Part shown: positions 1 to 64,000 of the stretch, piece after piece
How the letters are laid out: each line of letters begins with the position of its first letter
Numbering within the stretch: position 1 is the stretch's first letter
DNA from: Candidatus Hydrogenedentota bacterium
Lineage (GTDB): Bacteria > Hydrogenedentota > Hydrogenedentia > Hydrogenedentales > SLHB01
Length of the DNA stretch: 64,000 bases
Direction of reading: 5' to 3'
NCBI GenBank assembly: GCA_046540175.1
Contig: JBKHFO010000001.1
Location: forward strand, 9,936-73,935
The notes under the pieces: generated by a model
Told to the model about the DNA's origin: nothing
Seen by the model: only the letters and a program-made list of their open reading frames with translations
Database searches by the model: none
Translations under genes and position numbers: made by a program

Positions 1-1339
1 CCGTGTCCTCCGAGGTGTTGTCCCATTCATCGCCGTACTTACCCAGCGTGACGCCCACGCAGGTTGAGTAGCGGATGTCGTTGTCCTCGATAATCCAGCC
101 CCGGGACCAATGCGCGCCGATGAGTCCCACTTGCTCCGCCGTCGGAGGCGCCCAGGGGGTGGCGGCCTGCATCATCGTGAAGCCGCGCACGGTGATGTAA
201 TCCCGGCCTGGTTCGCTGGGATAGAAGACAGCTTGGCGGACGTTGATTTCGACATCCGCTTCGTTGGGATCCGTATCCTTGAACTGCGCCCAGATTACGG
301 TCTCCGTCTCGTCCACCTCGGCAAACCAAAGGCCCAGCTCCGCCGGTCCCGCTGTTTCCGCGGCAGGCTCCTCAACAGGGTTCTTGAACACCAGGCACAC
401 GGTCTGCGTACCGCTGGTGGGCGCAATTTCGACTGTGAACAATTCCCACTCTTGCCAGCCGCCCGTGTTCGGGACCGAAACCTCGCCCAGAAGTTCGCCA
501 TCCGGTTTGTTTAGGCGAATCTCGATGATTCCGCCTTCCGTGGCGGATGAGGCGCGAATATCTAGCTCCTCCGCGCTCTCGCCGAAGTCCACACCCTCGT
601 ACCGGACCCAGTCGCCGTGCTCAATCCAGCCGATGCACTGCATGTCCTCCGTGGACGGGGCCGTGTCCACGCCACGTTGGTCCGCGTATTCCGCTACAGG
701 GATTCGCTCCGCGCCCTCGGGCTGGAACCAAAGCACATTGATTAGAAACCCCGACGGCGCCTGGGCGTCCCGCCAGGGCGGGCGATCTCCAACAGGCTCC
801 AGCACTTCGTCAAGGGCGGCCGCCTCGGTCAGCCAATGCCCATTGAGATAGACCGCGCCGGTGTGGTGCGTCCGGTCCAAGGGGTTGAACCAGTCGCCGT
901 GGATCTCGTCGCTGTAGGGGTTAAAGTCTCCGAAGAAATCGTTCGGAACCCGCACTTTCCACGTATCATGCCCCACGTGCTCCCAGCCTTGCATGGGTTC
1001 AGAGCCTTTGATGACCACCTCCTCGCCCGGCGCCGCCCGATAGACGATGCGCGCCTCGTTGGAGACGCCGCCCCGCGGGGGATCGATCCGTTCGCGATAG
1101 ACGCCCCCGTGCACCGTGATCGTATCGCCCGGTTCGGCCCTCCGCGCCGCTTCGGAGATGGTGCGCAGTGGCCGCTCTTCGCTCCCGTCCCCGCCGCCGG
1201 GGCGGTCAACGGCGACGTGGTACTCCCGGCCCGAATCCGGTTGTTCACTGGCCAACGCAATCCCGGTTCGTGTCATGGATGCCGTCAAGGCCGCCGCCGA
1301 AGCCGTCTTCAAGAACTGTCTGCGCGTCGATTTCCTCAT
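1..1339 (-). CDS. Secreted (Tat signal) right-handed parallel beta-helix protein, pectate-lyase-fold / DUF1565-like; 3' end lies beyond the window edge
   Basis: Minus-strand translation from the ATG at 1339 gives [18 protein letters not shown] (twin-arginine RRxFLK motif). It continues ...[34 protein letters not shown], the typical N-terminus of beta-helix repeat proteins. AAGGGAG sits 9 nt upstream of this ATG. The ORF runs off the window start, so it is not in the ORF track. Confidence 0.6.
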
Positions 1340-1583
1340 GTATTCCATCTCCCTTTTCTATAGGTGTCCGCCGGGCGCATGCGCCGCCCCGTGCTCCCGG
1401 TAATCTTCCCGCTTCGCCGTATAGCTCACATAAGACCACTTGGTCCACTCTAGCGGCAAGTAAGCGACAGATGCAAGAGCCGCCTCAAGCTCGAATGTCT
1501 CGTCGAAGTAATGGCCTGCCCTGCCGGGACCACGGGTGGGAGGGCCGTGAAATACTACTACATCCCGCATCTTCATTTGGCCA

Positions 1584-1615
1584 TTGAATCCTTCATTGAA
1601 TCCTTGATTGAATCC
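1584..1615. promoter_or_regulatory. Three direct repeats TTGAATCC (GGATTCAA on the minus strand) with 12-bp periodicity in a divergent intergenic region
   Basis: Copies start at 1584, 1596 and 1608. The region is intergenic between divergent secreted-protein genes. It looks like a direct-repeat transcription-factor operator. Confidence 0.3.
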
Positions 1616-1960
1616 ATGCCGCGGCGCAACATGCCAAAGTACCGTTGAACAGTACGCACAACGCCACAGTTGAACCTGTTATCTTTGTTTTCGTAATGTT
1701 TTAAGCGCTGGGTGAGACAGAGAGCGGCTCCGTTGGAGAGGAACCGCGCCGTGGGATAGGCCGGTGGCGCCTTGCGGTGAGGAGGGGCGAGGAGGAAAGG
1801 TTAGACAATATCGGCCCCAGTCCCCGTCGCCGGCTCTTCGGATTGACGCCCCTAAAAGCCTGAGAATCGGCCCACCCAAAGGGAGAAACAGTGACGCGCA
1901 GTGAGAAAGGGACTAAACTCCAATTCTCACTGAGCCAAAACAGGAACAGCGAGGTGTTTT

Positions 1961-3520
1961 ATGAAGAATCAAACTCGAACGCTTTCTTTCGCGCGCACGA
2001 TTGTGATCGCCGCCTCATTGGCCGCGGCGATCTGCCTGATCGTCGCCGCTGCTCACCCCGTACCCGCGGCCTCTGCCGCCGCTTCGGGAGACGGGGAGTG
2101 GCCTCAATACGAGGAGAACCCTTTCCGTATCCCGATAACCATTCCACTGTGGTCCGGTGACGAGTATCGCAACGACAAGGGCGGCCTTGTCATTCATGAT
2201 GTCACAGGCGATGGGCTCAAGGATTTCGTGATCAGCTTCAAGGAAGGCCCTCAGCAAGACGACAGCGGGGACGCGCACATCGGCGCCTACAGCCATCACG
2301 GGGAAGAAATCTGGGCCGAACAGGTGGACATGCGGCTGAACATGAAGGCCGAATACGCAGGGTTGCCCGGTCACTTTGGTCCCGGCTTCTATATCGCCGA
2401 CATCGATGGGGACGAGCGGCCGGAATTACTGCACATTGATACATCGGATCGGCTGGTCATCCGTGACGCGCGCACAGGCGCCGTGAAGAAGAGAGGCGCG
2501 GTGGAGCTGCCGGAAGGCGGAGGCCGATGGGGAGGCATGGTGCAGGTTTGCAACTTCCGGGGCATGGGTATGGTGGACGCGCTGCTCCAGGCTGAGTACG
2601 AGGGCGGCGACAGCCGGAACGCGCCGGATCCCCATAACCCGTTCCACCGCCTCACCGCCGTGAAGCTGGATTCTTACGAGGATGGCGAATTCGAGGTGTT
2701 GTGGCACAACACCGATTACATTGGCGGCCGCCACTACGGCGCCCGGGCGATGGATCTTACGGGGAACGGCCGCGACGATGTGGCCGGGGCGGTGATCGTG
2801 AATCACGAAGGGGAGATCGCGCATGAATGGCGATTGCCGGAAGAGGGGTTCGCGCACTATGACAGCATAAAGGTCCAAAATGCCCGTCCGGACCTGCCCG
2901 GCCTGGAGGTCTTCGTGATTACGGAAGGCGGCCAAGAGTGGGTCGCCATGGTGAACCACGACGCGGGTGTCGTATACCACAGCAGCTACGAAAATGACGA
3001 GCCTCAAAAAGGGGCGGTGGGGCAATTCGATCCAGAGCGGCCCAGACTCGAAAGCTGGTGGGCGAACAAGGAGAGCAATTACCGGCATCCGTTTGCCTTT
3101 GATTCCGAAGGCGAATTGATCGCGGCGTACGACTTCAAGAGCAAGTTCCCCCCCGAAGGCCAGGAACGAGACTGGTCAACTGGGTCCACGACATTCATTG
3201 ATTGGAAAGGAACCGAAACGCAACAAGCCTTCATGCGGGGGAGATACGAGCACCCGTCGTTGGGTGGAGTCGCCAATCCCGTCGTCTTTGAGCCCATGAG
3301 CGGGGAAATCATCGAGTGGTTTGATACGCCCGTTCGCCAATGCTTCCCCGCGGATGTCTCGGGAGACTATCGCGAGGAAATCGTCGGTATCGACGGAGAG
3401 ACCAACGAACTCGTGATTTGGTGGAACCCGGAGCCCAATGAGCGGGAGCGGCCGCGTTATTGGAATCATCAATGGTACCGTGTGGCCATGCAGATCGCGG
3501 ACGCGTATTCCGTGAAGTGA
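1961..3520 (+). CDS. Secreted FG-GAP/beta-propeller repeat protein (Ca-binding DxDxDG-like loops; possibly polysaccharide-lyase PL11-like)
   Basis: Signal peptide MKNQTRTLSFARTIVIAASLAAAICLIVAAA. Repeated loops DVTGDGLKDF, IADIDGDERPEL, MDLTGNGRDDVAG and ADVSGDYREEIVGIDGE. GCGAGGTG Shine-Dalgarno sits 6 nt upstream. Confidence 0.7.
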   Translation: MKNQTRTLSFARTIVIAASLAAAICLIVAAAHPVPAASAAASGDGEWPQYEENPFRIPITIPLWSGDEYRNDKGGLVIHDVTGDGLKDFVISFKEGPQQDDSGDAHIGAYSHHGEEIWAEQVDMRLNMKAEYAGLPGHFGPGFYIADIDGDERPELLHIDTSDRLVIRDARTGAVKKRGAVELPEGGGRWGGMVQVCNFRGMGMVDALLQAEYEGGDSRNAPDPHNPFHRLTAVKLDSYEDGEFEVLWHNTDYIGGRHYGARAMDLTGNGRDDVAGAVIVNHEGEIAHEWRLPEEGFAHYDSIKVQNARPDLPGLEVFVITEGGQEWVAMVNHDAGVVYHSSYENDEPQKGAVGQFDPERPRLESWWANKESNYRHPFAFDSEGELIAAYDFKSKFPPEGQERDWSTGSTTFIDWKGTETQQAFMRGRYEHPSLGGVANPVVFEPMSGEIIEWFDTPVRQCFPADVSGDYREEIVGIDGETNELVIWWNPEPNERERPRYWNHQWYRVAMQIADAYSVK

Positions 3521-3595
3521 AGAAGCCGGCTCTCGCTGTTGCGCAATCCTGCCCCAAGATGACACGGCATGATCAACCACGGAATCAGGGCGGCA

Positions 3596-3632
3596 GGCCA
3601 TTCCCCAAGCCGAACAGACTTGGGGAATGGCC
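3596..3632. terminator. Bidirectional intrinsic-terminator-like hairpin between convergent genes
   Basis: Perfect 12-bp stem GGCCATTCCCCA / TGGGGAATGGCC with a 14-nt loop. It lies between the stop at 3520 and the stop at 3660. Confidence 0.5.
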
Positions 3633-3659
3633 GCCGCCGTTCGGCGGGGCGCCGCCAGG

Positions 3660-6233
3660 CTATTCGTAGGTGAAGACGGCCGTCGCGGCGCAATCGGCGT
3701 TCGCGCGGAGGCGGATCCAGTGGGCCGCGAAGCCCTCGGGGAACTCGTGGGTTACGGTTTCGCCCGCGGGCACGGTGAGTTCCGCGTAGGTGAAATACGT
3801 CTCGGGCGTATGAATCGCGCCGAAGATGTCGATCTCAAGCGCGAACGTCACGGCGCTGTCCGCGTCATGGCTTAGCTCGACCCGCTTGCGGTCGTAGCCG
3901 GTCATGAGGTACGGATCGCTCGCCTCGCCGGTTTCCACGGCCGTGCCGCGCCAGGGTCCGCCCACGCCGCGCGGCTTGCCCAGCTTCCAGAGGTCATCAA
4001 TATCGCCAACCCACAGCCCGGTCCGGCCGTCATCCGACGGGATAAGGTGGGGATGTTCGGGATCCGCACCGGCGGCCACTCCTGTAACCACCATCATGCC
4101 GAGCCACGAGCAGAAGTCGATGATCCGCTTGTTGTGTGTCGCCACGGGTTTCAAGGCGCGCACGCCGCCGGAGCTGTTGCGCGGCATCATGTAGAACGTG
4201 CCCGCGGCGTTGAGCAAGGCGCGCTCCGTCACTACTTCGCGCACGCGCCGGGGATCGCCGCCGGGCCAGGCCGCGCCGTAGGCTTCATGTCCTTTAGGCA
4301 GGCGGAACCGCGTGGCGCCTTGGAACAGGATAACCGAGGCTTCATCGATTTCGATATCCAGATCGCCGTCGGGCGCTTGCCCCATACCGCCCGCTTCGAT
4401 GGCGGCGTTTTGCCGCAGGTACTCGGCGGCGTCCGTGTCGTCGGGCTTGTGGCGTAGCACGAGGTCCTCGCCAATCTCGTAGTACCCCACGCCGCTGACT
4501 TCGCCGTCCGCGTCCACATGGCGCGCCCACAAGTGAAGCGTTTCCAGGTCCCCGCCGCGCGGCCGGATGATGCCCCGGGTGTAGGCGTCATTGGTCTCCA
4601 CGCTGGCCAGGGGCGCGAACATCGCCTCGTCCACGACGCTGCCCTTGGAGGGGCCGAAGTGGAAATGGGCCGTGGCCTGGCTCACGTCCCGGTCCGCGCG
4701 CACACGCATCCATTCCCCCGGCGCATCAGGCGGGATGACGTGGTGCGCGTAGCCCTCGGCGGGAACTTCGACCTCGGCATGGTCTTCCCAGTCGTTTTTG
4801 CCGGTGCGATCGATCTCGAGATGAAAGGTCACGGGTTCGCCGGAGTCGTGGCCCAGATGCAGCACCCGTTGCTCGTAGCCCGCGATGAAGAAGGGGACCG
4901 ACGGCGCGCCGCCCTCGACCGGATCCTCCATCCAAACGCCGCCCCATCCCACGGGCGCGCCCATATCGTGCAGGGCGTCCCACGTGGAGAACCAGAGGTT
5001 GGAGTGGCCTTGGCCCACAAGCGGATTGTCGAACGGCGAGGCGTCGTTGCAGGCGAACACCAGCTCGCCGTTCCAATTCTCCACGTCGCTGATGATCTTC
5101 AAGTAGGCGCTGATCGGGCGCAAGCCGGATCGATCGCCCGGCGTAAGGCGTATGGGAAAGTCGAACAAGCCGCCGTTCTTTATCATGAGCAGACGGGGCG
5201 GTTCGCCGTTCGCCGCTGGGACCGCCTCGCGGATGCGCGGCCATTCCGTGTGCCAACCATGATGGCCGTCGTACGAGAAGTCGGCCTTCGGCATACGGAA
5301 CTCCCGCCACTCTTCGTTCTCCATGACCATTAGAATGAGCGAGCGCTTATCCCAGCCCGTGGCCCATACCGGGGCCTCGTCATCGGGCGCCCCGTATATG
5401 CCCCCCGGTCCCGTGACCTCGGTGAACTGGCGCCGTTTGATGAGCCGCCACTCGTCTTCGCCATCCCAATCGGCCAGGATGCCCGCATCTTCATCGCTCT
5501 GATGCTCGGGATCAATCTGGTACTCGAAGGGCTGGAACGGATTCACCGTGCCAGAGGCGTGCTCGCCGTTGTTGCCAATGACGAGGCGGCCCTGGCCGGT
5601 GTAGGCGCCCTTGGCGTGCCAGCCCGGAACGGGCCGGGCGTAGAGAAGGTTCACCTCCAGGGTGTGCACGTCCACTTCGTACAGCAGCCCCTCCATATCA
5701 AAGTGGTAAACCTTGTTTCCGGGATCGTGCAGATGGCGGGCCGTTCCCGTGAGCCGGCCAAAGAGTTTATCCTCTTCCGGCGCGTCGGGCGCATCGCCCA
5801 TCGGAATTACCCGTATGTTGCGGTCCTCGTCCACGAAATAGGGGCCGATGAGGAGCTGGTTCGATTCCCGGTGAATCATGCGGTTGGCGGGCGTGCCGCC
5901 GACGCTATCCGGGAAATGCTCCCGGTTTAGGTCCTCGTTAATGATCCACAGCTTGTCCGAGCTGCCGCCCGGCGAATGCTGGTGATAGGTAATGACCCAC
6001 AGGCGGTCTTGCCATTTCACAACCGCGCCCACCCCGCACTCCCCCCCGCCGTCGCGGTTGAACACGGTGAGATGCGGATACCGCCCGCTGACCCGGAAAT
6101 GCCCTGGATTACCCGCCTGCGCCTGGACGGCGGCGCCCTCCAGGTTCTCCATAAACCCCAAGCTAGCGCCTGCGGCGGCCGTGGCGGCCAGAAACTGACG
6201 GCGCGTCAAACTACCTGCTGATTTCTTGGTCAT
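3660..6233 (-). CDS. Large Tat-secreted hypothetical protein (857 aa) with a C-terminal tandem duplicated domain
   Basis: MTKKSAGSLTRRQFLAATAAAGASLG twin-arginine signal. Two related C-terminal segments: ...SGEPVTFHLEIDRTGKND...WMRVRADRDVSQATAHFHF and ...DADSAVTFALEIDIFGAIHT...WIRLRANADCAATAVFTYE. No family motif recognised. Confidence 0.75.
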   Translation of the reverse strand: MTKKSAGSLTRRQFLAATAAAGASLGFMENLEGAAVQAQAGNPGHFRVSGRYPHLTVFNRDGGGECGVGAVVKWQDRLWVITYHQHSPGGSSDKLWIINEDLNREHFPDSVGGTPANRMIHRESNQLLIGPYFVDEDRNIRVIPMGDAPDAPEEDKLFGRLTGTARHLHDPGNKVYHFDMEGLLYEVDVHTLEVNLLYARPVPGWHAKGAYTGQGRLVIGNNGEHASGTVNPFQPFEYQIDPEHQSDEDAGILADWDGEDEWRLIKRRQFTEVTGPGGIYGAPDDEAPVWATGWDKRSLILMVMENEEWREFRMPKADFSYDGHHGWHTEWPRIREAVPAANGEPPRLLMIKNGGLFDFPIRLTPGDRSGLRPISAYLKIISDVENWNGELVFACNDASPFDNPLVGQGHSNLWFSTWDALHDMGAPVGWGGVWMEDPVEGGAPSVPFFIAGYEQRVLHLGHDSGEPVTFHLEIDRTGKNDWEDHAEVEVPAEGYAHHVIPPDAPGEWMRVRADRDVSQATAHFHFGPSKGSVVDEAMFAPLASVETNDAYTRGIIRPRGGDLETLHLWARHVDADGEVSGVGYYEIGEDLVLRHKPDDTDAAEYLRQNAAIEAGGMGQAPDGDLDIEIDEASVILFQGATRFRLPKGHEAYGAAWPGGDPRRVREVVTERALLNAAGTFYMMPRNSSGGVRALKPVATHNKRIIDFCSWLGMMVVTGVAAGADPEHPHLIPSDDGRTGLWVGDIDDLWKLGKPRGVGGPWRGTAVETGEASDPYLMTGYDRKRVELSHDADSAVTFALEIDIFGAIHTPETYFTYAELTVPAGETVTHEFPEGFAAHWIRLRANADCAATAVFTYE

Positions 6234-6354
6234 GGCGCCCCCCTGTCATGTGAGATTCGGTGTTCAGTTACCCCCGTGTAGTTCAATGGGTACTAGAATC
6301 TCATATGGACCGCGCCGTTTTCCAGGGGGCCCCCAATTATCCAGGCGCTGGTTG

Positions 6355-6783
6355 CTACGTTTTCCCGCGATACCCGTCGACGGACCACCGGTTGTCGCGG
6401 CACACGAAGTATAACGCCGCCACGGTCACAAGGATGTAATTGATGTTATTGGCGGTGGTGGGGGGATTCCCCATGACGTTGGTCCCCAGGGACAGCATGA
6501 TAAGCAGTACCCCCGTCACGGTGAGCATTGGCCTTGTAAAGATTCCCACGATGAGCGCCGCGCCGAGAAGCACCTCGATATACGGCAACACATAGGCGAA
6601 GGGCGCCACGAGAAAGACCGGCAAGTAGGTCTCCTCGAAGTTCCCGATCATGCCTTGGGCCGCGGCGACAGGTCCGCTGGCAATCTTGTTGATGCCGGCG
6701 AAGAAGAACAACACGCCGAGTCCCACGCGCAACAACAGGGCTGACACGGCTTCAAAAGGAAATGGTTTGTTGTTTCCAGTCAT
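6355..6783 (-). CDS. DoxX family membrane protein
   Basis: Translation MTGNNKPFPFEAVSALLLRVGLGVLFFFAGINKI... with 4 predicted TM helices typical of DoxX. The ATG at 6783 has AAGGGAG 8 nt upstream. The ORF-track start at 6810 is an upstream GTG. Confidence 0.8.
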   Translation of the reverse strand: MTGNNKPFPFEAVSALLLRVGLGVLFFFAGINKIASGPVAAAQGMIGNFEETYLPVFLVAPFAYVLPYIEVLLGAALIVGIFTRPMLTVTGVLLIMLSLGTNVMGNPPTTANNINYILVTVAALYFVCRDNRWSVDGYRGKT

Positions 6784-7406
6784 TGTAACGGCTCCCTTGT
6801 TACTGTTCACTCAGTGTCTGTGGTTTAGTAGCCATAAAGCCGCGGCCTAATCCATTGCGAACAGCGGAGAAGACATTGTTGCTGCAAATTATCGCCTCTA
6901 CCTCCACCTGATGTTCGCCGTCCCTCTGAGATGGCGAAAGTTTGCTTCCGTAATCATGTGGTATTAAAGGACCAACTTCACGTTTACTTGTACTTGGATA
7001 CTGTCTTCGTCCGCAAAAACTCCGCCGTAGGTTCCCCCCCTCCCACGAGAGTCACGGGCAAAACAGGTAGGACAATACTTTATATTTATAGTGTTTAATT
7101 TATCATAATTACACATTATGATTTCTACGCGTTGTTTCTTACAACTGTAATATAGCAAACAAAGGCTGGGAGCAGGGATATTCCGCGGATGGCGTTTGGA
7201 TCGATGGAGGAGGCTGCCGGGGGGGGAATAGAAGAACGCGGCCGGTCATTCCCCTCTTAATAGGAAGAGATATTGAAGCGTTCAAGCGTCTTTAGGGTGG
7301 CTTGCCTGAGGGCCATAGGCTGGGTGCGAACGGCCTTATTCAGCCCGCCCAGGGGGCTTTCCATGAGGTATCCCGTGCAACCGATGGGGCGGATTGGAGA
7401 TAGGCA

Positions 7407-8510
7407 TTACCACAAGGTCCCTTTGACGATGGGGACGCGAATCTCAAACCGCGTTCCCCCCGTTTCCAGGTCATCGTAGGAGACGGTTCCGCTGTGGGCG
7501 GTGATAATCCGGTGGACGATGGCGAGCCCGAGGCCGGTGCCTCCCTCTTTATGGGTTACGAACGGTTTGAACAAGTTCTGATCGGGAGGGGCCTGGATGC
7601 CGGCGCCGTTGTCATACACCTCGAAGAGCATATCCGCGTCCACCCGGTGAACCGCGATCAATACCCGGCCTTCCCCGGGCTCGACGGCGTCGATGGCGTT
7701 GTTGACCAAGTTGGAGAGCGCTTGGGCGATGCGGCTGGGATCGGCTTCCATCTCGGGAAGCCCAGGAGGGACGTCTTCCTCCAGCCGCACCCCTTTGTCT
7801 GCGGCCTTTTGCTGGCACAGGCGCAGGGTCCGCGCGACGATCATCTTGGGATGACAGCGGGTAATCTCGATTTGGAACGGCCGGGCGAAACCGAGAAACT
7901 GGCTGATGGTCCGTTCCAGATGGGCGGCCTCCTCGAAAATGGTTTGGGCCGTGTCGTGCAGGTCCTGATCATCCGCTTTGCGCTGGAGCCATTCCGCCAT
8001 TCCACTGATTACCATCACAGGGTTTCGCAGTTCATGGACTACGCCGGCGGTCAGCTCACCTAACGAGGCCAACTGCCGGTTAAGTTCGGCGGCCCGCTCG
8101 ATATTGCGGCGCTCTGTCATGTCCGTGAACAAGAAGATGACGCCGTTGAACGCATCGGGACCGTCCAGCAAAGAGGCCGACAGGCCGATCTCTCGCTTTT
8201 GTCCCTTGGCTATCTCAAGGACAATTTCCCGCCGCGAGATGGACTTCTGAGCGGTCATGACCTCCCGCATTACCTCCATGAAGGGCCGGGCAATGGGCAG
8301 ATCCTCAATGTGGATGCCCGGCGCGAAATCCAATTGATTGGCGTTGAGGAAGCCGCACGCAGCGGGGTTGGCGATGAGGATGCGGGCCTCGTTGTCAAGC
8401 GCCATGACGCCGCTAGGAAGGCTGTGGATGATCTGATTCGCGTAGTCGCTCATCGTTGGGGCGAGGGCTCTTTCACCGTCACCCCACGGGCTGCCTCGCT
8501 CAGGTTCCAT
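7407..8510 (-). CDS. PAS-domain sensor histidine kinase with no adjacent response regulator
   Basis: H-box HELRNP, N-box NLVNNAIDA, G1 DNGAGI, G2 GGTGLGLAI. An N-terminal PAS-like segment is present. The start was trimmed to the ATG with GAGGAC upstream, so the exact start is uncertain. Confidence 0.85.
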   Translation of the reverse strand: MEPERGSPWGDGERALAPTMSDYANQIIHSLPSGVMALDNEARILIANPAACGFLNANQLDFAPGIHIEDLPIARPFMEVMREVMTAQKSISRREIVLEIAKGQKREIGLSASLLDGPDAFNGVIFLFTDMTERRNIERAAELNRQLASLGELTAGVVHELRNPVMVISGMAEWLQRKADDQDLHDTAQTIFEEAAHLERTISQFLGFARPFQIEITRCHPKMIVARTLRLCQQKAADKGVRLEEDVPPGLPEMEADPSRIAQALSNLVNNAIDAVEPGEGRVLIAVHRVDADMLFEVYDNGAGIQAPPDQNLFKPFVTHKEGGTGLGLAIVHRIITAHSGTVSYDDLETGGTRFEIRVPIVKGTLW

Positions 8511-8642
8511 ATAGGGCGTCCTCGGTGGTGTCGCACATGATCTGAACTCCTTTGGCAGAGGGCCTTCCATAGGGCTAACGAGAGCCGTTCGGCCGTATTG
8601 CCGCCTTACCAGAGGGTCGTATCGGCCTTTTCGGCCAAGAAC

Positions 8643-9494
8643 TTAAGCGCGCTTTTTGCTGAGCGCCTTGGCGACGGCGGCGAATTCCGCGAGGGTAAGG
8701 GTTTGCGGGCGGCGGGAGGGGTCAATGCCGGTTTCGGAGAGGGCGTCCAGGGCGGCGTCCCGGTCAATGCCGAGTTCCGGCGCCTTGCCCAGCGTGTTGC
8801 GCAAGGTTTTCCTGCGTTGCCGGAAGGCTTTGTGGATGATGCCGAAGAGAAGGTCGTGGGCCACGCCGGGGTACAGCGGCGTCTCGCGGTTGCGCAAGCG
8901 TACGACGCAACTGTCCACCTTCGGCATGGGGCGAAAGCATGTCTTGGGGACATGATGGACGATGTCCACCTCGCTGTAATACTCCGCCGCTAGCGCCAAG
9001 ACCCCATAGTTCGCCGTGTTGACCCCGGCGCACAGGCGCTCGGCCACCTCGGCCTGCACCATGACGATCATGCGGTCGAAGTGGAGTGAACTCTCCCAGA
9101 AGTGAAAGAGAATGGGCGTGGTGATGTAGTAGGGGAGGTTCGAGGCCATCTTGAGGCGGTCAGGGCCGGGCAAGTATTCTTCCGCCAGTTTGCGCGGTTC
9201 GTGGTTGAGCACGTCGCCGCGGAAGAGGCGGATATTATCCACGGTCTCGAAACGGTCTTCCAGGCACGGCATGAACGAGGGGTCAATCTCAATGGCCAAA
9301 ATCCGCCGCGCGAGGGGATAAAGCTTCTCGGTCAACGCGCCCAGCCCCGCGCCAACCTCGATAACGTCATCCTCTTCAGAGAGCGCAGCGGCGTCCACCA
9401 TGATACGGTTGATGTTGTCGTCCAGCAGCAGGTTTTGGCCGAGCTGCTTTTTGAACCGGATGTTGTATTCCCGGCACATGTCTTGCAAACGCAT
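8643..9494 (-). CDS. rsmA: 16S rRNA (adenine1518/1519-N6)-dimethyltransferase
   Basis: REYNIRFKKQLGQNLLLDDNI matches the KsgA N-terminal RKRFGQNFL motif. SAM-binding VIEVGAGLGALT is present. The ATG at 9494 is preceded by AGAGGTGAT. Confidence 0.9.
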   Translation of the reverse strand: MRLQDMCREYNIRFKKQLGQNLLLDDNINRIMVDAAALSEEDDVIEVGAGLGALTEKLYPLARRILAIEIDPSFMPCLEDRFETVDNIRLFRGDVLNHEPRKLAEEYLPGPDRLKMASNLPYYITTPILFHFWESSLHFDRMIVMVQAEVAERLCAGVNTANYGVLALAAEYYSEVDIVHHVPKTCFRPMPKVDSCVVRLRNRETPLYPGVAHDLLFGIIHKAFRQRRKTLRNTLGKAPELGIDRDAALDALSETGIDPSRRPQTLTLAEFAAVAKALSKKRA

Positions 9495-9513
9495 GAAATC
9501 ACCTCTGGAATAT

Positions 9514-9781
9514 CTCACGCCACGGCGCTACGTTTCCCCAATCGCTGGACAAGGCGGCATGCCGGTTGTTTACATCCCCCTTGATCCCCCCCTTCCAAGG
9601 GTGAACCATAGCGCCGCCCTCCAGGCGGCTTATGTGCCGGCAAGATGCCGGCGGTACGAATTATTTCCCCTTTGAAGGGGGTGGCCCGAAAGGGGCGGGG
9701 GATGTTCTTCTGCTTACGCCTCACGCCACGGCGCTACGTTTGATTGAGTTCTCGTGGCGTCGTAGCGCCGTGGCGTGAGGC
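9514..9781. repeat. Composite repeat. The 21-mer CTCACGCCACGGCGCTACGTT occurs three times (9514-9535 direct, 9719-9738 direct, 9761-9780 inverted), enclosing a GC-hairpin repeat copy (9536-9716). The 21-bp perfect palindrome 9718-9781 is terminator-like.
   Basis: Direct reading. The 9621-9709 core is about 85% identical to 61802-61883. The palindrome is CCTCACGCCACGGCGCTACG-22nt-CGTAGCGCCGTGGCGTGAGG. Confidence 0.6.
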
Positions 9782-9803
9782 CAATTCGTCGATGAAGGGG
9801 CGC

Positions 9804-10949
9804 TTATTCCCTTAAGCCTTGGTTGCGGAAGAGGTAAACGCCTTCCTTGCCCGGCGCGATGATGTCCTTCCAGCCGTTGCCCGTGATGTCCTCGACCCAG
9901 AAGTAAATTCCCGCGCCACTGGCTTCTTCCGGCGGACCGTAATCAATGGTGACGCGCTCGAAGGCGCCGCCGTTGATCTTGAAGTAATAGAGGCCGGCGG
10001 GATCGTCCGCGCCTGGGTCGGCCCCGTCATGCGCCCGGTAGCGCTTGCCGGTGATGAGGTCGAGGTCGCCATCGTTGTCAATGTCCGCCAGGCGGAGGTC
10101 GTGATACTGGGAGCGATCGGGGTCGATCATATGCTTTTCCCAGCTCCGGTTTCCTTCCTCATCCCGCTTCTGTTCCATCCAGTAGAGGCCGTAGTCATGG
10201 CCCTCGCCCACAATGAGGTCGTTGAGGCCGTCGCCATTGACGTCGTGGACCAAGATGGGCACGCTGGCCGAGCCCAGATCAAAGTCGGCGTGGAAGGGCC
10301 ATTCGTCTTCCATTGGATTCCCGGGGTGCTCGAACCAGCCATTGGCCGACACGATGTCGCCCCGGCCGTTGCCCGTTATATCGCCGAACCCTAGGCCGTG
10401 CCCCGTGTTCTGGTTACTAATGGTGTGTTCCTCGAACTCGCCGGTCCCCTGTCCGTCTTCATCGCGCACCAGCCGGAAGATGCGTTGCGGATTATTGGGC
10501 GTGTTGGGCGCGATCTCGACATGGCCGTCGCCGTTGATGTCCCAGAAGCATGGGCGTTCGACATTGCCTATCGTGGCGATGTCATGGGTTTCCCACTCCA
10601 CGGGCTCGCCTTCGGGATTCTCCCGCCATCGCACGCTTTCGTTAAACCACCCGCCCGTGACGATGTCCATGTAACCATCGCCATTCACGTCCATGGGATA
10701 GTCCGAGAATGAGTCGTAATATGTGCCCTCTTGCCGAATGTCCGTGATCTTGTGCGAGGTCTCGAAGTCCGGTCCTTCAAACCAGTACTCACCCGAAACG
10801 ATATCCATGACGCCATTGTTGTTGATGTCGACGGCCGAGGCGGTCTCGTAGGTCCCCTCTCCTAACTGCTGGCGCTCGAACCACACTTCGCCGTCGCCCT
10901 CCGGGGCCCCAAAGGCCGCCGCTGTCATCATGATCAAAGTGCCTACCAT
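9804..10949 (-). CDS. Secreted FG-GAP/VCBS-repeat beta-propeller protein
   Basis: Start trimmed to MVGTLIMMTAAAFGA (signal peptide; GAGGAG upstream). Repeats VDINNNGVMDIVSG, MDVNGDGYMDIVTG, WDINGDGHVEI, GDITGNGRGDIVS, HDVNGDGLNDLIVG, ADIDNDGDLDLITG and EDITGNGWKDII. The longer ORF-track version overlaps the next gene. Confidence 0.75.
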   Translation of the reverse strand: MVGTLIMMTAAAFGAPEGDGEVWFERQQLGEGTYETASAVDINNNGVMDIVSGEYWFEGPDFETSHKITDIRQEGTYYDSFSDYPMDVNGDGYMDIVTGGWFNESVRWRENPEGEPVEWETHDIATIGNVERPCFWDINGDGHVEIAPNTPNNPQRIFRLVRDEDGQGTGEFEEHTISNQNTGHGLGFGDITGNGRGDIVSANGWFEHPGNPMEDEWPFHADFDLGSASVPILVHDVNGDGLNDLIVGEGHDYGLYWMEQKRDEEGNRSWEKHMIDPDRSQYHDLRLADIDNDGDLDLITGKRYRAHDGADPGADDPAGLYYFKINGGAFERVTIDYGPPEEASGAGIYFWVEDITGNGWKDIIAPGKEGVYLFRNQGLRE

Positions 10950-11010
10950 TGGATGGATCTCCTCTCTAGTTGGGGCTTCCGCAGGCAAGGCCGCCTGCGC
11001 CAGGGGTGTT

Positions 11011-12387
11011 TCACTGCTCCGCCAGCCCGCACAGGAATCGAATGTAGGTTTCGATGCCCCGGAAGAAGTTGGGGAGATGGTGCTTCTCGTTTGGGCCGTG
11101 GATGCCGTCGCCGGGCATCGCGCAACCCAGCATGACCGTGTCCACCCCCAGCTTGGTCTGGAGCAAGTGAACGATGGGAATCGTTCCCCCTTCCCTTCGG
11201 AACACCGGCGGAACGCCAAACACGTCCTCCAACGCCTTTTGCGCCACCTTCATTGCCGGGGCGTGGCGGTCCATGATCGCGGCGGGCGCGTGGGTCATCT
11301 CCCGCACTTCCCACAAAACGGATTCCGGGGCGTTCCGCCGCATGTATTCGCAGAGTTGGCCGTAGACTTCGCCGCTATCCTGATCCGGCACGAGCCGCAT
11401 CGAAATCTTGGCCAAGGCCGTGGCGGGGAGAACGGTCTTGCTGCCGGTCCCCGTGAACCCGCTCACGAGACCGTTTACCTCGAGGGTGGGACGCGCGCCG
11501 ATCCGTTCAAGCACGGTGTAACCGCTTTCGCCCCAAAGCGCCGGAGCGCCGCTCATTTCCAGCCATTCCGTGTCGGAATGCGGCAATCTCGCCATGGATT
11601 CCCGTTCATCAGGCTCCAATTCGCGCACGTTGTCATAGAATCCCGGCAGGGTCACCCGGCCTTCCGCATCATGCATGCCCGCGATGAGTTCACACAAGGC
11701 CTGCGCCGGATTGTGGACGGCGCCGCCGAAGAGGCCGGAATGGAGGTCCTTTTCCGGACCGCGGACTTCAAGCTCAAAGTAGGCGAGACCCCGCAACGCA
11801 TAGGTGATGGCGGGCGTATCGGGCGCGTGGATGCCGGAATCGCAATTGAGCACCCCGTCGCAGCTTAGCATGTCCGAGTGGGCGTCGATAAAGGCGCCGA
11901 GATGAGGGGAGCCCACCTCCTCCTCGCCTTCGAGCAGAAACTTGATGTTGACAGGCAGTTCTCCTTGCGCGCTCAAGGCGTCCACGGCCCGCAAAATGGC
12001 GGTTATCTGGCCTTTCATATCGGACGCGCCCCGGGCATGAATGTCTTCCCCGCGGATGACAGGCTCGAACGGAGGGGAGTCCCATTCGTCCCACGGATCC
12101 GCGGGCTGGACATCGTAATGGCCGTAGATCAAGATGGTGGGCCGTCCTTCGGCGCCCAACCAGTGGCCATATACGATCGGATGGCCCTCGGTGGGGAAGA
12201 TCTCCACGTCCTCCATCCCCAGCCGGCGCAGTTCATCGGCGAGCCATTGCGCCGTGCGCTGCACGTCCGGGGCGTGTTCAGGCAGCGTGGAAATGCTTGG
12301 CATGCGCAAGAGCGCTTTAAGCTGTTCGAGGTGGGCCTCGCGCTGGGCGCGGGCGTATTGGCAAGCCTCTTCGGCAGGTGGCGGCAT
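11011..12387 (-). CDS. M20 family metallopeptidase (dipeptidase / ArgE-DapE-like)
   Basis: IYGHYDVQP, HARGASDMKG, EGEEEVGS and the overall M20 layout with a dimerisation insert. Confidence 0.85.
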   Translation of the reverse strand: MPPPAEEACQYARAQREAHLEQLKALLRMPSISTLPEHAPDVQRTAQWLADELRRLGMEDVEIFPTEGHPIVYGHWLGAEGRPTILIYGHYDVQPADPWDEWDSPPFEPVIRGEDIHARGASDMKGQITAILRAVDALSAQGELPVNIKFLLEGEEEVGSPHLGAFIDAHSDMLSCDGVLNCDSGIHAPDTPAITYALRGLAYFELEVRGPEKDLHSGLFGGAVHNPAQALCELIAGMHDAEGRVTLPGFYDNVRELEPDERESMARLPHSDTEWLEMSGAPALWGESGYTVLERIGARPTLEVNGLVSGFTGTGSKTVLPATALAKISMRLVPDQDSGEVYGQLCEYMRRNAPESVLWEVREMTHAPAAIMDRHAPAMKVAQKALEDVFGVPPVFRREGGTIPIVHLLQTKLGVDTVMLGCAMPGDGIHGPNEKHHLPNFFRGIETYIRFLCGLAEQ

Positions 12388-12489
12388 GACAATCGGGGTC
12401 CTTTCAGGCCATTACTGCGTTTTGGTGAGACGTCCTCTTTTTGCGGAGCGCTACGTTACGATAAGCGCGCAACCAGAGAGACAGAGCGT

Positions 12490-15400
12490 TTATCGTCTGT
12501 ATTCCGATGGGCCAAAAACAACGTATAGGCCCGCGGGCCGGTCGAGCGCGCTGAAGGTCTCTCTTTCAGCATTGAAGCGCGCGTCTTCCACCGGCCGCCA
12601 GCCGTCATTGGGGTGGTGGTAATAGAGTCGAAGCTCCTCCATATGCTCTTCGTCACACACCCCGGACGGCAAGCGCGCGCTTATGCTCGCGCGTACGCCG
12701 ATCCCCTCGGGATGATGCTCCAATCGCAGGTATTCGGTGAAGGCGGCCAGGCCTTCCGGAGGCGGCGAAGGCGGCTGGTTGGGAATAGCCACACGCGCTT
12801 GGATGGCGGTGTTGGCTTGCACATGGAACGTGGCCTGCATCTCAGGGGCCCTGACCTGAATGTTACGGCCCCATTGAACCGGGCCAACCGCTTTGTAATC
12901 CTCGTCGGGTTGACCGCCGGACGTTTCTTGTTCTTGCTGCGCCCGCAACCGGGCCGCCGCCTCTTTTCCTTCTTCGTCGGTGAACGCGAAGTGGCGCCGG
13001 GGCCCTTCTTGCGGCGAGCTGTCACCATCAGGCGTATACTGAATGACGGGATCCCGCTCTTCCTGACGATCTTGTTCCTCCGCTTGCGCTTGCCGGCGCT
13101 GCTCGGCCATGGCCTCGTCTTCGGGCCGGCTGAACTGCATGCGCTGCGGAGGGGCGGTCTCTTCGTCTTCCGGCGGCGTGTACTCAATGACGGGCTCCCG
13201 CTCGCCGGCTTCAGGCGTTCTGAACGCTTCCGCCTCCTCAGGCGGCTCCTGAGCGCCGGGTTCGGTGTCCGTGGGCTCATCGGGGAGTTGCGCCACCTGC
13301 TCGGGATCATCTTCGGCCATGGAATCCTCGCGTGGCGTCAGGATGGACCCCGTGCGGGGTGGCGTCAAGGTGTCTTCCCTATCCTCGTCCGGCTGGGTTG
13401 CCCCTTCAAACACACGAAAACGGCCGTCGTTCCGCAGACCCGTCAAGGACACCCCTTCTCTGGCCTCGCCGGCGGGTTCAATGTGCATGTGCGAGCCGCC
13501 CGGTTCTTCGGATTGTTCCTTGCCTTCGTCGTCCGTGAAAGGACTGACTTCTTCACCCGGCGCGACCGGTGGCGCGAGATCTTCCAGCCCGCCTTCCAGC
13601 GAGAAGGGACCGGCATGGTCTTCGGGATCGATCTCCATGGGTTCGGCGGGATCCCAATCGGGATCGCGCGGCGTCACGCCAAACCGGCTCTCCACCTCGA
13701 CCTCGGGCCTCCGGAGAAACGCGTCCGGTCCCAGGACGGCGAACGTCTTCGCGCCTTGCTCCCGCGCGGAAAGGGTGCGAATTTCCGATTGGTTGTCTTG
13801 AAGCTCGGCAGGCCGCCATTCGCCCGAGGCGTCACACACCCAAATCCCTAGATAGGGAAAATGGCGGCTGTCGGCCAATGTCTCCGGGATGAAGACATCG
13901 ACATTCACCATGAACGGCGCTTCAGCGCGCGCGGTCTCCAGTTCCGCGAACAGACTGAATGCGGCTAGCCCTTCCGGCAAGGGCGCGGGCGGTTCACTGG
14001 ACACGTCCAAACTCGCCACGATCGGCGTTTCGGCTCGAAGCTGGAATTGCGCTTCGATGCCTTGGGGGCGAAGCAGGATGTTACGGCCGACTGCGCGTTG
14101 CGCCGCCCGTTGCACTTCGTCGTGGCGGAAGCGCGTGCGTTTGAAGCGGCGATCGGTGAACAACTCGAACTGATCGTCGTAATGGGGAGAACGGGGGTCT
14201 TGAGACGTCCCAAAGGGAAGTATGCTCACTGCTTCGGGTGTTTCGCCGAATCGCACGGCCATCGCGTAGCCGTACCCTTTTTGCACGGGCCGGGGACTTG
14301 AATTGCTTGCGGTGGGCCGGTCGGAGAAGAAGATGCTCTCTCCCGAGGCTCCGCCGGGCAGGGGGGCGTTCTTATCGCCGCGTTGCGCGCGGTGCACATA
14401 TTCCCAGGGGACCGACAGGCTCTGGTGCTGGTTGCGCAGATGCTTGGCGGCTTCTCCCACCGCCCGCAGCGAGAGTTCTCGCATCGCCTCGCTATCCTCG
14501 CGAACGGCGGCGCGTAGGCGTTTTTCGTTGTGTAAGACAGGGGGCGCGATGGCCTTGAGCGCGCGCCACCACGCGTCGAAACAGGTCATTCCCACGCTGC
14601 TTGGCTCGGCCATGTAGTTCCAGTCCCGCAAAATGTTCAGGGCCGCCGGCACGTCGGGGTGAATACGCGTGAGGGCGTTCTGGTGCGCTTCTCCTGCTTG
14701 AAGCAAATGGGGCACGGCTTCCATGGCGAACGGCGCGGCTACGTCATAGAGCATGGACTGAATGTCGTGGAAATTGCGGGGAGAGCGCCCCAGCAGGCTC
14801 CGCACGCGCCGCGCGCGCGCCGTGTCCGCATCGCGCACGAACCAATAGGGGTAATCCGAGGGGGCAATGTCCGCGTTGTTGGTCGCGCCCCACGGCGGCG
14901 TGCCGCTGGCCTGGACAAAGCCCGCGCCTGGGTTGGTGAGGCTCGGCAAGGCGGATAGAGGGACAAGGGGCCCCCACCTGTACCGGGTGTCCCCGGAAGG
15001 CACAGGGCTTTGCCAGTCCACGAAATGGGGGTCCTCGTCTTCCTCGCCGCCGGGGTCGCTCCCTTCGATGATTCGAGTCTCTCCCTCGCTAAGCGAACCC
15101 ATGTATTTTGTGCCGACTGTGGCATTGTAAAGGTAAAAGATGTTGCCGGCCCGGTCGGCGTACACCACGTGGAATGAGGGGAGTTGCCGCATGGCCAGGG
15201 CTTCCTGGAACTCGCGCAGGTTGCGGGCCCGGCCCATCTCCATGAGCTGGCGGAGCCCACCCAACTCGGTGTAGCCCCCCACCTTGTACGAGACTTGCCG
15301 TCCCCGGAACGTCCCCACCACCGGTCCGCGCGGAGTATGAACCTGCTGCACGTGACGCTCCGCGAAACCGGTAGGCGTTCGAACCGTAAAGGGGACGGTA

Positions 15401-16267
15401 TGCGCGAGATCTTGCAGTTCTTGTAATAACTCGAAATCGATTTGCGGCTGGTTGACTTGCGCCGGATTGTGGGCTACCTGGGGGGGCCTTTCAATATACA
15501 TGTCCCCGATATCGGGCTCATTCGGCGCCAGCCCCCATCCCAAGACTTCGTTGTGACCCTGCAAGAGAATGGGCAACCCGAAAACGGTTGCTCCCGCCAC
15601 GTTCATGTCTTGGGTGACGAGATGCGCTTCATACCACTGGAACGGCCCGCCATAATCCCCATGCGGGTTGATGGCGAGAAGCGCCTCGCCCGTGACGGAA
15701 TGCGCGCCGCTGACGGCCCATGCGTTGGCCGAGGGCATGGCCGGAGAACGGTGGTAGACATCGGGCAGATCGAACGGCGCCGTGGTCATGAGGAACGCGT
15801 GCAAGAGCGCAAGGATGTCTTGAGGCCGCACGCCTTCCGCCCACGTGGGCGCTTCCTCATGATGCTCGGAGAGCCAGCTATTGACGCCAAGGGCGAAGCC
15901 TTCGCACAACTGCCGGGTGATGGGATCGGCCTCTTGATACGCCCTCCGAGCGAGCGCGGCGTGGCCCATCTTCAGCGAAAACGCATCGGATTCCGCGTAG
16001 GACTCGCCCATTACCTCGGCCGCTCCGCCATTGGCAATGCGATACGCCATGAGCATCTCTTCGAGATGGTCTTCCGCCTGCGCGTACCCGAACGCGAAGG
16101 CCATGGCGCGGGGCGTGTCGCCGTAGACGTGGGGCGTTCCCCATTCATCCCGGTACAGCGTCGCTTGGGCCCACAGATCGTTTGGCTGGGCCGCCGCGCC
16201 TGCATCCCACGATGTGAGCGTCGTGACGGCTATCAAAAGTCCCAACAGGACTTTGGAAGTATCGGGC
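12490..16267 (-). CDS. Penicillin/AHL acylase family (Ntn hydrolase, S45) fused to a roughly 550-aa acidic Pro/Glu/Asp-rich C-terminal extension with a duplicated domain
   Basis: Signal peptide MPDTSKVLLGLLIAVTTLTSWDAGAAAQ. HVYGDTPRAMAFAFGYAQAEDHLEEM (acylase alpha subunit). SNAWAVSG is the beta-subunit N-terminal nucleophile Ser motif. C-terminal repeats VIEYTPPEDEE / VIQYTPDGDSS, PFTDDEGKE / FAFTDEEGKE and two PPxPxPEGLAAF-containing roughly 120-aa segments. Confidence 0.8.
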
Positions 16268-16506
16268 ATAATCTCGTGAACACCCTTGTTGTACATAAAC
16301 CTCCACTCGCTGCTTCTCCAGCGCTTACTAATGGGGCAAATTGTAGCATGCGGAAGGCGCGAGGGTCATCTTCCCCATGGCCGCCCCGTGCGAAACACAA
16401 GGTTGAACCGTGCCGCGCGGACCCTTATAGTGAGAGCAATCATCTGTCCTCTGCCGCTGGACCGGTGGATGGCGATACATCGGCTTGAACCAAGGAGCTT
16501 ATACCA

Positions 16507-18162
16507 ATGAACGAGAACGACCACAGTCTGCAGAGCCTTGCGGCTCCGCTGGCCAATCCCACCCGGCGCCGTTTCTTGCAGTCCATGCTCGCGGGCGGAG
16601 CCGCTTTCGTCGTGGGCCAGCCCGCCAACGCGCAGGAGACGTCCTATGCGGAGGGCGTTGTGTTTCACGACCGCAACGGCTCGGGCGTGCGTGAAGAAGG
16701 CGATCCCGGCGTGCCCGAAGTCCGTGTATCGAACGGCCGGGATGTCACCGTGACCGACGAGGAGGGACGGTGGCGGCTGCCTCTTGACGGGGACCGCACC
16801 GTCTTTTTCGTCATCAAGCCCAGCGGATGGCGCGCTCCGTTGAACGGCGATAACCTGCCTCAATTTCACTATATTCACGACCCCGAGGGTTCGCCCGAGT
16901 TGGAATATGAAGGCATCGCGCCCACGGGGACCTTGCCGGATTCCATCGATTTCCCGTTGGAGCCGCAAGAGGAGCCCAGCGAATTGCGGGTGTTGATGTG
17001 CGGCGATCCTCAGCCACGCAACGGCCGGGAGGTGGCGTACATCGCGCAAAGCGCCGTGCCGGAGCTGGCCGAGGCCGAGGCGGATTTTGGCGTGAGCCTT
17101 GGCGACATTATGTTCGATAACCTCGAGTATTACGGGCCGTTGAATGCCGCGATGGGGTTGGCGGGCAAGCCCTGGTACAACCTGCTGGGCAATCACGATT
17201 TGAACTTCGATGTTCCGGACAACGAACACGCCAACGACACCTTCATCCGCGTATACGGTCCGACGTACTACGCGTTTGAATACGGTCCCGTTCATTTCAT
17301 CGTACTGAACAATATCGACTGGATGGGAGCAACGGAGGAAGGCGGCACGGGCAACTACCGCGGGAGACTGGGGGAGCGTCAAATCGAATTCGTGCGAAAC
17401 GAGCTGGAACATGTGCCGCAGGACAAGCTCAGCGTCATCATGATGCATATCCCCCTGGACTCGCCGGATACGGAGGCAGAAGGCAGCAACACCGTGGATC
17501 GCGAAGACCTCTACCGCATCATCGAGGACAGGCCCAACCTGCTGACGCTTTCGGCTCATCGCCACCTGCACGGGCACTTCATGTTGGACGAGGAAAATGG
17601 TTGGCGAGGCGACAACCCGTTGCATCACATCATCATGGGGACCTTGTGCGGCAGCTGGTTCCGGGGCGCGCCGAATGAGCAGGGCGTGCCCGTGGCGATG
17701 ATGGCGGATGGCACGCCGAGAGGCTGCGGGATGTTCAGATTCGCGGACCAGCACTACTCAATGGACGGTTACAAGGTGTTCGGCGCCGGGGCGGACCATC
17801 AGATGCATATCGAGGCCCCCAACGTGGTCGCACGTGACGAGGTCGAAGAAACCGGCGTGTACGTCAACGTGTACAACGGCTGCGAGCGTTCCGAAGTGCG
17901 TTTCCGCGCGGGGAGCGATGGAGCGTGGCGTGACATGGACCGCACGGTCGAGCCCGATCCCCGCTACGTATGGCTTTATGAGCGCGATCAAGACGTGGAG
18001 TCTCCGTACCTTTCCCCCAGTGATCCGTATAACTGCTATCACCTATGGCGGATCAACCTGCCCGCCGATCTCCCCGAAGGGACCCATATGCTCGAAGTGG
18101 AAGCCACGGACAGGTTCGGCAACGTTCACCGGGGCGCGCGTCCGATGCGCGTGACGGCCTGA
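16507..18162 (+). CDS. Tat-secreted calcineurin-like metallophosphoesterase
   Basis: RRRFLQSMLAGGAAFVVGQPANAQ Tat signal. MCGDPQ, GDIMFD, LGNHDL and HRHLHGHF metal-binding motifs. Confidence 0.85.
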   Translation: MNENDHSLQSLAAPLANPTRRRFLQSMLAGGAAFVVGQPANAQETSYAEGVVFHDRNGSGVREEGDPGVPEVRVSNGRDVTVTDEEGRWRLPLDGDRTVFFVIKPSGWRAPLNGDNLPQFHYIHDPEGSPELEYEGIAPTGTLPDSIDFPLEPQEEPSELRVLMCGDPQPRNGREVAYIAQSAVPELAEAEADFGVSLGDIMFDNLEYYGPLNAAMGLAGKPWYNLLGNHDLNFDVPDNEHANDTFIRVYGPTYYAFEYGPVHFIVLNNIDWMGATEEGGTGNYRGRLGERQIEFVRNELEHVPQDKLSVIMMHIPLDSPDTEAEGSNTVDREDLYRIIEDRPNLLTLSAHRHLHGHFMLDEENGWRGDNPLHHIIMGTLCGSWFRGAPNEQGVPVAMMADGTPRGCGMFRFADQHYSMDGYKVFGAGADHQMHIEAPNVVARDEVEETGVYVNVYNGCERSEVRFRAGSDGAWRDMDRTVEPDPRYVWLYERDQDVESPYLSPSDPYNCYHLWRINLPADLPEGTHMLEVEATDRFGNVHRGARPMRVTA

Positions 18163-18720
18163 GCGTGTCTTGGCGGGTGAGCGGCGGCCATGTGCGCTTC
18201 CGCTCGCACGCCGCCCGGGGCCGGGCTTGGGGGCATGTGGTACACTGGGAGTTCGTGGGAAGATGAATCTTTTGTCCGAGTTGCGGGCATACATCCAAAA
18301 GACCCCAGCGGGGTCATGGATGGTAGCCAGGGGTTGAGCCCGCGAGCGCAAGCGAGTAGGGCGACACCCCTGGATCGAGGGTCCCCCACAAAGACGGACC
18401 CCGGCAGGGGTCCCAGACTCCAGGCTTCCGCGGCCCCTGCCGGGGTCGATTTGGGGTCGTCTTCGATTCCAGGGGTATTGCGTGCTGACGCACGCTGCAA
18501 CCCCTGGCTATCATCTGTCATCCCTGCCGGGATGGATTTATTTGTGACAGCATTTCAGAATCGGAACGAACACACATTCGGCGCTGACCACGCCCACATT
18601 GCGTTCCCCAATGGGCGAGTAGGTTTCCATCGCCGCCGGGGAATTTCCCGGCGGTTTCTAACGTTTCCACGGCATGGTGTTGTACGGTTTATTGGATCAG
18701 TTAAGGCCCGAGGAGGGGTT

Positions 18721-19641
18721 ATGCGCGTTATTCTAGCAAAACCACGGGGTTTTTGCGCAGGTGTTGAACGGGCGATCAAGTGCGTGGAACAGGCCTTGGA
18801 ACGGTATGGCGCCCCAGTGTATGTGCTCAACGATATCGTTCATAATGCGAACGTGGTCAACGAGTTGCGGGCGAAGGGGGCCATCTTTGTCAAGGACGTA
18901 AACGCGGCGCCCGAGGGCGCACACTTGCTCTTCAGCGCCCACGGTGTTGGCCCGGACCGTTGGGAAGAAGCCCAACGCCTGAGCCTGGATGTGATCGACG
19001 CTACATGTCCTCTTGTTGAAAAGGTGCATCGCGAAGCGCGCCTGTTCGCCGACAAGGATTTCACCGTCATTCTTATCGGGGAGGAAGGCCACGACGAAAC
19101 CGTTGGCACGAAAGGCTGGGCGCCGGACAACATACGGGTGGTGTTTTCGGAACACGAAGTCGAGCAACTCGAGGTCCCCGACGAGACGAAGCTGGCCTAT
19201 ATTACTCAGACCACCTTGAGCGTGGAGGACTGCCGCCGCGTGATTGAGGCGCTTCGGCGGCGCTTCCCGCATATTCAGGGGCCCAAGTCCGCCGACATCT
19301 GTTACGCCACCCAGAATCGCCAGGCGGCGGTGAACGCGCTCTCCCCTTACGTGGATCTCGTGCTTGTCGTTGGCGACAAGGAAAGCGCCAACTCCAATCG
19401 TTTGGCCGAGATTTGCCGGGTACAAGGGCGGCCCGCTTACCTGATTAGTTCAGCCGACGCCATACAAGAGGCGTGGTTGGAAGGGGTCCAGGATGTGCTG
19501 GTCACTGCCGGGGCCTCTGCGCCCGAATCCCTTGTGAAAGGCGTCATTGACTATCTGAGCGAACGCGGCGCGGAGGAAATTACCGAGAGCGAAATCATGG
19601 CGGAGAACGTCCACTTTAAGTTGCCCACCTCCATCGCGTAG
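18721..19641 (+). CDS. ispH: 4-hydroxy-3-methylbut-2-enyl diphosphate reductase
   Basis: MRVILAKPRGFCAGVERAI..., ATCPLV and TLSVED. GAGGAGG Shine-Dalgarno sits 6 nt upstream of the ATG at 18721. The ORF-track start at 18190 is an in-frame upstream extension. Confidence 0.92.
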   Translation: MRVILAKPRGFCAGVERAIKCVEQALERYGAPVYVLNDIVHNANVVNELRAKGAIFVKDVNAAPEGAHLLFSAHGVGPDRWEEAQRLSLDVIDATCPLVEKVHREARLFADKDFTVILIGEEGHDETVGTKGWAPDNIRVVFSEHEVEQLEVPDETKLAYITQTTLSVEDCRRVIEALRRRFPHIQGPKSADICYATQNRQAAVNALSPYVDLVLVVGDKESANSNRLAEICRVQGRPAYLISSADAIQEAWLEGVQDVLVTAGASAPESLVKGVIDYLSERGAEEITESEIMAENVHFKLPTSIA

Positions 19642-19735
19642 CGCAGCCCGCCTTAAGCAAACGTTCACGGCCGTCCCAAGAGGGCGGCTGTTTGTTATTC
19701 GGGGCCTTTCTTCCGCGTTGCGCGTCCGTTCTCTG

Positions 19736-20938
19736 TCATTCGCTTTCGGCGGCCCGGAAGCGTGTACTGTAATCCAGGGCGAGGCTGGCGAGGAGCGCGG
19801 CGCCGATAGGCAGGGCGTCGTCATTGAAATCGTAGTAGGGTGTATGAAGCCCTGGGTATTCCCGATCGGGGTGCGGGTTGACGCCCAGATAAACGAACGC
19901 GCCGGGCGCCTTTTGCAGATAGAACGCGAAATCCTCGGCGGCCATGACGGGACGGGGGAGCGTCATCACGCGGCCCTCGCCGAAAAGCCGTTCGGCCGTT
20001 TCCCGGGCGAAGTGTGTCGCCTCGGGGTCGTTGTACAACGAGGGGTACCGGGTGTCCTTCAGCACGGTTTCCGCCTCGGCGCGGAATGCCCTCGCTGTGT
20101 GAGAGGCCACGCGTTCGATGGCCTCGGCGATGATGTCGAAGCGAGCCGGTTCGATGCTGCGAAGGGTGCCCTCCATGATGGCGGTGTCCGGGATGACGTT
20201 TGTCGAGCAACCCCCGTGAATCGAGCCGATGGTGACGACGCCCGCCTCGCCGGGATCCAGTTCGCGGCTTACAATGGCCTGCAGCGCGGTGGTGATGTGC
20301 GCCGCCACGAGGATGGGATCCACTCCGTCGTGCGGGGCCGCGCCGTGGCACCCCTTGCCGCGCACCGTGATGCGGAAACAGTTCGCCGAGGCCATCATCC
20401 AGCCCGGGCGTAGCGCGATGCGTCCCAGGGGCAAGCTGGGCCATCCGTGCAACGCGAACGCGGCGTCCACGCCGTCGAGCACCCCTTCCTCCACAATGCG
20501 CCGTCCCCCCGCGGCGAGTTCCTCGGCTGGCTGAAAGACGCACTTCACGGTCCCGTGCAAGCGATCCCGGTGTTCCATGAGCGCATGGATGGCGCCGCAC
20601 AAACCCGCGCTGTGGCCGTCGTGTCCGCAGGCGTGCATCCGTTCGGGAATGGTGGACGCGTAGGGAAGGTCTGTTTGTTCTTGGATCTCCAGGGCGTCGA
20701 TGTCCGCCCGCAGCAACACGGCGGGACCCGGGTGGGAGCCCTCCAACGTGACCACAATCCCCGTGCCTCCTGCGTGGCCCCGGGTGTACGGCGCGCCCAA
20801 ATCGTCCAGAAATCGCGCGATCCGGCCGGAGGTCCAGTGTTCTTCAAAGCGTATCTCGGGATGGGCGTGCAATTCGTGGCGCAGTTCAATGAGTTTGGGC
20901 AGGATGGTGTCTAGGGCTGGCTTTAGTTCGTCATGCAT
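19736..20938 (-). CDS. M20D family amidohydrolase (N-acyl-L-amino acid amidohydrolase / hippurate hydrolase-like)
   Basis: MHDELKPALD..., HELHAHPE, MHACGHDGH, QPAEE. Start trimmed from the longer ORF. Confidence 0.85.
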   Translation of the reverse strand: MHDELKPALDTILPKLIELRHELHAHPEIRFEEHWTSGRIARFLDDLGAPYTRGHAGGTGIVVTLEGSHPGPAVLLRADIDALEIQEQTDLPYASTIPERMHACGHDGHSAGLCGAIHALMEHRDRLHGTVKCVFQPAEELAAGGRRIVEEGVLDGVDAAFALHGWPSLPLGRIALRPGWMMASANCFRITVRGKGCHGAAPHDGVDPILVAAHITTALQAIVSRELDPGEAGVVTIGSIHGGCSTNVIPDTAIMEGTLRSIEPARFDIIAEAIERVASHTARAFRAEAETVLKDTRYPSLYNDPEATHFARETAERLFGEGRVMTLPRPVMAAEDFAFYLQKAPGAFVYLGVNPHPDREYPGLHTPYYDFNDDALPIGAALLASLALDYSTRFRAAESE

Positions 20939-21257
20939 GAACCACCTCCGGCAAATGGGGATGTGAACGCGGAATTGATTCCGCGGGGCCGTGGATCTCG
21001 GGGAGAAGCTTAGCATGGCGCCGTCCCAACGCGCCACCGGCGCTTTCTCTTGCCGGGTTCCCGCCGTGTCCGCCTGTAACCATGCAAAAGGACGTACGGC
21101 GTCAACAAGCCGATTGTGAATCAAACCGCTGCTCGAAGCGTTGCGTTATGGCGGGAGCCTGTGAAACAATACCACGCTGTGCAATGGCGGGCGTTTTGCG
21201 CCCGGCTAATCCCAAGGAACCACGAGGGGATCTTAGCAAAAGGGTTTGTGAGCAATT

Positions 21258-21887
21258 ATGGATAGAATGAAAGGCCCCGCGCTTGTGGTGTTGTTTTTAA
21301 TGGCCGCGCTTGGCGGTGGGGGATGCGCCGCCGGACCCGGCGTTGTCCCATACGACGCCTTCAGCAGCGTTCGTGAAGCAGATCAGGAGCGTCCCGGCGA
21401 ATGGCGGATTGAGGACAACCGCATGGTGAATGTTATTCCCGAAGAAGCGGCGTCCGACGCTGTAGCGGCGGGAGAGGAAGGGGCCAGCATGGCCTTGGTC
21501 GAGGGGTTCCGCGCCCGGGATGTGGTGGTGAAGGGGCAACTCGGGTTCGAGGGGTATGCGGCGCCCGCCCTCGTGTTTCGGGCGCAGGAGGAAGATGGCG
21601 TGGTGGACGCTATGTACATGTTGGTGGTGAACACCGACGGCGTGTTCCTCTGGCGGCTGCTCGACGGGAATTGGATGGCCATCGTACGCCATTATGTGCC
21701 TTTGCCGCCGGAGACGATGCATACGGTGCGCGCCGAGGCGCGCGGGGACACGATTGAGGTTGCGTTGGACGGAGAGGACCTTTTCGATACGAATGACACG
21801 CTTCTCATGCAAGCTGGCGGAGCCGGGGTGAGCGCCCGGGAAGGCGTGTGTTATATAGCGGATGTCGGCGTGGAGAGTCTGGATTAG
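21258..21887 (+). CDS. Secreted protein (possible lipoprotein) with DUF1080-like concanavalin/jellyroll domain
   Basis: MKGPALVVLFLMAALGGGGCAAG signal. GEWRIEDNRMV ... GVSAREGVCYIADVGVESL resembles the 3-keto-disaccharide hydrolase / DUF1080 pattern. Family assignment is weak. Confidence 0.5.
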   Translation: MDRMKGPALVVLFLMAALGGGGCAAGPGVVPYDAFSSVREADQERPGEWRIEDNRMVNVIPEEAASDAVAAGEEGASMALVEGFRARDVVVKGQLGFEGYAAPALVFRAQEEDGVVDAMYMLVVNTDGVFLWRLLDGNWMAIVRHYVPLPPETMHTVRAEARGDTIEVALDGEDLFDTNDTLLMQAGGAGVSAREGVCYIADVGVESLD

Positions 21888-21901
21888 GGAGGTTGTATTT
21901 C

Positions 21902-23947
21902 GTGGCGGGCTATTCTTCCTTGCGGAGCTTGGCGATCCTTGGCGCGCTCCTATGCGCGGGGCCGTGGGTCCTTCCGGCGGACGCGGCGACATTCGAGGGG
22001 GTGGTGTTGGGACCCGGCGGGGATCCGGTGGAGAACGCGCAGGTCTTCATCGAGCCGGGCGTGGAGCACTCCCTCCGGCAGACCGAGACGGACGCAAGTG
22101 GACGTTTTACCTTTGAAGACGTTCGCAACGGGCGCATCGGCCTTTTCGCGGTGGCGGATAATCTGTCCTTTGGCGGTAAGACCGTGACCGCCCTGTCGGG
22201 GGCGAGGGAGACCGGCTTGCAAGTGCGTCTTGGCGAACCCGCGACGGTGCGGGGCAGGGTGCGCGATGCGGACGGGGCCGCCGTGTCCGAAGCGCGCATC
22301 ACGAGGGTGGCGCTTCTGCAAGAAGACAAGGTTGGCATCCCGCTAGCCAAATTGCGCGCATTCGACTTCTCCGAGCCGGCCACGGACGGGGAGGGCCGTT
22401 TCCAGATCCCGAACATGCCCGAAGGGGTGGAACTGGCGTTGAAGGTGGGCCATCCCAGTTATGCTCAGACAAGCGTCATGGGCGCCCGCGCGGGCATGCA
22501 ACCCGTCGAGGTGACCCTTGAGCAAGGCGTCTTGGTCCAGGGCGAGGTGGTGACTCGGGGAGATGAGCGCCCCGTGGCGAACGCGTTGGTGCGCTTCTCC
22601 AGCGCCGAGCCGCCGCACGACACGGCGTTGGCGCAAACGAATTATCAGGGCGGATTCGCCGTGCGCCTCAACCCCGGCGGCTACGTGTTCCGGGCCGATG
22701 GCGAGGCGTATGCAAGCCCAAGCTGGCAACAAGTGGTGCTGCCGGAGGACCGTGCTCAAGTTCAGGTGCAGCTTCGGGTAGCCGGCAAAGGAAGCATTGA
22801 AGGCGAGGTTCGGAACGCGCGTACCGAAGCTCCTGTCACGGGCGCGCGCTTGATCTTGGAAAGCGGCGGCCAACAAGCCGAGGCTGTGCGCACGGGCAGC
22901 GACGGGAGCTTCGAGTTGCCCGCGGTCGCGGGCGAAAATGTCTTGCGCCTGGATCAGGCGCCGGGTTATCTGCAACCTTCGACATCCGCCTACCGCGTTG
23001 ATGTCCGGGAGAACGAAACCACGGAACTTCCCACCCTCTGGCTGGCCCCTATCCCTGACTATCGCGTTACCGTCGTGGATGACGATGAAGAGCGTGTCCC
23101 TGGCGCCGTCGTCACAATGGCGCGTCCAGCCCAGTTGGGGTGGCATGTCGCGGACGAGGCTGGGGTGGTGAATCTGGAGTTCTCCCAACTTTCCCAAGGA
23201 ACGCCCATTGGCGTCGCCTATCATCCCACGCAGCCTCTCGGAGCCTTGTTCACCTTGCCGGAAAGACAGGAGGAGGCGCTTGTTCAGCTTTCGTCATTGC
23301 AAGAAGTCCGGGGCGAGGTGATGAACGCCCAAGGCCGGGGCTTGGAAGGTTTGGTGACGGCCTTGGCGTTCACTGGAACCGGAGAGGACGAGCAACCTGT
23401 GCTGCTGTCTCAAACCGTGAGCAGGTCCGGCGGCGGCGCTGTGTTTCCGGGAACGCCCGGCGGCGTGCGTCTGTCTCTCCTGGCTCAAGATGCGCAGGGG
23501 CAGTTTGGCCGTTCGGAAGGATTTCGGGCGGAAGAAGCTTCCGGCGCCATCGAAGTGCGGGTGGAGGAAGGCCGGGGGGGCGTGTCGGTGATAGGGGAGA
23601 CGTTCGCGTTGGATGACATGTCTCCTCTGAACGAGGCCGCCCGCGCGATGAGCGATTTCACGGGACCTTTCGTGGCGGTATTTGCCGAAGCCGGGGAAGC
23701 CGCCATGCTTGCCGAGAGCCTCGCCCAGTTGCGCGAGGTTTACAGCAATCATGGGGCGCGCTTTGTCCTCGGTGTGTCCGCCGAGTATGGTGAACTTGAG
23801 GGAGAAGAGAACGCTGGTCCCGTGTTCCAGGGCGAGGCGCCGGGCAGCGCGTCGGTTTATCTTGTGAATCGCGAGGGGAGCGTGGTGTACGAGGCGCTGG
23901 GACTGCCCAGTCCGCCCGCTATCCAGCGGCTATTGACGGAGAATTGA
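21902..23947 (+). CDS. Secreted protein of multiple carboxypeptidase-regulatory-like (CarbopepD_reg) repeats ending in a thioredoxin-like (TlpA-like) domain that lacks CxxC
   Basis: GTG start at 21902 with GGGAGG 9 nt upstream. Signal SLRSLAILGALLCAGPWVLPADA. Repeated GxVxxxxGxPVxxAxVxxxxxxxxTDxxGRFxF units (FEGVVLGPGGDPVENAQVFIEP...TDASGRFTF and others). The C-terminus FVAVFAEAGEAAMLAESLAQLREVYSNHGARFVLGVS aligns to the redoxin fold without Cys. Confidence 0.7.
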   Translation: MAGYSSLRSLAILGALLCAGPWVLPADAATFEGVVLGPGGDPVENAQVFIEPGVEHSLRQTETDASGRFTFEDVRNGRIGLFAVADNLSFGGKTVTALSGARETGLQVRLGEPATVRGRVRDADGAAVSEARITRVALLQEDKVGIPLAKLRAFDFSEPATDGEGRFQIPNMPEGVELALKVGHPSYAQTSVMGARAGMQPVEVTLEQGVLVQGEVVTRGDERPVANALVRFSSAEPPHDTALAQTNYQGGFAVRLNPGGYVFRADGEAYASPSWQQVVLPEDRAQVQVQLRVAGKGSIEGEVRNARTEAPVTGARLILESGGQQAEAVRTGSDGSFELPAVAGENVLRLDQAPGYLQPSTSAYRVDVRENETTELPTLWLAPIPDYRVTVVDDDEERVPGAVVTMARPAQLGWHVADEAGVVNLEFSQLSQGTPIGVAYHPTQPLGALFTLPERQEEALVQLSSLQEVRGEVMNAQGRGLEGLVTALAFTGTGEDEQPVLLSQTVSRSGGGAVFPGTPGGVRLSLLAQDAQGQFGRSEGFRAEEASGAIEVRVEEGRGGVSVIGETFALDDMSPLNEAARAMSDFTGPFVAVFAEAGEAAMLAESLAQLREVYSNHGARFVLGVSAEYGELEGEENAGPVFQGEAPGSASVYLVNREGSVVYEALGLPSPPAIQRLLTEN

Positions 23948-23955
23948 GCGAGACG

Positions 23956-25869
23956 ATGGTTTCACGCGAGCACATCAAGCGAATGGGAGATTTCCCCGGG
24001 ATTATGCGTGTTTTGGTTGTTTTGGCGGTGCTTATTCCGGCCTTTTTGATGATTGCGCCCGCCTGGGCGGAACAATTCGAGGTGTCCGGCGGGGTGATGA
24101 GTTATACGCGGGAGCCGGTGGAAGGCGCCTCCGTATGGCTGGTCCAAGGTCGGCAGGTCGACCGGGTGGAAACCGATGCCGAGGGAAGCTTCCGCTTTGA
24201 CGGAGTGACCGTCGGTCCCGCCTCCGTGGTGGCGCTGAAAGAGGGATACGCGCTGGGAGGGGCGGACATTCGCGTGGCGGATTCTGTCGAAACAGATGTG
24301 ATGCTCCCTCCGGAGGACGATCTTACTGTTCGGGTGACCAACCCTCAACATAGACCCGTGTCAGGGGCCTACGTGAAAAGCCTGCGTATTGGGGGGGCGT
24401 TTACCGTGCCGGTGGAGGAATTGATGGAAGAAGGTTTTCCCCGCCTACGGAGCGATGACGAGGGGTTTCTCACCATTCCGCATTTGCCCCAACAAAGTCA
24501 CATAGCGTGCCGCCTTTATCACCGTGATTACGCCGAGAGCCATGTCGCCTACTTGCCGGTGGGGCGGATCGAGGATCAGGATATCCTTCTCTATCCTGGA
24601 GTTACGCTCGAAGGCCGGGTGACGGGACCGGAGCAAGAGGGCGTGAGCGAGGCGCGCGTGCGGCTGTTTCGCGTTGGCGGAGGAGGCCGGCGGGAGTTCG
24701 CCAGCCAGTTCACGGATCCCGAGGGCTTCTACCGGATAACTGCGCGGCCGGGCGAATACTATCTTACTGTGGACCACCCGGCGTTTGGCGCGCCGAAACC
24801 TACGGAAGTGGCGTTGCGGCCCGGCGATGAAGAGGGCGCGCGCAACATCGAATTGCGATCCCCCCGGCATATCGAGGGCGCCGTAGTGGATCCAGACGGC
24901 GAGCCCATGGCGGGCGTGGACGTGGCCTTTCTGGGTGAAGAAGGAACCATGCACGCCCATACGTGGACGGCGGCTAATGGGGAGTACGAACTTCAGGTTG
25001 GGCTGGAGGAAGGGGCCGTGCGCGTGTTTCCGCCCAATGGTTACATGACGGATGCTTTCTCCGATGTGCTCGTACAGTTTGATGGCGCGGAACGAATCAA
25101 CTTGGAGCCACTTGAACTCGACCCATTGCCCGAGATTCGCGGACAAGTCGTGAATGCCCAGGGGGAGCCCCAGCCGCGGGTGATCCTTTCCACCGATGAT
25201 TTGGAGCATCCCCTGTGGTTCTTGACCAATGAAGAAGGGCAATTCAGCATTCGGTTGCCCCGCGTGCCTGACGATGCCGAGGCCACATTCGAGGCCGAGC
25301 ACGCGTTGCGGTTTCAACGAGCGGAGTTTACCGTGGACTTGCGGGATCCCGCCCCCATTCAACTGGAACTCGAACCCTTTGAACCACGTCTTAGAGAAAG
25401 AGGCGAGGAAGAGCCAACCCGTAACCGCCTGGGCCAGCTCATTGGCGAGGAAGCGCCGCCCGTTCGCTCCGAGGACTGGTGGAACAGCGATCCGCTTGAT
25501 ACACGCGACATGCGGGGAACCGTGCTTGTTCTGCTGTTTTGGGGCGGTTTTGACTATCTTGGCGAGGGACGCAATGTGCTGGAACACGTCCGTGCTCTTC
25601 ACGCGCTATATGACGACGTGGAGGACGTGGAAATCATCGGTGTTCACGATAGTAGTCTCGAGGCGGATGACGTCGAGTACTACGTGGACGAATATGGGCT
25701 CCAGTTTCCGGTGGCTCGCGATGTCGATACGGCGGAAACCTTCCACCGGTTTAACATCACGCATATTCCAGAAGTGGTCTTAATTGATCGCCACGGCCGG
25801 GTGCGCTTCCACGACGTGGAACATCAATTGTCGGAACTGATCAAGGTGCTTCGCCGGGAAGGACGGTAA
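23956..25869 (+). CDS. Paralog of the preceding gene: CarbopepD_reg-like repeats plus a C-terminal redox-inactive TlpA-like domain
   Basis: Signal ...MRVLVVLAVLIPAFLMIAPAWA. Repeats (FEVSGGVMSYTREPVEGASVWL...TDAEGSFRF; IEGAVVDPDGEPMAGVDV...). C-terminal GTVLVLLFWGGFDYLGEGRN...FPVARD...IPEVVLIDRHGRVRF, with WGGFDY in the place of WCxxC. Start uncertain (23956 or 24004). Confidence 0.7.
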   Translation: MVSREHIKRMGDFPGIMRVLVVLAVLIPAFLMIAPAWAEQFEVSGGVMSYTREPVEGASVWLVQGRQVDRVETDAEGSFRFDGVTVGPASVVALKEGYALGGADIRVADSVETDVMLPPEDDLTVRVTNPQHRPVSGAYVKSLRIGGAFTVPVEELMEEGFPRLRSDDEGFLTIPHLPQQSHIACRLYHRDYAESHVAYLPVGRIEDQDILLYPGVTLEGRVTGPEQEGVSEARVRLFRVGGGGRREFASQFTDPEGFYRITARPGEYYLTVDHPAFGAPKPTEVALRPGDEEGARNIELRSPRHIEGAVVDPDGEPMAGVDVAFLGEEGTMHAHTWTAANGEYELQVGLEEGAVRVFPPNGYMTDAFSDVLVQFDGAERINLEPLELDPLPEIRGQVVNAQGEPQPRVILSTDDLEHPLWFLTNEEGQFSIRLPRVPDDAEATFEAEHALRFQRAEFTVDLRDPAPIQLELEPFEPRLRERGEEEPTRNRLGQLIGEEAPPVRSEDWWNSDPLDTRDMRGTVLVLLFWGGFDYLGEGRNVLEHVRALHALYDDVEDVEIIGVHDSSLEADDVEYYVDEYGLQFPVARDVDTAETFHRFNITHIPEVVLIDRHGRVRFHDVEHQLSELIKVLRREGR

Positions 25870-25891
25870 GGCAACGCTAATCCAAATAAAG

Positions 25892-25941
25892 AAAACCCCA
25901 CGCTTCCGCCGCAGAGTGGAGCGTGTGGGGTATTCGCTTTT
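25892..25941. terminator. Bidirectional terminator hairpin between convergent genes
   Basis: AAAACCCCACGC...GCGTGTGGGGTATTCGCTTTT. A GC stem followed by a T-tract. Confidence 0.45.
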
Positions 25942-25980
25942 GAAAGACTAACCGGCCAACTGGCTCGCGTGGCCGGGGGG

Positions 25981-26247
25981 TTACTGTTGAATCGCGTTGG
26001 CCCGCCGTTGCAAAGTAGCCTTTTTTCGGGAGGCGTTATTCCGGTGGATCACGCCCTTGGACGCCGCGCGATCGATGTGCGACAAGGCGCGGGGCAGTTC
26101 TTCACTAATGGCGGCCGGGTCGTTCTTCTGGATGGCCTCTTCGGCGCGCCGAATATGGGTTTTCATGCGGGACTTAACGCTGATATTGCGTTCCCGCCTC
26201 AGCTCATTGACACGAATACGTTTTCGGGCAGACTTGATGTTGGCCAT
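25981..26247 (-). CDS. rpsT: 30S ribosomal protein S20
   Basis: MANIKSARKRIRVNELRRERN...AASKGVIHRNNASRKKATL matches the S20 consensus. GGAGAG sits 4 nt upstream. Confidence 0.9.
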   Translation of the reverse strand: MANIKSARKRIRVNELRRERNISVKSRMKTHIRRAEEAIQKNDPAAISEELPRALSHIDRAASKGVIHRNNASRKKATLQRRANAIQQ

Positions 26248-26477
26248 TACGCTCTCCATTGGTTAATTCTACTTGTCCACATCAGCGGACGAAGTGTAGC
26301 AAAAGGGAAGCGGCCGAATCAAACCACCGAATCACGCCAAGGCGGATTCCCCAAAAAACACGCTCGATAAGCCCGGATTTCAAGGCTATTTTGGGCTATT
26401 GCGTAAGGCAAACGGATCCCGGGCGGCAATTCGTGAAAAGTCTGCGCCGTGGAAACTGCAACCTTTCCGGGTGGATT

Positions 26478-26505
26478 TTTGATTAATAGGGTGTGGCCTC
26501 TATAA
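26478..26505 (+). promoter_or_regulatory. Sigma70-like promoter upstream of the gspE-like gene
   Basis: TTGATT (-35), 16-nt spacer, TATAAT (-10) at 26500-26505, 39 nt before the ATG. Confidence 0.35.
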
Positions 26506-26543
26506 TCTGCTCCGAATGCCCTTGAATAAACGTACAGGAGCGA

Positions 26544-28517
26544 ATGCGCATGGCGGACAAGAACGAAAGCAAACGGCCTGGCTACGGGGACTACATCCCG
26601 GGTGAGGCCCTCGTGAAGCAGGATATCATCACACAGCAAGAACTGGAGGACGCGCGCGCCAAAGAGGAAGAGAGCGGCACTCCATGGTATCGCCAACTGC
26701 TTCATAGCGGCAAGATTACGTTTGAAGTGCTTGAAGATATCCTTTATCACGAGTTCCACCCGAAATCGATCCGGGAGGAGCACGATCAACTGGGCCGGAC
26801 CTTGGTCGACATGAAGGCCATCTCCCAGCAACAACTCGAGGAGGCCTTGGAGGAACAACGGCGCAACGGCCGTTTGCTGGGAAACATCCTGCTGGATCGG
26901 GGATGGGTGACGCGCCGCACGATCGCCAAGGCGTTGAGCAAGCAGTACCGCATGGAATTCGCGGAGGCGGATAAAACCCCGAGCGAGTCCGAAGCGCTCG
27001 AGGCCGTGCCGGAGAGCATGGCGCGAAAGAACAACATGCTTCCTGTCCAGCTTGAAGGGGACAAGCTCACCGTCTTGGTGAATACGCCCCAAACGCGCGA
27101 CGCGTTGCGCAACGTGGGTGTTCTGTTGAGCAAGCGGATTCATCCCATCCTAACCGATATCGAAGACATGAGAGCCGAGATTCACGCCCGCTATCGCGGA
27201 AAGAAGGGGCGCTCGCTGCTGGGATTCAAGCGGTCTGGCAAGGAGGCTGACTCGGAGAAGGGCGGGCGCTTCCTAAAGCGAAAAGACAGGCATGAGGCGA
27301 CCGGCCCTGGCGCGTCAGGCGACGAGGGGAAAGGAGAAGGCCGCCGTTTCGAGGGTATTGCGCAAGAGGCCTCGGGGGCGCCCGTGGTGAAGTTGGTCTC
27401 CACGATTATCGAGGGCGCGGCCAATAGCGGCGCGACCGATATCCACCTCGATCCCCAAGACCCGGAAACGCGGGTGCGGTACCGCATTGACGGCGTTCTT
27501 CACGATATCATGAGTATCCCGAAGAATATCGAGGCGGCCACGGTCTCCCGCATCAAGATTCTGGCGGATCTCGATATCACCGAGACGCGCCATCCCCAGG
27601 ACGGCCATATGAGCCTTCACGTGGGTGAGGCGGCATACGACGTGCGGGTGGCCACGATGCCCACCTTTCTCGGGGAACGAATCGTATTGCGGCTGCTTGA
27701 CCAGACAAGCGTCCTCGCGGGCATCCGTGACCTGGGGCTGGAGCCAGAGGATGAGGACAAGCTCCGGCGCGCCATCGATCAGCCCTACGGCATGATATTG
27801 GTCACCGGCCCCACGGGCAGCGGCAAGACCACCACGCTCTACGCCGCGCTCAACCAGAAGGACGTGATGACCGAGAGCATCGTCACGTTGGAGGATCCCG
27901 TGGAGTATCAGCTGTCGGGCATCAACCAGGTGCAGGTGGATCCCGACATCAACCGCACCTTCGCCAGCACGCTGCGCTCGGCCCTGCGCCAGGACATCGA
28001 CGTGCTTCTCGTGGGGGAGATCCGGGACGCGGAGACCGCCCACATCGCCATACGCGCGGCCATGACCGGCCACCTTGTTTTCAGCACCCTGCACACCAAC
28101 GACGCTGTCGAGGCCGTGGGGACCCTGCGCAACATGGGCGTCCCCTCCTATCTGATCGCCAGCGCCCTCACGGCCGTGGCCGGCCAGCGCCTCGTGCGCA
28201 AGGTTTGTCCTTACTGCAAGACGGCGTTTCAGCCCGATTCCGCCCTCCTCCAGTCGCTCGGCATGCCGGAGGATACGCGGGAACTCTATCGCGGGGCGGG
28301 ATGCGAGAACTGCTACCACACCGGCCACAAAGGCCGGACGGGGGTCTTCGAGATGTTCGGCGTGAACCAAGAACTCCGCCGTCTCATCGCGCGGGACGCC
28401 ACCCATGAAGAGCTATTCGACGCAGCCCAGGTAAAAACCATGGCTGACCGCTGCCGCCTCAAAGTGGCGAGGGGAGAAGTCAATGCCGAGGAATTCCTCC
28501 GCACCGTGCGTTTCTGA
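26544..28517 (+). CDS. GspE/PilB/MshE-family secretion ATPase with N-terminal tandem MshEN-like (c-di-GMP-binding-like) motifs; no other pilus or secretion genes adjacent
   Basis: Walker A GPTGSGKTTT. Asp/His boxes. C-terminal tetracysteine CPYCK...CENCYHTGHKG. The N-terminus holds two consecutive 24-aa-like motifs, QLGRTLVDMKAISQQQLEEALEEQ and RLLGNILLDRGWVTRRTIAKALSKQ. ACAGGAG Shine-Dalgarno is present. Confidence 0.9.
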   Translation: MRMADKNESKRPGYGDYIPGEALVKQDIITQQELEDARAKEEESGTPWYRQLLHSGKITFEVLEDILYHEFHPKSIREEHDQLGRTLVDMKAISQQQLEEALEEQRRNGRLLGNILLDRGWVTRRTIAKALSKQYRMEFAEADKTPSESEALEAVPESMARKNNMLPVQLEGDKLTVLVNTPQTRDALRNVGVLLSKRIHPILTDIEDMRAEIHARYRGKKGRSLLGFKRSGKEADSEKGGRFLKRKDRHEATGPGASGDEGKGEGRRFEGIAQEASGAPVVKLVSTIIEGAANSGATDIHLDPQDPETRVRYRIDGVLHDIMSIPKNIEAATVSRIKILADLDITETRHPQDGHMSLHVGEAAYDVRVATMPTFLGERIVLRLLDQTSVLAGIRDLGLEPEDEDKLRRAIDQPYGMILVTGPTGSGKTTTLYAALNQKDVMTESIVTLEDPVEYQLSGINQVQVDPDINRTFASTLRSALRQDIDVLLVGEIRDAETAHIAIRAAMTGHLVFSTLHTNDAVEAVGTLRNMGVPSYLIASALTAVAGQRLVRKVCPYCKTAFQPDSALLQSLGMPEDTRELYRGAGCENCYHTGHKGRTGVFEMFGVNQELRRLIARDATHEELFDAAQVKTMADRCRLKVARGEVNAEEFLRTVRF

Positions 28518-28607
28518 AAACGAAGTGGGGACGGCGCCAGTGATCTTGAGCGCGAAAGCGGTGGGGAACCCCATGGGACGGCGAGCGCATTGCGCGGCTT
28601 ATCGCCT

Positions 28608-28763
28608 ACTTACCTGATGGGCGGTAATCGGGGCACTTGGTTGCGTTGGGGCGTTCGGGCCGCTTGCAGACGTTGCCATGGTCATACTTACAGTTGTCGC
28701 ACAGAAATTCGGTGGGACAAGTCTTCTGCCACCACCATTGGCGGAGTTTGTCGAGGGTGGTCA
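28608..28763 (-). CDS. Small Cys-rich protein (51 aa), putative zinc-ribbon-like
   Basis: Minus-strand ORF MTTLDKLRQWWWQKTCPTEFLCDNCKYDHGNVCKRPERPNATKCPDYRPSGK. GGAGG sits 6 nt upstream of the ATG. It is below the ORF-track length cutoff. Confidence 0.45.
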
Positions 28764-28830
28764 TGGGGCGCCTCCATTGGGTTAAGCGTTGTGCCCGTAG
28801 AATAGCAGGCGGGCGAAGGCAAATCCCAGG

Positions 28831-30165
28831 TTATGATTCGGAACGGCGTCGGCGCAGGCGGTATTCCTGTGGCGACACGCCCTCGAATTTACGGAACAGC
28901 CGGCCCAAATTGCTGGGATCGTTCACACCCACTCGCTTGGCCACCTCGTTCACCGGGAGTTTCGTGCGCCGCAGGAGTTCCTTCGCCCGCTGCACCCGCA
29001 AGCGTCCGACATATTGGCTAAATGAGAGCCCGAACTTTCGCTGAAGGCGGTGGGTGATGGCGGTGGGATTCTGGCCGATGGCCCGCGCCGCCTCGTCCAG
29101 CGTGACGCCCTCGGCCAGCCGGGGCGTCACATAATCGTGTAGCGCCTTGTACGTGGGGTCCTTGTCCGCCCCTCGCGTGGCGCGTTTCTTGGGGGGGCGC
29201 AACGCCTTGAAGAATTCCATGAGGCTGTCGACGAGCGCGGCGTCGTTCCGGGATGCCCGAATGGCTTCATAACACGCCGTCAAGCGATCCCAACCCCGTT
29301 CCACATCGAAGCCGGCCCGGCTGGCGCCCTCGAGCAGTTCCCCGGCCAAACTCAGCGCCCGGCCCCGCCGCACTGGCAGGCGAACTTTCTTGCCTCCCTC
29401 CGTTTCCGTGATGGCGTCGTGAAAGAGCGCGCGCGCTTGCTTCGTGTCCCCCGCCGCCAGCGCCAACGCCAAGGGGCCGCCTTCGCGGATGACGTCCGTC
29501 ATGGAACGGGTTTGGCGCGAGGGGGGCGCGGTGTCCGGGGCCGTGCGCCCGGGTTCATGGGCCTCGGTTTCAGCCGTTTCTTGCGCCTTGTGTTCGCGCC
29601 ACAGCGCTTGGAAGGAGGCCGTGGCCCAGTCCGCCAGCGCCGCCATGGCCCCAGCCGGGGCCGTGCGCACGTCATCCAGCGAAAAAGGCAGCCGGGGCTC
29701 GGCGCTTCCCGTGAAGTTGGCCAACCGTTTACGCACGTCCGCTTCCAGTCCTTCAGGCGCTTCAGCGGGACAGTAGGGACCCAAGGTGAGGACCACGTTG
29801 GGCGCGGCTTCCGGCAAGACGGGCGCGGACAGACACGCAAACCCCATGTGACACTGAAAAGGGATCGAGCGCTTGCGCCGGGAGGCGGCGAGGCTGGCGG
29901 GCAGACGCGACCCCCTACAGGCCGCTCCTCCGCCGGCCATCGCCGTCACATGGCGGCAGGCAGCGCAGCCGGGTTCCCGCGTGGCCAGCGCGTGCTCTTC
30001 CTCTTCTGTCACGTAGTGAATGCTCAGCGGCATGGCCGCCGCTTGGCGCATCCGTTCGATCCACCGCGCCGTCTCGTCCGACTGCAAAAAGGTCATTATC
30101 TCTTCCGCCAGCGCGGATCCCGAACGATCAATGTCATTGGAGCGCGAGTTCATGCCGAATGCCAC
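28831..30165 (-). CDS. AraC-family transcriptional regulator with N-terminal Cys-containing (PocR-like) sensory domain
   Basis: C-terminal AraC HTH pair (LDEAARAIGQNPTAITHRLQRKFGLSFSQYVGRLRVQRAKELL...VNEVAKRVGVNDPSNLGRLFRKFEGVSPQEYR). The N-terminus has IHYVTEEEE...CAACRH...FQCHMGFACL. Confidence 0.8.
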   Translation of the reverse strand: MAFGMNSRSNDIDRSGSALAEEIMTFLQSDETARWIERMRQAAAMPLSIHYVTEEEEHALATREPGCAACRHVTAMAGGGAACRGSRLPASLAASRRKRSIPFQCHMGFACLSAPVLPEAAPNVVLTLGPYCPAEAPEGLEADVRKRLANFTGSAEPRLPFSLDDVRTAPAGAMAALADWATASFQALWREHKAQETAETEAHEPGRTAPDTAPPSRQTRSMTDVIREGGPLALALAAGDTKQARALFHDAITETEGGKKVRLPVRRGRALSLAGELLEGASRAGFDVERGWDRLTACYEAIRASRNDAALVDSLMEFFKALRPPKKRATRGADKDPTYKALHDYVTPRLAEGVTLDEAARAIGQNPTAITHRLQRKFGLSFSQYVGRLRVQRAKELLRRTKLPVNEVAKRVGVNDPSNLGRLFRKFEGVSPQEYRLRRRRSES

Positions 30166-30198
30166 GTGCCGTTTCGCCTTTCACACAGTTTCCGATGA

Positions 30199-30330
30199 GC
30201 GACTTACAGAAGTCAAGAGGAGGTCCGCCTTCTTGCCGTAACCGATCACAATATCGAGTATTTCAAGCACCGTCCAGTAATTCTCCGCAAGATTTATCCG
30301 CGGCCAAGGGACTTCTGCAAGCCGCTGCGA
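30199..30330. repeat. MITE-like 130-bp element with imperfect terminal inverted repeats, copy 1
   Basis: About 85% identical to the reverse complement of 41575-41706. Ends are GCGACTTACAGAAGTC ... GACTTCTGCAAGCCGC. Confidence 0.55.
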
Positions 30331-30390
30331 TGTCACTTTTTTAAGGAGGAGCCTATGCGCTATACTTGCAGGCCTTGATTGGGGAGCACG

Positions 30391-31296
30391 ATGAAGCTAA
30401 CGCCAAACCAAGAGCGGCGCATAACCAAGTACTTACAGGACGTTCACGCCCAAACCGAAGGGCTCTCCGACGCCCAACGGCGCCGGGCGCTCGCCCATGT
30501 GAAGGCGCAGTTGCGCGAACGGCTCCAACAGTATACAGATGCCGCTCCCGAGGATACCGAACTTGAGGCGATTCTAAACAACTGCGCGCTGCCCGGCTTT
30601 GTCTCTTCCGCTGCTAACCAGGAGGCGCGGGAGGTGGGGGATGTGGAGGCATTGGAGCCCAGCGCCTCTCCGCAAGACACTTCCCCGCCGCAAAATGAAC
30701 CCCGAGCGGCGCGCGGCGATTTCCTCGAACTCGAGGGCCGCGTTTGGCTTGGCGTTTGCTCGGGGCTTGCCCGCTACCTCCGGATAGAATCCGCCATTGT
30801 CCGCATCATCGCCGCCGTCGTGGGCGTGGCGACCTTGGGATTCCTCCTTTGGGTTTACGTGGGATTATACCTGTTCTTCTATCTGCGCGACCGCTCCGGG
30901 GTGTTGCCGCCCCTTGATGTGCTTCCTGTCGTGCGGCGCATGGCGGGAATGCTGGCGTTAGGGATTGTCATGTTCGCCGTTGGTGAAATGGCGCTGTGGG
31001 CGATGGGCGCGGTCGCGGGGCTGGCCGCCGGGCATGGAATCACTGTTGACGCCGCCTGGGGCTGGTTTGCCGAGCGAAATGGGACCATCGTGTTTTGGAC
31101 CCTTGTATTCGCCCTTCCCTTGGGGGCCATGAGCGCCATGCCCGTCGCCGAAGGCTGGGACTACACGCTTAGGAAACTAGCCCAAGCCTGTCTGGCCGTG
31201 TACGCGCTGCTCCTCACGTTTGGTCTGGCGTGCCATTTCGTGGGACTGCTGCTGGAAGCTACCGGCGCCGGGACGGGCGTCACCACCGGGGAATAG
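30391..31296 (+). CDS. PspC-domain membrane protein
   Basis: RVWLGVCSGLARYLRIESAIVRI (PspC motif) followed by several TM helices. ATG at 30391 with GGGGAG upstream. The ORF-track start at 30379 is a TTG. Confidence 0.75.
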   Translation: MKLTPNQERRITKYLQDVHAQTEGLSDAQRRRALAHVKAQLRERLQQYTDAAPEDTELEAILNNCALPGFVSSAANQEAREVGDVEALEPSASPQDTSPPQNEPRAARGDFLELEGRVWLGVCSGLARYLRIESAIVRIIAAVVGVATLGFLLWVYVGLYLFFYLRDRSGVLPPLDVLPVVRRMAGMLALGIVMFAVGEMALWAMGAVAGLAAGHGITVDAAWGWFAERNGTIVFWTLVFALPLGAMSAMPVAEGWDYTLRKLAQACLAVYALLLTFGLACHFVGLLLEATGAGTGVTTGE

Positions 31297-31318
31297 AGCA
31301 GGAAAGGAATAGAAGAAA

Positions 31319-31411
<93 letters not shown>

Positions 31412-31564
31412 CAAGCCATCCGAATTGTAGGAACATAGGCAGGCGATTGTCAAACCAACGGCCCTTTTCCCAATTACCGGGCAGGCGCTGTGCAGGCTGG
31501 GCGCATCCCCCCGCCCTTCGGCCCACTCCCTAAAAGGGCGGAAAGTATTCGCCATATTCGCCCT

Positions 31565-31612
31565 TTGAAAGGGGTAAGGGGGATGTTCTTTCCCCCCCAA
31601 AGGCCAACGCGA
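31565..31612. repeat. Short copy of the GC-hairpin repeat family (CCCTTTGAAAGGGG...GGGGGATGTTCTT)
   Basis: TATTCGCCCTTTGAAAGGGGTAAGGGGGATGTTCTTTCCCC matches 9661-9712 with an internal deletion. Confidence 0.4.
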
Positions 31613-31813
31613 ATCCGCCCGCTGGCGACGGCGTCAATGGCGTCAAGACGCCGCCCGCCTCCGTATGCTATGATGGGGCCGCGCATTCAGACCGCGCATG
31701 GACGCCCGGGACGGCGGGAGGGGAACAGAAGGGCGGCGGTGTTTGTTTCAGCAAACAAATCGCCCGGATTGTTGCCTATTCCCTTAACCCAGTTGCCATA
31801 AGGAGAACAAACG

Positions 31814-32449
31814 ATGAAGATCCATGCGCGTTTTATTTCGGCTATGCTGTTGGCCGCGGTGTGTCTGACGCCTGTGTGGGCCCAGGATGCCGAAGAAGAG
31901 GATGTCACGTTGGAAAAGGGCGACGAAGCGCCTGGCTTCGCCTTGCCGGAATGGTCCGAGGAAGAACTGGAACAGGCTCGCGAGGAAGACTTGGAGTTGC
32001 CCGAGAAACTCAGCGACTTCAAGGGGGAGAAGAACCTGCTCGTGGCGTTCTATCCCCGTGTGTTCACGGGAGGATGCACGGCCCAACTTTGCGGATATCG
32101 CGACGAGTTCGAGCTGTTTGTATCGGCGGACACGGACGTCATCGCCATCAGCATGGATGAACAGGAAGAAAGCGACCGGTTTCGCGAGGAATACGAACTG
32201 CCGTTTTATGTGGTAGGGGACGAGGAAGGCGCCATCGTCGATGCCTATGGCGTGCCCCGGCGCGGCGAAGAAGGCAATGAGTTTGCTAGCCGGTCGGTGT
32301 TCCTGGTTGATAAACAAGGCGTGATTCGCTACATCGACTTGGAGTACGGCGTGGAAGAAGGGTTGGCGCCCCTGTACGAAGCCATGGACGAAGTTATGAA
32401 GGAACAGGAGGAAACGGAGCAGGCCCGGCTGGAAACGTCCGGCAACTGA
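31814..32449 (+). CDS. bcp: Periplasmic Bcp-type peroxiredoxin (AhpC/TSA family)
   Basis: Signal peptide. FYPRVFTGGCTAQLCGY matches the PxxxTxxC motif, with the resolving Cys 5 residues on as in Bcp. AAGGAG Shine-Dalgarno is present. Confidence 0.8.
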   Translation: MKIHARFISAMLLAAVCLTPVWAQDAEEEDVTLEKGDEAPGFALPEWSEEELEQAREEDLELPEKLSDFKGEKNLLVAFYPRVFTGGCTAQLCGYRDEFELFVSADTDVIAISMDEQEESDRFREEYELPFYVVGDEEGAIVDAYGVPRRGEEGNEFASRSVFLVDKQGVIRYIDLEYGVEEGLAPLYEAMDEVMKEQEETEQARLETSGN

Positions 32450-32456
32450 CTCCGGC

Positions 32457-33155
32457 GTGATGACGCCCCAAGCCTTTATCGAGGAAACCCGCGGCTCGGG
32501 AACCCGCCGGGAAACCCTGGCGGTCACCGAGATTTACAAGAGCATCCAGGGCGAGTCTACTTGGGCGGGCTTGCCCTGTATCTTCGTGCGGCTCACCGGC
32601 TGCCATCTCCGGTGCGTGTGGTGCGACACCACGTACGCATTCCAGGGCGGCGTTCAGACGGACGTACAAGATATTCTGACGCGCTGCCGGGAACTCGGGG
32701 GGAACCTCGTCGAAATTACGGGAGGCGAACCCCTGCTTCAGAAGAATTGCGGCGCGTTGGCGCGGCGGTTGCACGCCGAGGGTTACACCGTCTTGTGCGA
32801 AACCAGCGGGACGCTTCCCATCTCCATGCTTCCGGAAGAAACAATCAAGATCATGGATTTGAAGTGCCCCGGCAGCGGCGAGCACGGCCGGAATGACTGG
32901 TCCAACATTAACCGGCTCTCGGCGCGGGACGAGGTGAAGTTCGTCCTCGCTGATCGCGCCGACTACGAATGGAGCCGGGATGTGACCCGCGAATATGGGC
33001 TTGCTTCTCGGACGCGTGCGGTGCTGTTTTCCCCGGTGTGGGACAGGCTGGAGCCCAAACAACTCGCGGAGTGGATCCTGGAAGATGGGCTTGAGGTCCG
33101 GCTGCACATACCATTGCACAAAGTAGTGTGGTCCCCGGATACAAAGGGAGTGTAG
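32457..33155 (+). CDS. queE: 7-carboxy-7-deazaguanine synthase (radical SAM)
   Basis: IYKSIQGES, CHLRCVWCDT (CxxxCxxC) and the overall QueE length. Confidence 0.85.
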   Translation: MMTPQAFIEETRGSGTRRETLAVTEIYKSIQGESTWAGLPCIFVRLTGCHLRCVWCDTTYAFQGGVQTDVQDILTRCRELGGNLVEITGGEPLLQKNCGALARRLHAEGYTVLCETSGTLPISMLPEETIKIMDLKCPGSGEHGRNDWSNINRLSARDEVKFVLADRADYEWSRDVTREYGLASRTRAVLFSPVWDRLEPKQLAEWILEDGLEVRLHIPLHKVVWSPDTKGV

Positions 33156-33853
33156 TGAAGGTCGAGCTGATCAAAACGTTCCATGCGGAGGCCGCGCATG
33201 AGAACCCGCGCGCGGGCGGGTCCCAAGGCCGCATGCATGGACACAGCTACCGGTTGGACGTGGTGAGCGCGGGGGAATTGGATCCCGCGCGCGGGTGGCT
33301 CATGGACTATGCGGATATCAAGGAATGTTTCCGGCCGATTCAGGAGCAACTGGATCACACCTGCCTGAATCACGTCGAGGGTATGGAGGACACCCATCTC
33401 GAAGCGGTTCGCCACTGGATTCGCGCGCGCATTCCCCGGGATTTCCAGCCATTCCACGACGTGCGCGTGCGCATAGTGGGCGATTGCGCGTTCAAACCGG
33501 TATGGTTGCCCGCGGATGATGGCTTGGAACTGCCCGACCGCATCGGTTTTGGCATCGAGGCGGCGCATCATCTGCCCTTTGTCCCACAAGGGCATCAATG
33601 CCGCCGATTGCATGGGCACAGTTACCGCATCGAGGTGGGGGCGGAAAAGTTGGACGCGTTGGAAGAACGGCTCCGGGATATTTATGCTCAACTTGACCAC
33701 ACCGATCTCAACGAGATTGACGGGCTGGAGAACCCGACCTCCGAACACCTGAGCCGCTGGATTTGGGACTGTTTGCGAACAGGGGGAACCCAGCCCACGG
33801 TGGTGGCTATTCAAGAAACCTGTACAGCAGGGTGCGTGTATCGTGGAGAATAA
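33128..33853 (+). CDS. queD: 6-carboxy-5,6,7,8-tetrahydropterin synthase with two tandem QueD/PTPS domains
   Basis: Two copies of the ...HGHSYRL/HGHSYRI... catalytic-triad motif context (ELIKTFHAEAAHE...HGHSYRLDV, then ...HHLPFVPQGHQCRRLHGHSYRIEV). Start uncertain (ATG at 33128 overlapping queE, or GTG at 33155). Confidence 0.8.
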   Translation: MVPGYKGSVVKVELIKTFHAEAAHENPRAGGSQGRMHGHSYRLDVVSAGELDPARGWLMDYADIKECFRPIQEQLDHTCLNHVEGMEDTHLEAVRHWIRARIPRDFQPFHDVRVRIVGDCAFKPVWLPADDGLELPDRIGFGIEAAHHLPFVPQGHQCRRLHGHSYRIEVGAEKLDALEERLRDIYAQLDHTDLNEIDGLENPTSEHLSRWIWDCLRTGGTQPTVVAIQETCTAGCVYRGE

Positions 33854-34292
33854 AGGCGTGCCGGAAAAGCAGGACTTCGAAGCTCATGACAAAACCCTCC
33901 CCTTTAAGGGCCCCGAGGCGATCGACTCCGATTGTCTCGAATGTTTCCCGTACGAATATGCCGATAAACCGATGGGGGCTGCGCTTGAAATCGTCACCAC
34001 CACCGAGGAATTCACCTCGGTATGTCCCTTCTCGGGACTGCCCGATTTCGCCCGGGTGACCATCACCTACGCGCCCAACCGCCATTGCATCGAACTGCGG
34101 TCGTTGAAATACTATCTACTGTCCTACCGGGACGTTGGCATTTGGTACGAGCACTTGGTCAATCGCATGCTGGAAGACCTCGTGGCCGCCGTTCAACCCC
34201 GTTCGATGAAGGTCGTCATCGAATGCACCCCTCGCGGCGGGCTTAGCAGCACGGTTACCGCCTCCTACAGTCAGGAATGGACAAAGGCGTAG
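33843..34292 (+). CDS. queF: NADPH-dependent 7-cyano-7-deazaguanine reductase (YkvM type)
   Basis: EFTSVCPFSGLPDFARVTITY..ELRSLKYYLLSYR...ECTPRGGL. Confidence 0.85.
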   Translation: MENKGVPEKQDFEAHDKTLPFKGPEAIDSDCLECFPYEYADKPMGAALEIVTTTEEFTSVCPFSGLPDFARVTITYAPNRHCIELRSLKYYLLSYRDVGIWYEHLVNRMLEDLVAAVQPRSMKVVIECTPRGGLSSTVTASYSQEWTKA

Positions 34293-34322
34293 GGATTCAA
34301 TTCGTAGCAGCTTGCGCGCTGG

Positions 34323-36317
34323 GTGTTACAAGCGAGGCCGCGCCACCTTAACCGGGATATGCCCCAACCACCCATGACGCATTTCGACGAATCGTCCACG
34401 GGGGAAACCATGTCCCCATCTCTTCCTTCGGACGGAGACGCCCTGCCGCCACGCGCTACCTCCTCTCTGTGGCGGGCGGTGCGCGGCTGGCTCGTTTGCG
34501 CCGTTCTCGTGGCGTGCGCCGTGGCGTATGCCTTTCCCTTGAGTTCTTTCCTTCACGCCAAGGACGCCGTCTTTATGACGGGGCTCGCGATGGCGGCGGG
34601 CGTCTTGCTGGCCGAGACCTGGCGCGCGCCGGCCGCCGCCGCGGGCGCCGTGCAAGGGCTCCGGGCTTTCACGCCGCTGTGGCTGTTTCTGCTGTTCAGC
34701 CTGTTTGCTCACGCCGCACTGGGACAAGCCCGCGTGCCCACGGATACCGTCCTCGAGATTGTGCGGCTCGCCGCCTTGTTGGCGCTGGCGCCGGTGATGT
34801 GGGATTTGGCCTTCGAGGCTCAATGGCGCCAACGCTTCCTCGGGGCGTTGATTGTCGCCGCCGTGGTGGTGGCGCTTCTGGCTTTGGGCCAGTTCGCGGG
34901 CTGGCTGGACCGGCTCTTCCCCCCTCAACCCGGCTACACCCAACCCATGTACTCCGTGTTTGGCAACCAGAATCTGCTCGGCGGTTTCGTGGCGTTGGGG
35001 TTTGTACTGGCGGTCTACAAGGCCTTGGACGCAACGCGCCTCTTTTTGTACTGGGCGGCGGGCGCGGCGGCGCTGGGGGTGGCGCTGCTCTTGTCCGAAA
35101 GCCGGACGGCCTGGCTCGCCGCGGCCGTTGGTCTGCTGTGGGCCATTGGTCCCATGCGGCGATCGCCCCGGCGCGCGGCGATATTGGCGGGCGTGGGGGC
35201 CGTGGCGGTCATCGCGGCCGTGGCGGCGGCGGGGCCTGAAACGCTGAGCGAGAGGCTCACGGATCCATTTGGGGCAGAAGACGTGGGAGGCCGTGCGCGG
35301 CTGTGGTTCTGGGAGGGGGCGTGGCGCATGTTCTTGAGCGCCCCGCTTGTCGGCGTGGGGCTGGGCAATTTCCCGTATTGGTCACCCCATTTCCAAGGCG
35401 CCGCCTTGCACGCTCCCGGCGGAGAAGCCCATTACCACAACGAATTGCACACCGTTTACGCGCACAGCGATCCGCTTCAACTGCTCGCTACGGCGGGGGT
35501 GATCGGGATGCTCTTCCTCGGCTGGATGGCGTGGCGGCTGCGGGGCGTGAGGGGGATCACGCTCGGCGGGCTTGCTACCCTGGCCGTGTTCGCGTGCTTC
35601 AACTTCCCGTTGGCCAGCGCGCCTCACGCCGCCGCGGGGGTGGTGCTCGCAACGCTGGTGCTGGCTGAAAGAAGAGGAGGCAAAACCCATCCCATCCACA
35701 TGCCAAACGCCCATACGACGCGCAACGCGCCGCCGGCGTCTCGCCGGCTTTGTACTGTGACCGCCGCGGCCGTCTTCGCTGGGACGTTGGGCGCCGCCTT
35801 TTTCTATTGCGCGGCCGTGTTGCCGCCAAGCCATTGGCTGCGGATGGCGGAAAACCAAGCGTTGGAAGGCGAGAGCGGGCTTGATGACTACCGCCGGGCG
35901 GCGGAGCATTTCTGGCCCAACCCGCGCGCCCTTGAACGCTATGGCTACGCCCTTGCCCGGGAAGGCCGCAAGGAAGAAGCGCGGGAAGTCTTGGAACAGG
36001 CGCTCCAATACCGGGATACGGGCTCGCTGCACATGATGCTCGCCGCTGTCGCTTCCCGCCTCTCGGACGAGCAGACTATGCGAACGCATGCGGACGAGGC
36101 GCGGTTCCGGATTCCCGGCGAGGGGGCCGCGTGGTTTCTTGCGCTTGCGGCGCGGTCCCAGGCGGAATGGCCCGCGCTTAGGGAGGAGGCCTTGCAATGG
36201 CTCGATCCCGGGGAGTGGGAGAGGATCACGGAGAAGGCGCGGGGCGTCAGGGAACGAATCGAGGCCGGAGCACCGCGTAGATCCGCGGCTGAATTCTCAC
36301 GTCGAGCGGTCCCGTGA
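34323..36317 (+). CDS. O-antigen ligase/polymerase-like (Wzy_C) polytopic membrane protein with C-terminal TPR region
   Basis: Many TM helices. The periplasmic loop ...GLGNFPYWSPHFQGAALHAPGGEAHYHNELHTVYAHSDPLQLLATAG (conserved H...H..E pattern of the WaaL/Wzy_C domain). TPR-like C-terminus. Start ambiguous. Confidence 0.7.
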   Translation: MLQARPRHLNRDMPQPPMTHFDESSTGETMSPSLPSDGDALPPRATSSLWRAVRGWLVCAVLVACAVAYAFPLSSFLHAKDAVFMTGLAMAAGVLLAETWRAPAAAAGAVQGLRAFTPLWLFLLFSLFAHAALGQARVPTDTVLEIVRLAALLALAPVMWDLAFEAQWRQRFLGALIVAAVVVALLALGQFAGWLDRLFPPQPGYTQPMYSVFGNQNLLGGFVALGFVLAVYKALDATRLFLYWAAGAAALGVALLLSESRTAWLAAAVGLLWAIGPMRRSPRRAAILAGVGAVAVIAAVAAAGPETLSERLTDPFGAEDVGGRARLWFWEGAWRMFLSAPLVGVGLGNFPYWSPHFQGAALHAPGGEAHYHNELHTVYAHSDPLQLLATAGVIGMLFLGWMAWRLRGVRGITLGGLATLAVFACFNFPLASAPHAAAGVVLATLVLAERRGGKTHPIHMPNAHTTRNAPPASRRLCTVTAAAVFAGTLGAAFFYCAAVLPPSHWLRMAENQALEGESGLDDYRRAAEHFWPNPRALERYGYALAREGRKEEAREVLEQALQYRDTGSLHMMLAAVASRLSDEQTMRTHADEARFRIPGEGAAWFLALAARSQAEWPALREEALQWLDPGEWERITEKARGVRERIEAGAPRRSAAEFSRRAVP

Positions 36318-37746
36318 CGCTCAGCCGGTGTTCCGCGCTGGGTTCCGCTCGGACGGGTATGGCGATTTGACCCTCTGTGAGTTCGATGTGCTCAACGACC
36401 TGCTCGTCCTTGCGGACCACGACGCGCAGAGGCTCTTCGAGGGGTTCCTCAAGCGAGATGGCGATGACCGCTTCATGCGCCCACGTGTCAAGCCACTCCG
36501 AGCCAGTGGATTGCCAGACGATACCCATTTGCAAGGGCGCCAGAGAGGGATTGACTTCATACACGCCCGGGGTCTGTTGATTGTCATGCCGGGCGGCGTA
36601 CGCGGAAATCACGGGCAATTCCACGAGGGGCTTTACGCCCTCGGTGGACACCACGAGGACGAGAGCGGCGCCGGTCACCAGAATCATTTGCGCCGCCCAG
36701 GCGCCAAGGATGCGAACAAATGGTCCCCGGAATATGGCCAGACACGCAAGAAAGGCCAGAAGCCCCAAGGCGAGAGGCGCGTAAAGCAAATGTTCCACCG
36801 GCAGCCAAGTCGCCGAATACGCCGCAAACGCCAGTGATAGCCCGGCGAACAGATACGCCGAACCGGCGCGGGGCGTCAGCGTCATGAGAACTCCCGCGAT
36901 ATATAGGGAGGCTGGCCACGCCGCCAAGAGCACTATACCCCCAAGCACACGGAGTATGGCTAGATTGTCCGCGAGAACCCCATAAACCGTGAGCGGAATC
37001 GGTGGGATTCCGGAATAAGGAAACGCGCGTTCCCAGTTGTTTGTTGTAATCGCGACGGCCAAGACGCCAAGAATCAAGGTCAAGCCCACACCCGCCGCAG
37101 TGAGGGAAATGCGCATGAACGGGGAGGGGGGAGCGGCGGCTTCTTCAGGCTCTCCAGCCTCTTCACCTTTTTTAGTGGCTGGGGAGGGGGTGGGGTTCTT
37201 AAACGTGGGCAGTAGGGAGTTGCACTTCCAACAGCGCGTCAGCTCTTCGCCATTGTGTGCGCCGCATGCCGGGCAAATGTTCCCCTCTTGGATGTCTATG
37301 CCACTGTCGCTGTCATCAATTACCCGCTGTTGGGGCGGCGTCTGCTGTTTATCTTTTTGCAGCCGCTTGATGGCTTGAGGGGCCGTCGGGTGATAGGGGT
37401 CTTCCGCGAGGATCTTTTCCCACACAAGGCGGGACTCCTCCCGCCGTCCCGCCATCTCAAACACGCGGGCGAGTTGCTCGTAAAGCACCATGACATGCGG
37501 CCATTCGCTCAACGCGTGCTCAAGCACCTCGATGGCTTCCTCATACCGGCCCAGGCGGTAATAGGCGGCCGCTAGATAACGCAGTACGTTGAGCTTGGTG
37601 GGCCATTCGCGTTTGATAACCAGAAGGTGCTCCAAGGCCTCATCGTACTCACAGGCGTGGTACAGCTTTTTCACCAGCCGCCAACGTTGCTCGGTCTCGC
37701 CGGGATGCGCCTCGACGTACCGGGTCAGCTCCGGAATCCCGGTCAT
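36247..37746 (-). CDS. TPR-repeat protein with zinc-ribbon (CPACG...CWKCN) and C-terminal multi-TM domain
   Basis: N-terminal TPR helices. ICPACGAHNGEELTRCWKCNS. Then 6-8 hydrophobic helices. Its 3' end overlaps the preceding convergent gene by about 70 bp. Confidence 0.65.
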   Translation of the reverse strand: MTGIPELTRYVEAHPGETEQRWRLVKKLYHACEYDEALEHLLVIKREWPTKLNVLRYLAAAYYRLGRYEEAIEVLEHALSEWPHVMVLYEQLARVFEMAGRREESRLVWEKILAEDPYHPTAPQAIKRLQKDKQQTPPQQRVIDDSDSGIDIQEGNICPACGAHNGEELTRCWKCNSLLPTFKNPTPSPATKKGEEAGEPEEAAAPPSPFMRISLTAAGVGLTLILGVLAVAITTNNWERAFPYSGIPPIPLTVYGVLADNLAILRVLGGIVLLAAWPASLYIAGVLMTLTPRAGSAYLFAGLSLAFAAYSATWLPVEHLLYAPLALGLLAFLACLAIFRGPFVRILGAWAAQMILVTGAALVLVVSTEGVKPLVELPVISAYAARHDNQQTPGVYEVNPSLAPLQMGIVWQSTGSEWLDTWAHEAVIAISLEEPLEEPLRVVVRKDEQVVEHIELTEGQIAIPVRAEPSAEHRLSVTGPLDVRIQPRIYAVLRPRFVP

Positions 37747-37799
37747 GGCTCCTCCTCAGGGCATTGGGGCGTGTTCGCCACACCCTAAGCCGCCCGCCT

Positions 37800-38078
37800 C
37801 TACGGTTTCTTCTTCTTACCCTTGTTTTTGCTCTTGTTCTTGCTTTGGCTTTGCGCCGCTGCCCGGCGTTTGTTTAGCACTGTTTGCAGGATGGCGTTGG
37901 CCGCCCACGCGATGATGGCGGCCGCGAACATGGCGGCGACAAAGGCCATGCCCAAACGGACCACAATGGCGGTGTCTTCGCGCGTCACTTGGGAAATCAA
38001 GTAAAGCACCGGTCCGTAGAGAATCACCAATACGATCGCGTAGAAGCCCCACCCGAGCGATTCAATGCGCCACGCCAT
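37800..38078 (-). CDS. Small membrane protein with Lys-rich C-terminus
   Basis: Two TM helices (GFYAIVLVILYGPVLYLI; LGMAFVAAMFAAAIIAWAANAIL), then KNKSKNKGKKKKP. Confidence 0.5.
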   Translation of the reverse strand: MAWRIESLGWGFYAIVLVILYGPVLYLISQVTREDTAIVVRLGMAFVAAMFAAAIIAWAANAILQTVLNKRRAAAQSQSKNKSKNKGKKKKP

Positions 38079-38092
38079 GCCTCATGCTCCTT

Positions 38093-39361
38093 CTAAGCCG
38101 TTTCATTCGCCGGCGGAGGCGGCAGATCGATACGGAATCGCGCGCCGCTCTCCGCGTTGGTCTCCACGGCGAGTTTCCCCTCGTGTTCCAAAACAATCTT
38201 GTGCGTTACCGCCAATCCCAGGCCGGTGCCATTCGAGCCTTTTGTAGAGAAAAAGGGTTCGAGAACCTTTTGCCGGAGTTCAGGGGGCACGCCCGGCCCA
38301 TTGTCGTCCACCGCCAGCGTGGTCCCGCCGTCGGGCCGGGTCCAGGCGTGGAGCCTGACGGCGCCATTGTCCTTGGGAACCGCATCGGCCGCGTTGATCA
38401 CCAGATTGAGCAGCGCCCGGTAAAGGGCCTGGTGATCGCCATGGACGGGGGCCGTGACGCCGTCCAGGTCCAGGCGCAGCTCGATGGGCTTCGCGTTTGT
38501 CAACGCCCAGAACGTGTCCGTGACCTCTTCCATCAAGCGTTCGAGACGCACGGGGTTGAATTCCGGCTCGCGCGGTTTTGAGAAAGCCAGCATATCCTCG
38601 ACCACGTGCGCGATCTTGCGCGTGCTGCGCTTGAGGATAGTCCATCCCCGCTTTAGAACCTCGTACTGCTCTTGTTCTAGGCTTTGCTCCATCAGCTCGA
38701 CGCTGGTGGTCAGACCGTTTACGAGGTTTTTCGTGTAATGCGAGAGCCCGGCCACGGCTTCGCCTATGGCGGCCAGCCGTTCGGCCCGCATGTTCTCTTC
38801 AATCAAGCGCGCGTTGGCGATGGCCGTGGCCGCGACCGAGGAAAAGATTTCCATGACGTGGAGGTCGCTCTCGGAAAACGAGCCGCCGTCCCGTTTGTTT
38901 ATGACCTCAATGACCCCGATGAGCGTGTCCCGATCCACCAGGGGAACGGCGACGAGCGAGCGGGTCGTGAACTGGATGGTATTGTCCGGCGCGCGGCAGA
39001 ACCGGGGGTCGCGCTCCACGTCGGGCACATTGATCGCGCTGCGGGTCCTCGCCGCCGCGCCCGCGATGCCCTCGTCCAGCTTGAGCCGGAACTGTTGCTT
39101 CAGCGCCTGCTGATCGCCCGTCTCCCCCATGGCGACTTCAAAGTACAGCTCTTCGCTTTTGGGGTCATAGAGCATGAGCGAACACGCCTCGGCCCGGGCC
39201 ACCTCCTTGCCTTCGCTCATGATGCGTTCCAGCAGCGTTTCCAGATCGGTGAGGTGGGCCATGAAATAATGGACGCGGTACAATGCGTCCCCGATCCGCC
39301 GCATGTCCTCGGGCGGCACATTGGGGAACCAAGAGAGGCTGTGATCAAGTTGGGAGGTCAT
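38093..39361 (-). CDS. GAF-domain sensor histidine kinase
   Basis: GAF-like N-terminus (IMSEGKEVARAEACSLMLYD...). H-box LSHYTKN, N-box NLVINAADAV, G1 DNGPGV, G2 GSNGTGLGLAV. Confidence 0.85.
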   Translation of the reverse strand: MTSQLDHSLSWFPNVPPEDMRRIGDALYRVHYFMAHLTDLETLLERIMSEGKEVARAEACSLMLYDPKSEELYFEVAMGETGDQQALKQQFRLKLDEGIAGAAARTRSAINVPDVERDPRFCRAPDNTIQFTTRSLVAVPLVDRDTLIGVIEVINKRDGGSFSESDLHVMEIFSSVAATAIANARLIEENMRAERLAAIGEAVAGLSHYTKNLVNGLTTSVELMEQSLEQEQYEVLKRGWTILKRSTRKIAHVVEDMLAFSKPREPEFNPVRLERLMEEVTDTFWALTNAKPIELRLDLDGVTAPVHGDHQALYRALLNLVINAADAVPKDNGAVRLHAWTRPDGGTTLAVDDNGPGVPPELRQKVLEPFFSTKGSNGTGLGLAVTHKIVLEHEGKLAVETNAESGARFRIDLPPPPANETA

Positions 39362-40449
39362 GGCTCGGCTATTTCGTCCAAGCGATCCTCAAGATCGGGT
39401 AAAGCATGATAGATAACATCACCCACCACCTGCAAGCTGTTTGCGCTCACCTTGTCCAACGAGTCTTCCTCGGTGTGCCAGTACTGCTGGTGGGTTTGCG
39501 GCGTGCCGCCATACATGAAATCGATAATTACCATGGCTGGTATGCCCACCCGGCGAAAGGGGATATGGTCATCCAGGATCATATGGCTTTCTTCAAGGAA
39601 GTACTCGCTGTATCCCAACTCGTGGGCCGTGTCCCAGATTATATCGTTGAGCCATGCGGGGGCGCCGGCGTCGCGCCGGATGGTGAGGACGCGATCGCCG
39701 ATCATATCGACGTTGATCATGACCTCAATGTCGTCAATTTCTCCCGTCTCCTGTAACTCGCCCACGAACGCCCGGCTGCCGTAGAGACTGTCGTCCTCGC
39801 TCCATTCCACGAACGCCTCTTCGCCGTCAAAAAAACACAGCCAAATGGTGCGGCCCTCCCGTTGCGGACCAAGAGCGCGGGCCATTTCGAGCATCCAAGC
39901 AGTCGTTGAACCCGCGTCGTTGGCTCCGACAAACCTGATGTCTTCGAAGTACTTGGTGTCGTAATGATTTCCCAGCACGATTATGCCGGGCTCGGTCCCT
40001 TCGATAACGCCCACGACATTGGCCATGTACCGGCGGCCAATGGGGGTCTCCGCCCAGAAATCCTGTTCGCGGACGGCGGCGCCGGCCTCCTCGAGTTCAC
40101 TCCGCAGCCACTTGCGCAATTCCGCAAGCGGTTCCGACCCTGGGGGACGGGGGCCGTAGCTGACCACGTGCTCGAGGTCGCGCATGGCCCGCTCGCCATC
40201 AAACGGGGAGAGTTTCCGCTCCACAGTGGAGCAACCGTTTTGCTCGTTTCCCGCGGCCGGCATTGAGGCGGCCTCCTCAGGCCCAGTGGACTCGACCGTG
40301 GTCTGTTCCAAGGTCTTGGACGTCAGCCATAAGAAAACGAAGGCGAGCACGCCCATCCCTACAATCATTTTGAGGGCCAATCGCCCATCACGGCGCCCCG
40401 CCGGATAGAGGGCGCGGCTTTTCTTCACATTTCGTTTACGATCCGTCAT
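39358..40449 (-). CDS. M28 family zinc peptidase (signal-anchor, aminopeptidase-like)
   Basis: N-terminal TM. VIVLGNHYDT, GANDAGSTTAWMLEMARAL, CFFDGEE, DHIPF motifs. Confidence 0.8.
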   Translation of the reverse strand: MTDRKRNVKKSRALYPAGRRDGRLALKMIVGMGVLAFVFLWLTSKTLEQTTVESTGPEEAASMPAAGNEQNGCSTVERKLSPFDGERAMRDLEHVVSYGPRPPGSEPLAELRKWLRSELEEAGAAVREQDFWAETPIGRRYMANVVGVIEGTEPGIIVLGNHYDTKYFEDIRFVGANDAGSTTAWMLEMARALGPQREGRTIWLCFFDGEEAFVEWSEDDSLYGSRAFVGELQETGEIDDIEVMINVDMIGDRVLTIRRDAGAPAWLNDIIWDTAHELGYSEYFLEESHMILDDHIPFRRVGIPAMVIIDFMYGGTPQTHQQYWHTEEDSLDKVSANSLQVVGDVIYHALPDLEDRLDEIAEP

Positions 40450-40527
40450 AATAGTCCCTGATTTGTTTTTTGGGGCCGGGCCGCTCGCGCCCGCCTTACC
40501 TGTTTCCCACAGCGAGACGCAATCGCC

Positions 40528-41568
40528 ATGACCTCTACTGCGGATTCCCTATTTACCCGAGCCTTGCACGGCCAACGCACGGCGCGTCCTCCCGTTTGGT
40601 TCATGCGCCAAGCGGGGCGAACCGACCCCGAGTATAACCGGTTGAAGGCCGAAAGTGGTATGAGGCTCGATTCGCTTTTCCGTCATCCCGAGATGGCGGC
40701 GCGCATTTCTCTGCTTCCCCGCCGCTTGGGTGTGGACGCCATCATCATGTTTCAGGACATCTTGACCCCTTTAACCCCCATGGGCGCGCCCTTTCGTTTT
40801 GCGCCCGGGCCGGTGTTGGACAAGCCTCCGCGTTCGGCCGCCGAGTTGGCCGCGTTGCACACGTACGACGTGATGGAGGAGCTGCCGTTTATTCCGCGCG
40901 CCATCGAATTGCTGCGGGAAGAACTCGAAGGCGCCTTGCCGGTGCTCGGGTTTGCTGGCGCCCCGTTTACCCTGGCGGCGTTTCTTGCGGAGGGCAAGAG
41001 TTTCAAGGCCGAGGCCCCGGCCCTGCGGGCGCTCATGGAAGAGAATCCCCAAGCGCTTCACCGGCTGCTGGACAAGCTTACCACCTTGACCACGCATTAT
41101 TTGGAGCTTCAGCGGCAGGCCGGGGTGGCGGCGCTGCAACTTTTTGAATCGGCTGCATTGCTGCTGAACCGCCGCGAGTATTGGGAATTCGCCTTACCCT
41201 ACCAGCGCCGTATTTTAGACGCTTTCAGCGGCCGTGTTCCAACGATTATCTTTGCCCGGGACTGGCCCTACCTCGCGGACTACGCGGAGGCGGGCGCGGA
41301 TGTGGTGAGCTTGCCCAGTTCGATTGACCTGGGGGAAGCCCGCGCGGCCTTGGGCCCCGGGTGCGTGCTGCAAGGCAATCTCGACAACCAATTGGTGGCG
41401 GAGGGTCCCCCAGCGCGCATCCGGCAAGCCGTGCGAGAATGCGTGGCGGCGGGTGAGCGCGAGGGGCACATCGTGAACTTGAATCACGGGTTGTTGCGGG
41501 ATACCCCATTTGAACACATCCAAACCGTCGTGGAGGAAGTCCACGCCGCGGCGGCGGGAATGGAGTGA
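40528..41568 (+). CDS. hemE: Uroporphyrinogen decarboxylase
   Basis: PPVWFMRQAGR N-terminal signature and URO-D length (346 aa). Confidence 0.9.
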   Translation: MTSTADSLFTRALHGQRTARPPVWFMRQAGRTDPEYNRLKAESGMRLDSLFRHPEMAARISLLPRRLGVDAIIMFQDILTPLTPMGAPFRFAPGPVLDKPPRSAAELAALHTYDVMEELPFIPRAIELLREELEGALPVLGFAGAPFTLAAFLAEGKSFKAEAPALRALMEENPQALHRLLDKLTTLTTHYLELQRQAGVAALQLFESAALLLNRREYWEFALPYQRRILDAFSGRVPTIIFARDWPYLADYAEAGADVVSLPSSIDLGEARAALGPGCVLQGNLDNQLVAEGPPARIRQAVRECVAAGEREGHIVNLNHGLLRDTPFEHIQTVVEEVHAAAAGME

Positions 41569-41574
41569 ACCTCA

Positions 41575-41706
41575 GCGACTTACGGAAGTCCCTTGGTCGA
41601 GGATGAATCTTGCTGAGAATTACTGGACAGTGCTCGAATTACTCGATATTGTAATCGCTTAAGGCAAGAAGGCGGACCTCTTCTCGACGTCTGCAAGCCG
41701 CTCAAC
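41575..41706. repeat. MITE-like 130-bp element, copy 2 (inverted relative to copy 1)
   Basis: Starts 7 nt after the hemE stop. Reverse complement is about 85% identical to 30199-30330. Confidence 0.55.
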
Positions 41707-41870
41707 CCGTATTGCAAGAAAGATGACGCGAATGCGACGGGCGGGCTAAAGGGCCATGGATGTGTTAAAATGGGGTAAGCGTTCCGGGAGGAATGGGTTG
41801 CAGCGGGTGGAGGCGGCATGGCAGTATACGGGCGCCGTTTAGTCCGGGACGGCGGGGGTAAGGGAAACAG

Positions 41871-41900
41871 TTGACACATTACCGCTTAGATTGTTACACT
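41871..41900 (+). promoter_or_regulatory. Sigma70-like promoter of clpX
   Basis: TTGACA (41871-41876), 18-nt spacer, TACACT. It lies 35 nt before the clpX ATG. Confidence 0.4.
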
Positions 41901-41934
41901 AGGTGCTTTTGGAACCGTTAAAAGGGAGGTTTGT

Positions 41935-43221
41935 ATGGCTTCTCACCGCACGCGCGGAGATGTCCCCACTTGCTCGTTTTGTGGCAAGCGCCACGATGAA
42001 GTCAATAAACTCATCGCCGGGCCGGACGTCAACATTTGCGACGAATGTGTGAGCCTCTGCGGCGAGATTGTCGCCGAGGATCGCGCCCGCAAAGGCGCGA
42101 AGCATGACATGAAGGTTCCCCGGCCCTACGAGATCAAGGAATTCCTTGATGACTATGTCGTTGGCCAAGAGAGAGCCAAACGGGTTCTGTCCGTGGGCGT
42201 GCATAACCACTACAAGCGCATTTCCGCCGGTGGTGAGATCGAAGGCGTGGAGCTGCAGAAGTCCAACGTGTTGCTTGTCGGCCCGACGGGATGCGGCAAG
42301 ACGTTGATGGCTCAGTGCCTGGCCAAACTCCTGGATGTGCCTTTTGCCGTTGTCGACGCCACCACGCTGACCGAGGCCGGTTACGTGGGAGATGATGTGG
42401 AGAATGTCATCCTGAAGCTGCTTCAGGCTTCCGACCATGACGCCAGCCGGGCCGAGATGGGCATCGTGTACATTGACGAGATCGACAAGGTCGCCCGTAA
42501 AGGCGACAGCCCCTCCATCACGCGTGACGTGTCGGGCGAGGGCGTGCAGCAGGCCCTGCTGAAACTTCTGGAAGGCACCGTGGCCAGTGTTCCCCCTCAG
42601 GGCGGCCGCAAGCATCCTCAACAAGAATGCGTCCAGGTCGACACCAAGGATATTCTGTTCATTTGCGGCGGCGCGTTCAACGGTCTTGAGCGCATCGTTG
42701 AGCAACGCACGCGGAAGACGGTGATCGGGTTCAATGCGGATGTGCAGTCCCGCCATTATCGGAACATTGGCCAACTCCTCGAATTGGTGGAGCCGGAAGA
42801 CCTCATAAAATACGGGATGATTCCCGAGTTCTCTGGCCGTCTTCCCGTGGTGGCCACCCTGCATGAGTTGGGCAAGGACGAATTGGTCCGTATTCTCACG
42901 GAGCCCAAGAACGCCCTTCTCCGGCAATTCGAGAAGCTGTTCGCCATCGAGAACGTGAAGCTTTCGTTCAAGGACGAGGCCATTGAAGCCATAGCCGAAC
43001 TCGCCATTGATAAAGACACGGGCGCCCGGGGGCTGCGGGCGATCATGGAGCAGTTCATGCTCAATATCATGTACGACATTCCCGCGCGCCATGATGTGCG
43101 GGAGTGTATCATTACCGAGGGCGTCATTCGGGAGAATGAAGATCCGATTCTGGTCTACGAGCACGAGTACGAACAGGCCCAGGACTCCAACGAGAGTACG
43201 AACAAGACGGCCTCCGCTTAA
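41935..43221 (+). CDS. clpX: ATP-dependent Clp protease ATP-binding subunit ClpX
   Basis: CSFCGK...CDEC zinc-binding N-domain, GPTGCGKT Walker A, and the IGF-loop region. Confidence 0.95.
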
Positions 43222-43264
43222 GGCCGGAAAACTAGCCGAGCGACTGTTGAGCGTTTCTTCGACC

Positions 43265-43300
43265 GCGCCGGAAAGGCAGATGCTTTTCCGGCGCGGTTTT
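43265..43300 (+). terminator. Rho-independent terminator after clpX
   Basis: GCGCCGGAAA-GGCAGATGC-TTTCCGGCGC stem followed by GGTTTT. Confidence 0.55.
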
Positions 43301-43360
43301 CACAAACCCAATGTATCCCGCCCGCTTCCCCGCATCGCTTTTTACTGATGGGTTGAATAG

Positions 43361-43586
43361 ACAGGATTTACATGAGTAACAAGATTATGAAGCGTTTTAA
43401 GACTTCTTGTTCAGTATAGCCAAGACTCAAAAACAGAGTGTTTCATATTCATTGTTAGGTGTTTACTGGACATGGATGTGATTGTGTGCCGAAAAGTAAT
43501 GGAACACTTTGTATCCCATTTGTTTTGGGGTGGCCTAGGCGCCATTTAGCTACCGTAAAATCATCTTGTTAATCATGTAAATCCTG
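43361..43586. repeat. AT-rich element about 225 bp long bounded by 25-bp inverted repeats, immediately upstream of lon
   Basis: ACAGGATTTACATGAGTAACAAGAT (43361-43385) and ATCTTGTTAATCATGTAAATCCTGT (43562-43586) match in 24 of 25 positions. The interior is about 35-40% GC against about 65% for the genome. Confidence 0.5.
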
Positions 43587-43598
43587 TTCATAAATACC

Positions 43599-46019
43599 GT
43601 GACGCGTCTTACGGAGACTATCGCGTTGGCAAGAAAGAAAAAGCAACATCCCCATCCCGAACTGGAAGCCCTGCCTCTGTTGCCGCTTAAGGACATGGTG
43701 ATCTTCCCGCGCATGGTGGTTCCCCTCATCGTGGGCCGTCCGCGCAGCATCGAAGCGGTAGAAGAAAGCCTGAGTTCGGAGCGTCCCCTGTTTTTGTGCC
43801 GGCAGCTGGAGGCCGAGACGCCGGATCCCGGGGCTGAGGAACTCAGCGCCTGCGGCGTTACCGCGGGGATTCTGCAAACGCACCGGATGCCCGACGGCGC
43901 GGTGAAGGTCGTGGTCGAAGGATTGGGCCGGGCGGCGTTGCATCAGGTTGAGAAGCTTCAGGGGCTTTCCATGGCCTATGTGCATGTCGAGGACACGCCG
44001 GCTGTGCCTGCCGACGACAAACACGTACGGGCTCAGGTCCAGCTCGCCTTGGAAAACCTAATGGAATACGCGCGGGTTACGCAACGCGTCGCGCCAGAAG
44101 TCGTGGCTTCGCTTCAGAATCTGGATGATCCCCGCGATATTGCCGACATGCTTCCCGCGCATCTTCCGCTCAACCCGCGTGAACGGCAGGCCCTGTTGGA
44201 TATCGCGGAGCCCGGTGAGCGCCTTGAGCAGGTGTCTTCTTATCTTATGCGCGAACTCGAGCTGCAAGAGATTGAGCAGAAAGTGCGGGATCGGGTTCGC
44301 GAACAAATGGAGCGCAGTCAGCGAGACCATTACTTGCATGAACAACTGCGGGCCATTCAACAGGAGCTAGGACAAGGCGACGAGAGTAGCGAGTTTGCCG
44401 AACTGCATAATCTTATTGTGGAAGCCGGTATGCCCTCAGACGTCGAAGCCAAGGCCTTGCGCGAACTTAACCGGTACGAGCGGATGCCTTCCATGAGTCC
44501 CGAAAGCACGCTTACCCGGAACTATTTGGAATGGCTTACCGAAGTGCCTTGGAAGAAACGAACCAAGGACAGCATTGATCTCGAACGGGCGCAACGCGTT
44601 CTGGACGAAGACCACTACGGTTTGGAAAAGGTGAAAGAGCGTATCCTTGAATTCCTCGCGGTGCGCAAACTCAGCAAGAGCAAACGGGGTCCCATCCTGT
44701 GCTTGGTGGGACCGCCAGGCGTGGGCAAAACCTCGCTGGGCCAGTCCGTCGCCCGGACCATGAACCGCCGTTTTGTCCGGGTGTCGTTGGGCGGAGTCCG
44801 GGACGAAGCGGAGATTCGGGGGCATCGCCGGACGTATGTGGGCGCCTTGCCGGGCCGGATCGTTCAGAGCATGAAACGGGTTGGCGTGAAGAACCCGGTG
44901 TTCATGTTGGATGAAATCGACAAGCTGACGGCCGATTTCCGGGGCGATCCTTCCTCGGCGTTGCTGGAAGTGTTGGATCCGGAACAGAACCAGAGCTTCA
45001 GCGACCATTACCTTGAGGTCGATTTCGATTTGCACGAAGTCTTCTTCATCACAACGGCCAACGACGAGTTCAATATCCCGCCCGCTTTGCATGACCGCCT
45101 TGAAGTAGTGCGTCTGCCCGGGTACAGCAGCCACGAAAAAGAGCGCATAGCGCAGTTCTTTCTTGTGCCGCGGCAACTCAAGGAAATGGGCCTTAAAGCG
45201 GACCAGCTCCAAATGACGGGCGAGGCGTTGAAGGTGCTCATTAACCGGTATACCCGCGAGGCAGGCGTACGAGAACTCGACCGCCGCATCGCCCAAGTGT
45301 GCCGGAAGGTGGCGCAAGAGGTGGTCGGCGAAGCCAAGGCGAAGGGCATTACCCACGCCAAGGCCATGCGCAATAGCCCCGGCATGACGGCGGAGCGTAT
45401 CGTGAGCCTGTTGGGGCCGGAGGAATACACCGAGCAGCGGACCGATCCCGAACCGCGGCCGGGCGTTGCGGTCGGCTTGGCGTGGACCGCTGCCGGCGGC
45501 GACATCCTCCACCTGGAAACGGGGGTGATGGAAGGCAAGGGGAAGTTGACGGTCACGGGCCATCTCGGCGACGTCATGAAGGAATCAGCGGAAGCCGCGT
45601 ACAGCTATCTGCGTACCCGGCGGGAGACGCTGGAGCTGTCCCCGAACTTTCATGCCGAAACCGATTTGCACGTGCATGTGCCCGAAGGCGCCATACCCAA
45701 GGATGGGCCTAGCGCGGGCGTCCCACTAGCTGTCTCCATGCTGTCGGCCCTGCGCCGCCGGCCTGTCCGCAAGGGCTTGGCCATGACCGGGGAAATCACG
45801 TTGCGCGGCCGGGTCTTGCCCGTGGGAGGAGTCAAGGAGAAGGTGTTGGCGGCTCACCGCGCGGGCATCAAGACAGTCATGTTGCCCTTGGAAAATGAGA
45901 AAGACCTCCGAGAGATTCCGGCCGAAGTAAAGGAAGAACTGGAGTTCCTCTTGGCCGATGACATGGCTGAGGTGCTGGCTGAAGCCTTTCCGGAGGCCGG
46001 CGAGGTCGAGGCGTCATGA
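43599..46019 (+). CDS. lon: ATP-dependent Lon protease
   Basis: [14 protein letters not shown]-domain, GPPGVGKTS, and PKDGPSAG with catalytic Ser. Alternative TTG start about 27 nt downstream, with GGAGA upstream. Confidence 0.95.
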
Positions 46020-46615
46020 AGATCCGGTCATGCGGGTTTGTGAAAAGTGTGTTGAACTTGAGCGATTGTCCACCGGAAGGGCGGCCGGAATTCGCCTTCG
46101 CCGGGCGCTCCAACGTGGGCAAATCCTCGTTGTTGAATACGCTGCTGAACAGGCGGGGGCTCGCCAAAACCAGCAAGACGCCCGGAAAGACCCGGACCCT
46201 CAATTTCTTCGATGTAAACGGGGAACTGTATCTCGTCGATTTGCCCGGCTACGGTTATGCCAAGGCCCCCAAGGCGCTCCAGGCCAACTGGGGCAAGGCG
46301 ATCACTACCTATCTGCGTGAACGGAAGTCCCTGCGGCTCGTGGTCCATCTCTTGGATGCCCGCCACGAACCTACCCAGCGCGATCACGAGCTGCTTGACA
46401 TGCTCGACGCGTTCGCCCGCCCCGTCGTGCTCGTGGCCACGAAAGTGGACAAGCTTAAACAGAAAGACCGGGCCACCCTGGAGAACCGCTTGCGCAAGAA
46501 TCTTGCTCTGGATGACTCCGCCCTCATCATTCCCTTTTCTTGCATGAGCGGCGAGGGCAAGGGCCCCCTTTGGGAAGTGCTCGAAAGCATGACGGCGGAG
46601 CCGCCGCCGCCGTAA
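46016..46615 (+). CDS. engB: Ribosome biogenesis GTP-binding protein YihA/EngB
   Basis: [12 protein letters not shown] (G1), DLPGYG (G3), TKVDK (G4). Start overlaps the lon stop (ATGA). Confidence 0.9.
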
Positions 46616-46715
46616 ACGTCATTCGAACGACGGTGACGCACCCCCATCATACAGCTCGCCCTGGAGCCCGTTAGCCGCGGACTCCAGGGCGAGTTCAGGA
46701 TGTATGTGCGAGCGC

Positions 46716-48209
46716 TTATTGCTCGGGGATGCTCAGACTCAGCACGGCAGTCTGTTGCCCGCCGCGGAGAATACGGACAAGCGTCGACGAGCCCGGCTGG
46801 GCGTGCTCACTTATCAGTTGGTCGTAATCGCCGGAGTTGTTGACCGGCTGCCGGGCGATTTCCAGGATGATATCGCCTCTCCGGATGCCCGCGTCATAAG
46901 CGGGGCTGTCGGGATCGACGCTGCTTACGACCACGCCCTCCTCCAGCTCAAACTCTGGCGCAAGGCGTTCGGCAAGCTCCGGCGGGATGTCTTCCACCTG
47001 AAGGCCTACGTGGTCCTCTTCGGGCGAGGCCTCGGCGACTTCATCGGGTCTCTCATAGACTTCAAGCTCCACGTCGACCTCAATGAGTTCCTCGTCGCGC
47101 CAGACCTCGAGGGTCACCGTTTCATCGGGCGGCAGGGCCGAGATGGTGCGAACCAAGTCGGTCGCGTCTTGAATCGATTCCCCATCGACACTGCGGATGA
47201 CGTCGTAGGTTTGAAGACCCGCGCGAGCCGCTGGCGTGTCTTCGCGCACGCGTTCCACAAAGGCTCCACGTTCGTCGGGCAAGTCCAAACCGGACGCCAG
47301 GTCGCCGGCATCGGTGATCTCGACCCCAAGATAGCCGCGTGTGACGAATCCTTCCTCGATCAGTTCAGGGATCACGTTGCGGGCTAGATTGATGGGAATG
47401 GCGAAGCCTATGTTCTCCGCGCCGAAGACAATGGCGGTATTGATGCCGATGACCTCGCCGTGGATATTCACAAGGGGGCCTCCGCTATTGCCCAAGTTGA
47501 TGGCCGCGTCGGTCTGGATGAAGTTTTGAAAGCGCAAGTCTGGGTCGGGCAGCATCAATTCGTCGCGGCCCAACGCGCTTATGTGGCCGAAGGAAACCGA
47601 CCCTTCCAGGCCTTGCGGGCTTCCCACGGCAACCGCGAACTGTCCCACCTCAAGGGTTTCGGAGTCGCCAAGCGTGACCGGCGACAGTTCTTCCTCCGGT
47701 GCGTCGATCTTGATCACGGCCACATCCGTGTCCGGGTCGCCGCCCACCACCGTGGCGTCGTACTCGTTTCCGTTGTTCAAGCGCACGGTGATGCTTTCGG
47801 CGTTGCGGATCACATGGTTATTGGTGATGATATGGCCTTCTTCATCGTAGATGAAGCCGGAGCCCGTGGCGGGCACCCGGGGGGGTTGGGGTTCCTGTTG
47901 TGGACCAGGCCCCTGTGGACCAGGCCCCATTTCATCCCGGGGAACGCCGAAGAACCGGAACAGGTCTTCGAACATCTCCATGTCCGGCATACCATCCGGC
48001 ATGCCATCGGGCATGCCGCCGCCAGGTGCTTCAAGTTCGCGGTCGGCCTCGATGTTCACTACACTGGGCCGTACCTCTTGGCCCAACTGGACAAAGGCGC
48101 TCTCGAATTCTTCCAGCAATTCAGAGTCCAACGCGTGCGCTGGAGTGATGCCTGGGGCCAACAGGGCCGCCGCGCAAAAAACTCCGATACCAATCGACCA
48201 CTTTCTCAT
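46716..48209 (-). CDS. htrA: HtrA/DegP-family periplasmic serine protease with two PDZ domains
   Basis: Signal MRKWSIGIGVFCAAALLAPG. HVI (His), D, GNSGGPLVN (Ser) triad. Two PDZ-like segments. AAAGGAG sits 7 nt upstream. Confidence 0.9.
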   Translation of the reverse strand: MRKWSIGIGVFCAAALLAPGITPAHALDSELLEEFESAFVQLGQEVRPSVVNIEADRELEAPGGGMPDGMPDGMPDMEMFEDLFRFFGVPRDEMGPGPQGPGPQQEPQPPRVPATGSGFIYDEEGHIITNNHVIRNAESITVRLNNGNEYDATVVGGDPDTDVAVIKIDAPEEELSPVTLGDSETLEVGQFAVAVGSPQGLEGSVSFGHISALGRDELMLPDPDLRFQNFIQTDAAINLGNSGGPLVNIHGEVIGINTAIVFGAENIGFAIPINLARNVIPELIEEGFVTRGYLGVEITDAGDLASGLDLPDERGAFVERVREDTPAARAGLQTYDVIRSVDGESIQDATDLVRTISALPPDETVTLEVWRDEELIEVDVELEVYERPDEVAEASPEEDHVGLQVEDIPPELAERLAPEFELEEGVVVSSVDPDSPAYDAGIRRGDIILEIARQPVNNSGDYDQLISEHAQPGSSTLVRILRGGQQTAVLSLSIPEQ

Positions 48210-48560
48210 AGTGTTGCTCCTTTCGTTTCCACCGCCGATGGGCGGTGCATGGCTTGGTGGAGGCGCATCCATACGCGCTCCATTTCCTCGCTTGATGGTG
48301 CCTTGCGTCCTTCGCAAAACACATGGAACGAATCTAGCACCTGGCGCGCATCCATTACGATCCGCGCCATGGCGATATCGCACCTCAACCCTGTCAAGGC
48401 TTGGGATGCGTGATACCTTAGCCCCGCTCGATCCCCGCTTTCGATATCAATGAATGTGCGGGACCGCGACTTGTTGTTAGCAAATTGGATGCGAGTTCGC
48501 ATGGGGACCCTGAGTTGCCGGAGGGCGAACAACCGCCGCCTCACCTGTTCGATGTAGGGC
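48206..48560 (-). pseudogene. Diverged duplicate of the glnD 3' end (C-terminal ACT domain fragment)
   Basis: KPYIEQVRRRLFALRQLRVPMRTRIQFANNKSRSRTFIDIESGDRAGLRYH...HRPSAVETKGATL is about 75% identical to the last roughly 118 aa of the full glnD (49637-49990). No N-terminal domains. Its stop overlaps the htrA ATG (ATGA). Confidence 0.6.
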
Positions 48561-48644
48561 TTCGCTTCCGCGCTGTGAACAAACCCTGCCCACAGGATTC
48601 GTCTGTGATTTCGCATCCGCACGTCAAAAACCTCTTGCTGTGCT

Positions 48645-49637
48645 CTATTGGCTTTCCAGCAACCCCACCATAGCCTCACCCATGCCTTCTCCGATGAGAT
48701 AGAAGGTTTCCCAGTTGCGGAGCCAGTGGAAGTCTTGCGCAGAAGGAGATTCCTCTTCGCTTCTCTGAAAATCGCGAGTCTCAACGCCGGCGACATTGCC
48801 TTTGAATTCAGGGTATTCTTCGGGGTCGGAAAGCGCTAACTGGGCGTCCATCAGTTTCTCGACCCTCTCCTTATAGGGGGCGTCGCCGGGAATCGTCCAG
48901 CCGCCCATCCCTGTATTCGCAATGACGAAGGGAAGATCCGGGACGCCGAGATCCGCGCGGATATCCTTGACGAAGTTCTCCATGTTCTTTTCGTACGCAT
49001 CCACCGCGGCCTGATCGATGCGGTCGTTCCAGCCTTGGTGCCAGCCGAACCCCACGATCTCGTATCCCTCACCGTCGTAGTCTGGATAGTACTGCTTCAA
49101 GTCACCGGTAATCTCTTCGACCTGCCTCAGAATCTCCGCGTAGTGGAATCCCTTATCACCGTCTTCTTCGGGTTCGGGATATGCTTCGGAGCTTGGGGAC
49201 AGGAAGTCATGATAAAGTGATCTACCGCCCCACGCCGCCTTGATGATCAGCACGGGGTCTTCATAATAGTCTCCGACAGTGAACCCGAAACCATATTCGG
49301 GGCCGATGTGATCTTCGGAGGCTCCGTAACCGGTCGTAAGCCAGCCCTTTTGGTCCATGTTGTACACGATCCAGACATCGTCGCGGACAACCGGTTCGTC
49401 ATTCGCGTCCAGCAGATGGCCATACGCGCCGGGTTTCTCTTCGAGATACCACTCCATCGTTCCAGGACCGTTCTCGAGCTGGCCGAAACCAACCATGTTC
49501 GACTGCCCCGAGAGGATGAATATCTTCAACGCGCCATCGGCGGAACGGCCCTCTTGCTCTTCCGAGGCAGAACCGGCAGGCATGCATACCATCAACACCG
49601 ACGCTGCAACGACCATCATCCTGCATACTGTATTCAT
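48645..49637 (-). CDS. Secreted SGNH/DUF303 sialate O-acetylesterase-like carbohydrate esterase
   Basis: Signal peptide. FILSGQSNMVGFG motif. Lower GC (about 56%) than the surroundings. ATG overlaps the glnD stop (TAATG). Confidence 0.8.
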   Translation of the reverse strand: MNTVCRMMVVAASVLMVCMPAGSASEEQEGRSADGALKIFILSGQSNMVGFGQLENGPGTMEWYLEEKPGAYGHLLDANDEPVVRDDVWIVYNMDQKGWLTTGYGASEDHIGPEYGFGFTVGDYYEDPVLIIKAAWGGRSLYHDFLSPSSEAYPEPEEDGDKGFHYAEILRQVEEITGDLKQYYPDYDGEGYEIVGFGWHQGWNDRIDQAAVDAYEKNMENFVKDIRADLGVPDLPFVIANTGMGGWTIPGDAPYKERVEKLMDAQLALSDPEEYPEFKGNVAGVETRDFQRSEEESPSAQDFHWLRNWETFYLIGEGMGEAMVGLLESQ

Positions 49638-52348
49638 TATTGCAGACTCCCTTTCGTTGTTTCCACCGCCGACGGGCGGTGAATGGCGTGGTGGAGTCGC
49701 GTCCGCATGCGCTCCATTTCTTCACTTGATGTCACTTTGCGTCCTTCGCAAGTCACATAGAACGAATCCCGGACCCGCCGCGCGTCCGTCACGATCCGGG
49801 CTGTGGCTATATCGCATCCCAACCCCGTCAAGGTGTGGGCTACGTCATACAGTAGCCCGGTTCGATCCCCGCTTTCGATATCAATGACTGTGTGGGTCCG
49901 CGAACTGTAATTGTCGAACTCGATTTGGGTGCGTACGGGGATGCGGGGTTGCAGCAGGGCGAACAACCGCCGGCGCGCCTGTTCAACATAGGGCTTCACA
50001 TCCGCGCCTTCAACCAGCACAGCCCGCAAGACCCGTTCAAGGCCGGCCAACTCGGTCTGGGTTAACCGCCGTCCTCCGGAGGGCTCTCCCACGGTGAAGC
50101 AGTCAATCACGTATCCGTCGGGCCGGGTAAAAAGGGCGGCGCTGTTAACATCCATGAGCTGTGAAGTGAAACTGCCCGCCAACTTGGCGAAAAGGCCGAT
50201 TTGGTCGCGCGTGCTTATGGTGATCTCGCTCATGACCGTATCATCTATTGGAGCCGTATGGAGGACGAAACCCGCTTCTTTGGCGCGCGCAATCAGCTCA
50301 AGATGGTGCGCCATCTGTTCGCTTGAAAAGGCTGCATAGTACCGTTCTCCCATGTCCCGGATGTGGGCTTCAACCTCGCTGCGAAGATCCTCGCGCGCGC
50401 GTTCCTGGACCATCTGCGCCTTAGGGGAGTTCCAGAACGCTTCGTCCGGCGATACCGTGCGGCCAAGCAAGTGCTTCTCGGCCTTCAGATACAGCTTCAT
50501 GAGCAAGGCGCCTTTCCAGTCGTTCCAGACATTGGGGCCAACGGCGGACATGTCCGCGTAAGAAAGCAGGAACAAGGACCGGAGGCGCTGTTCAGTCCGC
50601 ATCGTTTCCGCAAAGGACCGGACAATGTCCTCGTCATCAATGTCCCGGTACTGGCTGATGAAGGTCATTTGCATGTGATGCTCGACGAGAAAGGCGATCC
50701 GTTCCACATCGTCGGCGGAAAGCCCCATACGGTAGGCTATGCGCCGGGCAAGGCGGGTGCTTTCTTGAACATGAACCTCTCCCTTGGCCTTGCCCAAATC
50801 GTGAAATAGAATGGCCATCACGAGAATATGGGGATCCGACAAATGCTCAAGGGCAGTGCGTAAGCAACGCGAGACGGTGTCGTCGCGTTCGTGAAGGGCC
50901 GAAAGCGCCTCCAAAGCCCGCAGCGTATGTTCATCCACGGGATAAGCATGAAAATCCTCGTAGCAAATTATGCCCTCAATCGCCCCAAATTCTGGAATAT
51001 ACCGGCCCAGCAGGCCCGTTTGCGCCATTTGCCGTAGCGTGCTTCCCGCTGTGGTTGGATGATTGCATAGGGCGGTGAAAAGGCGCCGCACGACATCGCT
51101 CGAACGGAATGTATCGCCCACGAGCCCCAGGTTGCGCCTGATGCGGCGTTCCGTTTCGTAGCTCAGGGGGACTCCTTGGCTGGCGCTCTTCCAGAAGACC
51201 TCCATGAGCCGCGCCGGCGCTTGGGCGAACCAATGGGGATCGTGAAGTCCCGCATGAAGTTCCCCGCCGCTGATCGTTACCTCATCGGCGGAACCGGCGT
51301 GCGTCTCCGCGGTAGGCGATAGGGAGGGCTGACAGTTCCACAATCCCGCGGCGCGCCGAAGCAGGTTGCGCATCGTTCTCGCGGCTGCGTAGTAGTCCTC
51401 CATGAGGCGCGCGATATTAGGGCGCTCCCCCGCCGTATATTCAAAGGCTTGCGCTAGCCGGTGCTGATTCGAGAAAGTTAACCGATCCTCGTCTTTGCCG
51501 GTTACGAAATGCAACTCGTTGCGCAGGCGCAGTAGGAAATCAAGCGCCTCGACGACTTCGAGGTGGGTTTCGGGGGAGAGAAGACCTGTGCTGGCGACCT
51601 CGTCGAGCGTCTTTGTACCGTAGGCTGTCATGGGAAGCCACAGGGCGCTGTGATAGTCGCGGAGCCCTCCGGCGTTCTGCTTGATATCGGGGGAAAGCGC
51701 GTACAGATCGCCATATTTTGCGGGCAATTCCCCGAAACGTTCGCGCACAATTTCTTCGATGTAGCGATGGGCGACGCCCTTTACCTGTAAATCTCGCACG
51801 CACAGTTTCAGCCGTGCGAATACTGTTGTGTCGCCCGCCAAGAGCCGGGCCTGAGAAAAGCTGGTGAACACTTCCTTGTCGTCATTCGCCAACTCTTGGG
51901 TTTCCGCGATGGTGCGGATGGCGTATCCCACATGAAAGCCCAGGTCCCACAAAAACGCGACCAGATAGCTGTTGAGGGTCTCGATAGCGGGGCTCAGCTT
52001 GCCATCGTGGATCAAGGCCACATCGAGGTCCGAGTAGGGACTCAGTTCGGCGCGGCCATACCCGCCGACCGCACACAAAGCCACACGGCTTTCAACTTGT
52101 GCTGTATCATGAGCGGCCGCCAGCCCGAACCGGTAGACGCCCTGAAGCACCGTGTCCGCCATGTCCGACAAGGCCCGCACGACATTGCCGCCCGACTCGC
52201 CGGCTTCATGCCGACTGCGAATCGCCTTGCGGCGGGCTTCCGTATAGGCGCGAGCCGCCTCCAGGCACTCGTTCCGGGACATCGCACGGAACGCCTGGGG
52301 ATCGCTGCTGGCCAGCGTCACGAGTTCTTCGAAGGCGGGCATGGTCAT
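49637..52348 (-). CDS. glnD: [Protein-PII] uridylyltransferase/uridylyl-removing enzyme
   Basis: Nucleotidyltransferase GGYGRAELSPYSDLDV, HD domain HDLGK, two C-terminal ACT domains. Start trimmed to MTMPAFEEL. Confidence 0.9.
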   Translation of the reverse strand: MTMPAFEELVTLASSDPQAFRAMSRNECLEAARAYTEARRKAIRSRHEAGESGGNVVRALSDMADTVLQGVYRFGLAAAHDTAQVESRVALCAVGGYGRAELSPYSDLDVALIHDGKLSPAIETLNSYLVAFLWDLGFHVGYAIRTIAETQELANDDKEVFTSFSQARLLAGDTTVFARLKLCVRDLQVKGVAHRYIEEIVRERFGELPAKYGDLYALSPDIKQNAGGLRDYHSALWLPMTAYGTKTLDEVASTGLLSPETHLEVVEALDFLLRLRNELHFVTGKDEDRLTFSNQHRLAQAFEYTAGERPNIARLMEDYYAAARTMRNLLRRAAGLWNCQPSLSPTAETHAGSADEVTISGGELHAGLHDPHWFAQAPARLMEVFWKSASQGVPLSYETERRIRRNLGLVGDTFRSSDVVRRLFTALCNHPTTAGSTLRQMAQTGLLGRYIPEFGAIEGIICYEDFHAYPVDEHTLRALEALSALHERDDTVSRCLRTALEHLSDPHILVMAILFHDLGKAKGEVHVQESTRLARRIAYRMGLSADDVERIAFLVEHHMQMTFISQYRDIDDEDIVRSFAETMRTEQRLRSLFLLSYADMSAVGPNVWNDWKGALLMKLYLKAEKHLLGRTVSPDEAFWNSPKAQMVQERAREDLRSEVEAHIRDMGERYYAAFSSEQMAHHLELIARAKEAGFVLHTAPIDDTVMSEITISTRDQIGLFAKLAGSFTSQLMDVNSAALFTRPDGYVIDCFTVGEPSGGRRLTQTELAGLERVLRAVLVEGADVKPYVEQARRRLFALLQPRIPVRTQIEFDNYSSRTHTVIDIESGDRTGLLYDVAHTLTGLGCDIATARIVTDARRVRDSFYVTCEGRKVTSSEEMERMRTRLHHAIHRPSAVETTKGSLQ

Positions 52349-53141
52349 TGCGCGGTTTCCCCCTCGGGGGTTGTTGGGGCGGTCTCGTATGGGGGGCCGA
52401 CAAGCGTGAAGGCGTATTGGGGCGCCCACCCACGACCGCCTTCAACGGATTCAATGCGAATCCACTCGTCCTCTTGGCGATCTACTGTAACACGATCGCC
52501 TTCGTGGAGTTCAAACCGCACCTCGCTTACCTCGCCAATCCCGTACCGCACAGGAACGCTTTCCACGCTGGCAACCGCAACCCGTGCGGGCTGGTGGCGC
52601 ACCCATCCCATGGCGGCAAACAGGGCGGCAAAAAGTAAGCTTAACGCGGCTACTACCTTGATCCAACGCGTAGACCGCCAAATGCAAGCTGCCATCGCGC
52701 CCCAGAACAGGCCCCAAAACCCAACGGCTAACCATACAGTGGTTGCTGGAGCAAGCCGGGATTGAGCGGTTAGCAAGGCCTGCCGCCATGCGGGCTTTTC
52801 CGGGGGGACCAGGCCTTGCTCGGTTTGCGCGAGGGCGTGTCGAAGGCTGCGGCGGGCCTGCGCGAAATGGGGATTGTGCTGCAAAGCTCGTTCGTAGTTT
52901 GCTATGGCGGGACCAAGGCGTCCTTGTTGATGGAAGGCATGGGCCAAGTTGTAGAAGACGGGGGCCTCCCGGACGCCCTCGGCTACCAACAGTTGAAACT
53001 GTTGAGCCGCGGCTGCGTAGTCTTCGTCTTCATAGGCTTCCACGCCGCGGGCGAAGGTCACGTCATGGGCAGTTTCCTGCGCCGAGCCGGCGGCGGCAGT
53101 AAAGGCGAATGACAAGAATATAAGAAAAAGCATTCTGCTCA
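52345..53141 (-). CDS. batE: BatE-like protein (TPR + SH3b), Bat/MoxR operon
   Basis: Signal MSRMLFLIFLSFAFTAAAG. TPR helices, a TM segment, and a C-terminal SH3-like GDRVTVDRQEDEWIRIE...GWAPQYAF. Confidence 0.7.
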
Positions 53142-54980
53142 TGAGCAGCGCCTCGGATTCTCTTCGTTGGCTTGTACCGTGTCCATGGCGTGGCGGGCGG
53201 CGTCGCTCAGGGCGGCGATTTCCTGCCGATTCAACCAAGCGCCTCCATAGCGGACCCGTTCACAAACGCGCAAGATCCGAATCAGATTGTCTTGCACCGT
53301 TTTGTCCAGCCCGCGCCAGGCCAGGACGTGCTCCAAATCTCCGGCTGTCACGCCGCCTGCCGGAAGGTCAAAGGCGTCCGCCACATACGTGGACACCGCG
53401 CGATGCAAGACTTCCGCGGGTTCGGTTGACGTAGCCGCTAGCTCCAGTCTGCGCTTGGCTTCCGCCGCGGCTTTGCGAAGCCGGGCGCGGGTGTTCACAG
53501 CTTCATTACGCCGCCGGCGGACATAGAGGCCCAGCATGGCGAAGCCCACCATGGGCGCGGCCGCGGCTGCTCCTGCGCGCACGGCCAGGTTGCCTCGCGG
53601 CCGGAGACCACCGGGATTGGCGGCCAAGGGAGGAAGTTCGCCTTCGGGCCCTGCGGTTCCCCATCGGCCGGCGGCGGTTTGCTCGTCTACCCGTACGCGC
53701 TCTTGCTGGGCCACCCGTCTTGGGCTGACCTCGATGTCGAAGGCGCTGGTGGTCTTACTCACATACGTTTCGCGGCTAGGATCAAAGTAAGAGTACGCGA
53801 TCGGGGGAAACCGAACCCGCCCATCGGATTCCGGGGCGACGCTGTACGTGATCTGCTTGCGGGCCAGGGCCCGGTCCGGATCCTCCAAGCGGGCGCGCTG
53901 TTCCACATCCACAATCTCCGCCCCCTGAAGGCGTGGCGCGCGGGGCATCCCCATGGCGTTGGGATTGCCCCTCCCTTCAAGGACGACCCGCACCTCGAAA
54001 GGCAATCCTTGTTCGGCCTGCGTGGGATGCTCCTCCAGCGCGATATCAAATTGGCCCACTGCCCCGCTGAATCCGCTCGGGGCTCCCGGGGGCAGGGGCT
54101 TAACTTCCACCTCGATGGGGGCGGTCTCAAGCGTTAGACGGCGGCGCTGAAAGCCTGCGTACGTGGTCGCGCGGACCATGCCTTCCCAACGCCAAGGGCC
54201 GAGGGTTAAGACGCCGTTTTGGATGGGATAAAGCGTTTGATAATACTGATTAAGCTCATATGGCCAGCCGTCCAATTCCCGGTTATCCTGCCGGGTTCGA
54301 AAATCCATGGCGTAGAAGCCTTCCGTGGAGGGATATTCGTGCTGGGCGCCAGGTCCCGAAGACACGGAGACATTCCGGTCATCCAGCTTCCAGAGCGAAA
54401 GCTCCAGTTCCAGTAATTCGCCCTCATACACGCTCTTCTCATTAACCCTGCTGGTGAGAAACACGACATCGTCCCATCCCACGGGGCTTTCGCTATCCCC
54501 TTCCTGCGAAGGCCGAATCCGGTGTTGGCCGGACAATTCGTCGCGCCGCGCGGATGGTTGAGTGGGAGCCGGCCGGATTGATATCGGAGAATCGCCGCCT
54601 GGGCTGGGAAGCACGGTTATCTCTACCGGGTTGGATTCGATGGTTTCCCCATCGATTTCGGCTCTGGCTGGCGGAATGGTAAGGACGCCGGGTTCACGGG
54701 CGATAGTGCGGTAACTCCGGACCTTGGTGTGCACCGGTTTGTCTCCCATGCCAAATTGCACGCGATCGGCCCCGCCCGCGTACCGGCCATCAAAGGCGAG
54801 CCCTTCGACTTCCGGCAACGAGAGTTCGCCAAGGCTTCCGCCACAAGCTTCAATGATTAGCTGGAAGGGCCTGTTTTGCCCCACCGTCTCTGGCTCCACA
54901 CTCATATGCAAATAGGGAGGCTCCTCCCCCAACGCGAGGGAGGCGCTCAATGCTGCTATAAGGGCGAATCCATTACGCAT
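53139..54980 (-). CDS. batD: BatD-like protein
   Basis: Signal peptide. About 600-aa beta-rich periplasmic region. One TM helix (AAAAAPMVGFAMLGLYV) with a basic tail. Position matches batD in the operon. Confidence 0.7.
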   Translation of the reverse strand: MRNGFALIAALSASLALGEEPPYLHMSVEPETVGQNRPFQLIIEACGGSLGELSLPEVEGLAFDGRYAGGADRVQFGMGDKPVHTKVRSYRTIAREPGVLTIPPARAEIDGETIESNPVEITVLPSPGGDSPISIRPAPTQPSARRDELSGQHRIRPSQEGDSESPVGWDDVVFLTSRVNEKSVYEGELLELELSLWKLDDRNVSVSSGPGAQHEYPSTEGFYAMDFRTRQDNRELDGWPYELNQYYQTLYPIQNGVLTLGPWRWEGMVRATTYAGFQRRRLTLETAPIEVEVKPLPPGAPSGFSGAVGQFDIALEEHPTQAEQGLPFEVRVVLEGRGNPNAMGMPRAPRLQGAEIVDVEQRARLEDPDRALARKQITYSVAPESDGRVRFPPIAYSYFDPSRETYVSKTTSAFDIEVSPRRVAQQERVRVDEQTAAGRWGTAGPEGELPPLAANPGGLRPRGNLAVRAGAAAAAPMVGFAMLGLYVRRRRNEAVNTRARLRKAAAEAKRRLELAATSTEPAEVLHRAVSTYVADAFDLPAGGVTAGDLEHVLAWRGLDKTVQDNLIRILRVCERVRYGGAWLNRQEIAALSDAARHAMDTVQANEENPRRCS

Positions 54981-54982
54981 AT

Positions 54983-55879
54983 CTACCACCATTGCGCCCG
55001 TATGCGGGGCCCATCGTGCTCCCGGAGCATCTCCCGCTGTTCCCGGTTGTCCTCTTCCTCCAGGGCCTCGAGAATGGCTTCAAGCGTCTGAGGGTTTTCC
55101 GGGGTCTCGGGGGACTCTGTCTCTTCGGGGTTCGGTTGAGGCCCGGCGGGCGCCTCGCGCTCCTCAGGGTCCTGCTCCTGTTCGCCATCGCCGGCTTCCG
55201 GCTGTTCTTCTCCCTCTCCCTCTTCCTCTCCCTCTTCCTCTTTCTCTCCTTCTTCTCCCTCGTCGCCGCTGTTTTCAGGCTCGGGCTCTTCTCCCTCTTC
55301 CTGGGGTTCCTCGTCTTCGGACTCGTCCTCGTCCGGTTCCTCTTGAGGGGGATTCTCCAATAAGGTCTTCCGCAAATAGCGCATGTGATCGAGATTGTGC
55401 TGGGCGGCCTTGTGATCCGGGTATTGGGCTAGGAACTCCTCGTAGCTGCTTATGCTATCCTCGACGGCCTCCAAGGCTTCCTCGTACGGCCTGGCGCGCG
55501 CGATTGCCCGGGCCTGCCGGCCCTCGGTGTTGGCCCGGTTGTACGCCGCATCCCGCCTTAACTCGATGTCTGCGTCCTCCGGAAGACTGTCGAAGATTTC
55601 CTGGGCGGCCTCAAAGTGCTCGAACGCCTCGTCCAGGTCTCCGGCTTCCAAGGCCTCCTTGCCAAGCGAAACTTTCGCAGATCCCATATTATACCGCAAC
55701 ACGCCGGAGGAAGGCGCTTCAATCTGAAGCAACTGGTACAGCTCCAATGCGGCTTGGGCCTCGCCTTGCTCGAGAAGCTCGTTGCCGCGTTCGACCTGCT
55801 CGCGCAACGAACTCGCCCCCCCGGCGGCATGCATGCCGCCAAGTACGATTACAATTATGAGACACGTTAGCCTATGCAT
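54983..55879 (-). CDS. batC: BatC-like TPR protein with acidic Glu-rich C-terminus
   Basis: Signal MHRLTCLIIVIVLGGMHAAGG. TPR repeats. EEPDEDESEDEEPQEEGEEPE tail. Confidence 0.7.
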   Translation of the reverse strand: MHRLTCLIIVIVLGGMHAAGGASSLREQVERGNELLEQGEAQAALELYQLLQIEAPSSGVLRYNMGSAKVSLGKEALEAGDLDEAFEHFEAAQEIFDSLPEDADIELRRDAAYNRANTEGRQARAIARARPYEEALEAVEDSISSYEEFLAQYPDHKAAQHNLDHMRYLRKTLLENPPQEEPDEDESEDEEPQEEGEEPEPENSGDEGEEGEKEEEGEEEGEGEEQPEAGDGEQEQDPEEREAPAGPQPNPEETESPETPENPQTLEAILEALEEEDNREQREMLREHDGPRIRAQWW

Positions 55880-56966
55880 ATTCGTTGCCGCTATCTGGCG
55901 CGGCGTGTTCACGGGCCAAATTGCGCTGGCGGAACGCGGGTAATAGGACCAGCCAGAAGCCTTCGGCCGCAAAACACAGCAGGCCCAAGCCCAAGGGCCA
56001 CTGATACCGGTTCACCTCTTCTATCCGCTGCTCATCGCTCAGGACGCGCGTCGCGTGGCCCGTGAGTCCGCTTTCCAATTGATCGAGATCCCAGCTATCG
56101 TGACTGCCGCGGATATAGGATCCGCCGCCTGCATTGGCGGCCTGAATAAGCCCATCTTCCTCCAAGCGCGTATGATGGGTCCCCGGCGCGCTGAGAGGCA
56201 AATCACGGCGCAGCCATGGCGGAGCCTCGACTGCCACGCCCCGCGTTGTGCCGATTCCGAGGGCATAGACGGCCGCCAACTCTGATAGGTCCCGGGCGGC
56301 GTCCACCACGTCCCCGCTAACTTCCTCGCCGTCGGATAAGACCACCACGGCCCGGCTATGGCGGCTGTGGGGACCTGTATGTTCTGCTTCAGCCTGGAAC
56401 GTTTCAGCCGCTTTGTTCAATCCAGCCTCGAGGTCGGTGCCGGCAAACCCGATGATCCCGGAGTCGATTGACCGAAGCACCGCGCGAGCGTAGCCGTGGT
56501 CATGGCTTAGCGGACTCAGACGCTCGGCGCCGCCGGAGATTACGATAAACCCGAACCGATCGCCCGGGAAGCGGTCCATGAGCATGAGCGCTTTGCGCCG
56601 GGCCATTTCGAGGCGGGTCGGGGGCGCATCCTCGGCGAGCATGCTGGGCGAAATGTCCAGAATAACCAGTATGTCCCGGCTTCGCCGTTGCACATCGACC
56701 CGCGACTCGCCCCAATGAGGTTGCGCCAGGGCAATCGCCAGAAAAGCGCACCCCGCCAAGGTGAACCAGCGCAAGGGTTTGCGCGCGCGGCCATCCGCCC
56801 CGGCTTGCAACCGGGGCGCAAGCGTACCGTGGACGAACTGGTTGATCCGTTCGCCCCGGTAGTTTTCCAGAATGCGCAACGCCAACCAGATCAGGGCCAG
56901 GGAGGAGGCCATGATGAACACCCATAGGGGTAGTTGGTGCGTTGGGAACGCGAATGCGATATCCAT
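55872..56966 (-). CDS. batB: BatB-like von Willebrand factor A domain membrane protein
   Basis: N-terminal TM pair. VWA MIDAS DISPSM...SGG...LSDGEE. Confidence 0.8.
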   Translation of the reverse strand: MDIAFAFPTHQLPLWVFIMASSLALIWLALRILENYRGERINQFVHGTLAPRLQAGADGRARKPLRWFTLAGCAFLAIALAQPHWGESRVDVQRRSRDILVILDISPSMLAEDAPPTRLEMARRKALMLMDRFPGDRFGFIVISGGAERLSPLSHDHGYARAVLRSIDSGIIGFAGTDLEAGLNKAAETFQAEAEHTGPHSRHSRAVVVLSDGEEVSGDVVDAARDLSELAAVYALGIGTTRGVAVEAPPWLRRDLPLSAPGTHHTRLEEDGLIQAANAGGGSYIRGSHDSWDLDQLESGLTGHATRVLSDEQRIEEVNRYQWPLGLGLLCFAAEGFWLVLLPAFRQRNLAREHAAPDSGNEYA

Positions 56967-57072
56967 GTGCTACGTTTCACTAATGGTTGTAACGAAATCG
57001 TTCGTTACTCGTACCGCCGGCATCATATAGACCGTCTCTAAGCCGACAAGATGCCGGCAGTACGTTCCGCTG

Positions 57073-58140
57073 TTACGGTATCGGTTCAAACCACAACCGG
57101 CGCGTGAATACAGACGCCGCCACCATGGTCAAACCGGCAGCCGCGTACGGGGGAAATCCTTCCTCCGTGTGATAATATTCGCTAATCTCAATTTCCGTAC
57201 GTTCAAGTTCGCTAATCTCTTCATAGGCTTCGCGTAGCGACTCCGCGTCCGTGGCCCGGTAGTACCGTCCGCCGGTCAGTTCGGCGATGGCGGTGAGTGA
57301 CTCGTCGTCAATGGGGATGTGCACCGGCGCCAGCCGTTCTCCAAGCACGGTCCGCTGTGGAATGAGCACCTCGCCCCGGGAACCCGCCCCCACGGCGTAA
57401 ATGCGGATGCCATACTCGTTGGCGAGGTGGGCCGCGGTCATGGGATCAAGTTCGCCCGTGTTGTTCCGGCCGTCTGTTAGCAACACGAGGACCCGCGTTT
57501 CCGCCTCGGAATGGCGCAGCCGGCTTACGGCCAAGCCAATGGCCGAGCCAATGGCCGTTCCTTGTTTGCGTCGATCCTCCAAGTCGATGTACGCGCGATC
57601 GATTTCCCGTTGCACGATGTCATAGTCCAGGGTGAGCGGACTGGCCGTCCACGCGGTTCCGGCGAACAGGATAAGCCCCAGCCGGTCTATCGAGCCTTGA
57701 CTTGTCATGTGCTGCCGGCTGTCAACAAAATGGCGCAAGACCTCCTTGGAAACTTCCAGCCGGTCCCGCCGTTGGCCCTCGACGGAAAAATCAAGCGCCT
57801 TCATGCTTCCCGACACGTCCAGGCTCAACATGAGGTCCATCACTTCCACCTTTTCAGGAACGGGTTGTAACCCTTTCACGGGCCGGGCCAACGCCACCAC
57901 GAGCAGGCCTAGGCCAATCGCGCGCAGAATGGGCGGGATCAAACGCAGTTTCTCGCGGTGAGGCCCCGCCACCCGCGCAAGCACGTCGCCCGTGGACACC
58001 TGTATTACGCCCGGCGCCCGCACGGCTATCTCGGCGATAAGCAACGCGCCCACGCCCACCAACAGCACCAGGAACCAGGGGTGGATAAGCGAACTGAAGT
58101 AAAATGGGCCTAACCACTCATACATGCTTACTTGACTCAT
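57073..58140 (-). CDS. batA: BatA-like VWA domain membrane protein
   Basis: N-terminal TMs. LDVSGSM...TAIGSA...LLTDGRNN. C-terminal TM. Confidence 0.8.
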   Translation of the reverse strand: MSQVSMYEWLGPFYFSSLIHPWFLVLLVGVGALLIAEIAVRAPGVIQVSTGDVLARVAGPHREKLRLIPPILRAIGLGLLVVALARPVKGLQPVPEKVEVMDLMLSLDVSGSMKALDFSVEGQRRDRLEVSKEVLRHFVDSRQHMTSQGSIDRLGLILFAGTAWTASPLTLDYDIVQREIDRAYIDLEDRRKQGTAIGSAIGLAVSRLRHSEAETRVLVLLTDGRNNTGELDPMTAAHLANEYGIRIYAVGAGSRGEVLIPQRTVLGERLAPVHIPIDDESLTAIAELTGGRYYRATDAESLREAYEEISELERTEIEISEYYHTEEGFPPYAAAGLTMVAASVFTRRLWFEPIP

Positions 58141-59147
58141 GCCGCTTCTTGCCGCGGCTCTTCGCGGCGGATTGTTTCCGTCACAAAGGCTCGAATATCG
58201 TCGAGATGCCGCCGCGCCTCGGCGGCCGAAGGCTGGAACCGGGCGAATTTGACCCGGTCGCTGTGGCGTAAAAACCCCGCGAGAAACTGCTGTTGCTGTT
58301 CCGTCAACGCGCCATTCGCCGAGGCGTCCTCAAGGAGTTCTTGGGTGGTCTGTTCCTGCGCGTGAATCGCAAAACGTTGCGCAAGGTAATCCCGGAGGAT
58401 GCGGGACAGCTCGACGTAATACCGGTTGAAATCGCCACTGGCGGGGAGGTTTTGCGCGGAAAGCTCGTCCAATTGCTTGAGGGCGCCGTCCCACGCGGTC
58501 AGCGGCTCCCGGCCCGCTTGGGCGGCTCGCCGGCGCGCCCAAAGCCACGCCGCAAAGACCGCAACGGCCGCCGCGCCGGTCACGAGCGCCCATACTTGCC
58601 ATTGCCGCCACCAAGGGGTGGCAGGCGCGGCGGGGCCGGCGTCGGGCGCGAACCGCATCACGGCTTGCTGTTCATCGGGCGTCAGTTCCCGCGCCTGGAT
58701 CGCCACCGGCGGCACGTTGGCTTCGACGGCGTCCGGCCCATACGTAACCGGCGGCGGTTCTATGGCGTATTCGCCGGCTTCCGGGGCGTCCAACGCGAAG
58801 GTGGTTGTGATTCGGACACGTCCATCGTCGAGGGGTTCCTCTTCCCGGCCCAGGTCCCGGTAGACTTTCAAGTCCCCGGCATGCTCCGCCAGATCGGGAA
58901 AGGTCACGTCAAGCGCTTCCGGCGCCTCCACGGTAATCGTGTACGTGAAAAGCCGGTGAAATGGCCCCTCGGATGGAGTGGCCGCGGCCCGCACCGAAAC
59001 GTCGCCCGCCTGGCCTGGCTGGGCGGTGGCGTTTCCAAATCCCAAGAGCACTAGGGCGGCCGCCGCCCCAAAAAGACGGAAACAGTCCCGCGCCCGGTTC
59101 ATTCCCCGGACTCTATGGTTGACGGGCTCTGTTGTCATGGTGTTCAT
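58137..59147 (-). CDS. Bat-operon-associated membrane protein (DUF4381-like)
   Basis: Signal peptide. Central TM WQVWALVTGAAAVAVFAAWLW. Sits between DUF58 and batA as in described Bat operons. Confidence 0.6.
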   Translation of the reverse strand: MNTMTTEPVNHRVRGMNRARDCFRLFGAAAALVLLGFGNATAQPGQAGDVSVRAAATPSEGPFHRLFTYTITVEAPEALDVTFPDLAEHAGDLKVYRDLGREEEPLDDGRVRITTTFALDAPEAGEYAIEPPPVTYGPDAVEANVPPVAIQARELTPDEQQAVMRFAPDAGPAAPATPWWRQWQVWALVTGAAAVAVFAAWLWARRRAAQAGREPLTAWDGALKQLDELSAQNLPASGDFNRYYVELSRILRDYLAQRFAIHAQEQTTQELLEDASANGALTEQQQQFLAGFLRHSDRVKFARFQPSAAEARRHLDDIRAFVTETIRREEPRQEAA

Positions 59148-59150
59148 TGT

Positions 59151-60029
59151 TCAACTGTAGCGCCGTTCGCGCATCCGGAAAAAACGGTACAGCTCCTGCA
59201 CGTAGGATTGATCCGTGCGAACCCGGATCGCGTCCACCTTGGTTCTCTGAAACACTTTGTCCCGCTCTTCCGCGCGCTTCCGGGCCGCTTCGGCGTAGCG
59301 CGCCCTCACGCTCTTCCGCGCCGTGTTCACAAGCACTTCCTGCCCACTCTCGGCGTCCCGCGCCGACACAAGCCCCACGGGGGGCAGCGTTTCCTCGCGG
59401 GGATCGCTCACTACAACGCCTACCACGTCATGGCGGGTGTTGGCAAGCCGCAGGGCGGACTCGTATCCTTCGGCGATGAAATCGGACACGAGAAACACGA
59501 CGGCGCGCCGTTTGGTGACGCGGTTGAGAAAGTGGAGCGCGGCGGGGATATTGGTCTTGCGGCCCTTGGGGGTGTAATACAAGACTTCCCGGATCACGCG
59601 GAGCACATGGGTGCGCCCTTTCTTGGGGGGGACGTAAAGCTCCACGTCATCGGTGAAGATAATCAGGCCGACCTTGTCATTATTCTGAACAGCCGAATAC
59701 GCGAGCACGGCGCAGAGTTCGGCGGCCAGCTCCGTCTTGAACCGGTTCACACTGCCGAACTGGCCTGACGCGCTCGCGTCCACCGCCAACAGCACCGTCA
59801 GCTCCCGTTCTTCCGCCAACACCTTAATGTGCGCGTCGCCGGTGCGGGCCGTCACGTTCCAATCAATGAGCCGGACGTCATCGCCCGGAACGTATTCCCG
59901 GACCTCCCGGACCTCGACGCCCTGCCCTTTGAATACGCTTTCGTACTGGCCCGCTAAAACGTCATTCACCATCCGGCGTGTGCGAATCTGAATGCGCCGG
60001 ATCTGTTTCATGATTTCGCTTGGTATCAT
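59151..60029 (-). CDS. DUF58 (VWA-like) protein, MoxR partner
   Basis: VREYVPGDDVRLIDWNVTARTG...LLAVDASASGQFGS is characteristic of DUF58. Confidence 0.85.
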   Translation of the reverse strand: MIPSEIMKQIRRIQIRTRRMVNDVLAGQYESVFKGQGVEVREVREYVPGDDVRLIDWNVTARTGDAHIKVLAEERELTVLLAVDASASGQFGSVNRFKTELAAELCAVLAYSAVQNNDKVGLIIFTDDVELYVPPKKGRTHVLRVIREVLYYTPKGRKTNIPAALHFLNRVTKRRAVVFLVSDFIAEGYESALRLANTRHDVVGVVVSDPREETLPPVGLVSARDAESGQEVLVNTARKSVRARYAEAARKRAEERDKVFQRTKVDAIRVRTDQSYVQELYRFFRMRERRYS

Positions 60030-61012
60030 GGCACGGGTACGGTGTCTAGTATGCGCCGAATGATATGCTCGCTGGTCAACTCCTCGGCTTCCGCCTCGTA
60101 GGTGACGATCACGCGATGGCGCAGGATGTCCATCGCCACCTGTTTAACGTCATTGGGAAACACGTTGCCTTCGCCCTGTAGGAACGCCAAGGCGCGCGCG
60201 GCTTGGTGCAAATAGAGCGTTGCGCGGGGCGAGGCCCCGTATTCAATAAGATGCCCGAGATCCAAGCCGAACGCTTGAGGGTTCCGCGTGGCCTGCACCA
60301 CATCCACGATGTAATTCTTGGCCTTGTCGTCGACGTAGATCTGGTTGACCAATTGACGGGCGCGCAGAATCTGGTCCCGGGTTACCGCGGGTTTGACCGG
60401 CGCGTCATACAACAAATCCACCCGGTCCATCATCTCGCGCTCTTCCGCGCGGGTAGGGTAGCTGACCTTCAGCTTGAACATGAACCGGTCCACCTGGGCC
60501 TCGGGCAAGGGATAGGTCCCTTCCTGCTCGATAGGATTCTGGGTGGCCAGCACCATGAACGGCTCTTCCATGGCGTACGTTGTGTCCGCGATGGTCACTT
60601 GACGTTCTTGCATGGCCTCGAGCAGTGCGCTTTGCACCTTGGCCGGCGCGCGGTTTACTTCGTCGGCCAGGATAATATGCCCAAAAATCGGGCCTTTCTT
60701 GGTAGTGAAAGAGCTATCGCGCGGATTATAGATCTGGGTGCCGATGAGGTCGGCGGGAAGGAGATCCGGGGTGAACTGGATCCGGCAAAAATTGCATTCG
60801 ATGGCTTGGGCGAGGGTCTTGACCGCGGTCGTCTTGGCCAAACCCGGCACGCCCTCAATAAGAATGTGGCCGTTGGCGAGGATCCCCGCCAACAGCCTAT
60901 CTATCATATATTGCTGCCCAACGATCACCTGAGCGATTTCGGCTCGAAGGCGGGCAACAAAGTCAGCCTCGGCTTCAACGCGGCTACGGATTGCTTCTAC
61001 CGAAACAGCCAT
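60026..61012 (-). CDS. moxR: MoxR-family AAA+ ATPase
   Basis: IVGQQYMIDRLLAGILANGHILIEGVPGLAKT (Walker A), ILADEVNRAP (Walker B), sensor motifs. Confidence 0.9.
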   Translation of the reverse strand: MAVSVEAIRSRVEAEADFVARLRAEIAQVIVGQQYMIDRLLAGILANGHILIEGVPGLAKTTAVKTLAQAIECNFCRIQFTPDLLPADLIGTQIYNPRDSSFTTKKGPIFGHIILADEVNRAPAKVQSALLEAMQERQVTIADTTYAMEEPFMVLATQNPIEQEGTYPLPEAQVDRFMFKLKVSYPTRAEEREMMDRVDLLYDAPVKPAVTRDQILRARQLVNQIYVDDKAKNYIVDVVQATRNPQAFGLDLGHLIEYGASPRATLYLHQAARALAFLQGEGNVFPNDVKQVAMDILRHRVIVTYEAEAEELTSEHIIRRILDTVPVP

Positions 61013-61689
61013 GCGACTTCCTCCTTAGTGCGATCCCGCAAAACCATGCGAACGTAGCGCTTCGGGATATGTTGCGTCCATTCCTGAATCGCCGCCCCGC
61101 CTGCCGTTTTGGAGAGGGCAAGGGCGGGCTGGGCGGGGTGAAACCGCCTCGGGGAAAGCGGCCACCCGCCCAGCCCTGTGCTGAGGAGGAGGAAGAAAAT
61201 GAAGAAGAAACAAAGTATCCTGTCGCCGCCAGGGACCCAGGCAAGGGTTCGATCGGGGTTCACGCTGAGCGTGAGTGGGGCAGCCCTGAGAGTGGGGAGG
61301 AGGGGGGTCAGGGCTTTCGGGGTGCGTTGCGGGTGCGGGGGCCCCTGGCGGCTTAGGAAAACCGTCAACAATCGGAGCGTCAGGAGCGGTGCAAGCGCCT
61401 GCGTCTTCCGTTATTGATTCAACTGTCGGCATACCTGTCGTTCCGAGGGCGCCTGCGCCTCTCTTCGACGTGGTTTGCAGAGAACGGGGCGCGGCGCCGG
61501 GAGCGTTGGGCTCGAACTGTTGATATGTCGTCGCCGTGCCGTTCATGCTTATTAAGTAGCAACCACCGTGCCAACCGAGCGCCGTTTCATAAATGCTTGT
61601 GTGTGAGGGACTTGGCGATTTGCGCACAAAATGGGGCGCGCCTCATTTAGGGCATGGCGTTTCTTTTGAGTCTTATCTGAGGCATGAGG

Positions 61690-61883
61690 CGGCCGGACCG
61701 CCGGCATCTTGCCGGCTTTCAGATACAATTCCCCCTTCGAAGGGGAATTATAAGGGAAGGTCCCCCTTGCTCCCCCGAAGGGGGAAGCGTATCGCCGTCT
61801 TCCAGGCCGCCTATGTGGCGGCACGATGCCGGCGGTCCGAACAATTCCCCCTTTGAGGGGTGGCCCGCAGGGCCGGGGGATGT
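61690..61883. repeat. GC-hairpin repeat family, long copy B
   Basis: 61802-61883 is about 85% identical to 9621-9709. Contains CCCCCTTCGAAGGGG, CCCCCGAAGGGGG and CCCCCTTTGAGGGG hairpins. Confidence 0.55.
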
Positions 61884-62043
61884 ACACAACCTGCACGCCA
61901 ATCTATCCGGCCATCCGGGAACCCGGCTGTCCATTGTAAACTGGGCGGGGAGCGTGGTACTATCTTATTAACCCGTGCGGAGGCGGGATACGGCTTGTTG
62001 CCCCGAACCATGTAGGGAAGGCAAGCCCGCCGCTCCATCAAGA

Positions 62044-62085
62044 AGGATTTCCCCTTTGAAGGGGGAGGAAGCGGGAGGTCCCTAA
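62044..62085. repeat. GC-hairpin repeat family, short copy (TTCCCCTTTGAAGGGGG)
   Basis: GATTTCCCCTTTGAAGGGGGAGGAAGCGGGAGGTCCC matches 9661-9700. Confidence 0.4.
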
Positions 62086-62109
62086 GCAGGCCACCGCCCG
62101 GAGTTGTGA

Positions 62110-62138
62110 TTGACACATGGATAACGCTATGCTATAAC
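62110..62138 (+). promoter_or_regulatory. Sigma70-like promoter
   Basis: TTGACA, 17-nt spacer, TATAAC. It lies about 260 nt upstream of the GTG at 62399. Confidence 0.4.
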
Positions 62139-62398
62139 GTCACTTGCATCGTGGACGGAAGGGCGCCGTTGTGCGCGCCCTAGGGTCGAACCGGTGTGAT
62201 GACCTGGGAAGGGAATTGGGGAGATTTCCAGACAACGTGGGGATACGAATGAGAACAGGTGATCAGCCCGTCGCAGGCCGGCCCTTGAAGGCTGGCGGCC
62301 CTCTCAAGGAGGGCGTTCATTCCTATTGTATGGTTTCGGCTCTCGGCGCTTCGTCGCGTTCGGGGGCCTTTTTGGCGTTCGGTTGGAGGTGGTCCACC

Positions 62399-64000
62399 GT
62401 GTTTAAGAACAGCTTTGCTCCATTTCGCACCCTCTGTCTTGTCCTGGCTCTCTTTGCCGCCGGCGTGCTCGGTTTCGCCGGTCAAGCGCATGCCCAGGTA
62501 GACGGGACACAAGTGGTGCCGGAAGATGCAGACATTTTCGGGGCCACGATAGAGCCCTTCAATCTCATCGACGATGAGCATGCCTTGATGCCGTTGCACG
62601 ACTGGCAGGGGATGTTTGGGTTCACCATGTCGTACAGTCCCGACGAGCCGGCCCCCCGGCAACTCGCCTCATTCCAGTACACGGTGGTGGGCGATAAAGT
62701 GGACGAGCGTGACTGGGACCGCTTCAACGTGCCCCGATCCGAGGACATCCTGGAGTGGGGGCTGTTCATTAATGTGGAGGGTGAACAGGAACTGAACGAA
62801 AACTGCAATCTAATTCTTACGTGGGACGCCCAGGGCGAACCCTGGGGCGAGTTGGTATCCGATTCGCCTGGGTTCCTACAGTACGAGATGGACTTTTTCG
62901 AGTTGTTTGAAGAAGAATGGGACTGGTCGCAGTATTTTTCAGAACCCACGCCGGAACCTTCGTGGCCCTCGGCGTCTGCCGATCCCGGCAACACCTACAT
63001 CATCGCGGTCCGCACGTCGTCGGTATGGCGCAACGGAACAACCATGTCATACAACTTTGACCACGGCGTGATGCGTACGCCTGAAGGCGTAATTTGGGTT
63101 GATGATGACGGCAACCTCATTGACGGCTATCCAGACGGCGTAGAGACGCCGGGCGACATCCTTGATGAAGCCTTCATCGACGAGGAAGTGGCGTGGAGTT
63201 CCAGTTTTGGCGCCTACGACATGACCGGGATCGGGAGGAGTGAGGCTACCGAATACGACATTTCCGACTATAACCGCTGGTCCTATTCGCGCCGGGAATA
63301 CACGCCTCTGACGGGGCAGACCCGCTTCCGCTGGGATATCCCGGGACAAGTCATAGATTTCGTAACCGGCGAATGGCTGGACCAGCGCCCCGTGATGCCC
63401 CTTGAGCAGTGGCTGCCCGTTGTGGGGTTGAATATACACTCCGCCAACCCGCCGCAATTAGGCGTATCGGAACGGGAAAGCCTGGGCATCGACGCGCAAG
63501 AGCCCCAGGGACAAGCCGATCTGGTTGAGGTGAACCTTATACTGACCGATGAGGGAGGCGACCCTCACGGCCCGCCGGGCAATGGCGGCTTTGATCCGCG
63601 CACGGCGCTCGATCCGTTCACTGCCAGCCACTTGGGAGGGATGCCCCCGGAAGCCGAAGGATTGGATTTTGTCTTTAATGGCGCCAATGTCTTTCACGAC
63701 ACCACGGACACGGCATTGTTTGACCCGCCGGACCAAACCCCCGACGACGGGGTGCTTCTGAACGATTTCCCGTTGATGCCCTATGGCGCTGACGCCAACT
63801 TGGATCTGACCGATCCCTATAAACCGGAGTGGGAGTACATTCCCTTCCCGCCGGGCGGCGGCGATCCTTGGTGGAAGGTCAGGCTCCTATTCCGCGGCGG
63901 TATCCGGCGCCCCGAGCTGGACGCCACCCCAACGGGCATGATCGATCCCATACCGAACGTGGTTGACGATGATGAGCCTTCGTCGGTTCAGCACGACTAC
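62399..64000 (+). CDS. Secreted hypothetical protein (GTG start; 3' end lies beyond the window edge), acidic with Asp-rich loops
   Basis: Open frame from GTG 62399 (GGAGGTGG 9 nt upstream) to the window end. Signal VFKNSFAPFRTLCLVLALFAAGVLGFAGQAHA. DDDGNLIDGYPDG. Not in the ORF track because no stop falls in the window. Confidence 0.65.
   Translation, partial: MFKNSFAPFRTLCLVLALFAAGVLGFAGQAHAQVDGTQVVPEDADIFGATIEPFNLIDDEHALMPLHDWQGMFGFTMSYSPDEPAPRQLASFQYTVVGDKVDERDWDRFNVPRSEDILEWGLFINVEGEQELNENCNLILTWDAQGEPWGELVSDSPGFLQYEMDFFELFEEEWDWSQYFSEPTPEPSWPSASADPGNTYIIAVRTSSVWRNGTTMSYNFDHGVMRTPEGVIWVDDDGNLIDGYPDGVETPGDILDEAFIDEEVAWSSSFGAYDMTGIGRSEATEYDISDYNRWSYSRREYTPLTGQTRFRWDIPGQVIDFVTGEWLDQRPVMPLEQWLPVVGLNIHSANPPQLGVSERESLGIDAQEPQGQADLVEVNLILTDEGGDPHGPPGNGGFDPRTALDPFTASHLGGMPPEAEGLDFVFNGANVFHDTTDTALFDPPDQTPDDGVLLNDFPLMPYGADANLDLTDPYKPEWEYIPFPPGGGDPWWKVRLLFRGGIRRPELDATPTGMIDPIPNVVDDDEPSSVQHDY

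Follow-up and report, generated by a model that had tools for sequence, protein, structure and literature searches.

Palindromic repeats of probable REP/REPIN class in intergenic mosaic clusters of a Candidatus Hydrogenedentota genome

Introduction

Several spacers in the window (the whole 64,000-nucleotide stretch of DNA analysed here) carry related GC-rich hairpins, one set of them upstream of ksgA, and the question is what kind of element these hairpins belong to. A preliminary description, made from the DNA letters, proposed a single interspersed element of 90-180 bp and left two readings side by side, a REP/BIME-type repeat and a family of small structured RNAs. A full-text literature search on the hairpin sequences returned no paper, and no paper joining Hydrogenedentota and REP terms was found in the literature searched. 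The analysis below leads us to consider it probable that the elements are palindromic DNA repeats of the REP/REPIN class that lie in BIME-like mosaic clusters.

Results

The two large copies, at the ksgA locus (copy 1) and within a cluster at ~61687-61921 (copy 2), were 82% identical over 83 nt without gaps (9597-9679 against 61778-61860) and 82.6% identical over 109 nt with gaps (E=1e-23), near the ~85% over an 85-bp core reported earlier. The 23-mer GCCGGCAAGATGCCGGCGGTACG occurred four times in the window at up to 3 mismatches (0.00 expected), CCCCTTYRAAGGGG three times (0.06 expected) and GGGGGATGT five times (0.91 expected), and the repeat regions folded far more stably than shuffled sequences (z = -7.8, -7.6 and -6.0). 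The flagged sequences were confirmed as genuine repeat copies, far above chance. At least four copies had been claimed for the window; two large and at least three partial ones were present, the copy at 57009-57064 having been overlooked. The loci named at that stage stood but their extents did not, and these are now placed at 9514-9783, ~61687-61921, 31504-31590 and 62042-62068 (Table 1).

In all, the 64 kb held four copies of the hairpin designated REP-R and about five repeat loci. Every one of the five loci was intergenic, as had been proposed, with flanking genes assigned by Pfam to RrnaAD/ksgA, FG-GAP, AhpC/TSA, MoxR AAA_3 and BatA/VWA. The pair at 57009-57064 occupies the 106-nt spacer separating two VWA genes of the Bat operon, both flanks being VWA/BatA. 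A REP-like hairpin was also seen at 35727-35748, inside a Wzy_C/TPR gene. A coding reading of a separate 132-nt repeat at 30196/41573 was rejected, its mismatches being without clear three-base periodicity.

Table 1. Features of the repeat loci, in coordinates of the window.
Position	Strand	Feature	Remarks
9514-9532	-	Copy 1, outermost unit CTCACGCCACGGCGCTACG	Reverse complement of GTAG-headed CGTAGCGCCGTGGCGTGAG
9533-9580	-	Copy 1, left outer arm of carrier palindrome TTTCCCCAATCGCTGGACAAGGCGGCATGCCGGTTGTTTACATCCCCC, ending ACATCCCCC	9536-9580 matches 61875-61919 inverted
9586-9603	none	Copy 1, left C-type hairpin CCCCCCCTTCCAAGGGTG	Degenerate
9608-9629	+	Copy 1, REP-L ATAGC-GCCGCC-CTCCA-GGCGGC	Perfect 6-bp hairpin
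9636-9658	+	Copy 1, REP-R GCCGGCA-AGA-TGCCGGC-GGTACG	7-bp stem, 3-nt loop
9667-9680	none	Copy 1, right C-type hairpin CCCCTTTGAAGGGG	
9683-9705	+	Copy 1, D hairpin GGCCCGAAAGGGGC, then terminal GGGGGATGT	
9718-9781	none	Perfect 21-nt inverted repeat GCCTCACGCCACGGCGCTACG ... CGTAGCGCCGTGGCGTGAGGC	Closes nested palindrome (inverted-repeat search and fold)
31504-31590		Carrier-only copy, tRNA-Ser/bcp spacer	Two inverted arms with no REP doublet between: D hairpin and GGGGGGATG at 31504-31551 (-); C hairpin and GGGGGATGT at 31551-31590 (+)
57009-57064		REPIN-like pair, Bat-operon spacer	Truncated inverted REP TCGTACCGCCGGCATC and GCCGACAAGATGCCGGCAGTACG
61694-61716	-	Copy 2 cluster, inverted REP-R CGGACCGCCGGCATCTTGCCGGC	Pairs with 61817-61839 in fold
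61732-61785		Two C-type hairpins	CCCCTTCGAAGGGG at 61732-61745; TCCCCCGAAGGGGGA at 61771-61785
61789-61839	+	Copy 2 REP doublet	Degenerate REP-L GTATC-GCCGTC-TTCCA-GGCCGC; REP-R GGCGGCACGATGCCGGCGGTCCG with 3 mismatches
61847-61883	+	C hairpin, D hairpin and GGGGGATGT	C hairpin 61847-61860; D hairpin GGCCCGCAGGGCC 61862-61874; GGGGGATGT 61875-61883
to ~61921	+	Right outer arm of copy 2	61875-61919 is the inverted match to 9536-9580
62042-62068	+	Solitary C-type hairpin GAAGGATTTCCCCTTTGAAGGGGGAGG	

Copy 1 sits within a nested palindrome spanning 9514-9783. Inside it, REP-L and REP-R form an inverted doublet (9608-9658) with a 6-nt spacer. The REP-L hairpin proper (9613-9629) has a 6-bp stem and a 5-nt loop, and alignment of related copies gave GTAGC-GCCGCC-TTCCA-GGCGGC as its consensus in the lineage; REP-R, read head-first on the minus strand, is CGTACC-GCCGGC-ATCTT-GCCGGC. 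The ACATCCCCC that ends the left outer arm is the reverse complement of GGGGGATGT. The outermost unit recurs as a direct repeat at 9720-9738 and inverted at 9761-9781 (inverted-repeat search), and this CGTAGCGCCGTGGCGTGAG/CTCACGCCACGGCGCTACG unit was present in three copies in the window, three in Hydrogenedentota loci and none in other loci.

The copies are made of two parts. The core is the REP doublet, GTAGC-GCCGCC-TTCCA-GGCGGC plus GCCGGC-AAGAT-GCCGGC-GGTAC. The carrier consists of C4-5TTYRAAG4-5 and GGCCC-GNA-GGGCC hairpins, GGGGGATGT ends, an outer arm of ~45 nt and the CGTAGCGCCGTGGCGTGAG unit, and its modules combine into nested palindromes 100-270 bp long between genes. Carrier modules, including the outer-arm motif, were found only in Hydrogenedentota loci (98 kb, compared with 971 kb of other loci), with the right C-type hairpin motif CCCCTTTGAAGGGG counted 19 times in the former and 0 times in the latter. 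REP hairpins, unlike carrier modules, span phyla, so that the two parts differ in taxonomic range. Within the Hydrogenedentota lineage REP doublets sit inside or beside carrier modules; the composite is a cross-phylum REP doublet nested in Hydrogenedentota-specific palindromic modules. Module content and order varied from copy to copy, both within the window and across 17 related copies, and relatives carried head-to-tail tandem units of ~105 nt (locus L093) or dense clusters (L008). The repeats first described are real, but they do not form a single unit of 90-180 bp; independent palindromic modules make up a mosaic instead.

REP-L and REP-R are both GC-rich stem-loops of the kind by which REPs are defined, imperfect palindromes of 20-40 nt. 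Their heads in the window were GTAC(C), GGAC(C), ATAG(C) and GTAT(C), with GTAGC in the lineage consensus of REP-L, and the head is conserved as G-K-A-S rather than as a strict GTAG. Inverted REP pairs with a short spacer that form a long hairpin, which is the arrangement of a REPIN, were found at 9608-9658, at 57009-57064 and in the combination of 61694-61716 with 61817-61839. The clusters as a whole are mosaics of REP types and other motifs in variable composition, as BIMEs are.

A degenerate 23-mer scan detected the core hairpin in more than 105 genome stretches, the matches listed covering about nine phyla; by our own estimate ~0.5 matches would arise by chance, or at most ~7 if all DNA were 65% GC. 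Four Hydrogenedentota MAGs contributed 18 of the at least 105 listed stretches, and related fragmentary MAGs each held at least 9-10 exact 23-mers. As the cross-phylum loci were picked by the 23-mer, they are uninformative on the general conservation of the hairpin. Two of the loci (L007 and L097) had a RAYT (IS200-like Y1_Tnp) gene adjoining the core hairpin, and these two RAYTs have diverged to ~42% identity. The L007 protein passed the NCBIfam REP_Tyr_transpos model (80.7 bits, cut-off 80), and the doublets flanking its gene likewise have the REPIN arrangement. L097 also contains a 1445-aa ORF with REP-encoded peptides inside it.

Of 80 metagenomic loci that carry a RAYT of this clade, 77 had GC hairpins of like head, stem and loop design within 400 nt of the RAYT gene, and the density of headed hairpins was 6.5 per kb at up to 150 nt from the gene compared with 0.11 per kb at distances beyond 1 kb. 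RAYT-adjacent hairpins bore the heads GGAGC (129), GGACC (53) and GGAAC (16), and also GTACC and GTAGC; the 80 loci had mostly GGAGC/GGACC heads, with loops GTCCC, GTCTC, TTCCA, ATCCT and ATCTT. The RAYT of a further locus, L111, was flanked by the REP-L consensus, GTAGCGCCGCCTTCCAGGCGGC; between L111 and Hydrogenedentota sequences no similarity was detectable. Hydrogenedentota carrier motifs occurred at 0 of the 80 metagenomic RAYT loci, and no RAYT gene was recovered from the 64 kb of the window or from 98 kb of Hydrogenedentota sequence (18 loci) by tblastn, the queries being E. coli RayT and the RAYTs of L007 and L097. The REP/BIME-type reading of the preliminary description was supported by the REP design of the hairpins, their inverted doublets and mosaic clusters, their multiple copies in relatives and the position of such hairpins beside RAYT genes elsewhere.

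Close relatives differed at these sites. The syntenic locus of a related species (L003, ~90% identity) keeps the outer arms and has the REP doublet inverted; synteny with a MAG at this level of nucleotide identity also assigns the organism of the window to Hydrogenedentota. There the CTCACGCCACGGCGCTACG unit of 9514-9532 is conserved and the left outer arm ~93% conserved, the D hairpin and GGGGGATGT module of 9683-9705 is missing, and the REP-L stem is changed with compensation from GCCGCC/GGCGGC to GCTACC/GGTAGC. The inversion could reflect recombination between the flanking inverted C-hairpins, for which a transposase is unneeded. A strain of 99.8% identity (L001) was without 109 nt that contain a doublet, the segment in which 61732-61785 falls; this indel could have arisen in assembly, as an artefact, or by deletion between direct ACAATTCCCCCTT repeats, again with no need of a transposase. 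In the same species, contigs assembled from short reads break off in or next to REP-R (L191 and L192 at 9649, L002 at 61683).

These comparisons bear on whether the composite of 130-250 bp might be a MITE, that is, an IS deletion derivative moved by a DDE transposase, with REP hairpins as passengers and either ACATCCCCC...GGGGGATGT or the longer CCCCAATCGCCGG... arms as terminal inverted repeats. The inverted 9-mers at both ends of copy 1, the longer inverted outer arms, the lineage-specific, multicopy carrier modules and the carrier-only copy at 31504-31590 are what a MITE would lead one to expect, and copy 1 is bracketed by direct 19-nt repeats (9514-9532 and 9720-9738). This direct repeat of 19-22 nt looked like a target-site duplication; it was rejected as such because the L003 orthologue, in which the right-hand partner is an inverted copy, places it in a further nested set of inverted repeats. 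In the full-length copies L056, L087, L019 and L003 palindromy runs outward with no flanking direct duplications. A MITE has fixed terminal inverted repeats and a target-site duplication of constant length, whereas the termini here are not fixed, module order and content differ by copy, L093 has head-to-tail arrays, and no transposase gene adjoins any copy, including the dense L008 cluster. We consider a MITE distinctly improbable.

The second reading of the preliminary description, small structured RNAs, fared poorly, also when widened to cis-regulatory leaders or attenuators with hairpins under RNA selection. The fold predicted for the RNA is highly stable (z = -7.6), copies occupy the 5' region of ksgA, that of the Bat operon and a spacer within an operon, and the ksgA copy is kept at the orthologous site of another species. 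However, Rfam searches of the whole window at the gathering threshold returned only tRNA, and relaxed searches of both main loci gave far-sub-threshold generic hairpins and no relevant match. Pairing in 17 copies (85.6%) was no better than the mean of column shuffles, with 3 compensated cells and most departures breaking pairs. The palindromic elements occur in both orientations relative to transcription, with no orientation bias found among copies, and the core is inverted at the orthologous L003. One composite copy is translated in frame inside a 1153-aa DnaE2-like ORF in L021. Terminator or promoter function was considered and rejected: there were no sigma-70-like sites, and the terminator-like matches, 4 where 2.1 were expected and not above chance, were only C-hairpins with weak T-tails. 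An RNA family is, in our judgement, very improbable indeed.

The repeats might also be functional sites that spread anciently, are now immobile and are maintained by the host, as binding sites for gyrase, IHF or a nucleoid protein or as mRNA 3'-end stem-loops. Such roles are among those proposed for E. coli REP/BIME (PMC3479197, and in the excerpted text of PMC3733652), the element upstream of ksgA persists over ~10% nucleotide divergence, and one copy lies between genes of a single operon. Many copies are nevertheless degenerate with broken stems, module content is variable, and strains of 99.8% identity differ by an indel and species by an inversion. Host-maintained sites would be compatible with a REP origin; as the explanation for the repeats we give them little chance.

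Discussion

Repeats of the REP/REPIN class, the reading that we prefer, would work as follows. Each core REP comprises a GTAG-like head (G-K-A-S-C), a GC stem of 6-7 bp (GCCGGC/GCCGCC) and a loop of 3-5 nt (ATCTT/TTCCA). In other bacteria this type of hairpin flanks a single-copy RAYT, which presumably processes it. RAYTs are IS200-like transposases of the HUH/Y1 tyrosine type; they bind the hairpin once it has folded on single-stranded DNA and cut beside it. Such cutting would spread, invert or delete doublets without target-site duplication. In E. coli, the GTAG head and the hairpin are needed for RAYT binding and for cleavage of single-stranded DNA (PMC3479197), and GTAG-tagged REP families, some fused to unrelated stem-loops, are described from many phyla in the excerpted text of PMC3733652. 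The copies in the window were probably mobilised by a RAYT of their source genome, and effects on neighbouring genes such as mRNA 3'-end protection, pausing or protein binding would be a by-product.

A bolder version of this scheme, which we think unlikely, would treat the doublet of ~50 bp as an invertible and excisable cassette within the carrier, the product of a very old domesticated REP-RAYT system with a host-constrained hairpin, and as a possible DNA switch upstream of the ksgA ribosome-binding site. If so, flipping of the doublet directly 5' of that site could act as a switch at the DNA level. The idea draws on a hairpin design kept across at least nine phyla despite RAYT divergence. 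That recurrence may need no special explanation, given that the loci were selected by the 23-mer and that the sequence space of GC hexamer stems and NTCYN loops is small.

Assignment to REP/REPIN repeats would extend the RAYT-type repeats to a candidate phylum; it concerns an ordinary repeat class and no new kind of system. The locus offers a clean case of modular nesting together with inversion and indel variation between close relatives. The repeats also account for the breaks of short-read assemblies at these sites in Hydrogenedentota, and they are a warning for annotation, since translation of the repeats yields several of the long "ORFs" of high GC content and unusual peptide inserts such as ...RQDAGGT... 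and ...NAGFQPA....

Among known systems, Rickettsia palindromic elements (RPEs) can sit in frame within protein-coding genes, and palindromes in frame inside genes were likewise seen here in the ORFs of L021 and L097. RPEs are unrelated in sequence to the present repeats, however, and all main window copies are intergenic. The excerpted text of PMC3733652 names RPEs as members of the CGTC family and describes CGTC-tagged repeats as not associated with transposase genes.

The E. coli REP/BIME system with the RAYT TnpA-REP (rayT/yafM) is closer in organisation. Its REPs, too, are imperfect palindromes, short and rich in GC, each headed by a conserved 5' tetranucleotide; they occur singly, in mosaic intergenic clusters and as inverted pairs whose two types differ slightly, and its RAYT belongs to the same NCBIfam family (NF047646) as the one adjoining the same hairpins in L007. 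The sequences themselves are unrelated. The head here is G-K-A-S (GTAC, GGAC, GGAG, GTAG) and not a strict GTAG, stems of 6-7 bp are shorter than in E. coli and near-perfect, the clusters hold additional palindromic modules that are not REPs, and no RAYT was found in Hydrogenedentota (window and 18 loci). The REPINs of Pseudomonas fluorescens (Bertels and Rainey 2011, PMC3116915; PMC3337134) are likewise inverted REPs that form a larger hairpin, multicopy and intergenic, with a RAYT gene flanked by doublets as in L007 and with persistence at an orthologous site as in L003. In Hydrogenedentota, by contrast, the doublet spacer is ~6 nt (~50 nt in L007) and a second palindrome encloses the doublet.

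With the GTAG-tagged REP super-family (Di Nocera et al. 2013, PMC3733652), as described in the excerpted text, the present repeats share tagged stem-loops, dimers and clusters, occurrence in many phyla and linkage to RAYTs in 'REPtrons'. The likeness to its 24 GTAG families is one of organisation. Neither Hydrogenedentota nor Sumerlaeota figures among the taxa that this text names, and the GGGGGATGT end of the carrier does not fit the GGGGWSAS TIR motif given there. The same text describes, for P. putida and P. fluorescens, degenerate REP units joined to unrelated stem-loops in hundreds of copies, and it is these 'double palindromic' structures of REP plus stem-loop that the composites of REP and carrier in Hydrogenedentota resemble.

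In this Hydrogenedentota genome, palindromic repeats of the REP/REPIN type and lineage-specific palindromes together make up the elements, which form BIME-like clusters.

Repeat copies in the window

The two large copies in the preliminary description, in the ksgA 5' region (copy 1) and the Bat operon leader (copy 2), were confirmed, with 82% identity over 83 ungapped nt, or 82.6% over 109 nt when gaps were allowed (E=1e-23). Motif counts were far above chance: the 23-mer GCCGGCAAGATGCCGGCGGTACG occurred four times at up to three mismatches (chance expectation none), CCCCTTYRAAGGGG three times (0.06 expected) and GGGGGATGT five times (0.91 expected). The single-strand DNA fold of copy 1 was far more stable than shuffles (z = -7.8), and the fold of 61685-61925 gave z = -6.0; the minus-strand RNA fold of copy 1 gave z = -7.6. 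All five repeat loci were intergenic, and the flanking genes were in keeping with the preliminary description: ksgA/RrnaAD (start ATG at 9494; Pfam and the gene call in a same-species assembly), an FG-GAP repeat gene (Pfam), tRNA-Ser, a bcp-like AhpC/TSA gene (Pfam) and the MoxR-DUF58-BatA/VWA operon (Pfam). The loci listed previously were real, but one between two VWA genes had been overlooked, and the tRNA-Ser/bcp copy, although present, had been placed slightly off its true span.

The sequences described as a single element exist, but their structure is a mosaic in which modules combine differently in each copy. The right half of copy 2 was as in copy 1, with a right outer arm that was an inverted match of the copy 1 left arm; further left lay two additional C/G hairpins and an inverted REP-R (REP-L and REP-R being the two inverted hairpins of the core REP doublet). 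Because the 31.5-kb copy comprised two inverted carrier arms without the doublet, and the 57-kb copy a REP pair without carrier modules, the doublet and the carrier modules (C hairpin, C4-5TTYRAAG4-5; D hairpin, GGCCC-GNA-GGGCC; outer arm; GTAG-headed outermost unit) occur independently.

Coordinates of repeat copies, their modules and neighbouring features in the window
Feature	Position (nt)	Description
Copy 1	9514-9783	Nested palindrome
Copy 1, outermost module	9720 (direct), 9761 (inverted)	CTCACGCCACGGCGCTACG unit, repeated
Copy 1, next inward		Outer arm, ~45 nt, ACATCCCCC at its end
Copy 1, inside outer arm		C-run/G-run hairpin
Copy 1, REP doublet		AGC-GCCGCC-CTCCA-GGCGGC, TTATGT, GCCGGCA-AGA-TGCCGGC-GGTACG, in that order
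Copy 1, second C/G hairpin		CCCCTTTGAAGGGG
Copy 1, D-type hairpin		GGCCC-GAAA-GGGGC, then GGGGGATGT
Copy 2	~61687-61921	
Copy 2, inverted REP-R	61694-61716	Pairs with 61817-61839 in predicted fold
GCCGGCAAGATGCCGGCGGTACG copies	9636(+), 57042(+), 61694(-), 61817(+)	At most 3 mismatches
31.5-kb copy	31504-31590	tRNA-Ser/bcp spacer
57-kb copy	57009-57064	In 106-nt spacer between two VWA genes
REP-like hairpin	35727-35748	GCGCC-GCCGGC-GTCTC-GCCGGC
132-nt repeat	30196-30327 (+), 41573-41704 (-)	86% identical, both intergenic
300-nt direct repeat	48225-48524, 49659-49958	78% identity, 1434 nt apart
Gene-poor stretch	61013-62329	~1.3 kb without convincing gene
ORFs	61025-61627(-), 62180-62662(-)	Look like GC-composition artefacts
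Stretch without counterpart in L003	6985-7156	172 nt, largely AT-rich

Several further features were observed in the window. The REP-like hairpin fell in the interdomain linker of the gene at 34323-36317 (Wzy_C O-antigen ligase plus TPR); it may be a relic of an in-frame REP or have arisen by chance. The 132-nt repeat was about 50% GC, compared with 61% for the window, and its first copy ended about 50 nt upstream of a PspC-domain gene (30379-31296); its mismatches showed no clear three-base periodicity, and it may be a small RNA, a leader, a gene remnant or another repeat family. The two copies of the 300-nt direct repeat, within or beside long minus-strand ORFs, are probably paralogous gene segments. 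Repeats occupied only about one quarter of the gene-poor stretch, which is flanked by the divergent MoxR/Bat operon and by a large secreted-protein-like gene from ~62330 (no Pfam match).

Variation between relatives and assembly breaks

We compared the window with related contigs, including L003 (Hydrogenedentota MAG BLK6-3.bin.159; syntenic with 5963-13965 at 83-91% identity) and L021 (Hydrogenedentota MAG B1Sed10_145; 86-87% identity to 7399-8908). In L003, the orthologous spacer upstream of ksgA retained the outer units and left arm, with the central doublet reverse-complemented relative to the window and the D hairpin absent; the REP-L stem of this doublet, GCTACC/GGTAGC as against GCCGCC/GGCGGC in the window, differed by two compensated pairs. 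L003 also had, between the element and the ksgA start, a 47-nt insertion (~4440-4490, minus strand) that ended in about 11 consecutive G. The 172-nt stretch missing from the otherwise collinear L003 lay in the spacer between a MauE/DoxX-type gene (6355-6810) and a PAS histidine kinase gene (7407-8570).

A 99.8% identical strain (L001; GCA_046539725.1, JBKHGL010000177.1; flanks 99.4-99.8%) lacked 109 nt (~61736-61844) containing two C hairpins and a REP doublet. The junction was not a simple crossover between two ACAATTCCCCCTT direct repeats, and the indel could be a real polymorphism or an assembly collapse or artefact; the ksgA element was unchanged on another contig of that assembly (L190). 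In unitig-level assemblies of SRR19844286 and SRR19844287, contigs (L191, L192, L002) ended at window positions 9649, inside REP-R, and 61683, just before REP-R, a pattern that a multicopy repeat would cause. Recognizing Hydrogenedentota REP clusters is useful for annotation and assembly.

Structured RNA and MITE readings

The preliminary description had also offered a small structured RNA as an explanation. The repeat loci matched no Rfam family. Across 17 copies that were collected by sequence similarity and aligned, pairing held in 85.6% of cells, equal to the shuffle mean, with only three compensated cells. REP-L copies departed mostly by broken pairs or G-T pairs, which reads as copies decaying from a master sequence. 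In addition, the elements are palindromic and found in both orientations, one of them in frame inside an L021 ORF, and the structured RNA reading was not supported. A MITE was likewise not supported: the copies showed neither a target-site duplication nor fixed termini, and the direct repeat on either side of copy 1, an apparent duplication, is part of the nested inverted-repeat set. No transposase gene was found beside any copy, and terminator or promoter signals at the elements did not exceed chance.

The in-frame L021 element (5472-5651) was a full composite within a 1153-aa ORF, translated as ...VSPPSRGIMCRQDAGGTNHSPFEGGSRGMSSKENPTAHSPLEGGGSQGRGMS... with conserved polymerase segments on either side; the ORF flanks look to us like those of an error-prone DNA polymerase (DnaE2-like).

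Taxonomic spread of the hairpins and their carrier

In species-representative genomes, more than 105 stretches were among the matches listed for GSCGRCAMGATGCCGGCRGTMCG, compared with about 0.5 chance matches by our own estimate, or at most ~7 if all DNA were 65% GC. Going by their record titles, those listed were from Acidobacteriota (34), Hydrogenedentota (18), Sumerlaeota (15), Alphaproteobacteria (14), Planctomycetota (9), Verrucomicrobiota (6), Chloroflexota (Anaerolineales; 3), an unclassified bacterium (3), and Lentisphaerae, "Proteobacteria" and "Deltaproteobacteria" (1 each); the full composite was confined, among these matches, to Hydrogenedentota loci. By motif counts REP-R and REP-L were found across phyla, unlike the carrier modules: 98 kb of Hydrogenedentota loci held 19 C hairpins, 10 D hairpins with GGGGGATGT, 8 outer arms and 3 CGTAGCGCCGTGGCGTGAG units, whereas none of the four occurred in 617 kb of other-phyla loci or 354 kb of RAYT loci (RAYT, IS200-like Y1 tyrosine transposase). 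Since the search pattern itself dictated the 23-mer identity across phyla, and stems and loops at loci chosen by RAYT protein varied inside a narrow design, the recurrence of one hairpin in phylum after phylum may come from the limited range of sequences allowed, and not from transfer or exceptional conservation.

Tandem arrangements were also seen: a Lentisphaerae locus (L009) carried REP hairpins head-to-tail every ~30 nt, and a Hydrogenedentota locus (L093) at least two head-to-tail ~105-nt units of C hairpin, D hairpin, GGGGGATGT and REP doublet.

REP-type hairpins flank RAYT genes elsewhere

Read head-first, REP-R (CGTACC-GCCGGC-ATCTT-GCCGGC) and REP-L (GTAGC-GCCGCC-TTCCA-GGCGGC) have, as judged from sequence, the REP layout of tetranucleotide head, GC stem and short loop. 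Hairpins accompanying the 23-mer, outside the search pattern, had G-K-A-S-C heads and TTCCA, ATCCT, GTCCC or GTCTC loops. In tblastn searches with E. coli RayT, relatives adjoined such hairpins in a Hyphomonadaceae locus (L007) and a Terriglobia locus (L097); both were Pfam Y1_Tnp proteins, 42% identical to each other, and the former passed NCBIfam REP_Tyr_transpos (80.7 bits; cut-off 80). The L007 gene (972-1460) lay between two REP doublets, one being GGAGC-GCCGGC-TTCCA-GCCGGC ... GCCGGC-AAGAT-GCCGGC-GGTCC. A metagenome scan with an alignment of the two proteins returned at least 575 relatives. Of the 80 loci kept, 77 had GC hairpins with a head and a perfectly paired stem within 400 nt of the RAYT gene, most commonly one inward-pointing per side. 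Hairpin density was 6.5/kb within 150 nt of the gene compared with 0.11/kb beyond 1 kb, with 18 different stems represented. One RAYT (L111) was flanked by GTAGCGCCGCCTTCCAGGCGGC, the REP-L consensus, and a GTACC-headed inverted partner. The REP/BIME reading was right: REP-type hairpins occur here in clusters, and the same design flanks RAYT genes elsewhere.

In the Terriglobia MAG (L097, 1157-5494), the RAYT domain and flanking REPs lay in the same frame and orientation inside an ORF of 1445 aa that carries an NPPY motif and resembles a gene for a restriction enzyme or DNA methyltransferase, the REPs being translated repeatedly as ...NAGFQPAPEQSRQDAGAT...; this may be a REPtron insertion, tolerated or disruptive, or else an ORF call that runs too long.

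We infer that a RAYT in this genome mobilises the repeats. By tblastn, no RAYT turned up in the 64-kb window or in 98 kb of Hydrogenedentota sequence, a sample small enough relative to a several-Mb genome that a single-copy gene would usually be missed. In E. coli, TnpA-REP binds the head and hairpin on single-stranded DNA, and the site it cleaves, CT, is determined by bases A3 and G4 of the head (PMC3479197). From many phyla, PMC3733652 describes GTAG-tagged REPs, RAYT "REPtrons", and composites in which a REP unit is joined to an unrelated stem-loop.

Follow-up and report, generated by a model that had tools for sequence, protein, structure and literature searches.

Class I cephalosporin acylases (CA) and glutaryl-7-ACA acylases of Pseudomonas (PDB 1fm2, 1keh, 1or0, 4e55) consist of an alpha chain of ~150 aa and a beta chain of ~540 aa separated by a short spacer. 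They are ~690-720 aa long and carry no C-terminal domains. Their nucleophile, Ser1-beta, lies in a G↓S-N-S-W motif and the oxyanion Asn in a Q-N-S-N-D segment, this Asn being Asn244-beta in class I CA and Asn242-beta in N176 CA (PMC6712217). The AHL acylases PvdQ, QuiP and MacQ fall into the same Pfam family, with a secreted, heterodimer-type layout, and carry no ZU5-like domains. The catalytic set of PvdQ comprises Ser-beta1, His-beta23, Val-beta70 and Asn-beta269 (PMC5474475).

ZU5 domains of ankyrin and UNC5 are eukaryotic, cytoplasmic, non-cleaving and protein-binding. Self-cleaving domains of this kind, which carry a His-[Phe/Leu]-[Ser/Thr] (or thiol) cleavage motif in their C-terminal strands, are found in GAIN/GPS of adhesion GPCRs, FIIND of NLRP1/CARD8, PIDD and bacterial ZU5. 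In bacteria, ZU5 occurs in surface proteins with glycohydrolase, lipase or phosphodiesterase domains, for which autoproteolytic processing was proposed to be general (Zhang et al. 2012, PMC3482391). A third precedent is provided by extracellular hydrolases in which a catalytic core is followed by a variable, disordered Pro/Thr-rich linker and one or more small beta-sandwich carbohydrate-binding modules, with module copy number and linker length differing between orthologues.

Here we describe a 1268-aa protein of an uncultured Hydrogenedentota bacterium that combines an acylase core of the first kind with ZU5-like domains and shares the core, linker and module layout of the third. It is encoded in a 64-kb stretch of DNA, which we refer to as the window.

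Results

A single intact gene encodes the acylase core and its tail

The gene is one unbroken reading frame (Table 1), and the segment at 12490-14200 to which the original prediction drew attention encodes aa ~700-1268 of the protein. A near-identical database protein, different at a few residues only, is annotated as a 'penicillin acylase family protein' from a Candidatus Hydrogenedentota MAG. The full-length architecture is also found in independent assemblies at 82-84% identity, with 99-100% of the length covered. An assembly or frameshift artefact that ran an acylase gene together with a distinct gene downstream of it, foreseen as a possible refutation of the original prediction, is refuted by the continuous frame together with these full-length homologues. 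Nothing was found in its favour, the fused layout recurs in >100 clusters and many independent assemblies, and the first tail domain begins right at the end of the Pfam core with zero gap, leaving a practically nil chance of an artefact.

A GGAGG sequence lies 3 nt 5' of the ATG at 16296. The translated N-terminus reads as a basic/polar start, a hydrophobic VLLGLLIAVTTLT segment and a putative cleavage site, AGAAA↓Q, and the protein is presumably secreted. No neighbouring genes were common to the four loci that we compared, nor were AHL-related neighbours seen at these four loci. In the window an M20 peptidase gene lies directly downstream; its position is not conserved elsewhere.

Table 1 Features of the acylase-family gene and its upstream region in the window.
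Feature	Position	Strand	Basis
Promoter-like site, extended -10	16340-16369	(-)	Consensus scan; consensus match only
GGAGG Shine-Dalgarno	16300-16304	(-)	Sequence read; consensus match only
Whole gene, 1268-aa acylase-family protein	12490..16296, stop codon included	(-)	ORF list and homologues
Signal-peptide-like N-terminus, aa 1-~36	16189..16296	(-)	Read from translation
Ntn-hydrolase core, Penicil_amidase PF01804, aa 45-729	14110..16164	(-)	Pfam E 4.8e-112
Non-canonical nucleophile site S189-A190-N191	15724..15732	(-)	Alignment to CA, PvdQ and PGA beta chains
Q462-A-S-G-T466 replacing the canonical Q-N-S-N-D oxyanion segment	14899..14913	(-)	Gapless CA beta-chain alignment
D1, first ZU5-like beta-sandwich copy, aa 730-865	13702..14109	(-)	Domain HMM, tail model
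Acidic Pro/Glu/Asp-rich linker, aa 866-1135 (270 aa)	12892..13701	(-)	Composition, tail model
29-nt direct repeat pair, 90% identical	13031-13059 and 13175-13203	(-)	Encodes ERDPVIQYTP / EREPVIEYTP
Glu/Arg/Gln-rich charged alpha-helix within linker, aa 1058-1079	13060..13125	(-)	AF2 model residues 359-380, pLDDT 72-80
Basic/hydrophobic motif RRHFAFTDEEG, aa 1100-1110	12967..12999	(-)	Alignment, enrichment
D2, C-terminal ZU5-like copy, aa 1136-1268	12493..12891	(-)	

The acylase core lacks two canonical catalytic residues

The N-terminal part of the protein belongs to the penicillin acylase family, as originally predicted, with a PF01804 match of 376.6 bits (cutoff 21.3) that spans profile positions 2-674 of 675. 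It is followed by a tail of 539 aa, and the expectation that acylases are normally shorter was borne out by a length comparison, in which characterised PDB chains and precursors measured 689-824 aa. The best solved relatives of the core are the class I cephalosporin/glutaryl-7-ACA acylases (E ~1e-49 over aa 49-729), with which it shares the arrangement of alpha and beta chains, Asn-beta2, Trp-beta4 and the His23-beta of the N-P-H motif; this His212 is invariant in the 120 homologues listed. A short spacer region is visible in the sequence before position 189/190.

The string SNAW, which had been placed at the beta-subunit nucleophile, is absent from the protein; the local sequence is P-S189-A190-N191-A-W. 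In the beta-chain alignments, Ser-beta1 of cephalosporin acylase, PvdQ and PGA falls on Ala190, not on Ser189, and the signature of PF01804 acylases in which beta1-Ser is followed by Asn (G/T↓S-N-x-W) is thus missing. The same holds across the family. Among the 120 listed homologues, position 190 is Gly in 91 and Ala in 29, and Ser in none, while position 189 is Ser or Thr and position 191 Asn in every one. A few relatives lack Ser/Thr189 or His212.

The oxyanion segment is altered as well. In the gapless alignment with the CA beta chain, Asn242-beta is replaced by Ala463 and Asn244-beta by Gly465, so that the oxyanion Asn is missing (residue roles were taken from PMC6712217 and PMC5474475). 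The listed homologues have a Q-A-C-G motif here, with Cys464 in 111 of 120 and Gly465 in 115 of 120; in the 1268-aa protein itself the conserved Cys464 is a Ser.

Because the core lacks both the canonical Ser-beta1 and the oxyanion Asn, the protein may not be a conventional hydrolase at all, and any catalytic activity of the acylase core would be putative. Two kinds of re-wiring may be envisaged. The nucleophile may have moved one residue upstream to Ser/Thr189, with Gly or Ala at the old Ser-beta1 position, or catalysis may have been taken over by, or lost to, the new conserved Cys464, which adjoins the position where the oxyanion Asn used to be. To our knowledge, an Ntn active site shifted in register has not been reported for PF01804. 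A search of the literature on Ntn-hydrolase pseudoenzymes, which was not thorough, returned no work that bears on a displaced nucleophile in PF01804, and no paper joining Hydrogenedentes and acylases was found.

The suggestion of a quorum-quenching-type acylase is not established. The match to the PvdQ equivalog NF051460 (NCBIfam) reached 103.7 bits, far below the cutoff of 950, and the PvdQ catalytic set is only partly present, with the Ser nucleophile and the oxyanion Asn replaced. Several homologues are labelled 'acyl-homoserine-lactone acylase' by JGI pipelines.

The tail carries two copies of an undescribed ZU5-like domain

The 539-aa tail contains two copies, D1 and D2, of a ~133-aa domain that we call D, the first of which joins the acylase core directly with no linker. 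The two related segments of ~120 aa recognised in the original prediction correspond to these copies, which align without gaps over 126 aa at 32% identity (BLASTP, E 7e-17); their likeness is therefore far beyond chance. They share the motifs EGLAAF (aa 775 and 1181) and WRP (aa 827 and 1233). When the tail and 60 D copies were scanned against Pfam and NCBIfam, no credible family was found, and no described domain family covers the tail. RPC5 (E 0.004-0.014) was rejected since it scored below the cutoff and was located in the low-complexity linker. D, of ~133 aa, is a domain family that had not been described before. The original prediction was to fall if homologous acylases commonly carried the extension as a described domain; half of this turned out to be so, because all 120 listed homologues carry D, but the domain is undescribed.

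D1 was predicted with confidence (pLDDT 80-94) in an AF2 model of the tail. D has a ZU5-type beta-sandwich, its closest fold matches being ZU5, including that of UNC5b, GAIN and FIIND. A comparison with BFVD viral structures gave one uncharacterised phage protein (E 4e-4) and was otherwise uninformative. At the sequence level the relationship is distant. D is 6-14% identical to the ZU5 of ankyrin and UNC5, no Pfam ZU5 match was obtained at E <= 1 for the tail or the 60 D copies, and a profile of the D alignment matched zero PDB sequences at E <= 10. Unlike these eukaryotic, cytoplasmic domains, D is bacterial, fused to an enzyme and presumably secreted.

Could D be a ZU5-type autopeptidase that cuts the chain and so detaches the acylase from the tail or lets it leave the cell surface? 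Its best fold matches, ZU5, GAIN and FIIND, include many self-cleavers, and a part in the processing of surface toxins and extracellular hydrolases has been proposed for bacterial ZU5 domains (PMC3482391). D also has a well conserved [FY]51-[TS]52 pair (185/197 and 188/197, respectively); this pair lies mid-domain, after a Pro-rich loop, and not at the C-terminal site. The last strand of D, Y-A-V-L-G, resembles the strand after the GAIN GPS cleavage site, F-A-V-L-M. However, a His-[Phe/Leu]-[Ser/Thr]-type motif is absent from the last strand of D (R-x-Y-A-V-L-G-P by column frequencies), and the turn before it, where ZU5, GPS and FIIND cleave, has no conserved His or Ser/Thr/Cys (consensus of turn and strand D-x-x-x-R-x-Y-A-V-L-G-P). 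The lack of a Pfam ZU5 match likewise speaks against self-cleavage, and D is not tied to RHS, SpvB or toxin modules as are the ZU5 'releasing peptidases' of polymorphic toxins (PMC3482391). We consider an autopeptidase improbable. By fold, D comes nearest to the ZU5/GAIN-subdomain-B/FIIND superfamily, as a variant that lacks the autoproteolytic motif. Most of its conserved residues (W98, G97, P45, G47, L87, Y123 and L126-G127-P128) seem to have a structural role, and they did not point to a binding surface.

The slow evolution of D matches that of the core, identity to close relatives being 87-90% for D and 86-89% for the core; D1 alone is 88-90% identical. By similarity, first copies group apart from last ones: in 71 of 73 cases a last copy has another last copy as its nearest neighbour, and the first and last D within one protein share a mean identity of 28%. 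Judged by these similarities, the duplication of D is ancient.

The linker between the two domains is plastic

The low-complexity linker was correctly described as acidic (27.7% Asp+Glu, 12.6% Pro, net charge -51), and the internal repeats reported for it are present (VIEYTP at 1036 and VIQYTP at 1084; FTDDEGKE at 920 and FTDEEGKE at 1105). Self-BLAST of the linker detected no significant internal protein repeats other than short motifs. At the DNA level, no tandem arrays were detected in the tail by a tandem repeat finder, and of four short two-copy direct repeats only one is meaningful, the 29-nt pair spaced 144 nt apart. F-x-D-[DE]-E-G and [VI]-I-x-Y-[TS]-P are confined to the 82-84% relatives and were so rejected as family-wide motifs. 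Most of the linker was modelled with low confidence, aa 866-1055 having pLDDT 30-48, which predicts disorder.

The basic/hydrophobic motif RRHFAFTDEEG lies ~35 aa upstream of D2 and aligns with KRGVVFSGQTP-type motifs of other homologues. This motif class was observed 27 times in linkers versus 5.2 ± 2.3 in shuffles; no structure was predicted for it in the tail model.

In the close relatives the linker is 73-77% identical (the domains 86-90%), and further out ~30% with 62 gaps; its sequence is not conserved beyond the 82-84% relatives. Net charge per residue across family linkers ranges from -0.31 to +0.08 with a median of -0.05. These data bear on the idea that the acidic linker is itself functional, as a polyanion binding cations (Ca2+ or metal) or a mineral or other surface, of which cation binding had been suggested in the original prediction. 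The linker studied here, with its high charge, is indeed one of the more acidic ones and ranks third in length among 114. Against a polyanionic function, acidity is no family property, the sequence drifts, disorder is predicted for the region, and Pfam and NCBIfam gave no match to a known Ca-binding motif family. Such a role is very improbable and cation binding finds no support in conservation. The linker is an evolutionarily plastic spacer whose acidity is specific to this lineage.

The layout is the rule in a Hydrogenedentota-wide subfamily

A D HMM found the domain once in 43, twice in 66 and three times in 11 of the 120 homologues listed. The first D always adjoins the core and the last is usually C-terminal, with linkers of 39-389 aa. 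In single-D members, D is followed by 19-243 aa in place of a second copy, so the family can do without a C-terminal D. A search of species-representative genomes with the full-length alignment recovered 267 relatives, and the best 80 of these 267 are mostly labelled as Hydrogenedentota MAGs. The architecture had been thought unusual; a core with one to three D copies is instead the rule for a large, Hydrogenedentota-wide subfamily and not an oddity of one gene.

Outside this subfamily D is rare. When 1.84 billion proteins were searched at E <= 1e-3, D was matched in no more than 124 cluster representatives, mostly acylases. Of ten weaker matches that we scanned, some were acylases and the rest other or unannotated proteins, and in most remaining long matches D lies at ~aa 700, as is typical of the acylases. 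D is absent from the remainder of the window. The domain is essentially confined to these acylases.

This distribution weighs on two further explanations of the tail. Other phyla have C-terminal sorting domains with a beta-sandwich fold, and the extreme C-terminal position of the last D in most multi-D homologues would suit a secretion or sorting signal, like a type IX secretion CTD, perhaps removed on export. Yet D is also internal and fused to the core in every member, 43 of the 120 listed members lack a C-terminal D, no Pfam or NCBIfam sorting-domain model was matched, and D is restricted to the acylase family and not spread over many secreted proteins of the genome. We regard a sorting role as quite improbable.

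Alternatively, the tail could be an intramolecular regulator in which D2 folds onto D1 or the active-site cleft and keeps the enzyme closed until a partner displaces D2. The tether could reach any part of the core from D2 at the extreme C-terminus, D1 and D2 are paralogues that could pair, and the UNC5b ZU5 is among the fold matches of D; UNC5b forms a closed, autoinhibited ZU5-UPA-DD supramodule. The AF2 tail model, built from a shallow alignment with the core left out, gave no fixed D1-D2 arrangement or contact (pTM 0.33). Further, the tenfold spread of tether length is unusual for a precise intramolecular latch, and there is only a single D in 43 of the 120 listed homologues. A regulatory latch is thus unlikely.

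Discussion

The reading that we favour, although the case for it is evenly balanced, is that of a secreted acylase-core protein whose D domains are binding or targeting modules, with D2 on a flexible, disordered tether. D1 would probably be a fixed appendage on the catalytic core, and both D domains would be non-catalytic binding modules like the non-cleaving ZU5 of ankyrin and UNC5. The disordered 270-aa linker would provide flexible spacing. Through D2 the enzyme would be kept on, or brought to, a partner associated with the cell surface or with the substrate, and the acylase core would act at a distance from that partner. Surface tethering or binding by the tail is a reasonable suggestion.

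A more ambitious interpretation joins both parts of the protein: the subfamily would be a catalytically re-wired branch of the penicillin acylases, and D a bacterial, non-cleaving ZU5/GAIN lineage serving as tethered binding modules. We advance this combination tentatively and hold it to be possible but doubtful. If it were true, the active-site solution would be new, and so would the domain family. If Ser/Thr189 is the N-terminal nucleophile, the Ntn active site would have shifted register within PF01804, a result of interest to enzymology and to acylase engineering. The automatic labels 'AHL acylase' and 'penicillin acylase' are unsafe for these proteins, because two of the canonical catalytic residues are systematically replaced in them.

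The ZU5-like fold is best known from animal ankyrins, netrin receptors, adhesion GPCRs and inflammasome sensors. The D family adds a bacterial, presumably secreted and apparently non-cleaving member to it, one that is essentially restricted to a single enzyme family of an uncultured phylum. The gene is present, near-universally, across Hydrogenedentota, so the substrate of the protein could tell us something about the way in which these uncultured bacteria draw food from their surroundings or interact with them.

An uninterrupted gene encodes the tailed acylase-family protein

The acylase-family product is encoded by a single uninterrupted ORF (see the table below). The interval 12490-14200 of the original description corresponds to the 3' part of this ORF. 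A Shine-Dalgarno sequence (GGAGG) was read 3 nt 5' of the ATG, and a consensus scan placed a promoter-like site ~45 nt further upstream. The N-terminus, read by eye from the translation, runs from MPDTSK through VLLGLLIAVTTLT to AGAAA/Q and, judged from its residues, looks like a Sec signal peptide. In Pfam, PF01804 (Penicil_amidase) spans aa 45-729 (E 5e-112), and no credible family match was found in Pfam or NCBIfam for the tail, aa 730-1268. A Candidatus Hydrogenedentota MAG has a near-identical protein under the name 'penicillin acylase family protein'. Proteins of 84% identity, covering residues 1-1268 and 7-1268, are encoded in two independent assemblies, which excludes a frameshift or fusion artefact. 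Given the uninterrupted ORF and these relatives, a frameshift splitting off the tail as a separate gene was ruled out, and the probability that the long ORF is an artefact is negligible.

Features of the acylase-family gene and its neighbours
Feature	Position (nt)	Strand	Basis or remark
Acylase-family ORF, 1268 aa, uninterrupted	12490..16296	minus	ORF list
Nucleophile site S189-A190-N191	15724-15732	minus	beta-chain alignments
Oxyanion segment Q-A-S-G-T, aa 462-466	14899-14913	minus	alignment to CA (class I cephalosporin acylase) beta chain
Predicted charged Glu/Arg/Gln-rich 22-residue alpha-helix, aa 1058-1079	13060-13125	minus	AlphaFold2, pLDDT 72-80
RRHFAFTDEEG, aa 1100-1110	12967-12999	minus	columns ~520-530 of alignment A3; ~35 aa upstream of D2
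M20-family peptidase/dipeptidase, 458 aa	11011-12387	minus	102 nt downstream of acylase stop
FG-GAP/VCBS-repeat protein	9804-11219	minus	downstream of acylase
Secreted-looking metallophosphoesterase (MetallophosN/C), Tat-like RRRFLQS N-terminus	16507-18162	plus	divergent, upstream of acylase

The M20 peptidase looks cytoplasmic, without an obvious signal peptide, and its gene adjoins the acylase gene also in the closest relative; a consensus scan found no terminator-like site between the two. This pairing is not kept in three other family loci, and no neighbours were common to four loci of different family members. The matching MAG contig has a second M20 gene close by. Several exported hydrolase-type proteins cluster around the acylase gene, with no conserved operon.

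The tail carries an ancient duplicated domain that is a family trait

Every tail feature of the original prediction was found in the window protein: EGLAAF at aa 775 and 1181, WRP at aa 827 and 1233 and, between these pairs, FTDDEGKE (920), VIEYTP (1036), VIQYTP (1084) and FTDEEGKE (1105). The two related segments aligned without gaps over 126 aa (32% identity, E 7e-17) and represent copies of a ~133-aa domain, here called D: D1 (aa 730-865) and D2 (aa 1136-1268), separated by a linker. No further D was found in the window. At the DNA level, one of the linker motif pairs forms a 29-nt repeat (90% identical, 144 nt apart), and a tandem repeat search found no tandem arrays in the tail DNA.

A database search yielded 464 relatives, and the architecture counts rest on the 120 listed (854-1347 aa, median 1082), of which the named ones are mostly Hydrogenedentes/-ota. 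Using an HMM seeded with the two window segments and then rebuilt with 198 copies, D was detected in all 120, as one copy in 43, two in 66 and three in 11. The first D directly follows the acylase core in every case, starting at ~aa 670-760, and inter-D segments measure 39-389 aa. Single-copy homologues have 19-243 aa beyond D; in multi-copy homologues the last D usually forms the extreme C-terminus. That D serves as a sorting signal is improbable. The tail had been regarded as an unusual architecture; it is instead a family trait, ordinary within Hydrogenedentota.

Across genomes, taking one per species, 267 relatives were found. Of the best 80, most carry a Candidatus Hydrogenedentota MAG label, the rest mostly 'uncultured Nitrospirales/Nitrospiraceae' (bulk TPA submissions, including loci L012, L013, L015, L017, L030, L039 and L041) or 'uncultured bacterium', also from bulk submissions, with one Bathyarchaeia (L044). 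The Nitrospirales, Nitrospiraceae and Bathyarchaeia labels probably reflect taxonomic labelling or binning issues and not true extra-phylum occurrences; the distribution of the gene is centred on Hydrogenedentota.

In alignment A1, comprising 60 diverse D copies, one Trp (W98) is invariant and G8, P45, G47, L87, G97, Y123, L126, G127 and P128 are nearly so, giving the consensus ...PPAPLPxGLAAF[TS]...L.LYAYD...GW..L..Q...R.YAVLGP. By similarity the first copies group apart from the last copies (in 71 of 73 cases a last copy is closest to another last copy), and within-protein identity between first and last copies averages only 28% (range 18-38%); the duplication is therefore older than the radiation of the family. 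Relative to the closest homologues, D1 and D2 (87-90% identity) are conserved like the core (86-89%), whereas the linker has drifted (73-77%, and ~30%, with 62 gaps, in the next relative), which indicates selection on the domains and much less on the linker sequence.

Searched exhaustively with the D profile, 1.84 billion cluster representatives yielded only 124 proteins matching at E <= 1e-3. Long matches mostly carry D at ~aa 700, the acylase-typical position, and many short ones (43-500 aa) may be contig-truncated fragments. Ten of the weaker matches were scanned against Pfam: four were acylases, four had no Pfam match, one (P0222) had Amidase_6 and NHL repeats (D E-value 8e-4), and one (P0204, 636 aa) combined a weak D match at aa 54-172 with a weak Peptidase_M28 match and no acylase. 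A weak D match also accompanies weak Peptidase_M28 and a canonical-type acylase core in P0220 (1273 aa), one of the four acylases, so that other secreted hydrolases may use D or a related domain.

Domain D is ZU5-like by fold

AlphaFold2 on A1 modelled D2 as an all-beta sandwich (pLDDT 95.4, pTM 0.88), and ZU5 entries independently took the top Foldseek ranks (E 4e-4, TM ~0.6). No link between D and ZU5 was found by Pfam (tail and D copies) or by PDB-sequence profile search. Because the modelled fold matches ZU5 while no sequence method does, we term D 'ZU5-like by fold', a structural likeness for which sequence methods give no homology.

ZU5, GPS and Nup98 have been united as an autopeptidase superfamily, and bacterial ZU5 domains occur on surface proteins with hydrolase domains (Zhang et al. 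2012, PMC3482391). Self-cleavage by D would fit this fold, but the cleavage motif is absent: column frequencies revealed no conserved His or nucleophile in the turn before the last strand, where ZU5/GPS domains cleave (consensus D-x-x-x-R-x-Y-A-V-L-G-P), and the conserved [FY]51-[TS]52 pair sits mid-domain. We therefore regard D as non-cleaving, and a self-cleaving role as rather unlikely. D can instead be likened, as a non-cleaving version, to ankyrin and UNC5 ZU5 domains, which are protein-binding modules.

The linker is long, variable and predicted to be disordered

As originally described, the linker is acidic and of low complexity (270 aa, 866-1135; Glu 18%, Pro 12.6%, Asp 9.6%, net charge -51). 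Family linkers are rich in Pro, Ala and Glu (18.5%, 13.8% and 10.6%), and among 114 of them the window linker is the third longest. Net charge per residue ranges from -0.31 to +0.08 (median -0.05; window -0.19), so strong acidity is a lineage feature, which argues against conserved cation binding; that the linker acts as a polyanionic cation binder, as originally suggested, is very improbable.

An AlphaFold2 model of aa 700-1268, built on alignment A3 (14 sequences), gave pLDDT 80-94 for D1 and D2 and 30-48 for residues 866-1055, which are therefore predicted to be disordered. The helix at aa 1058-1079 could form a single charged helix and serve as a more rigid spacer, and a second, weaker helix is predicted at aa 1109-1124. 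With a pTM of 0.33, no fixed D1-D2 arrangement is predicted. Tethered autoinhibition by the tail is an unlikely alternative role.

The RRHFAFTDEEG element aligns in A3 with KRGVVFSGQTP, RHGVVWSDQSP, KRAIWSMESP and similar segments that other homologues have ~35-40 aa before the last D; AlphaFold2 predicted no structure for it. The pattern [RK][RK]-x-hydrophobic-x-hydrophobic is five-fold enriched in linkers and tails (27 observed against 5.2 ± 2.3 shuffled). In single-D relatives, [KR][KR]N[FY]x[FL] lies close to the C-terminus.

The acylase core carries systematic active-site substitutions

The closest solved relatives of the core are class I cephalosporin/glutaryl-7-ACA acylases (E ~1e-49). 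Of the acylase signatures, the core retains the PF01804 match, Asn191 and His212 (His-beta23) but lacks the canonical Ser-beta1 and oxyanion Asn, and a quorum-quenching or AHL type was not established (PvdQ equivalog model of NCBIfam: score 104 bits, cutoff 950). In canonical enzymes Ser1-beta is the nucleophile and an Asn side chain an oxyanion-hole element (PMC6712217, PMC5474475). The SNAW string is absent from the window protein, which reads S189-A190-N191-A-W; the beta chains of CA, PvdQ, PGA and another acylase place residue 1 (Ser) at Ala190 and residue 2 (Asn) at Asn191. Among the 120 listed homologues, position 190 is Gly in 91 and Ala in 29, with no Ser at all, 76 have Ser and 44 Thr at position 189, and Asn191 and His212 are invariant. 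At the oxyanion segment, F-V-Q-N242-S-N244-D-P-P-W of CA beta matches F-V-Q-A463-S464-G465-T-P-P-W without gaps; the consensus is Q-A-C-G (Cys464 in 111/120, Gly465 in 115/120), the window protein having Ser464. In species-representative genomes, 65 of the 70 scorable proteins have [ST][GA]N...H, and 51 have Q-A-C-G.

The distant D-bearing acylases P0215, P0220 and P0205 keep the oxyanion-segment Asn. The first two also retain the canonical S-N, a region missing from P0205 through N-terminal truncation, and the two changes therefore seem to be correlated. From these alignments it is possible that the nucleophile has shifted by one residue and the oxyanion hole been rebuilt, that Cys464 takes a new role, or that catalysis is partly or completely lost. 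Ser/Thr189 is missing in 9 of ~176 sequences, and the minority of family members without it have Ala, Lys, Leu, Phe, Arg or Gln there; the His of the N-P-H motif (His212) is missing in some family members, so some lineages may be non-catalytic. Ser/Thr189 or this His is lacking in proteins P0127, P0134, P0137, P0143, P0166, P0168 and P0176 and at loci L057, L058, L071, L075 and L082.

Discussion

The gene is intact and encodes a PF01804 core followed by an anciently duplicated, conserved domain in one to three copies, with a fast-evolving, predicted-disordered linker of variable length. A limited literature search found nothing on D, its fold link or the core substitutions. D is an undescribed domain with a fold relationship that one would not expect in a secreted bacterial enzyme; the core substitutions, as read from the alignments, are systematic. 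We infer, with about even confidence, that the protein would be exported, with D1 a fixed appendage of the acylase core and D2 a tethered binding module that would target or anchor the enzyme, the linker being a flexible spacer between them.

Follow-up and report, generated by a model that had tools for sequence, protein, structure and literature searches.

The thiol-disulfide oxidoreductases closest to the proteins described here are the extracytoplasmic ones of the TlpA/ResA/CcmG group (Pfam AhpC-TSA, Redoxin and Thioredoxin_8), especially a subgroup that resembles the C-terminal domain of DipZ, SPOA0173, NHLRC2 and SOQ1. TlpA and ResA are exported enzymes held by a membrane anchor, and their fold consists of an N-terminal hairpin with AP..W, strand 1, helix 1, strand 2, an insertion, strands 3 and 4 and helix 3, with the CxxC active site at the N-terminus of helix 1. 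Thioredoxin folds without CxxC are also known. The b and b' domains of PDI (protein disulfide isomerase) serve in the binding of clients or partners rather than in redox reactions; they are eukaryotic, belong to the classical thioredoxin subfamily (not the TlpA/peroxiredoxin-like one) and reside in the same polypeptide as the active a and a' domains. Arrays of carboxypeptidase regulatory-like (CarboxypepD_reg) domains joined to TlpA domains with intact CxxC were found in three uncharacterised metagenomic proteins of 744 aa (P0229), 943 aa (P0235) and 1238 aa (P0218).

The DNA analysed here, referred to as the window, is a stretch of 64,000 nucleotides from a metagenome-assembled genome of Candidatus Hydrogenedentota. 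Three of its genes, g1, g2 and g3, were followed up from an earlier note. The products of g2 and g3 represent a real, conserved and uncharacterised family, in which a beta-sandwich array is followed by a thioredoxin-like domain devoid of cysteine. The family is a modest variation on known building blocks and opens no long-standing question, the blocks themselves being ordinary and loss of CxxC being common among thioredoxin-fold domains.

Organization of the locus

The open reading frames of g1, g2 and g3 were all located on the plus strand at the positions given in the earlier note (Table 1), and their co-directional arrangement is thus as it had described. The g2 product is likewise 681 aa in the NCBI annotation. 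An alternative start of g3, TTG at 23944, would give a 4-nt overlap with the g2 stop codon. The proteins g2 and g3 share 26% identity over 434 collinear residues (BLASTP, E=2e-23) and are tandem paralogues, as had been proposed.

Table 1. Features of the g1-g2-g3 locus (positions refer to the window)
Feature	Coordinates	Strand	Description	Basis
g1	21258..21887	+	209-aa lipoprotein (Cys23), putative ConA-like/DUF1080/CBM66-like jellyroll	ORF list, homologue alignment, profiles
Shine-Dalgarno-like GGGAGG	21887..21892	+	9 nt 5' of the g2 GTG start	sequence reading
g2	21902..23947	+	GTG start; 681-aa exported protein: signal peptide, six CarboxypepD_reg, predicted Cys-less thioredoxin-fold domain	
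g2 array	21983..23569	+	residues ~28-556; six transthyretin-like (CarboxypepD_reg) repeats	Pfam, repeat alignment
g2 thioredoxin-like domain	23657..23944	+	residues ~586-681	predicted structure
g2 FAEAGE	23681..23698	+	residues 594-599; structural position of CxxC	secondary-structure map of model
g3	23956..25869	+	ATG start; 637-aa exported protein: signal peptide, five CarboxypepD_reg, Cys-less TlpA/ResA-type domain	
g3 array	24073..25377	+	residues ~40-474; five CarboxypepD_reg repeats	Pfam, repeat alignment
g3 TlpA/ResA-like thioredoxin-fold domain	25441..25866	+	residues 496-637	Pfam, ResA profile, AF2, Foldseek
g3 F528-W-G-G-F-D533-Y-L-G536	25537..25563	+	in place of FWxxWC-xx-C	HMM alignment to ResA 4nmu
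g3 His564-Asp565	25645..25650	+	after strand 2	counts in 101 family domains (see text)
g3 I-P605-E-V	25765..25776	+	cis-proline loop; family consensus IPQT	aligns with ResA 'lP'

The neighbouring genes in the window encode a metallophosphoesterase, IspH, an M20 peptidase, rpsT, a T2SS/T4P ATPase, an AraC regulator and PspC; all are housekeeping or unrelated genes, and none gives a hint to the function of g2 and g3. Adjacency of rpsT to g2-g3 is conserved with a convergent orientation, and is therefore counted as synteny and not as an operon. No sigma-70-like promoter was found by scanning, although such a scan is uninformative for Hydrogenedentota.

Exported beta-sandwich arrays

Both g2 and g3 would be exported by Sec. 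They carry a signal peptide, as had been noted, likely to be cleaved after ADA (residue 27) in g2 and after AWA (residue 38) in g3, and signal peptides can also be recognised throughout the family alignment. No anchor or sorting signal was seen in either protein. The regions that follow match Pfam CarboxypepD_reg (PF13620) far above its cut-off of 32.3 bits, with E=8e-32 (109.8 bits) for g2 and E=8.5e-42 (141.8 bits) for g3, in each case with four stretches above threshold. Segmentation and alignment resolved 11 units of about 80 aa, six in g2 and five in g3, and the motif GxVxD..G.PV.gA.V...TD..G.F, which the first reading had quoted for these repeats, is common to the units of both proteins. 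The assignment to CarboxypepD_reg-like repeats is thus well founded.

The three metagenomic proteins with intact CxxC share this plan with g2 and g3, having a signal or N-terminal region, several CarboxypepD_reg domains and at least one C-terminal TlpA-like domain. They are among the best matches of the g3 domain profile outside the family (E=1e-23 to 1e-25), but differ from g3 in retaining FW(G/A)TWCxPC, and, judged on short contigs, they lie outside the g2-g3 pairing and the rpsT synteny. The earlier note had not recognised the fusion of such an array to a redox-dead redoxin as a known family. This holds in that no curated family covers g2 or g3; the fusion itself is not new, since the version with intact CxxC exists elsewhere, and only the cysteine-less state is. 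The existence of these arrays also supports the view that g2 and g3 go back to an active reductase built in this way.

A TlpA/ResA-type domain without cysteines in g3

The C-terminal domains of both proteins had been proposed to align to TlpA/ResA enzymes. For g3 this is borne out by sequence and by predicted fold. Its C-terminus matches Thioredoxin_8 (28.7 bits, cut-off 27) and AhpC-TSA (27.7 bits, cut-off 26) of Pfam as well as the NCBIfam ResA model (E=3e-10), and the g3 family profile matches ResA in the PDB (4nmu) with E=6.7e-15. An AF2 model of the domain (pLDDT 89) aligns with ResA in Foldseek at E=4.5e-10 and TM 0.71-0.77. The domain has the same succession of elements as TlpA/ResA and retains the TlpA-type Trp before the active site, the cis-proline loop and the G[IV]H signature after strand 2. 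In contrast to TlpA/ResA, it stands not behind a membrane anchor but at the end of a five-domain beta-sandwich array.

The active site is the main point of difference. FWgGfD of the g3 profile stands opposite FWGTWC of ResA, so that FWGTWC-KP-C corresponds to FWGGFD-YL-G, with D533 at the position of the nucleophilic Cys and G536 at that of the resolving Cys. Both CxxC cysteines are missing in every one of the approximately 100 clusters of the g3 family; among 101 family domains, none has Cys at either position. Within the former active-site motif, W (W529 in g3) is present in 99 of these domains and F in 95, while the nucleophile position is held by D in 68, A in 18 and Cys in none. The proline of the cis-proline loop is invariant (101 of 101), followed by Q in 82 and T in 75. 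The domain thus has the fold and the cis-proline loop of TlpA proteins without CxxC at the N-terminus of helix 1. It also lacks the peroxidatic Cys of the PxxxTxxC motif that marks peroxiredoxins (AhpC/TSA); D533 and G536 presumably correspond to the Thr and the peroxidatic Cys of that motif.

The domain contains no Cys at all, the single Cys of g3 (C185) being located outside it; mature g2 has no Cys whatsoever. The description of the two C-terminal domains as redox-dead is justified by this absence, which makes thiol-disulfide exchange, including a reductase activity fed by DsbD/CcdA, and peroxiredoxin chemistry impossible.

The thioredoxin domain is nevertheless the best-conserved region of g3: across 82 representatives its mean majority frequency is 0.58 vs 0.43-0.49 elsewhere in the protein, and its entropy is 1.84 vs 2.2-2.5. 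Such a pattern in the alignment reflects strong purifying selection on this domain. One way to account for it would be an enzyme with a new, thiol-independent active site formed by His564, Asp565 and often Asp533, acting as a hydrolase, an isomerase or a metal-dependent enzyme. In its favour stands the conservation of H564 (100 of 101 domains), D565 (92 of 101) and D533 (68 of 101) within the most conserved domain of the protein. In about one-third of the family clusters, however, Ala, Gly, Gln or Ile stands at the Cys position instead of Asp. The His-Asp signature is common to the CxxC-bearing DipZ-C/NHLRC2-like relatives, and occurs as IHD in tandem TlpA proteins with CxxC; it was inherited from CxxC-bearing relatives in which it is not the catalytic nucleophile, and as it is present in such relatives among the matches of the g3-domain profile, it may be purely structural. 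In addition, none of the WGGFD, HD and IPQT motifs survives in the divergent orthologue P0221, which nevertheless keeps the gene pair and the synteny. With D533 variable and these motifs missing in P0221, no single site is universally required, and we regard a new active site as very unlikely.

A predicted, degenerate thioredoxin-like domain in g2

For g2, the alignment to TlpA/ResA did not hold at the sequence level. Its C-terminus has no match in Pfam, the best hit of its profile in the PDB is to an unrelated protein (E=0.13), and comparison with the g3 domain by hhalign is marginal (E=0.11, 0.04 or 0.007, depending on alignment and mode); sequence-level proof of a TlpA-like domain was therefore rejected. 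The claim rests on the predicted structure, which supports a thioredoxin fold without active-site cysteines. In the model the order is strand 1 (FVAVFA), helix 1, strand 2, strands 3 and 4 and helix 3, and FAEAGE lies exactly where strand 1 passes into helix 1, the position of CxxC. The replacements of WCxxC that had been read from the sequence, WGGFDY in g3 and FAEAGE in g2, are borne out by the ResA alignment and the model map, respectively, and both C-terminal domains were predicted as thioredoxin folds lacking active-site Cys.

Compared with TlpA/ResA, the g2 domain further lacks the usual middle helix and the cis-proline: the residues before strand 3 are PGSAS, and no equivalent proline lies beside the strand. 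The family motif is ETFG[LM]PP. This domain is the least conserved of g2 (mean majority frequency 0.48 vs 0.49-0.61 for the other domains).

Conservation of the gene pair

So far, the g2-g3 pair has been found almost only in the uncultured phylum Hydrogenedentota, across which it is conserved. When the gene neighbourhood was compared, as the earlier note had suggested, g2 and g3 were adjacent in loci L001, L002, L005, L006, L007 and L038 and in about 20 of 27 GTDB species loci, with a spacing of -4 to 55 nt; the 4-nt overlap is frequent across the phylum. Family members are 33-90% identical to the window proteins, and the cysteine-less g3-type proteins, 610-640 aa in length, form about 100 clusters at 50% identity, none with CxxC. 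L004 has g2-like genes only, and in L013, L014, L027 and L028 there are g3-like genes with no g2 next to them.

With the catalytic cysteines gone and the g2 domain degenerate, g2 and g3 might be taken for decaying, functionless relics of a former TlpA-type reductase operon. Against this, about 50 clusters of g2 (at 90% identity) and about 100 of g3 (at 50% identity) retain intact full-length reading frames, and the order of domains, the signal peptides and the synteny persist throughout the phylum. Decay is effectively refuted by this conservation and hardly credible.

The companion lipoprotein g1

The g1 protein has a lipoprotein-type signal (LGGGGC), and the lipobox L-x-[GA]-C with the invariant Cys23 is present in all eight aligned homologues, as expected for a bacterial lipoprotein. 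Its proposed likeness to DUF1080 is weakly supported: g1 scores 12.8 bits against PF06439, below the gathering cut-off of 26.8, and all eight homologues give weak matches below the cut-off (best E=8e-4). The g1 family profile does match CBM66 of the Bacillus subtilis levanase SacC (4azz) over about 110 residues with E=3e-6. By profile, g1 may have the jellyroll of CBM66/DUF1080 modules (PF06439, the 3-keto-disaccharide hydrolase family), but it differs from them in being a stand-alone lipoprotein and in scoring below the Pfam threshold.

Homologues of g1 precede the pair in only five distinct loci (the window, L008, L010, L007/L012 and L005/L030) of about 20 with an adjacent pair. A role as constant partner of g2-g3 was rejected, the slot being empty or occupied by an unrelated 140-aa lipoprotein in many loci; g1 is a lineage-restricted companion of the pair.

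The likeness of g1 to a carbohydrate-binding module bears on the idea that g2 and g3 are independent surface or secreted proteins of an adhesin-like or S-layer-like kind, in which the arrays do the work (for example, binding of polysaccharides or particles together with a lectin-like g1) and the thioredoxin-like domains are inert caps. CarboxypepD_reg arrays are typical of surface proteins, the g2 arrays are better conserved than the C-terminal domain of g2, and there is a weak match to an anammox S-layer glycoprotein model. This match, however, amounts to 29 bits vs a cut-off of 1400 and reflects only the shared domain type, and in most loci with the pair g1 is missing. Nor is the thioredoxin domain of g3 an inert cap, since no other region of that protein is so well conserved. 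On balance, this idea appears unlikely.

A possible role as binding module

We slightly favour the view that g2 and g3 are ancient tandem duplicates, of which g3 provides a non-catalytic binding or scaffold module in an envelope-associated and possibly heteromeric pair. The two proteins would come from one transcript and are likely to cooperate in the periplasm or at the envelope, possibly in a heteromer; this heteromer is suggested by gene adjacency, and the g2-like and g3-like genes that occur unpaired speak against it. The beta-sandwich array would form a rigid stalk or spacer. The g3 pseudo-reductase may keep the substrate-docking surface of TlpA-like proteins, composed of the Trp before the former CxxC, the IPQT loop and His-Asp, and with this surface kept, it would serve to recognise a protein or peptide partner without catalysis. 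The g2 domain, having drifted further with loss of the middle helix and the cis-proline, probably has a structural or pairing role, while g1 could be an optional accessory of the sugar-binding jellyroll type in some lineages.

A more specific form of this model, a heterodimeric envelope rod particular to Hydrogenedentota in which the beta-sandwich stalk keeps g3, as a dedicated client-recognition or 'substrate-trap' module, at a fixed distance, is quite unlikely as it stands. Such a rod would be a bacterial counterpart of binding domains of the PDI b' type joined to a NOMO-like spacer, and might function in envelope architecture or protein quality control. Unlike PDI, g2 and g3 contain no active domain.

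If the favoured view is true, the pair would show clearly how, in bacteria, a periplasmic reductase has become a binding module without catalysis; the loss of cysteines would have been fixed first and duplicated afterwards, at the base of an entire uncultured phylum. Two uncharacterised families are defined in any case, which could serve as phylum markers for Hydrogenedentota.

Annotation of the families in databases

Both families are currently annotated only as 'carboxypeptidase regulatory-like domain-containing protein'. Literature on Hydrogenedentes/Hydrogenedentota (thioredoxin, envelope), on Cys-less TlpA proteins and on CarboxypepD_reg with thioredoxin contained nothing on the g2/g3 family. 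The g1 protein is 100% identical to the NCBI entry 'hypothetical protein ACLFU6_00115, Ca. Hydrogenedentota'. In several records with the pair the title reads Nitrospiraceae or Bathyarchaeia, perhaps through mislabelling.

Organization of the g2-g3 gene pair

The segment 21258-25869 is occupied by three co-directional plus-strand open reading frames, designated g1, g2 and g3 (see Table). A GGGAGG site lies 9 nt upstream of the GTG start of g2, and the NCBI annotation (75.5-kb contig) agrees on its 681-aa product. An in-frame TTG at 23944 is a possible alternative start of g3, which would create a 4-nt overlap with the g2 stop; the same overlap is present between the called genes in two related loci. 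Both g2 and g3 carry Sec-type signal peptides (...ADA/AT and ...AWA/EQ, respectively). Mature g2 contains no cysteine and g3 a single one, C185, within the second β-sandwich; the window proteins are strongly acidic (pI 4.2-4.6). Pfam CarboxypepD_reg was matched at E=8e-32 by g2 and E=8.5e-42 by g3, with four above-threshold stretches in each. When the sequences were cut at the recurring G-x-V motif and the pieces aligned, six repeat units were recognized in g2 and five in g3, every one showing the repeat motif described in the earlier note. The two proteins align collinearly over 434 residues (26% identity, E=2e-23). Export signals, β-sandwich arrays and tight gene pairing are established for both.

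Table. Features of the window and of related loci (L numbers, from other genomes)
Feature	Location	Strand	Remarks
IspH/LytB, longest ORF	18190-19641	+	179-residue N-terminal extension, no domain match
g1	21258-21887	+	209 aa, N-terminal lipoprotein-type signal
g2	21902-23947	+	681 aa, GTG start
g3	23956-25869	+	637 aa, ATG start
Terminator-like hairpin	25895-25917	-	8 pairs then T-run, downstream of rpsT
rpsT	25981-26259	-	convergent with g3
T2SS/T4P-type ATPase (T2SSE)	26544-28517	+	MshEN domain; just past rpsT
AraC-family regulator	28831-30165	-	
PspC-domain membrane protein	30379-31296		
Divergent orthologous pair	L038 3918-8132		includes P0221; same rpsT synteny
RidA + TPR/Peptidase_MA_2	L001 2833-4486; L002 6293-7949; L005 3601-5278; also L024-L026, L029-L034	same as pair	
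140-aa lipoprotein	L001 4708-5130; L026 3254-3673; L032 3447-3866		no Pfam match

Cys-less thioredoxin-fold domains

The C-termini had been proposed to align with TlpA/ResA and to form thioredoxin folds devoid of active-site cysteines, which was borne out for g3. Its residues 496-637 scored above the Pfam cut-offs for Thioredoxin_8 (28.7 bits, cut-off 27) and AhpC-TSA (27.7, cut-off 26) and matched NCBIfam ResA at E=3e-10, and a profile of 13 family members matched solved ResA structures at E=6.7e-15, as well as structures of DipZ-C, SOQ1 and NHLRC2. The AlphaFold2 model (pLDDT 89, pTM 0.87) superposed on ResA, DsbE and DipZ with TM 0.71-0.79. In the profile alignment FWGTWC of ResA corresponds to FWgGfD of the g3 family, so that D533 and G536 stand where ResA has the nucleophilic and the resolving Cys, respectively.

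For g2 the proposal held at the level of predicted fold but not of sequence. Its C-terminus was without match in the Pfam search and without significant match in PDB (best E=0.13, an unrelated protein), and profile-profile comparison with the g3 domain was collinear but marginal (E=0.11, 0.04 and 0.007). A confident model (pLDDT 86.4, pTM 0.78) based on 38 family sequences predicts the order strand-helix-strand, loop, two strands, helix, in which FAEAGE (residues 594-599) runs from the end of strand 1 into the opening turn of helix 1, that is, the CxxC position. Unlike the g3 domain, that of g2 lacks the middle helix and the cis-proline. Redox chemistry is impossible in both proteins.

Distribution of the pair

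Word-indexed searches detected 8 full-length relatives of g3 and about 49 of g2, and an exhaustive HMMER search with the g3-domain profile gave about 100 clusters at 50% identity, of 610-640 aa with the g3-type domain C-terminal. Of 30 related loci in GTDB species genomes, 27 come from MAGs of Hydrogenedentota, among them Ca. Hydrogenedens terephthalaticus. The g2 gene lies immediately 5' of g3 in L001, L002, L005, L006, L007 and L038, and in about 20 of the 27 Hydrogenedentota loci, at a spacing from a 4-nt overlap to a 55-nt gap; g3 stands without adjoining g2 in four or five species and g2 alone at one locus. Such phylum-wide conservation contradicts the view that g2 and g3 are decaying relics, which is hardly credible.

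In most loci a convergent rpsT follows the pair; the window hairpin sits in the 111-nt gap between g3 and rpsT. Genes for RidA (Ribonuc_L-PSP) and a TPR/Peptidase_MA_2 protein (403-417 aa) precede the pair on the same strand in many Hydrogenedentota loci, and both are absent throughout the 64-kb window. Records titled Nitrospiraceae/Nitrospirales (L013, L016, L017, L019, L025, L026, L028) or Bathyarchaeia archaeon (L027) carry the pair, or g3 with rpsT; these titles probably reflect MAG mislabelling or misbinning.

Conservation and possible role

Among 82 full-length g3 representatives, conservation is highest in the thioredoxin domain (mean majority frequency 0.58 versus 0.43-0.49 in the β-sandwiches; entropy 1.84 versus 2.2-2.5), whereas the corresponding domain is the least conserved in g2 (0.48 versus 0.49-0.61). 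Among 101 Cys-less g3-type domains, the Trp preceding the former CxxC is kept in 99, the Phe following this Trp in 95, the His after strand 2 in 100, the neighboring Asp in 92 and the cis-Pro in all (consensus IPQT); Cys was found at neither former CxxC position in any of them. Selection on the g3 domain centres on the residues that in TlpA-like enzymes frame the substrate groove.

A new thiol-independent active site in g3 is improbable, given that the former nucleophile position is variable (Asp in 68/101, Ala in 18/101) and that P0221, a divergent g3 orthologue from L038, has kept the pair and rpsT synteny while reading LVFWYDLND, GIYVGP and TLPLP in place of the lost WGGFD, HD and IPQT motifs. 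Somewhat better than an even chance is given to the reading of g2 and g3 as co-expressed proteins that probably work jointly in the envelope, in which the β-sandwich arrays would serve as stalks, the g3 domain as a non-catalytic recognition module from a reductase ancestor, and the g2 domain as a structural or pairing module that has degenerated further. That both are independent adhesin or S-layer-like proteins with thioredoxin-like domains as inert caps appears unlikely in view of how strongly the g3 domain is conserved. The description in this picture is far more certain than the proposed functions.

Relation to known proteins

After the family itself, the g3-domain profile matched best a group of tandem TlpA proteins (370-450 aa) with FWATWCGPC; the IHD signature is present in many of these too, and several have lost the cysteines from one of their two domains. 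Since P0197, P0199, P0202, P0211, P0232 and P0233 (tandem TlpA proteins, 364-485 aa) retain CxxC in one domain but no longer in another, Cys loss in duplicated TlpA domains recurs outside the g2/g3 family. The earlier note recognized no family with this fusion, and indeed g2/g3 belong to no curated Pfam or NCBIfam family and are mentioned by no paper in the library searched; the fusion itself is, however, not new, because P0229, P0235 and P0218 join CarboxypepD_reg arrays to TlpA domains with intact CxxC. The novelty of g2/g3 is a phylum-wide, duplicated, Cys-less version of it. The original observation is confirmed and its structural interpretation supported; it is a sound but moderate finding, a version of a known architecture that lacks Cys and is restricted to Hydrogenedentota.

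The g1 gene and flanking regions

The g1 product is 100% identical to a hypothetical protein from a Candidatus Hydrogenedentota MAG, and Cys23 of its signal is invariant among homologues. It had been called DUF1080-like: the window protein matched PF06439 (3-keto-disaccharide hydrolase, DUF1080) only at E=0.12, all 8 aligned homologues matched it weakly (best E=8e-4), and the family profile matched the CBM66 module of Bacillus subtilis levanase (E=3e-6, about 110 residues). From these matches g1 is likely, though not proven, to be a ConA-like jellyroll of DUF1080/CBM66 type. Upstream of the pair, g1 homologues are confined to the window, L008, L010, L007/L012 and L005/L030. In L001, L026 and L032 the slot directly upstream of g2 is filled by an unrelated 140-aa lipoprotein.

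Because the LytB domain of IspH starts at residue 180, translation of this gene probably begins near 18727. The closest relatives of the window genes are in the MAGs of L009, L010, L011 and L012, whose isolate names (CSSed..., B1Sed10...) suggest sediment samples, presumably from studies of hypersaline soda lakes.

Follow-up and report, generated by a model that had tools for sequence, protein, structure and literature searches.

A probable new family of MITE-like elements inserted between genes in Candidatus Hydrogenedentota

Two copies of a short non-coding repeat lie in opposite orientation in the 64,000-nt stretch of Candidatus Hydrogenedentota DNA analysed here (the window). The first, copy A, is located between two divergent genes, one encoding an AraC-type HTH protein (28831-30165, - strand) and the other a PspC-domain protein (30379/30391-31296, + strand); 43 nt separate it from the ATG of the araC-like gene (30153, - strand) and 63 nt from that of the pspC-like gene (30391, + strand). 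The second, copy B, is found between hemE (URO-D; 40528-41568, + strand) and clpX (41935-43221, + strand), and 231 nt lie between its end and the ATG of clpX. A promoter-like site that would belong to clpX itself (TTGACA-18-TACACT at 41871-41900) is downstream of copy B and is conserved in the relatives. An earlier note on this DNA, made by reading the letters, had placed the two copies in these settings, and Pfam confirmed all four genes; the distance of 7 nt that it gave between the hemE stop and copy B has to be corrected, as the copy starts 4 nt past the stop.

A repeat search of the window returned inverted arms at 30196-30327 and 41573-41704 (132 nt, 86% complementary). These limits were refined with the help of a third copy, presented below, to 131 nt for each window copy. 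The alignment gave 86.3% identity in opposite orientation, in agreement with the two inverted copies of about 130 bp and about 85% identity described before, and the significance of the match, which the earlier note wanted checked, is high (nhmmer E-values of ~1e-48). Outside these limits, identity drops to background at once, both in MAFFT alignments and in an ungapped comparison. The GC content of the element is 46-52%, versus 61% in the window, and neither a third nor a degenerate copy was found in the 64 kb. The features of both copies are the following.

30197..30327, + strand: copy A, 131 nt, reading GAGCG...CGCTG on the + strand
30193..30196: left target-site duplication (TSD) of copy A, CGAT
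30198..30214, + strand: left terminal inverted repeat (TIR) of copy A, AGCGACTTACAGAAGTC
30243..30256: small internal palindrome of copy A, CGAT-N6-ATCG
30310..30326, - strand: right TIR of copy A, reverse complement AGCGGCTTGCAGAAGTC
30328..30331: right TSD of copy A, CGAT, directly after the element
41573..41703, - strand: copy B, 131 nt, standard orientation on the - strand
41568..41571: left TSD of copy B, AACC, its first base being the last base of the hemE TGA
41574..41590, + strand: TIR of copy B on the hemE side, AGCGACTTACGGAAGTC
41624..41652, + strand: weak sigma-70-like site in copy B, TGGACA-17-TATTGT, 9/12, a consensus match only
41686..41702, - strand: TIR of copy B on the clpX side, reverse complement AGCGGCTTGCAGACGTC
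41704..41707: right TSD of copy B, AACC

Comparison sequences were obtained by exact-protein look-ups. They include a same-species assembly (GCA_046539725.1, 99.45% identical over 7.3 kb; contigs L121 and L152 of the same-species MAG), a sister species (GCA_046497285.1, ~88-92% DNA identity; contigs L139 and L151), a more distant lineage at ~80-87% DNA identity (GCA_007118235.1, others and several ENA contigs; among them L140, L141 and L143) and a further set of remoter relatives with different synteny. A profile search with copies A and B revealed copy C in the sister species, in the clpX-lon spacer (L151:3533-3664, 132 nt), with 77.3% identity to A and 78.8% to B. All three can be aligned over their full length, GAGCG to CGCTG, and there is no relationship between their flanks.

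The TIR is an imperfect 17-nt repeat, AGCGRCTTRCRGAAGTC, which fits both ends of both window copies with 0-1 mismatch, 0.83 occurrences being expected in the window at up to 3 mismatches. The arms can pair at 15/17 positions in copy A, 13/17 in copy B and 16/17 in copy C, so that the pairable ends reported before are present in every copy. The ends of the element can be written as GAGCGRCTTRCAGAAGTC ... GACTTCYGYAAGYCGCTG, and an invariant core of 18 nt is GAGGTCCGCCTTCTTGCC.

With the two window copies no more than 11.4 kb apart, a recombination relic or a local segmental duplication was considered. The remains of a protein-coding gene were considered as well, since open reading frames cross both copies on either strand and, in one frame, roughly half of the differences between A and B are synonymous. 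However, the similarity stops abruptly at the TIRs, the flanks are unrelated and the third copy is elsewhere in another species, which effectively excludes the local duplication that the earlier note had named as a refutation. The longest frames are shorter than 50 codons and are broken in copy C, and no homolog of any of the three open frames appeared among 5.8 billion protein clusters. An origin of any of these kinds is scarcely credible, and the statement that the element encodes no transposase stands, since it is without coding capacity. It was also considered whether A and B derive from different source copies; no such claim is made, as their divergence (13.7%) is not clearly above that of intergenic DNA between the species (12.2%).

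The clearest evidence of mobility comes from the hemE-clpX spacer. In the same-species MAG (L121) the whole spacer is identical to that of the window, copy B included, which is 100% identical and keeps its orientation. The sister species (L151) lacks copy B, and its spacer measures 232 nt versus 366 nt in the window. When all possible excisions were tried, the best alignment to the sister was obtained by removing exactly 136 nt from the window, that is 131 + 5 or 1 + 131 + 4, with an excision point that slides across the duplicated AACC. The flanks of the empty site align between both species at ~88-92%. The sister reads ...GGAGTGAACC followed by GATATT..., and the window reads ...GGAGTGAACC-T-[CAGCG...CGCTC]-AACC-CGTATT.... 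AACC is single in the empty site of the sister, which confirms its duplication at copy B. Copy B is also missing in the lineage at ~80-87% identity, in whose spacer only the clpX promoter and leader are alignable. Copy B is thus an insertion with an alignable empty site in the sister species.

Concerning copy A, the araC-pspC spacer, from ATG to ATG, measures 237 nt in the window, 66 nt in L139 of the sister and 103 nt in each of L140, L141 and L143 from the distant lineage. Without the element, the window spacer would be 102 nt, in agreement with the 103 nt of the distant lineage. Copy A is missing in the orthologous spacers of these four contigs; the contig of the same-species MAG stops short of araC, and no record of the exact AraC protein turned up. 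Like copy B, copy A is an insertion, with the reservation that the sister differs from the window by 171 nt at this point and so carries an element-free allele, not a clean empty site. The sister spacer (L139:9656-9721) is also without ~36 nt beside the copy A site (window 30154-30192), a deletion bounded by the near-repeat GTGACAT/GTGGCAT; slippage could have caused it independently, or the element may have been lost imprecisely.

Regarding copy C, no copy was found in the clpX-lon spacer of the window, of the same-species contig L121 or of L129, and the window spacer is not alignable around the site. Since copies A and B are absent from the sister and copy C is absent from the window, presence and absence are reciprocal. 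Copy C is surrounded by ~250 nt of very AT-rich DNA (L151:3480-3830), which has no alignable counterpart in the window. This DNA is possibly another insertion, and it suggests AT-rich DNA as a landing site.

All three copies are flanked by short direct repeats. Those of copy A are CGAT, and those of copy C are a perfect TATAA/TATAA. At copy B, an extra T (41572) lies between the left AACC and the element, so the duplication may be AACC plus a stray base or 5 nt with one mismatch (AACCT/AACCC). Among random 131-nt intervals of the window, a 4-nt direct repeat is found at the boundaries by chance in 0.7% of cases, or in 1.2% if an offset of 1 nt is allowed. Direct repeats of 4-5 nt at 3/3 copies are therefore not due to chance, and the search for TSDs that the earlier note had recommended was positive at every known copy.

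These duplications also bear on the possibility that the element is a REPIN-like or IS200/IS605-type palindrome, with a tyrosine (HUH/RAYT) transposase, not a DDE enzyme, moving it in single-stranded form. In essence, the element is a single long hairpin, similar to a REPIN in size, and several other short palindromic repeat families are found nearby in the phylum. Nevertheless, REPIN and IS200/IS605-type elements are not known to duplicate their target and insert beside a fixed short target sequence, while all three copies of this element have duplications of 4-5 nt, each of them different. Moreover, its 17-nt arms enclose a unique interior of ~95 nt, which is not the arrangement of two REP hairpins. 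Mobilisation of this kind is consequently judged very unlikely.

A second possibility, already mentioned in the earlier note, is that the repeat is a structured RNA or a terminator or regulatory module selected by the host and by chance present in duplicate, for example a hairpin in the hemE 3'-UTR or a leader of the araC-like gene. The position of copy B, directly past a stop codon, would be in accordance with this. When the folding was checked, one of the four strand and copy combinations was unusually stable: the minus strand of copy A, which is the sense strand for the araC-like gene, folds at -50.7 kcal/mol (z = -3.2). The other three were unremarkable, with z between -0.4 and -1.1, and no helix apart from the terminal repeat is solid. 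Copy C keeps the internal palindrome by a change on both sides (CGGT...ACCG), so the pairing of this 4-bp hairpin survives a double change; this is a single pair, too little to count, and is not significant on its own. The covariation terms given by alifold were unfavourable (+1.67 and +0.24, from three sequences). Neither copy had a match in Rfam 15, by gathering score or at E<=1, and no terminator-like site was detected in 30050-30500 or 41450-42000, nor a T-run after the stem. In addition, the orientation relative to the neighbouring genes is inconsistent across the three copies, and neither the sister nor the more distant relatives carry the element at these sites. Such a module is, in the light of these data, a very improbable explanation.

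The interior also contains the weak sigma-70-like site of copy B. Its counterpart in copy A (30248-30276, - strand; TGGACG-17-TATTGT) is below the threshold of the scan, and in copy C the site is degenerate. It would point to the araC-like gene in A, to clpX in B and back to the 3' end of clpX in C. As the direction differs across the three copies and the site is degenerate in one of them, no consistent functional arrangement can be recognised. A mobile regulatory cassette like the Correia elements, with an outward promoter and/or an RNase-sensitive hairpin and with an interior that may flip, is considered unlikely. If it were true, insertions of the araC-pspC type would rewire the regulation of the stress response in an uncultured phylum.

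Positions 5 and 9 of the TIR deserve a separate description. They are variable (A/G) and remain unpaired (G-T or A-C) in both window copies, at 30202, 30206, 30318 and 30322 in copy A and at 41578, 41582, 41694 and 41698 in copy B. Their arrangement is the same on the + strand at both loci although the interiors are inverted; in copy C these positions are A-T and G-C. They may be hypermutable, or they may be the trace of a past inversion.

The latter could indicate an inverton, in which a site-specific recombinase flips the ~95-nt interior, possibly carrying a promoter, between the 17-nt repeats. The same left-arm and right-arm variants are found on the + strand in both window copies (1+1 mismatches), and the A and B interiors align only when one of them is inverted (12/95 mismatches versus 76/95 in direct comparison). 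The weak promoter-like site is in the interior, and inversion has been reported for Correia elements (PMC10969869). Against this, a third combination (A,G on both arms) is found in copy C, and the variable purine positions are taken to be simply hypervariable. The unpaired terminal bases (G...G) follow the orientation of the interior in all three copies, and copy B has the same orientation in both assemblies compared (n=2). Furthermore, the arm pattern would arise by chance in ~4-6% of cases according to a simple hypergeometric estimate, which is not compelling, and an inverton is highly improbable.

The density known so far is 2 copies per 64 kb in one species and 1 per ~24 kb in the sister. 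A scan of a genome collection with the core GAGGTCCGCCTTCTTGCC gave at least 119 loci; this is a GC-rich 18-mer, and the matches listed were all chance ones in high-GC genomes, as seen by blastn with the full element. A metagenome scan with CCAGTAATTCTCNGCAAGATT gave 6 loci and 0 true copies. The element had 0 matches in viral contigs and none in 72,556 plasmids, and no further copy was present in the ~2.3 kb of extra same-species sequence beyond the window edge. Likewise, neither the window nor ~168 kb of the relatives' contigs contains an ORF surrounded by a matching pair of TIRs. The element showed no sequence similarity to anything searched, and no paper linking MITEs with Hydrogenedentes was found in the literature. 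On the other hand, a short-read contig carrying hemE (L001, Logan SRR19844287) ends 42 nt into copy B (window 41614). Assemblers behave in this way at repeats, so this stop is a weak and indirect support for repetition. With k = 31, it would fit another sequence of the sample sharing the element from about position 12 onward, which hints at closer copies elsewhere in the genome.

In behaviour, the element is comparable with elements of the Correia, ERIC or RUP type and with the Tn3-derived TIMEs. Members of the Tn3 family produce 5-nt target duplications and have ends of ~38 nt that begin with GGGG. The TATAA and AACCT/AACCC duplications would be compatible with the 5 nt of this family, but copy A has 4 nt, and the ends of the element are 17-18 nt long and begin with GAGCG. 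The Tn3-derived TIMEs (PMC4133298) are similar to it in being non-autonomous miniatures mobilised in trans, a dependence that is presumed for the element. The Correia elements of Neisseria (CREE/NEMIS) are also small, non-coding, provided with TIRs and TSDs and mostly intergenic, near gene starts or ends, and like the element they can fold into a long hairpin in transcripts. They have a TA duplication and repeats of ~26 nt, whereas the element has varied TSDs of 4-5 nt and 17-nt repeats, no sequence similarity to them and a host from another phylum. Correia elements present sigma-70-like promoters, an IHF site and terminal repeats cleaved by RNase III, and are sometimes inverted (PMC10969869), while the element has just the weak promoter-like site.

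ERIC/IRU from enterobacteria and RUP from Streptococcus pneumoniae resemble the element as imperfect palindromes of ~107-127 nt, intergenic and often in transcribed regions. ERIC copies at gene 3' ends can alter mRNA stability (PMC10969869), and the position of copy B is reminiscent of them. Neither ERIC nor RUP has sequence similarity to the element, their hosts are different, and recent mobility is doubtful for ERIC, whereas the presence of the element differs between sister species. The RAYT-mobilised REP/REPIN sequences are likewise short, hairpin-forming and intergenic. REPINs are not known to leave a target duplication, in contrast to the element, which has one at 3/3 copies.

Altogether, the repeat is very probably a previously undescribed MITE family inserted between genes in Candidatus Hydrogenedentota. 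Prokaryotic MITEs are recognised by a size of 50-800 bp, TIRs of at least 10-15 bp, TSDs of 2-10 bp and the absence of a transposase (PMC11602168). The copies described here are 131, 131 and 132 nt long, with a 17-nt TIR in each, TSDs of CGAT, AACC and TATAA, no coding frame that is long or conserved, and occupied versus empty orthologous sites, clean at copy B. Several dispersed copies per genome and a cognate autonomous IS with the same TIRs also belong to the picture of a prokaryotic MITE; the copies known here are two in the window and one in the sister. The data show that different intergenic sites are occupied in two sister species and that each insertion duplicated a target of 4-5 nt. 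The non-autonomous, MITE-like nature suggested in the earlier note is thus supported by the empty site, the TSDs, the third locus and the absence of coding capacity, and its other suggestion, a structured RNA or terminator, is disfavoured by the Rfam, terminator and covariation results together with the orthologous sites of the relatives. What is new is the family; the kind of element is ordinary and well known, and it does not call for a new mechanism.

As for its movement, a transposase whose gene is at another place in the genome would act on the element in trans, recognising the TIRs and making cuts staggered by 4-5 nt. Repair of the gaps would then leave the duplication, following the classical DDE-type scheme of cut-and-paste or copy-and-paste. 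The effects on the neighbouring genes would be incidental: copy A may split the short divergent control region between araC and pspC (~102 nt), and transcripts that read through from hemE may gain, with copy B, a long sequence at their 3' end that can form a hairpin.

Besides this element, two or more short repeat families that are present in some genomes and absent from others were observed in this clade, so miniature mobile or recombinogenic repeats appear to be common in it. The second family (window 9590-9705 and 61778-61888; L140:11534-11653) is ~85-115 nt long and 82-86% identical, with palindromic ends of the CCCCTT/AAGGGG type; the window copies are direct and 52 kb apart, and the other one belongs to a different lineage. 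The same-species MAG (L152, 99.4-99.8% identical) is without window 61739-61844. The direct repeat ACAATT(C/A)CCCCTT borders this indel, which could reflect a collapse in the assembly or an insertion/deletion polymorphism within the species. The third repeat, of ~270 nt (window 18283-18558; L139:6578-7016; L140:4907-5172), is rich in nested inverted repeats and matches the relatives in both orientations. A related segment of ~440 nt lies between queD and queE of the sister, where the window is uninterrupted (33153-33155). These features suggest another mobile or recombinogenic palindromic element.

Other features of the window were also recorded. Between a T2SS-type ATPase gene and the araC-like gene there is an ORF for a Cys-rich protein of 52 aa (28606-28764, - strand; MTTLDKLRQWWWQKTCPTEFLCDNCKYDHGNVCKRPERPNATKCPDYRPSGK), which has no Pfam hit on record. 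The identical protein is present on at least 12 contigs, including lineages whose DNA identity is no more than ~80-87%, so that a genuine small protein under strong constraint is probable. A 300-nt direct repeat (48225-48524 and 49659-49958; 78% identical, 1434 nt apart) is probably a pair of paralogous coding segments; in the relatives, the gene of a trypsin/PDZ (HtrA-like) protease and the gene beside it occupy this region. Finally, 55185-55327 is a CT-rich, low-complexity stretch of TCC/CTC/TTC units with overlapping 41-nt repeats, which presumably encodes an acidic or glycine-rich low-complexity segment on one strand.

The family is a record of DNA transposition that was active recently in Candidatus Hydrogenedentota, and almost all that is known of this phylum comes from metagenome-assembled genomes. 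Its defined ends, size and duplication length can be used to find the parent transposase, and the element may explain breaks of MAG contigs in this clade. It could also serve as a strain or species marker. Moreover, the insertion in the 102-nt araC-pspC control region is a natural experiment on the regulation of those genes.
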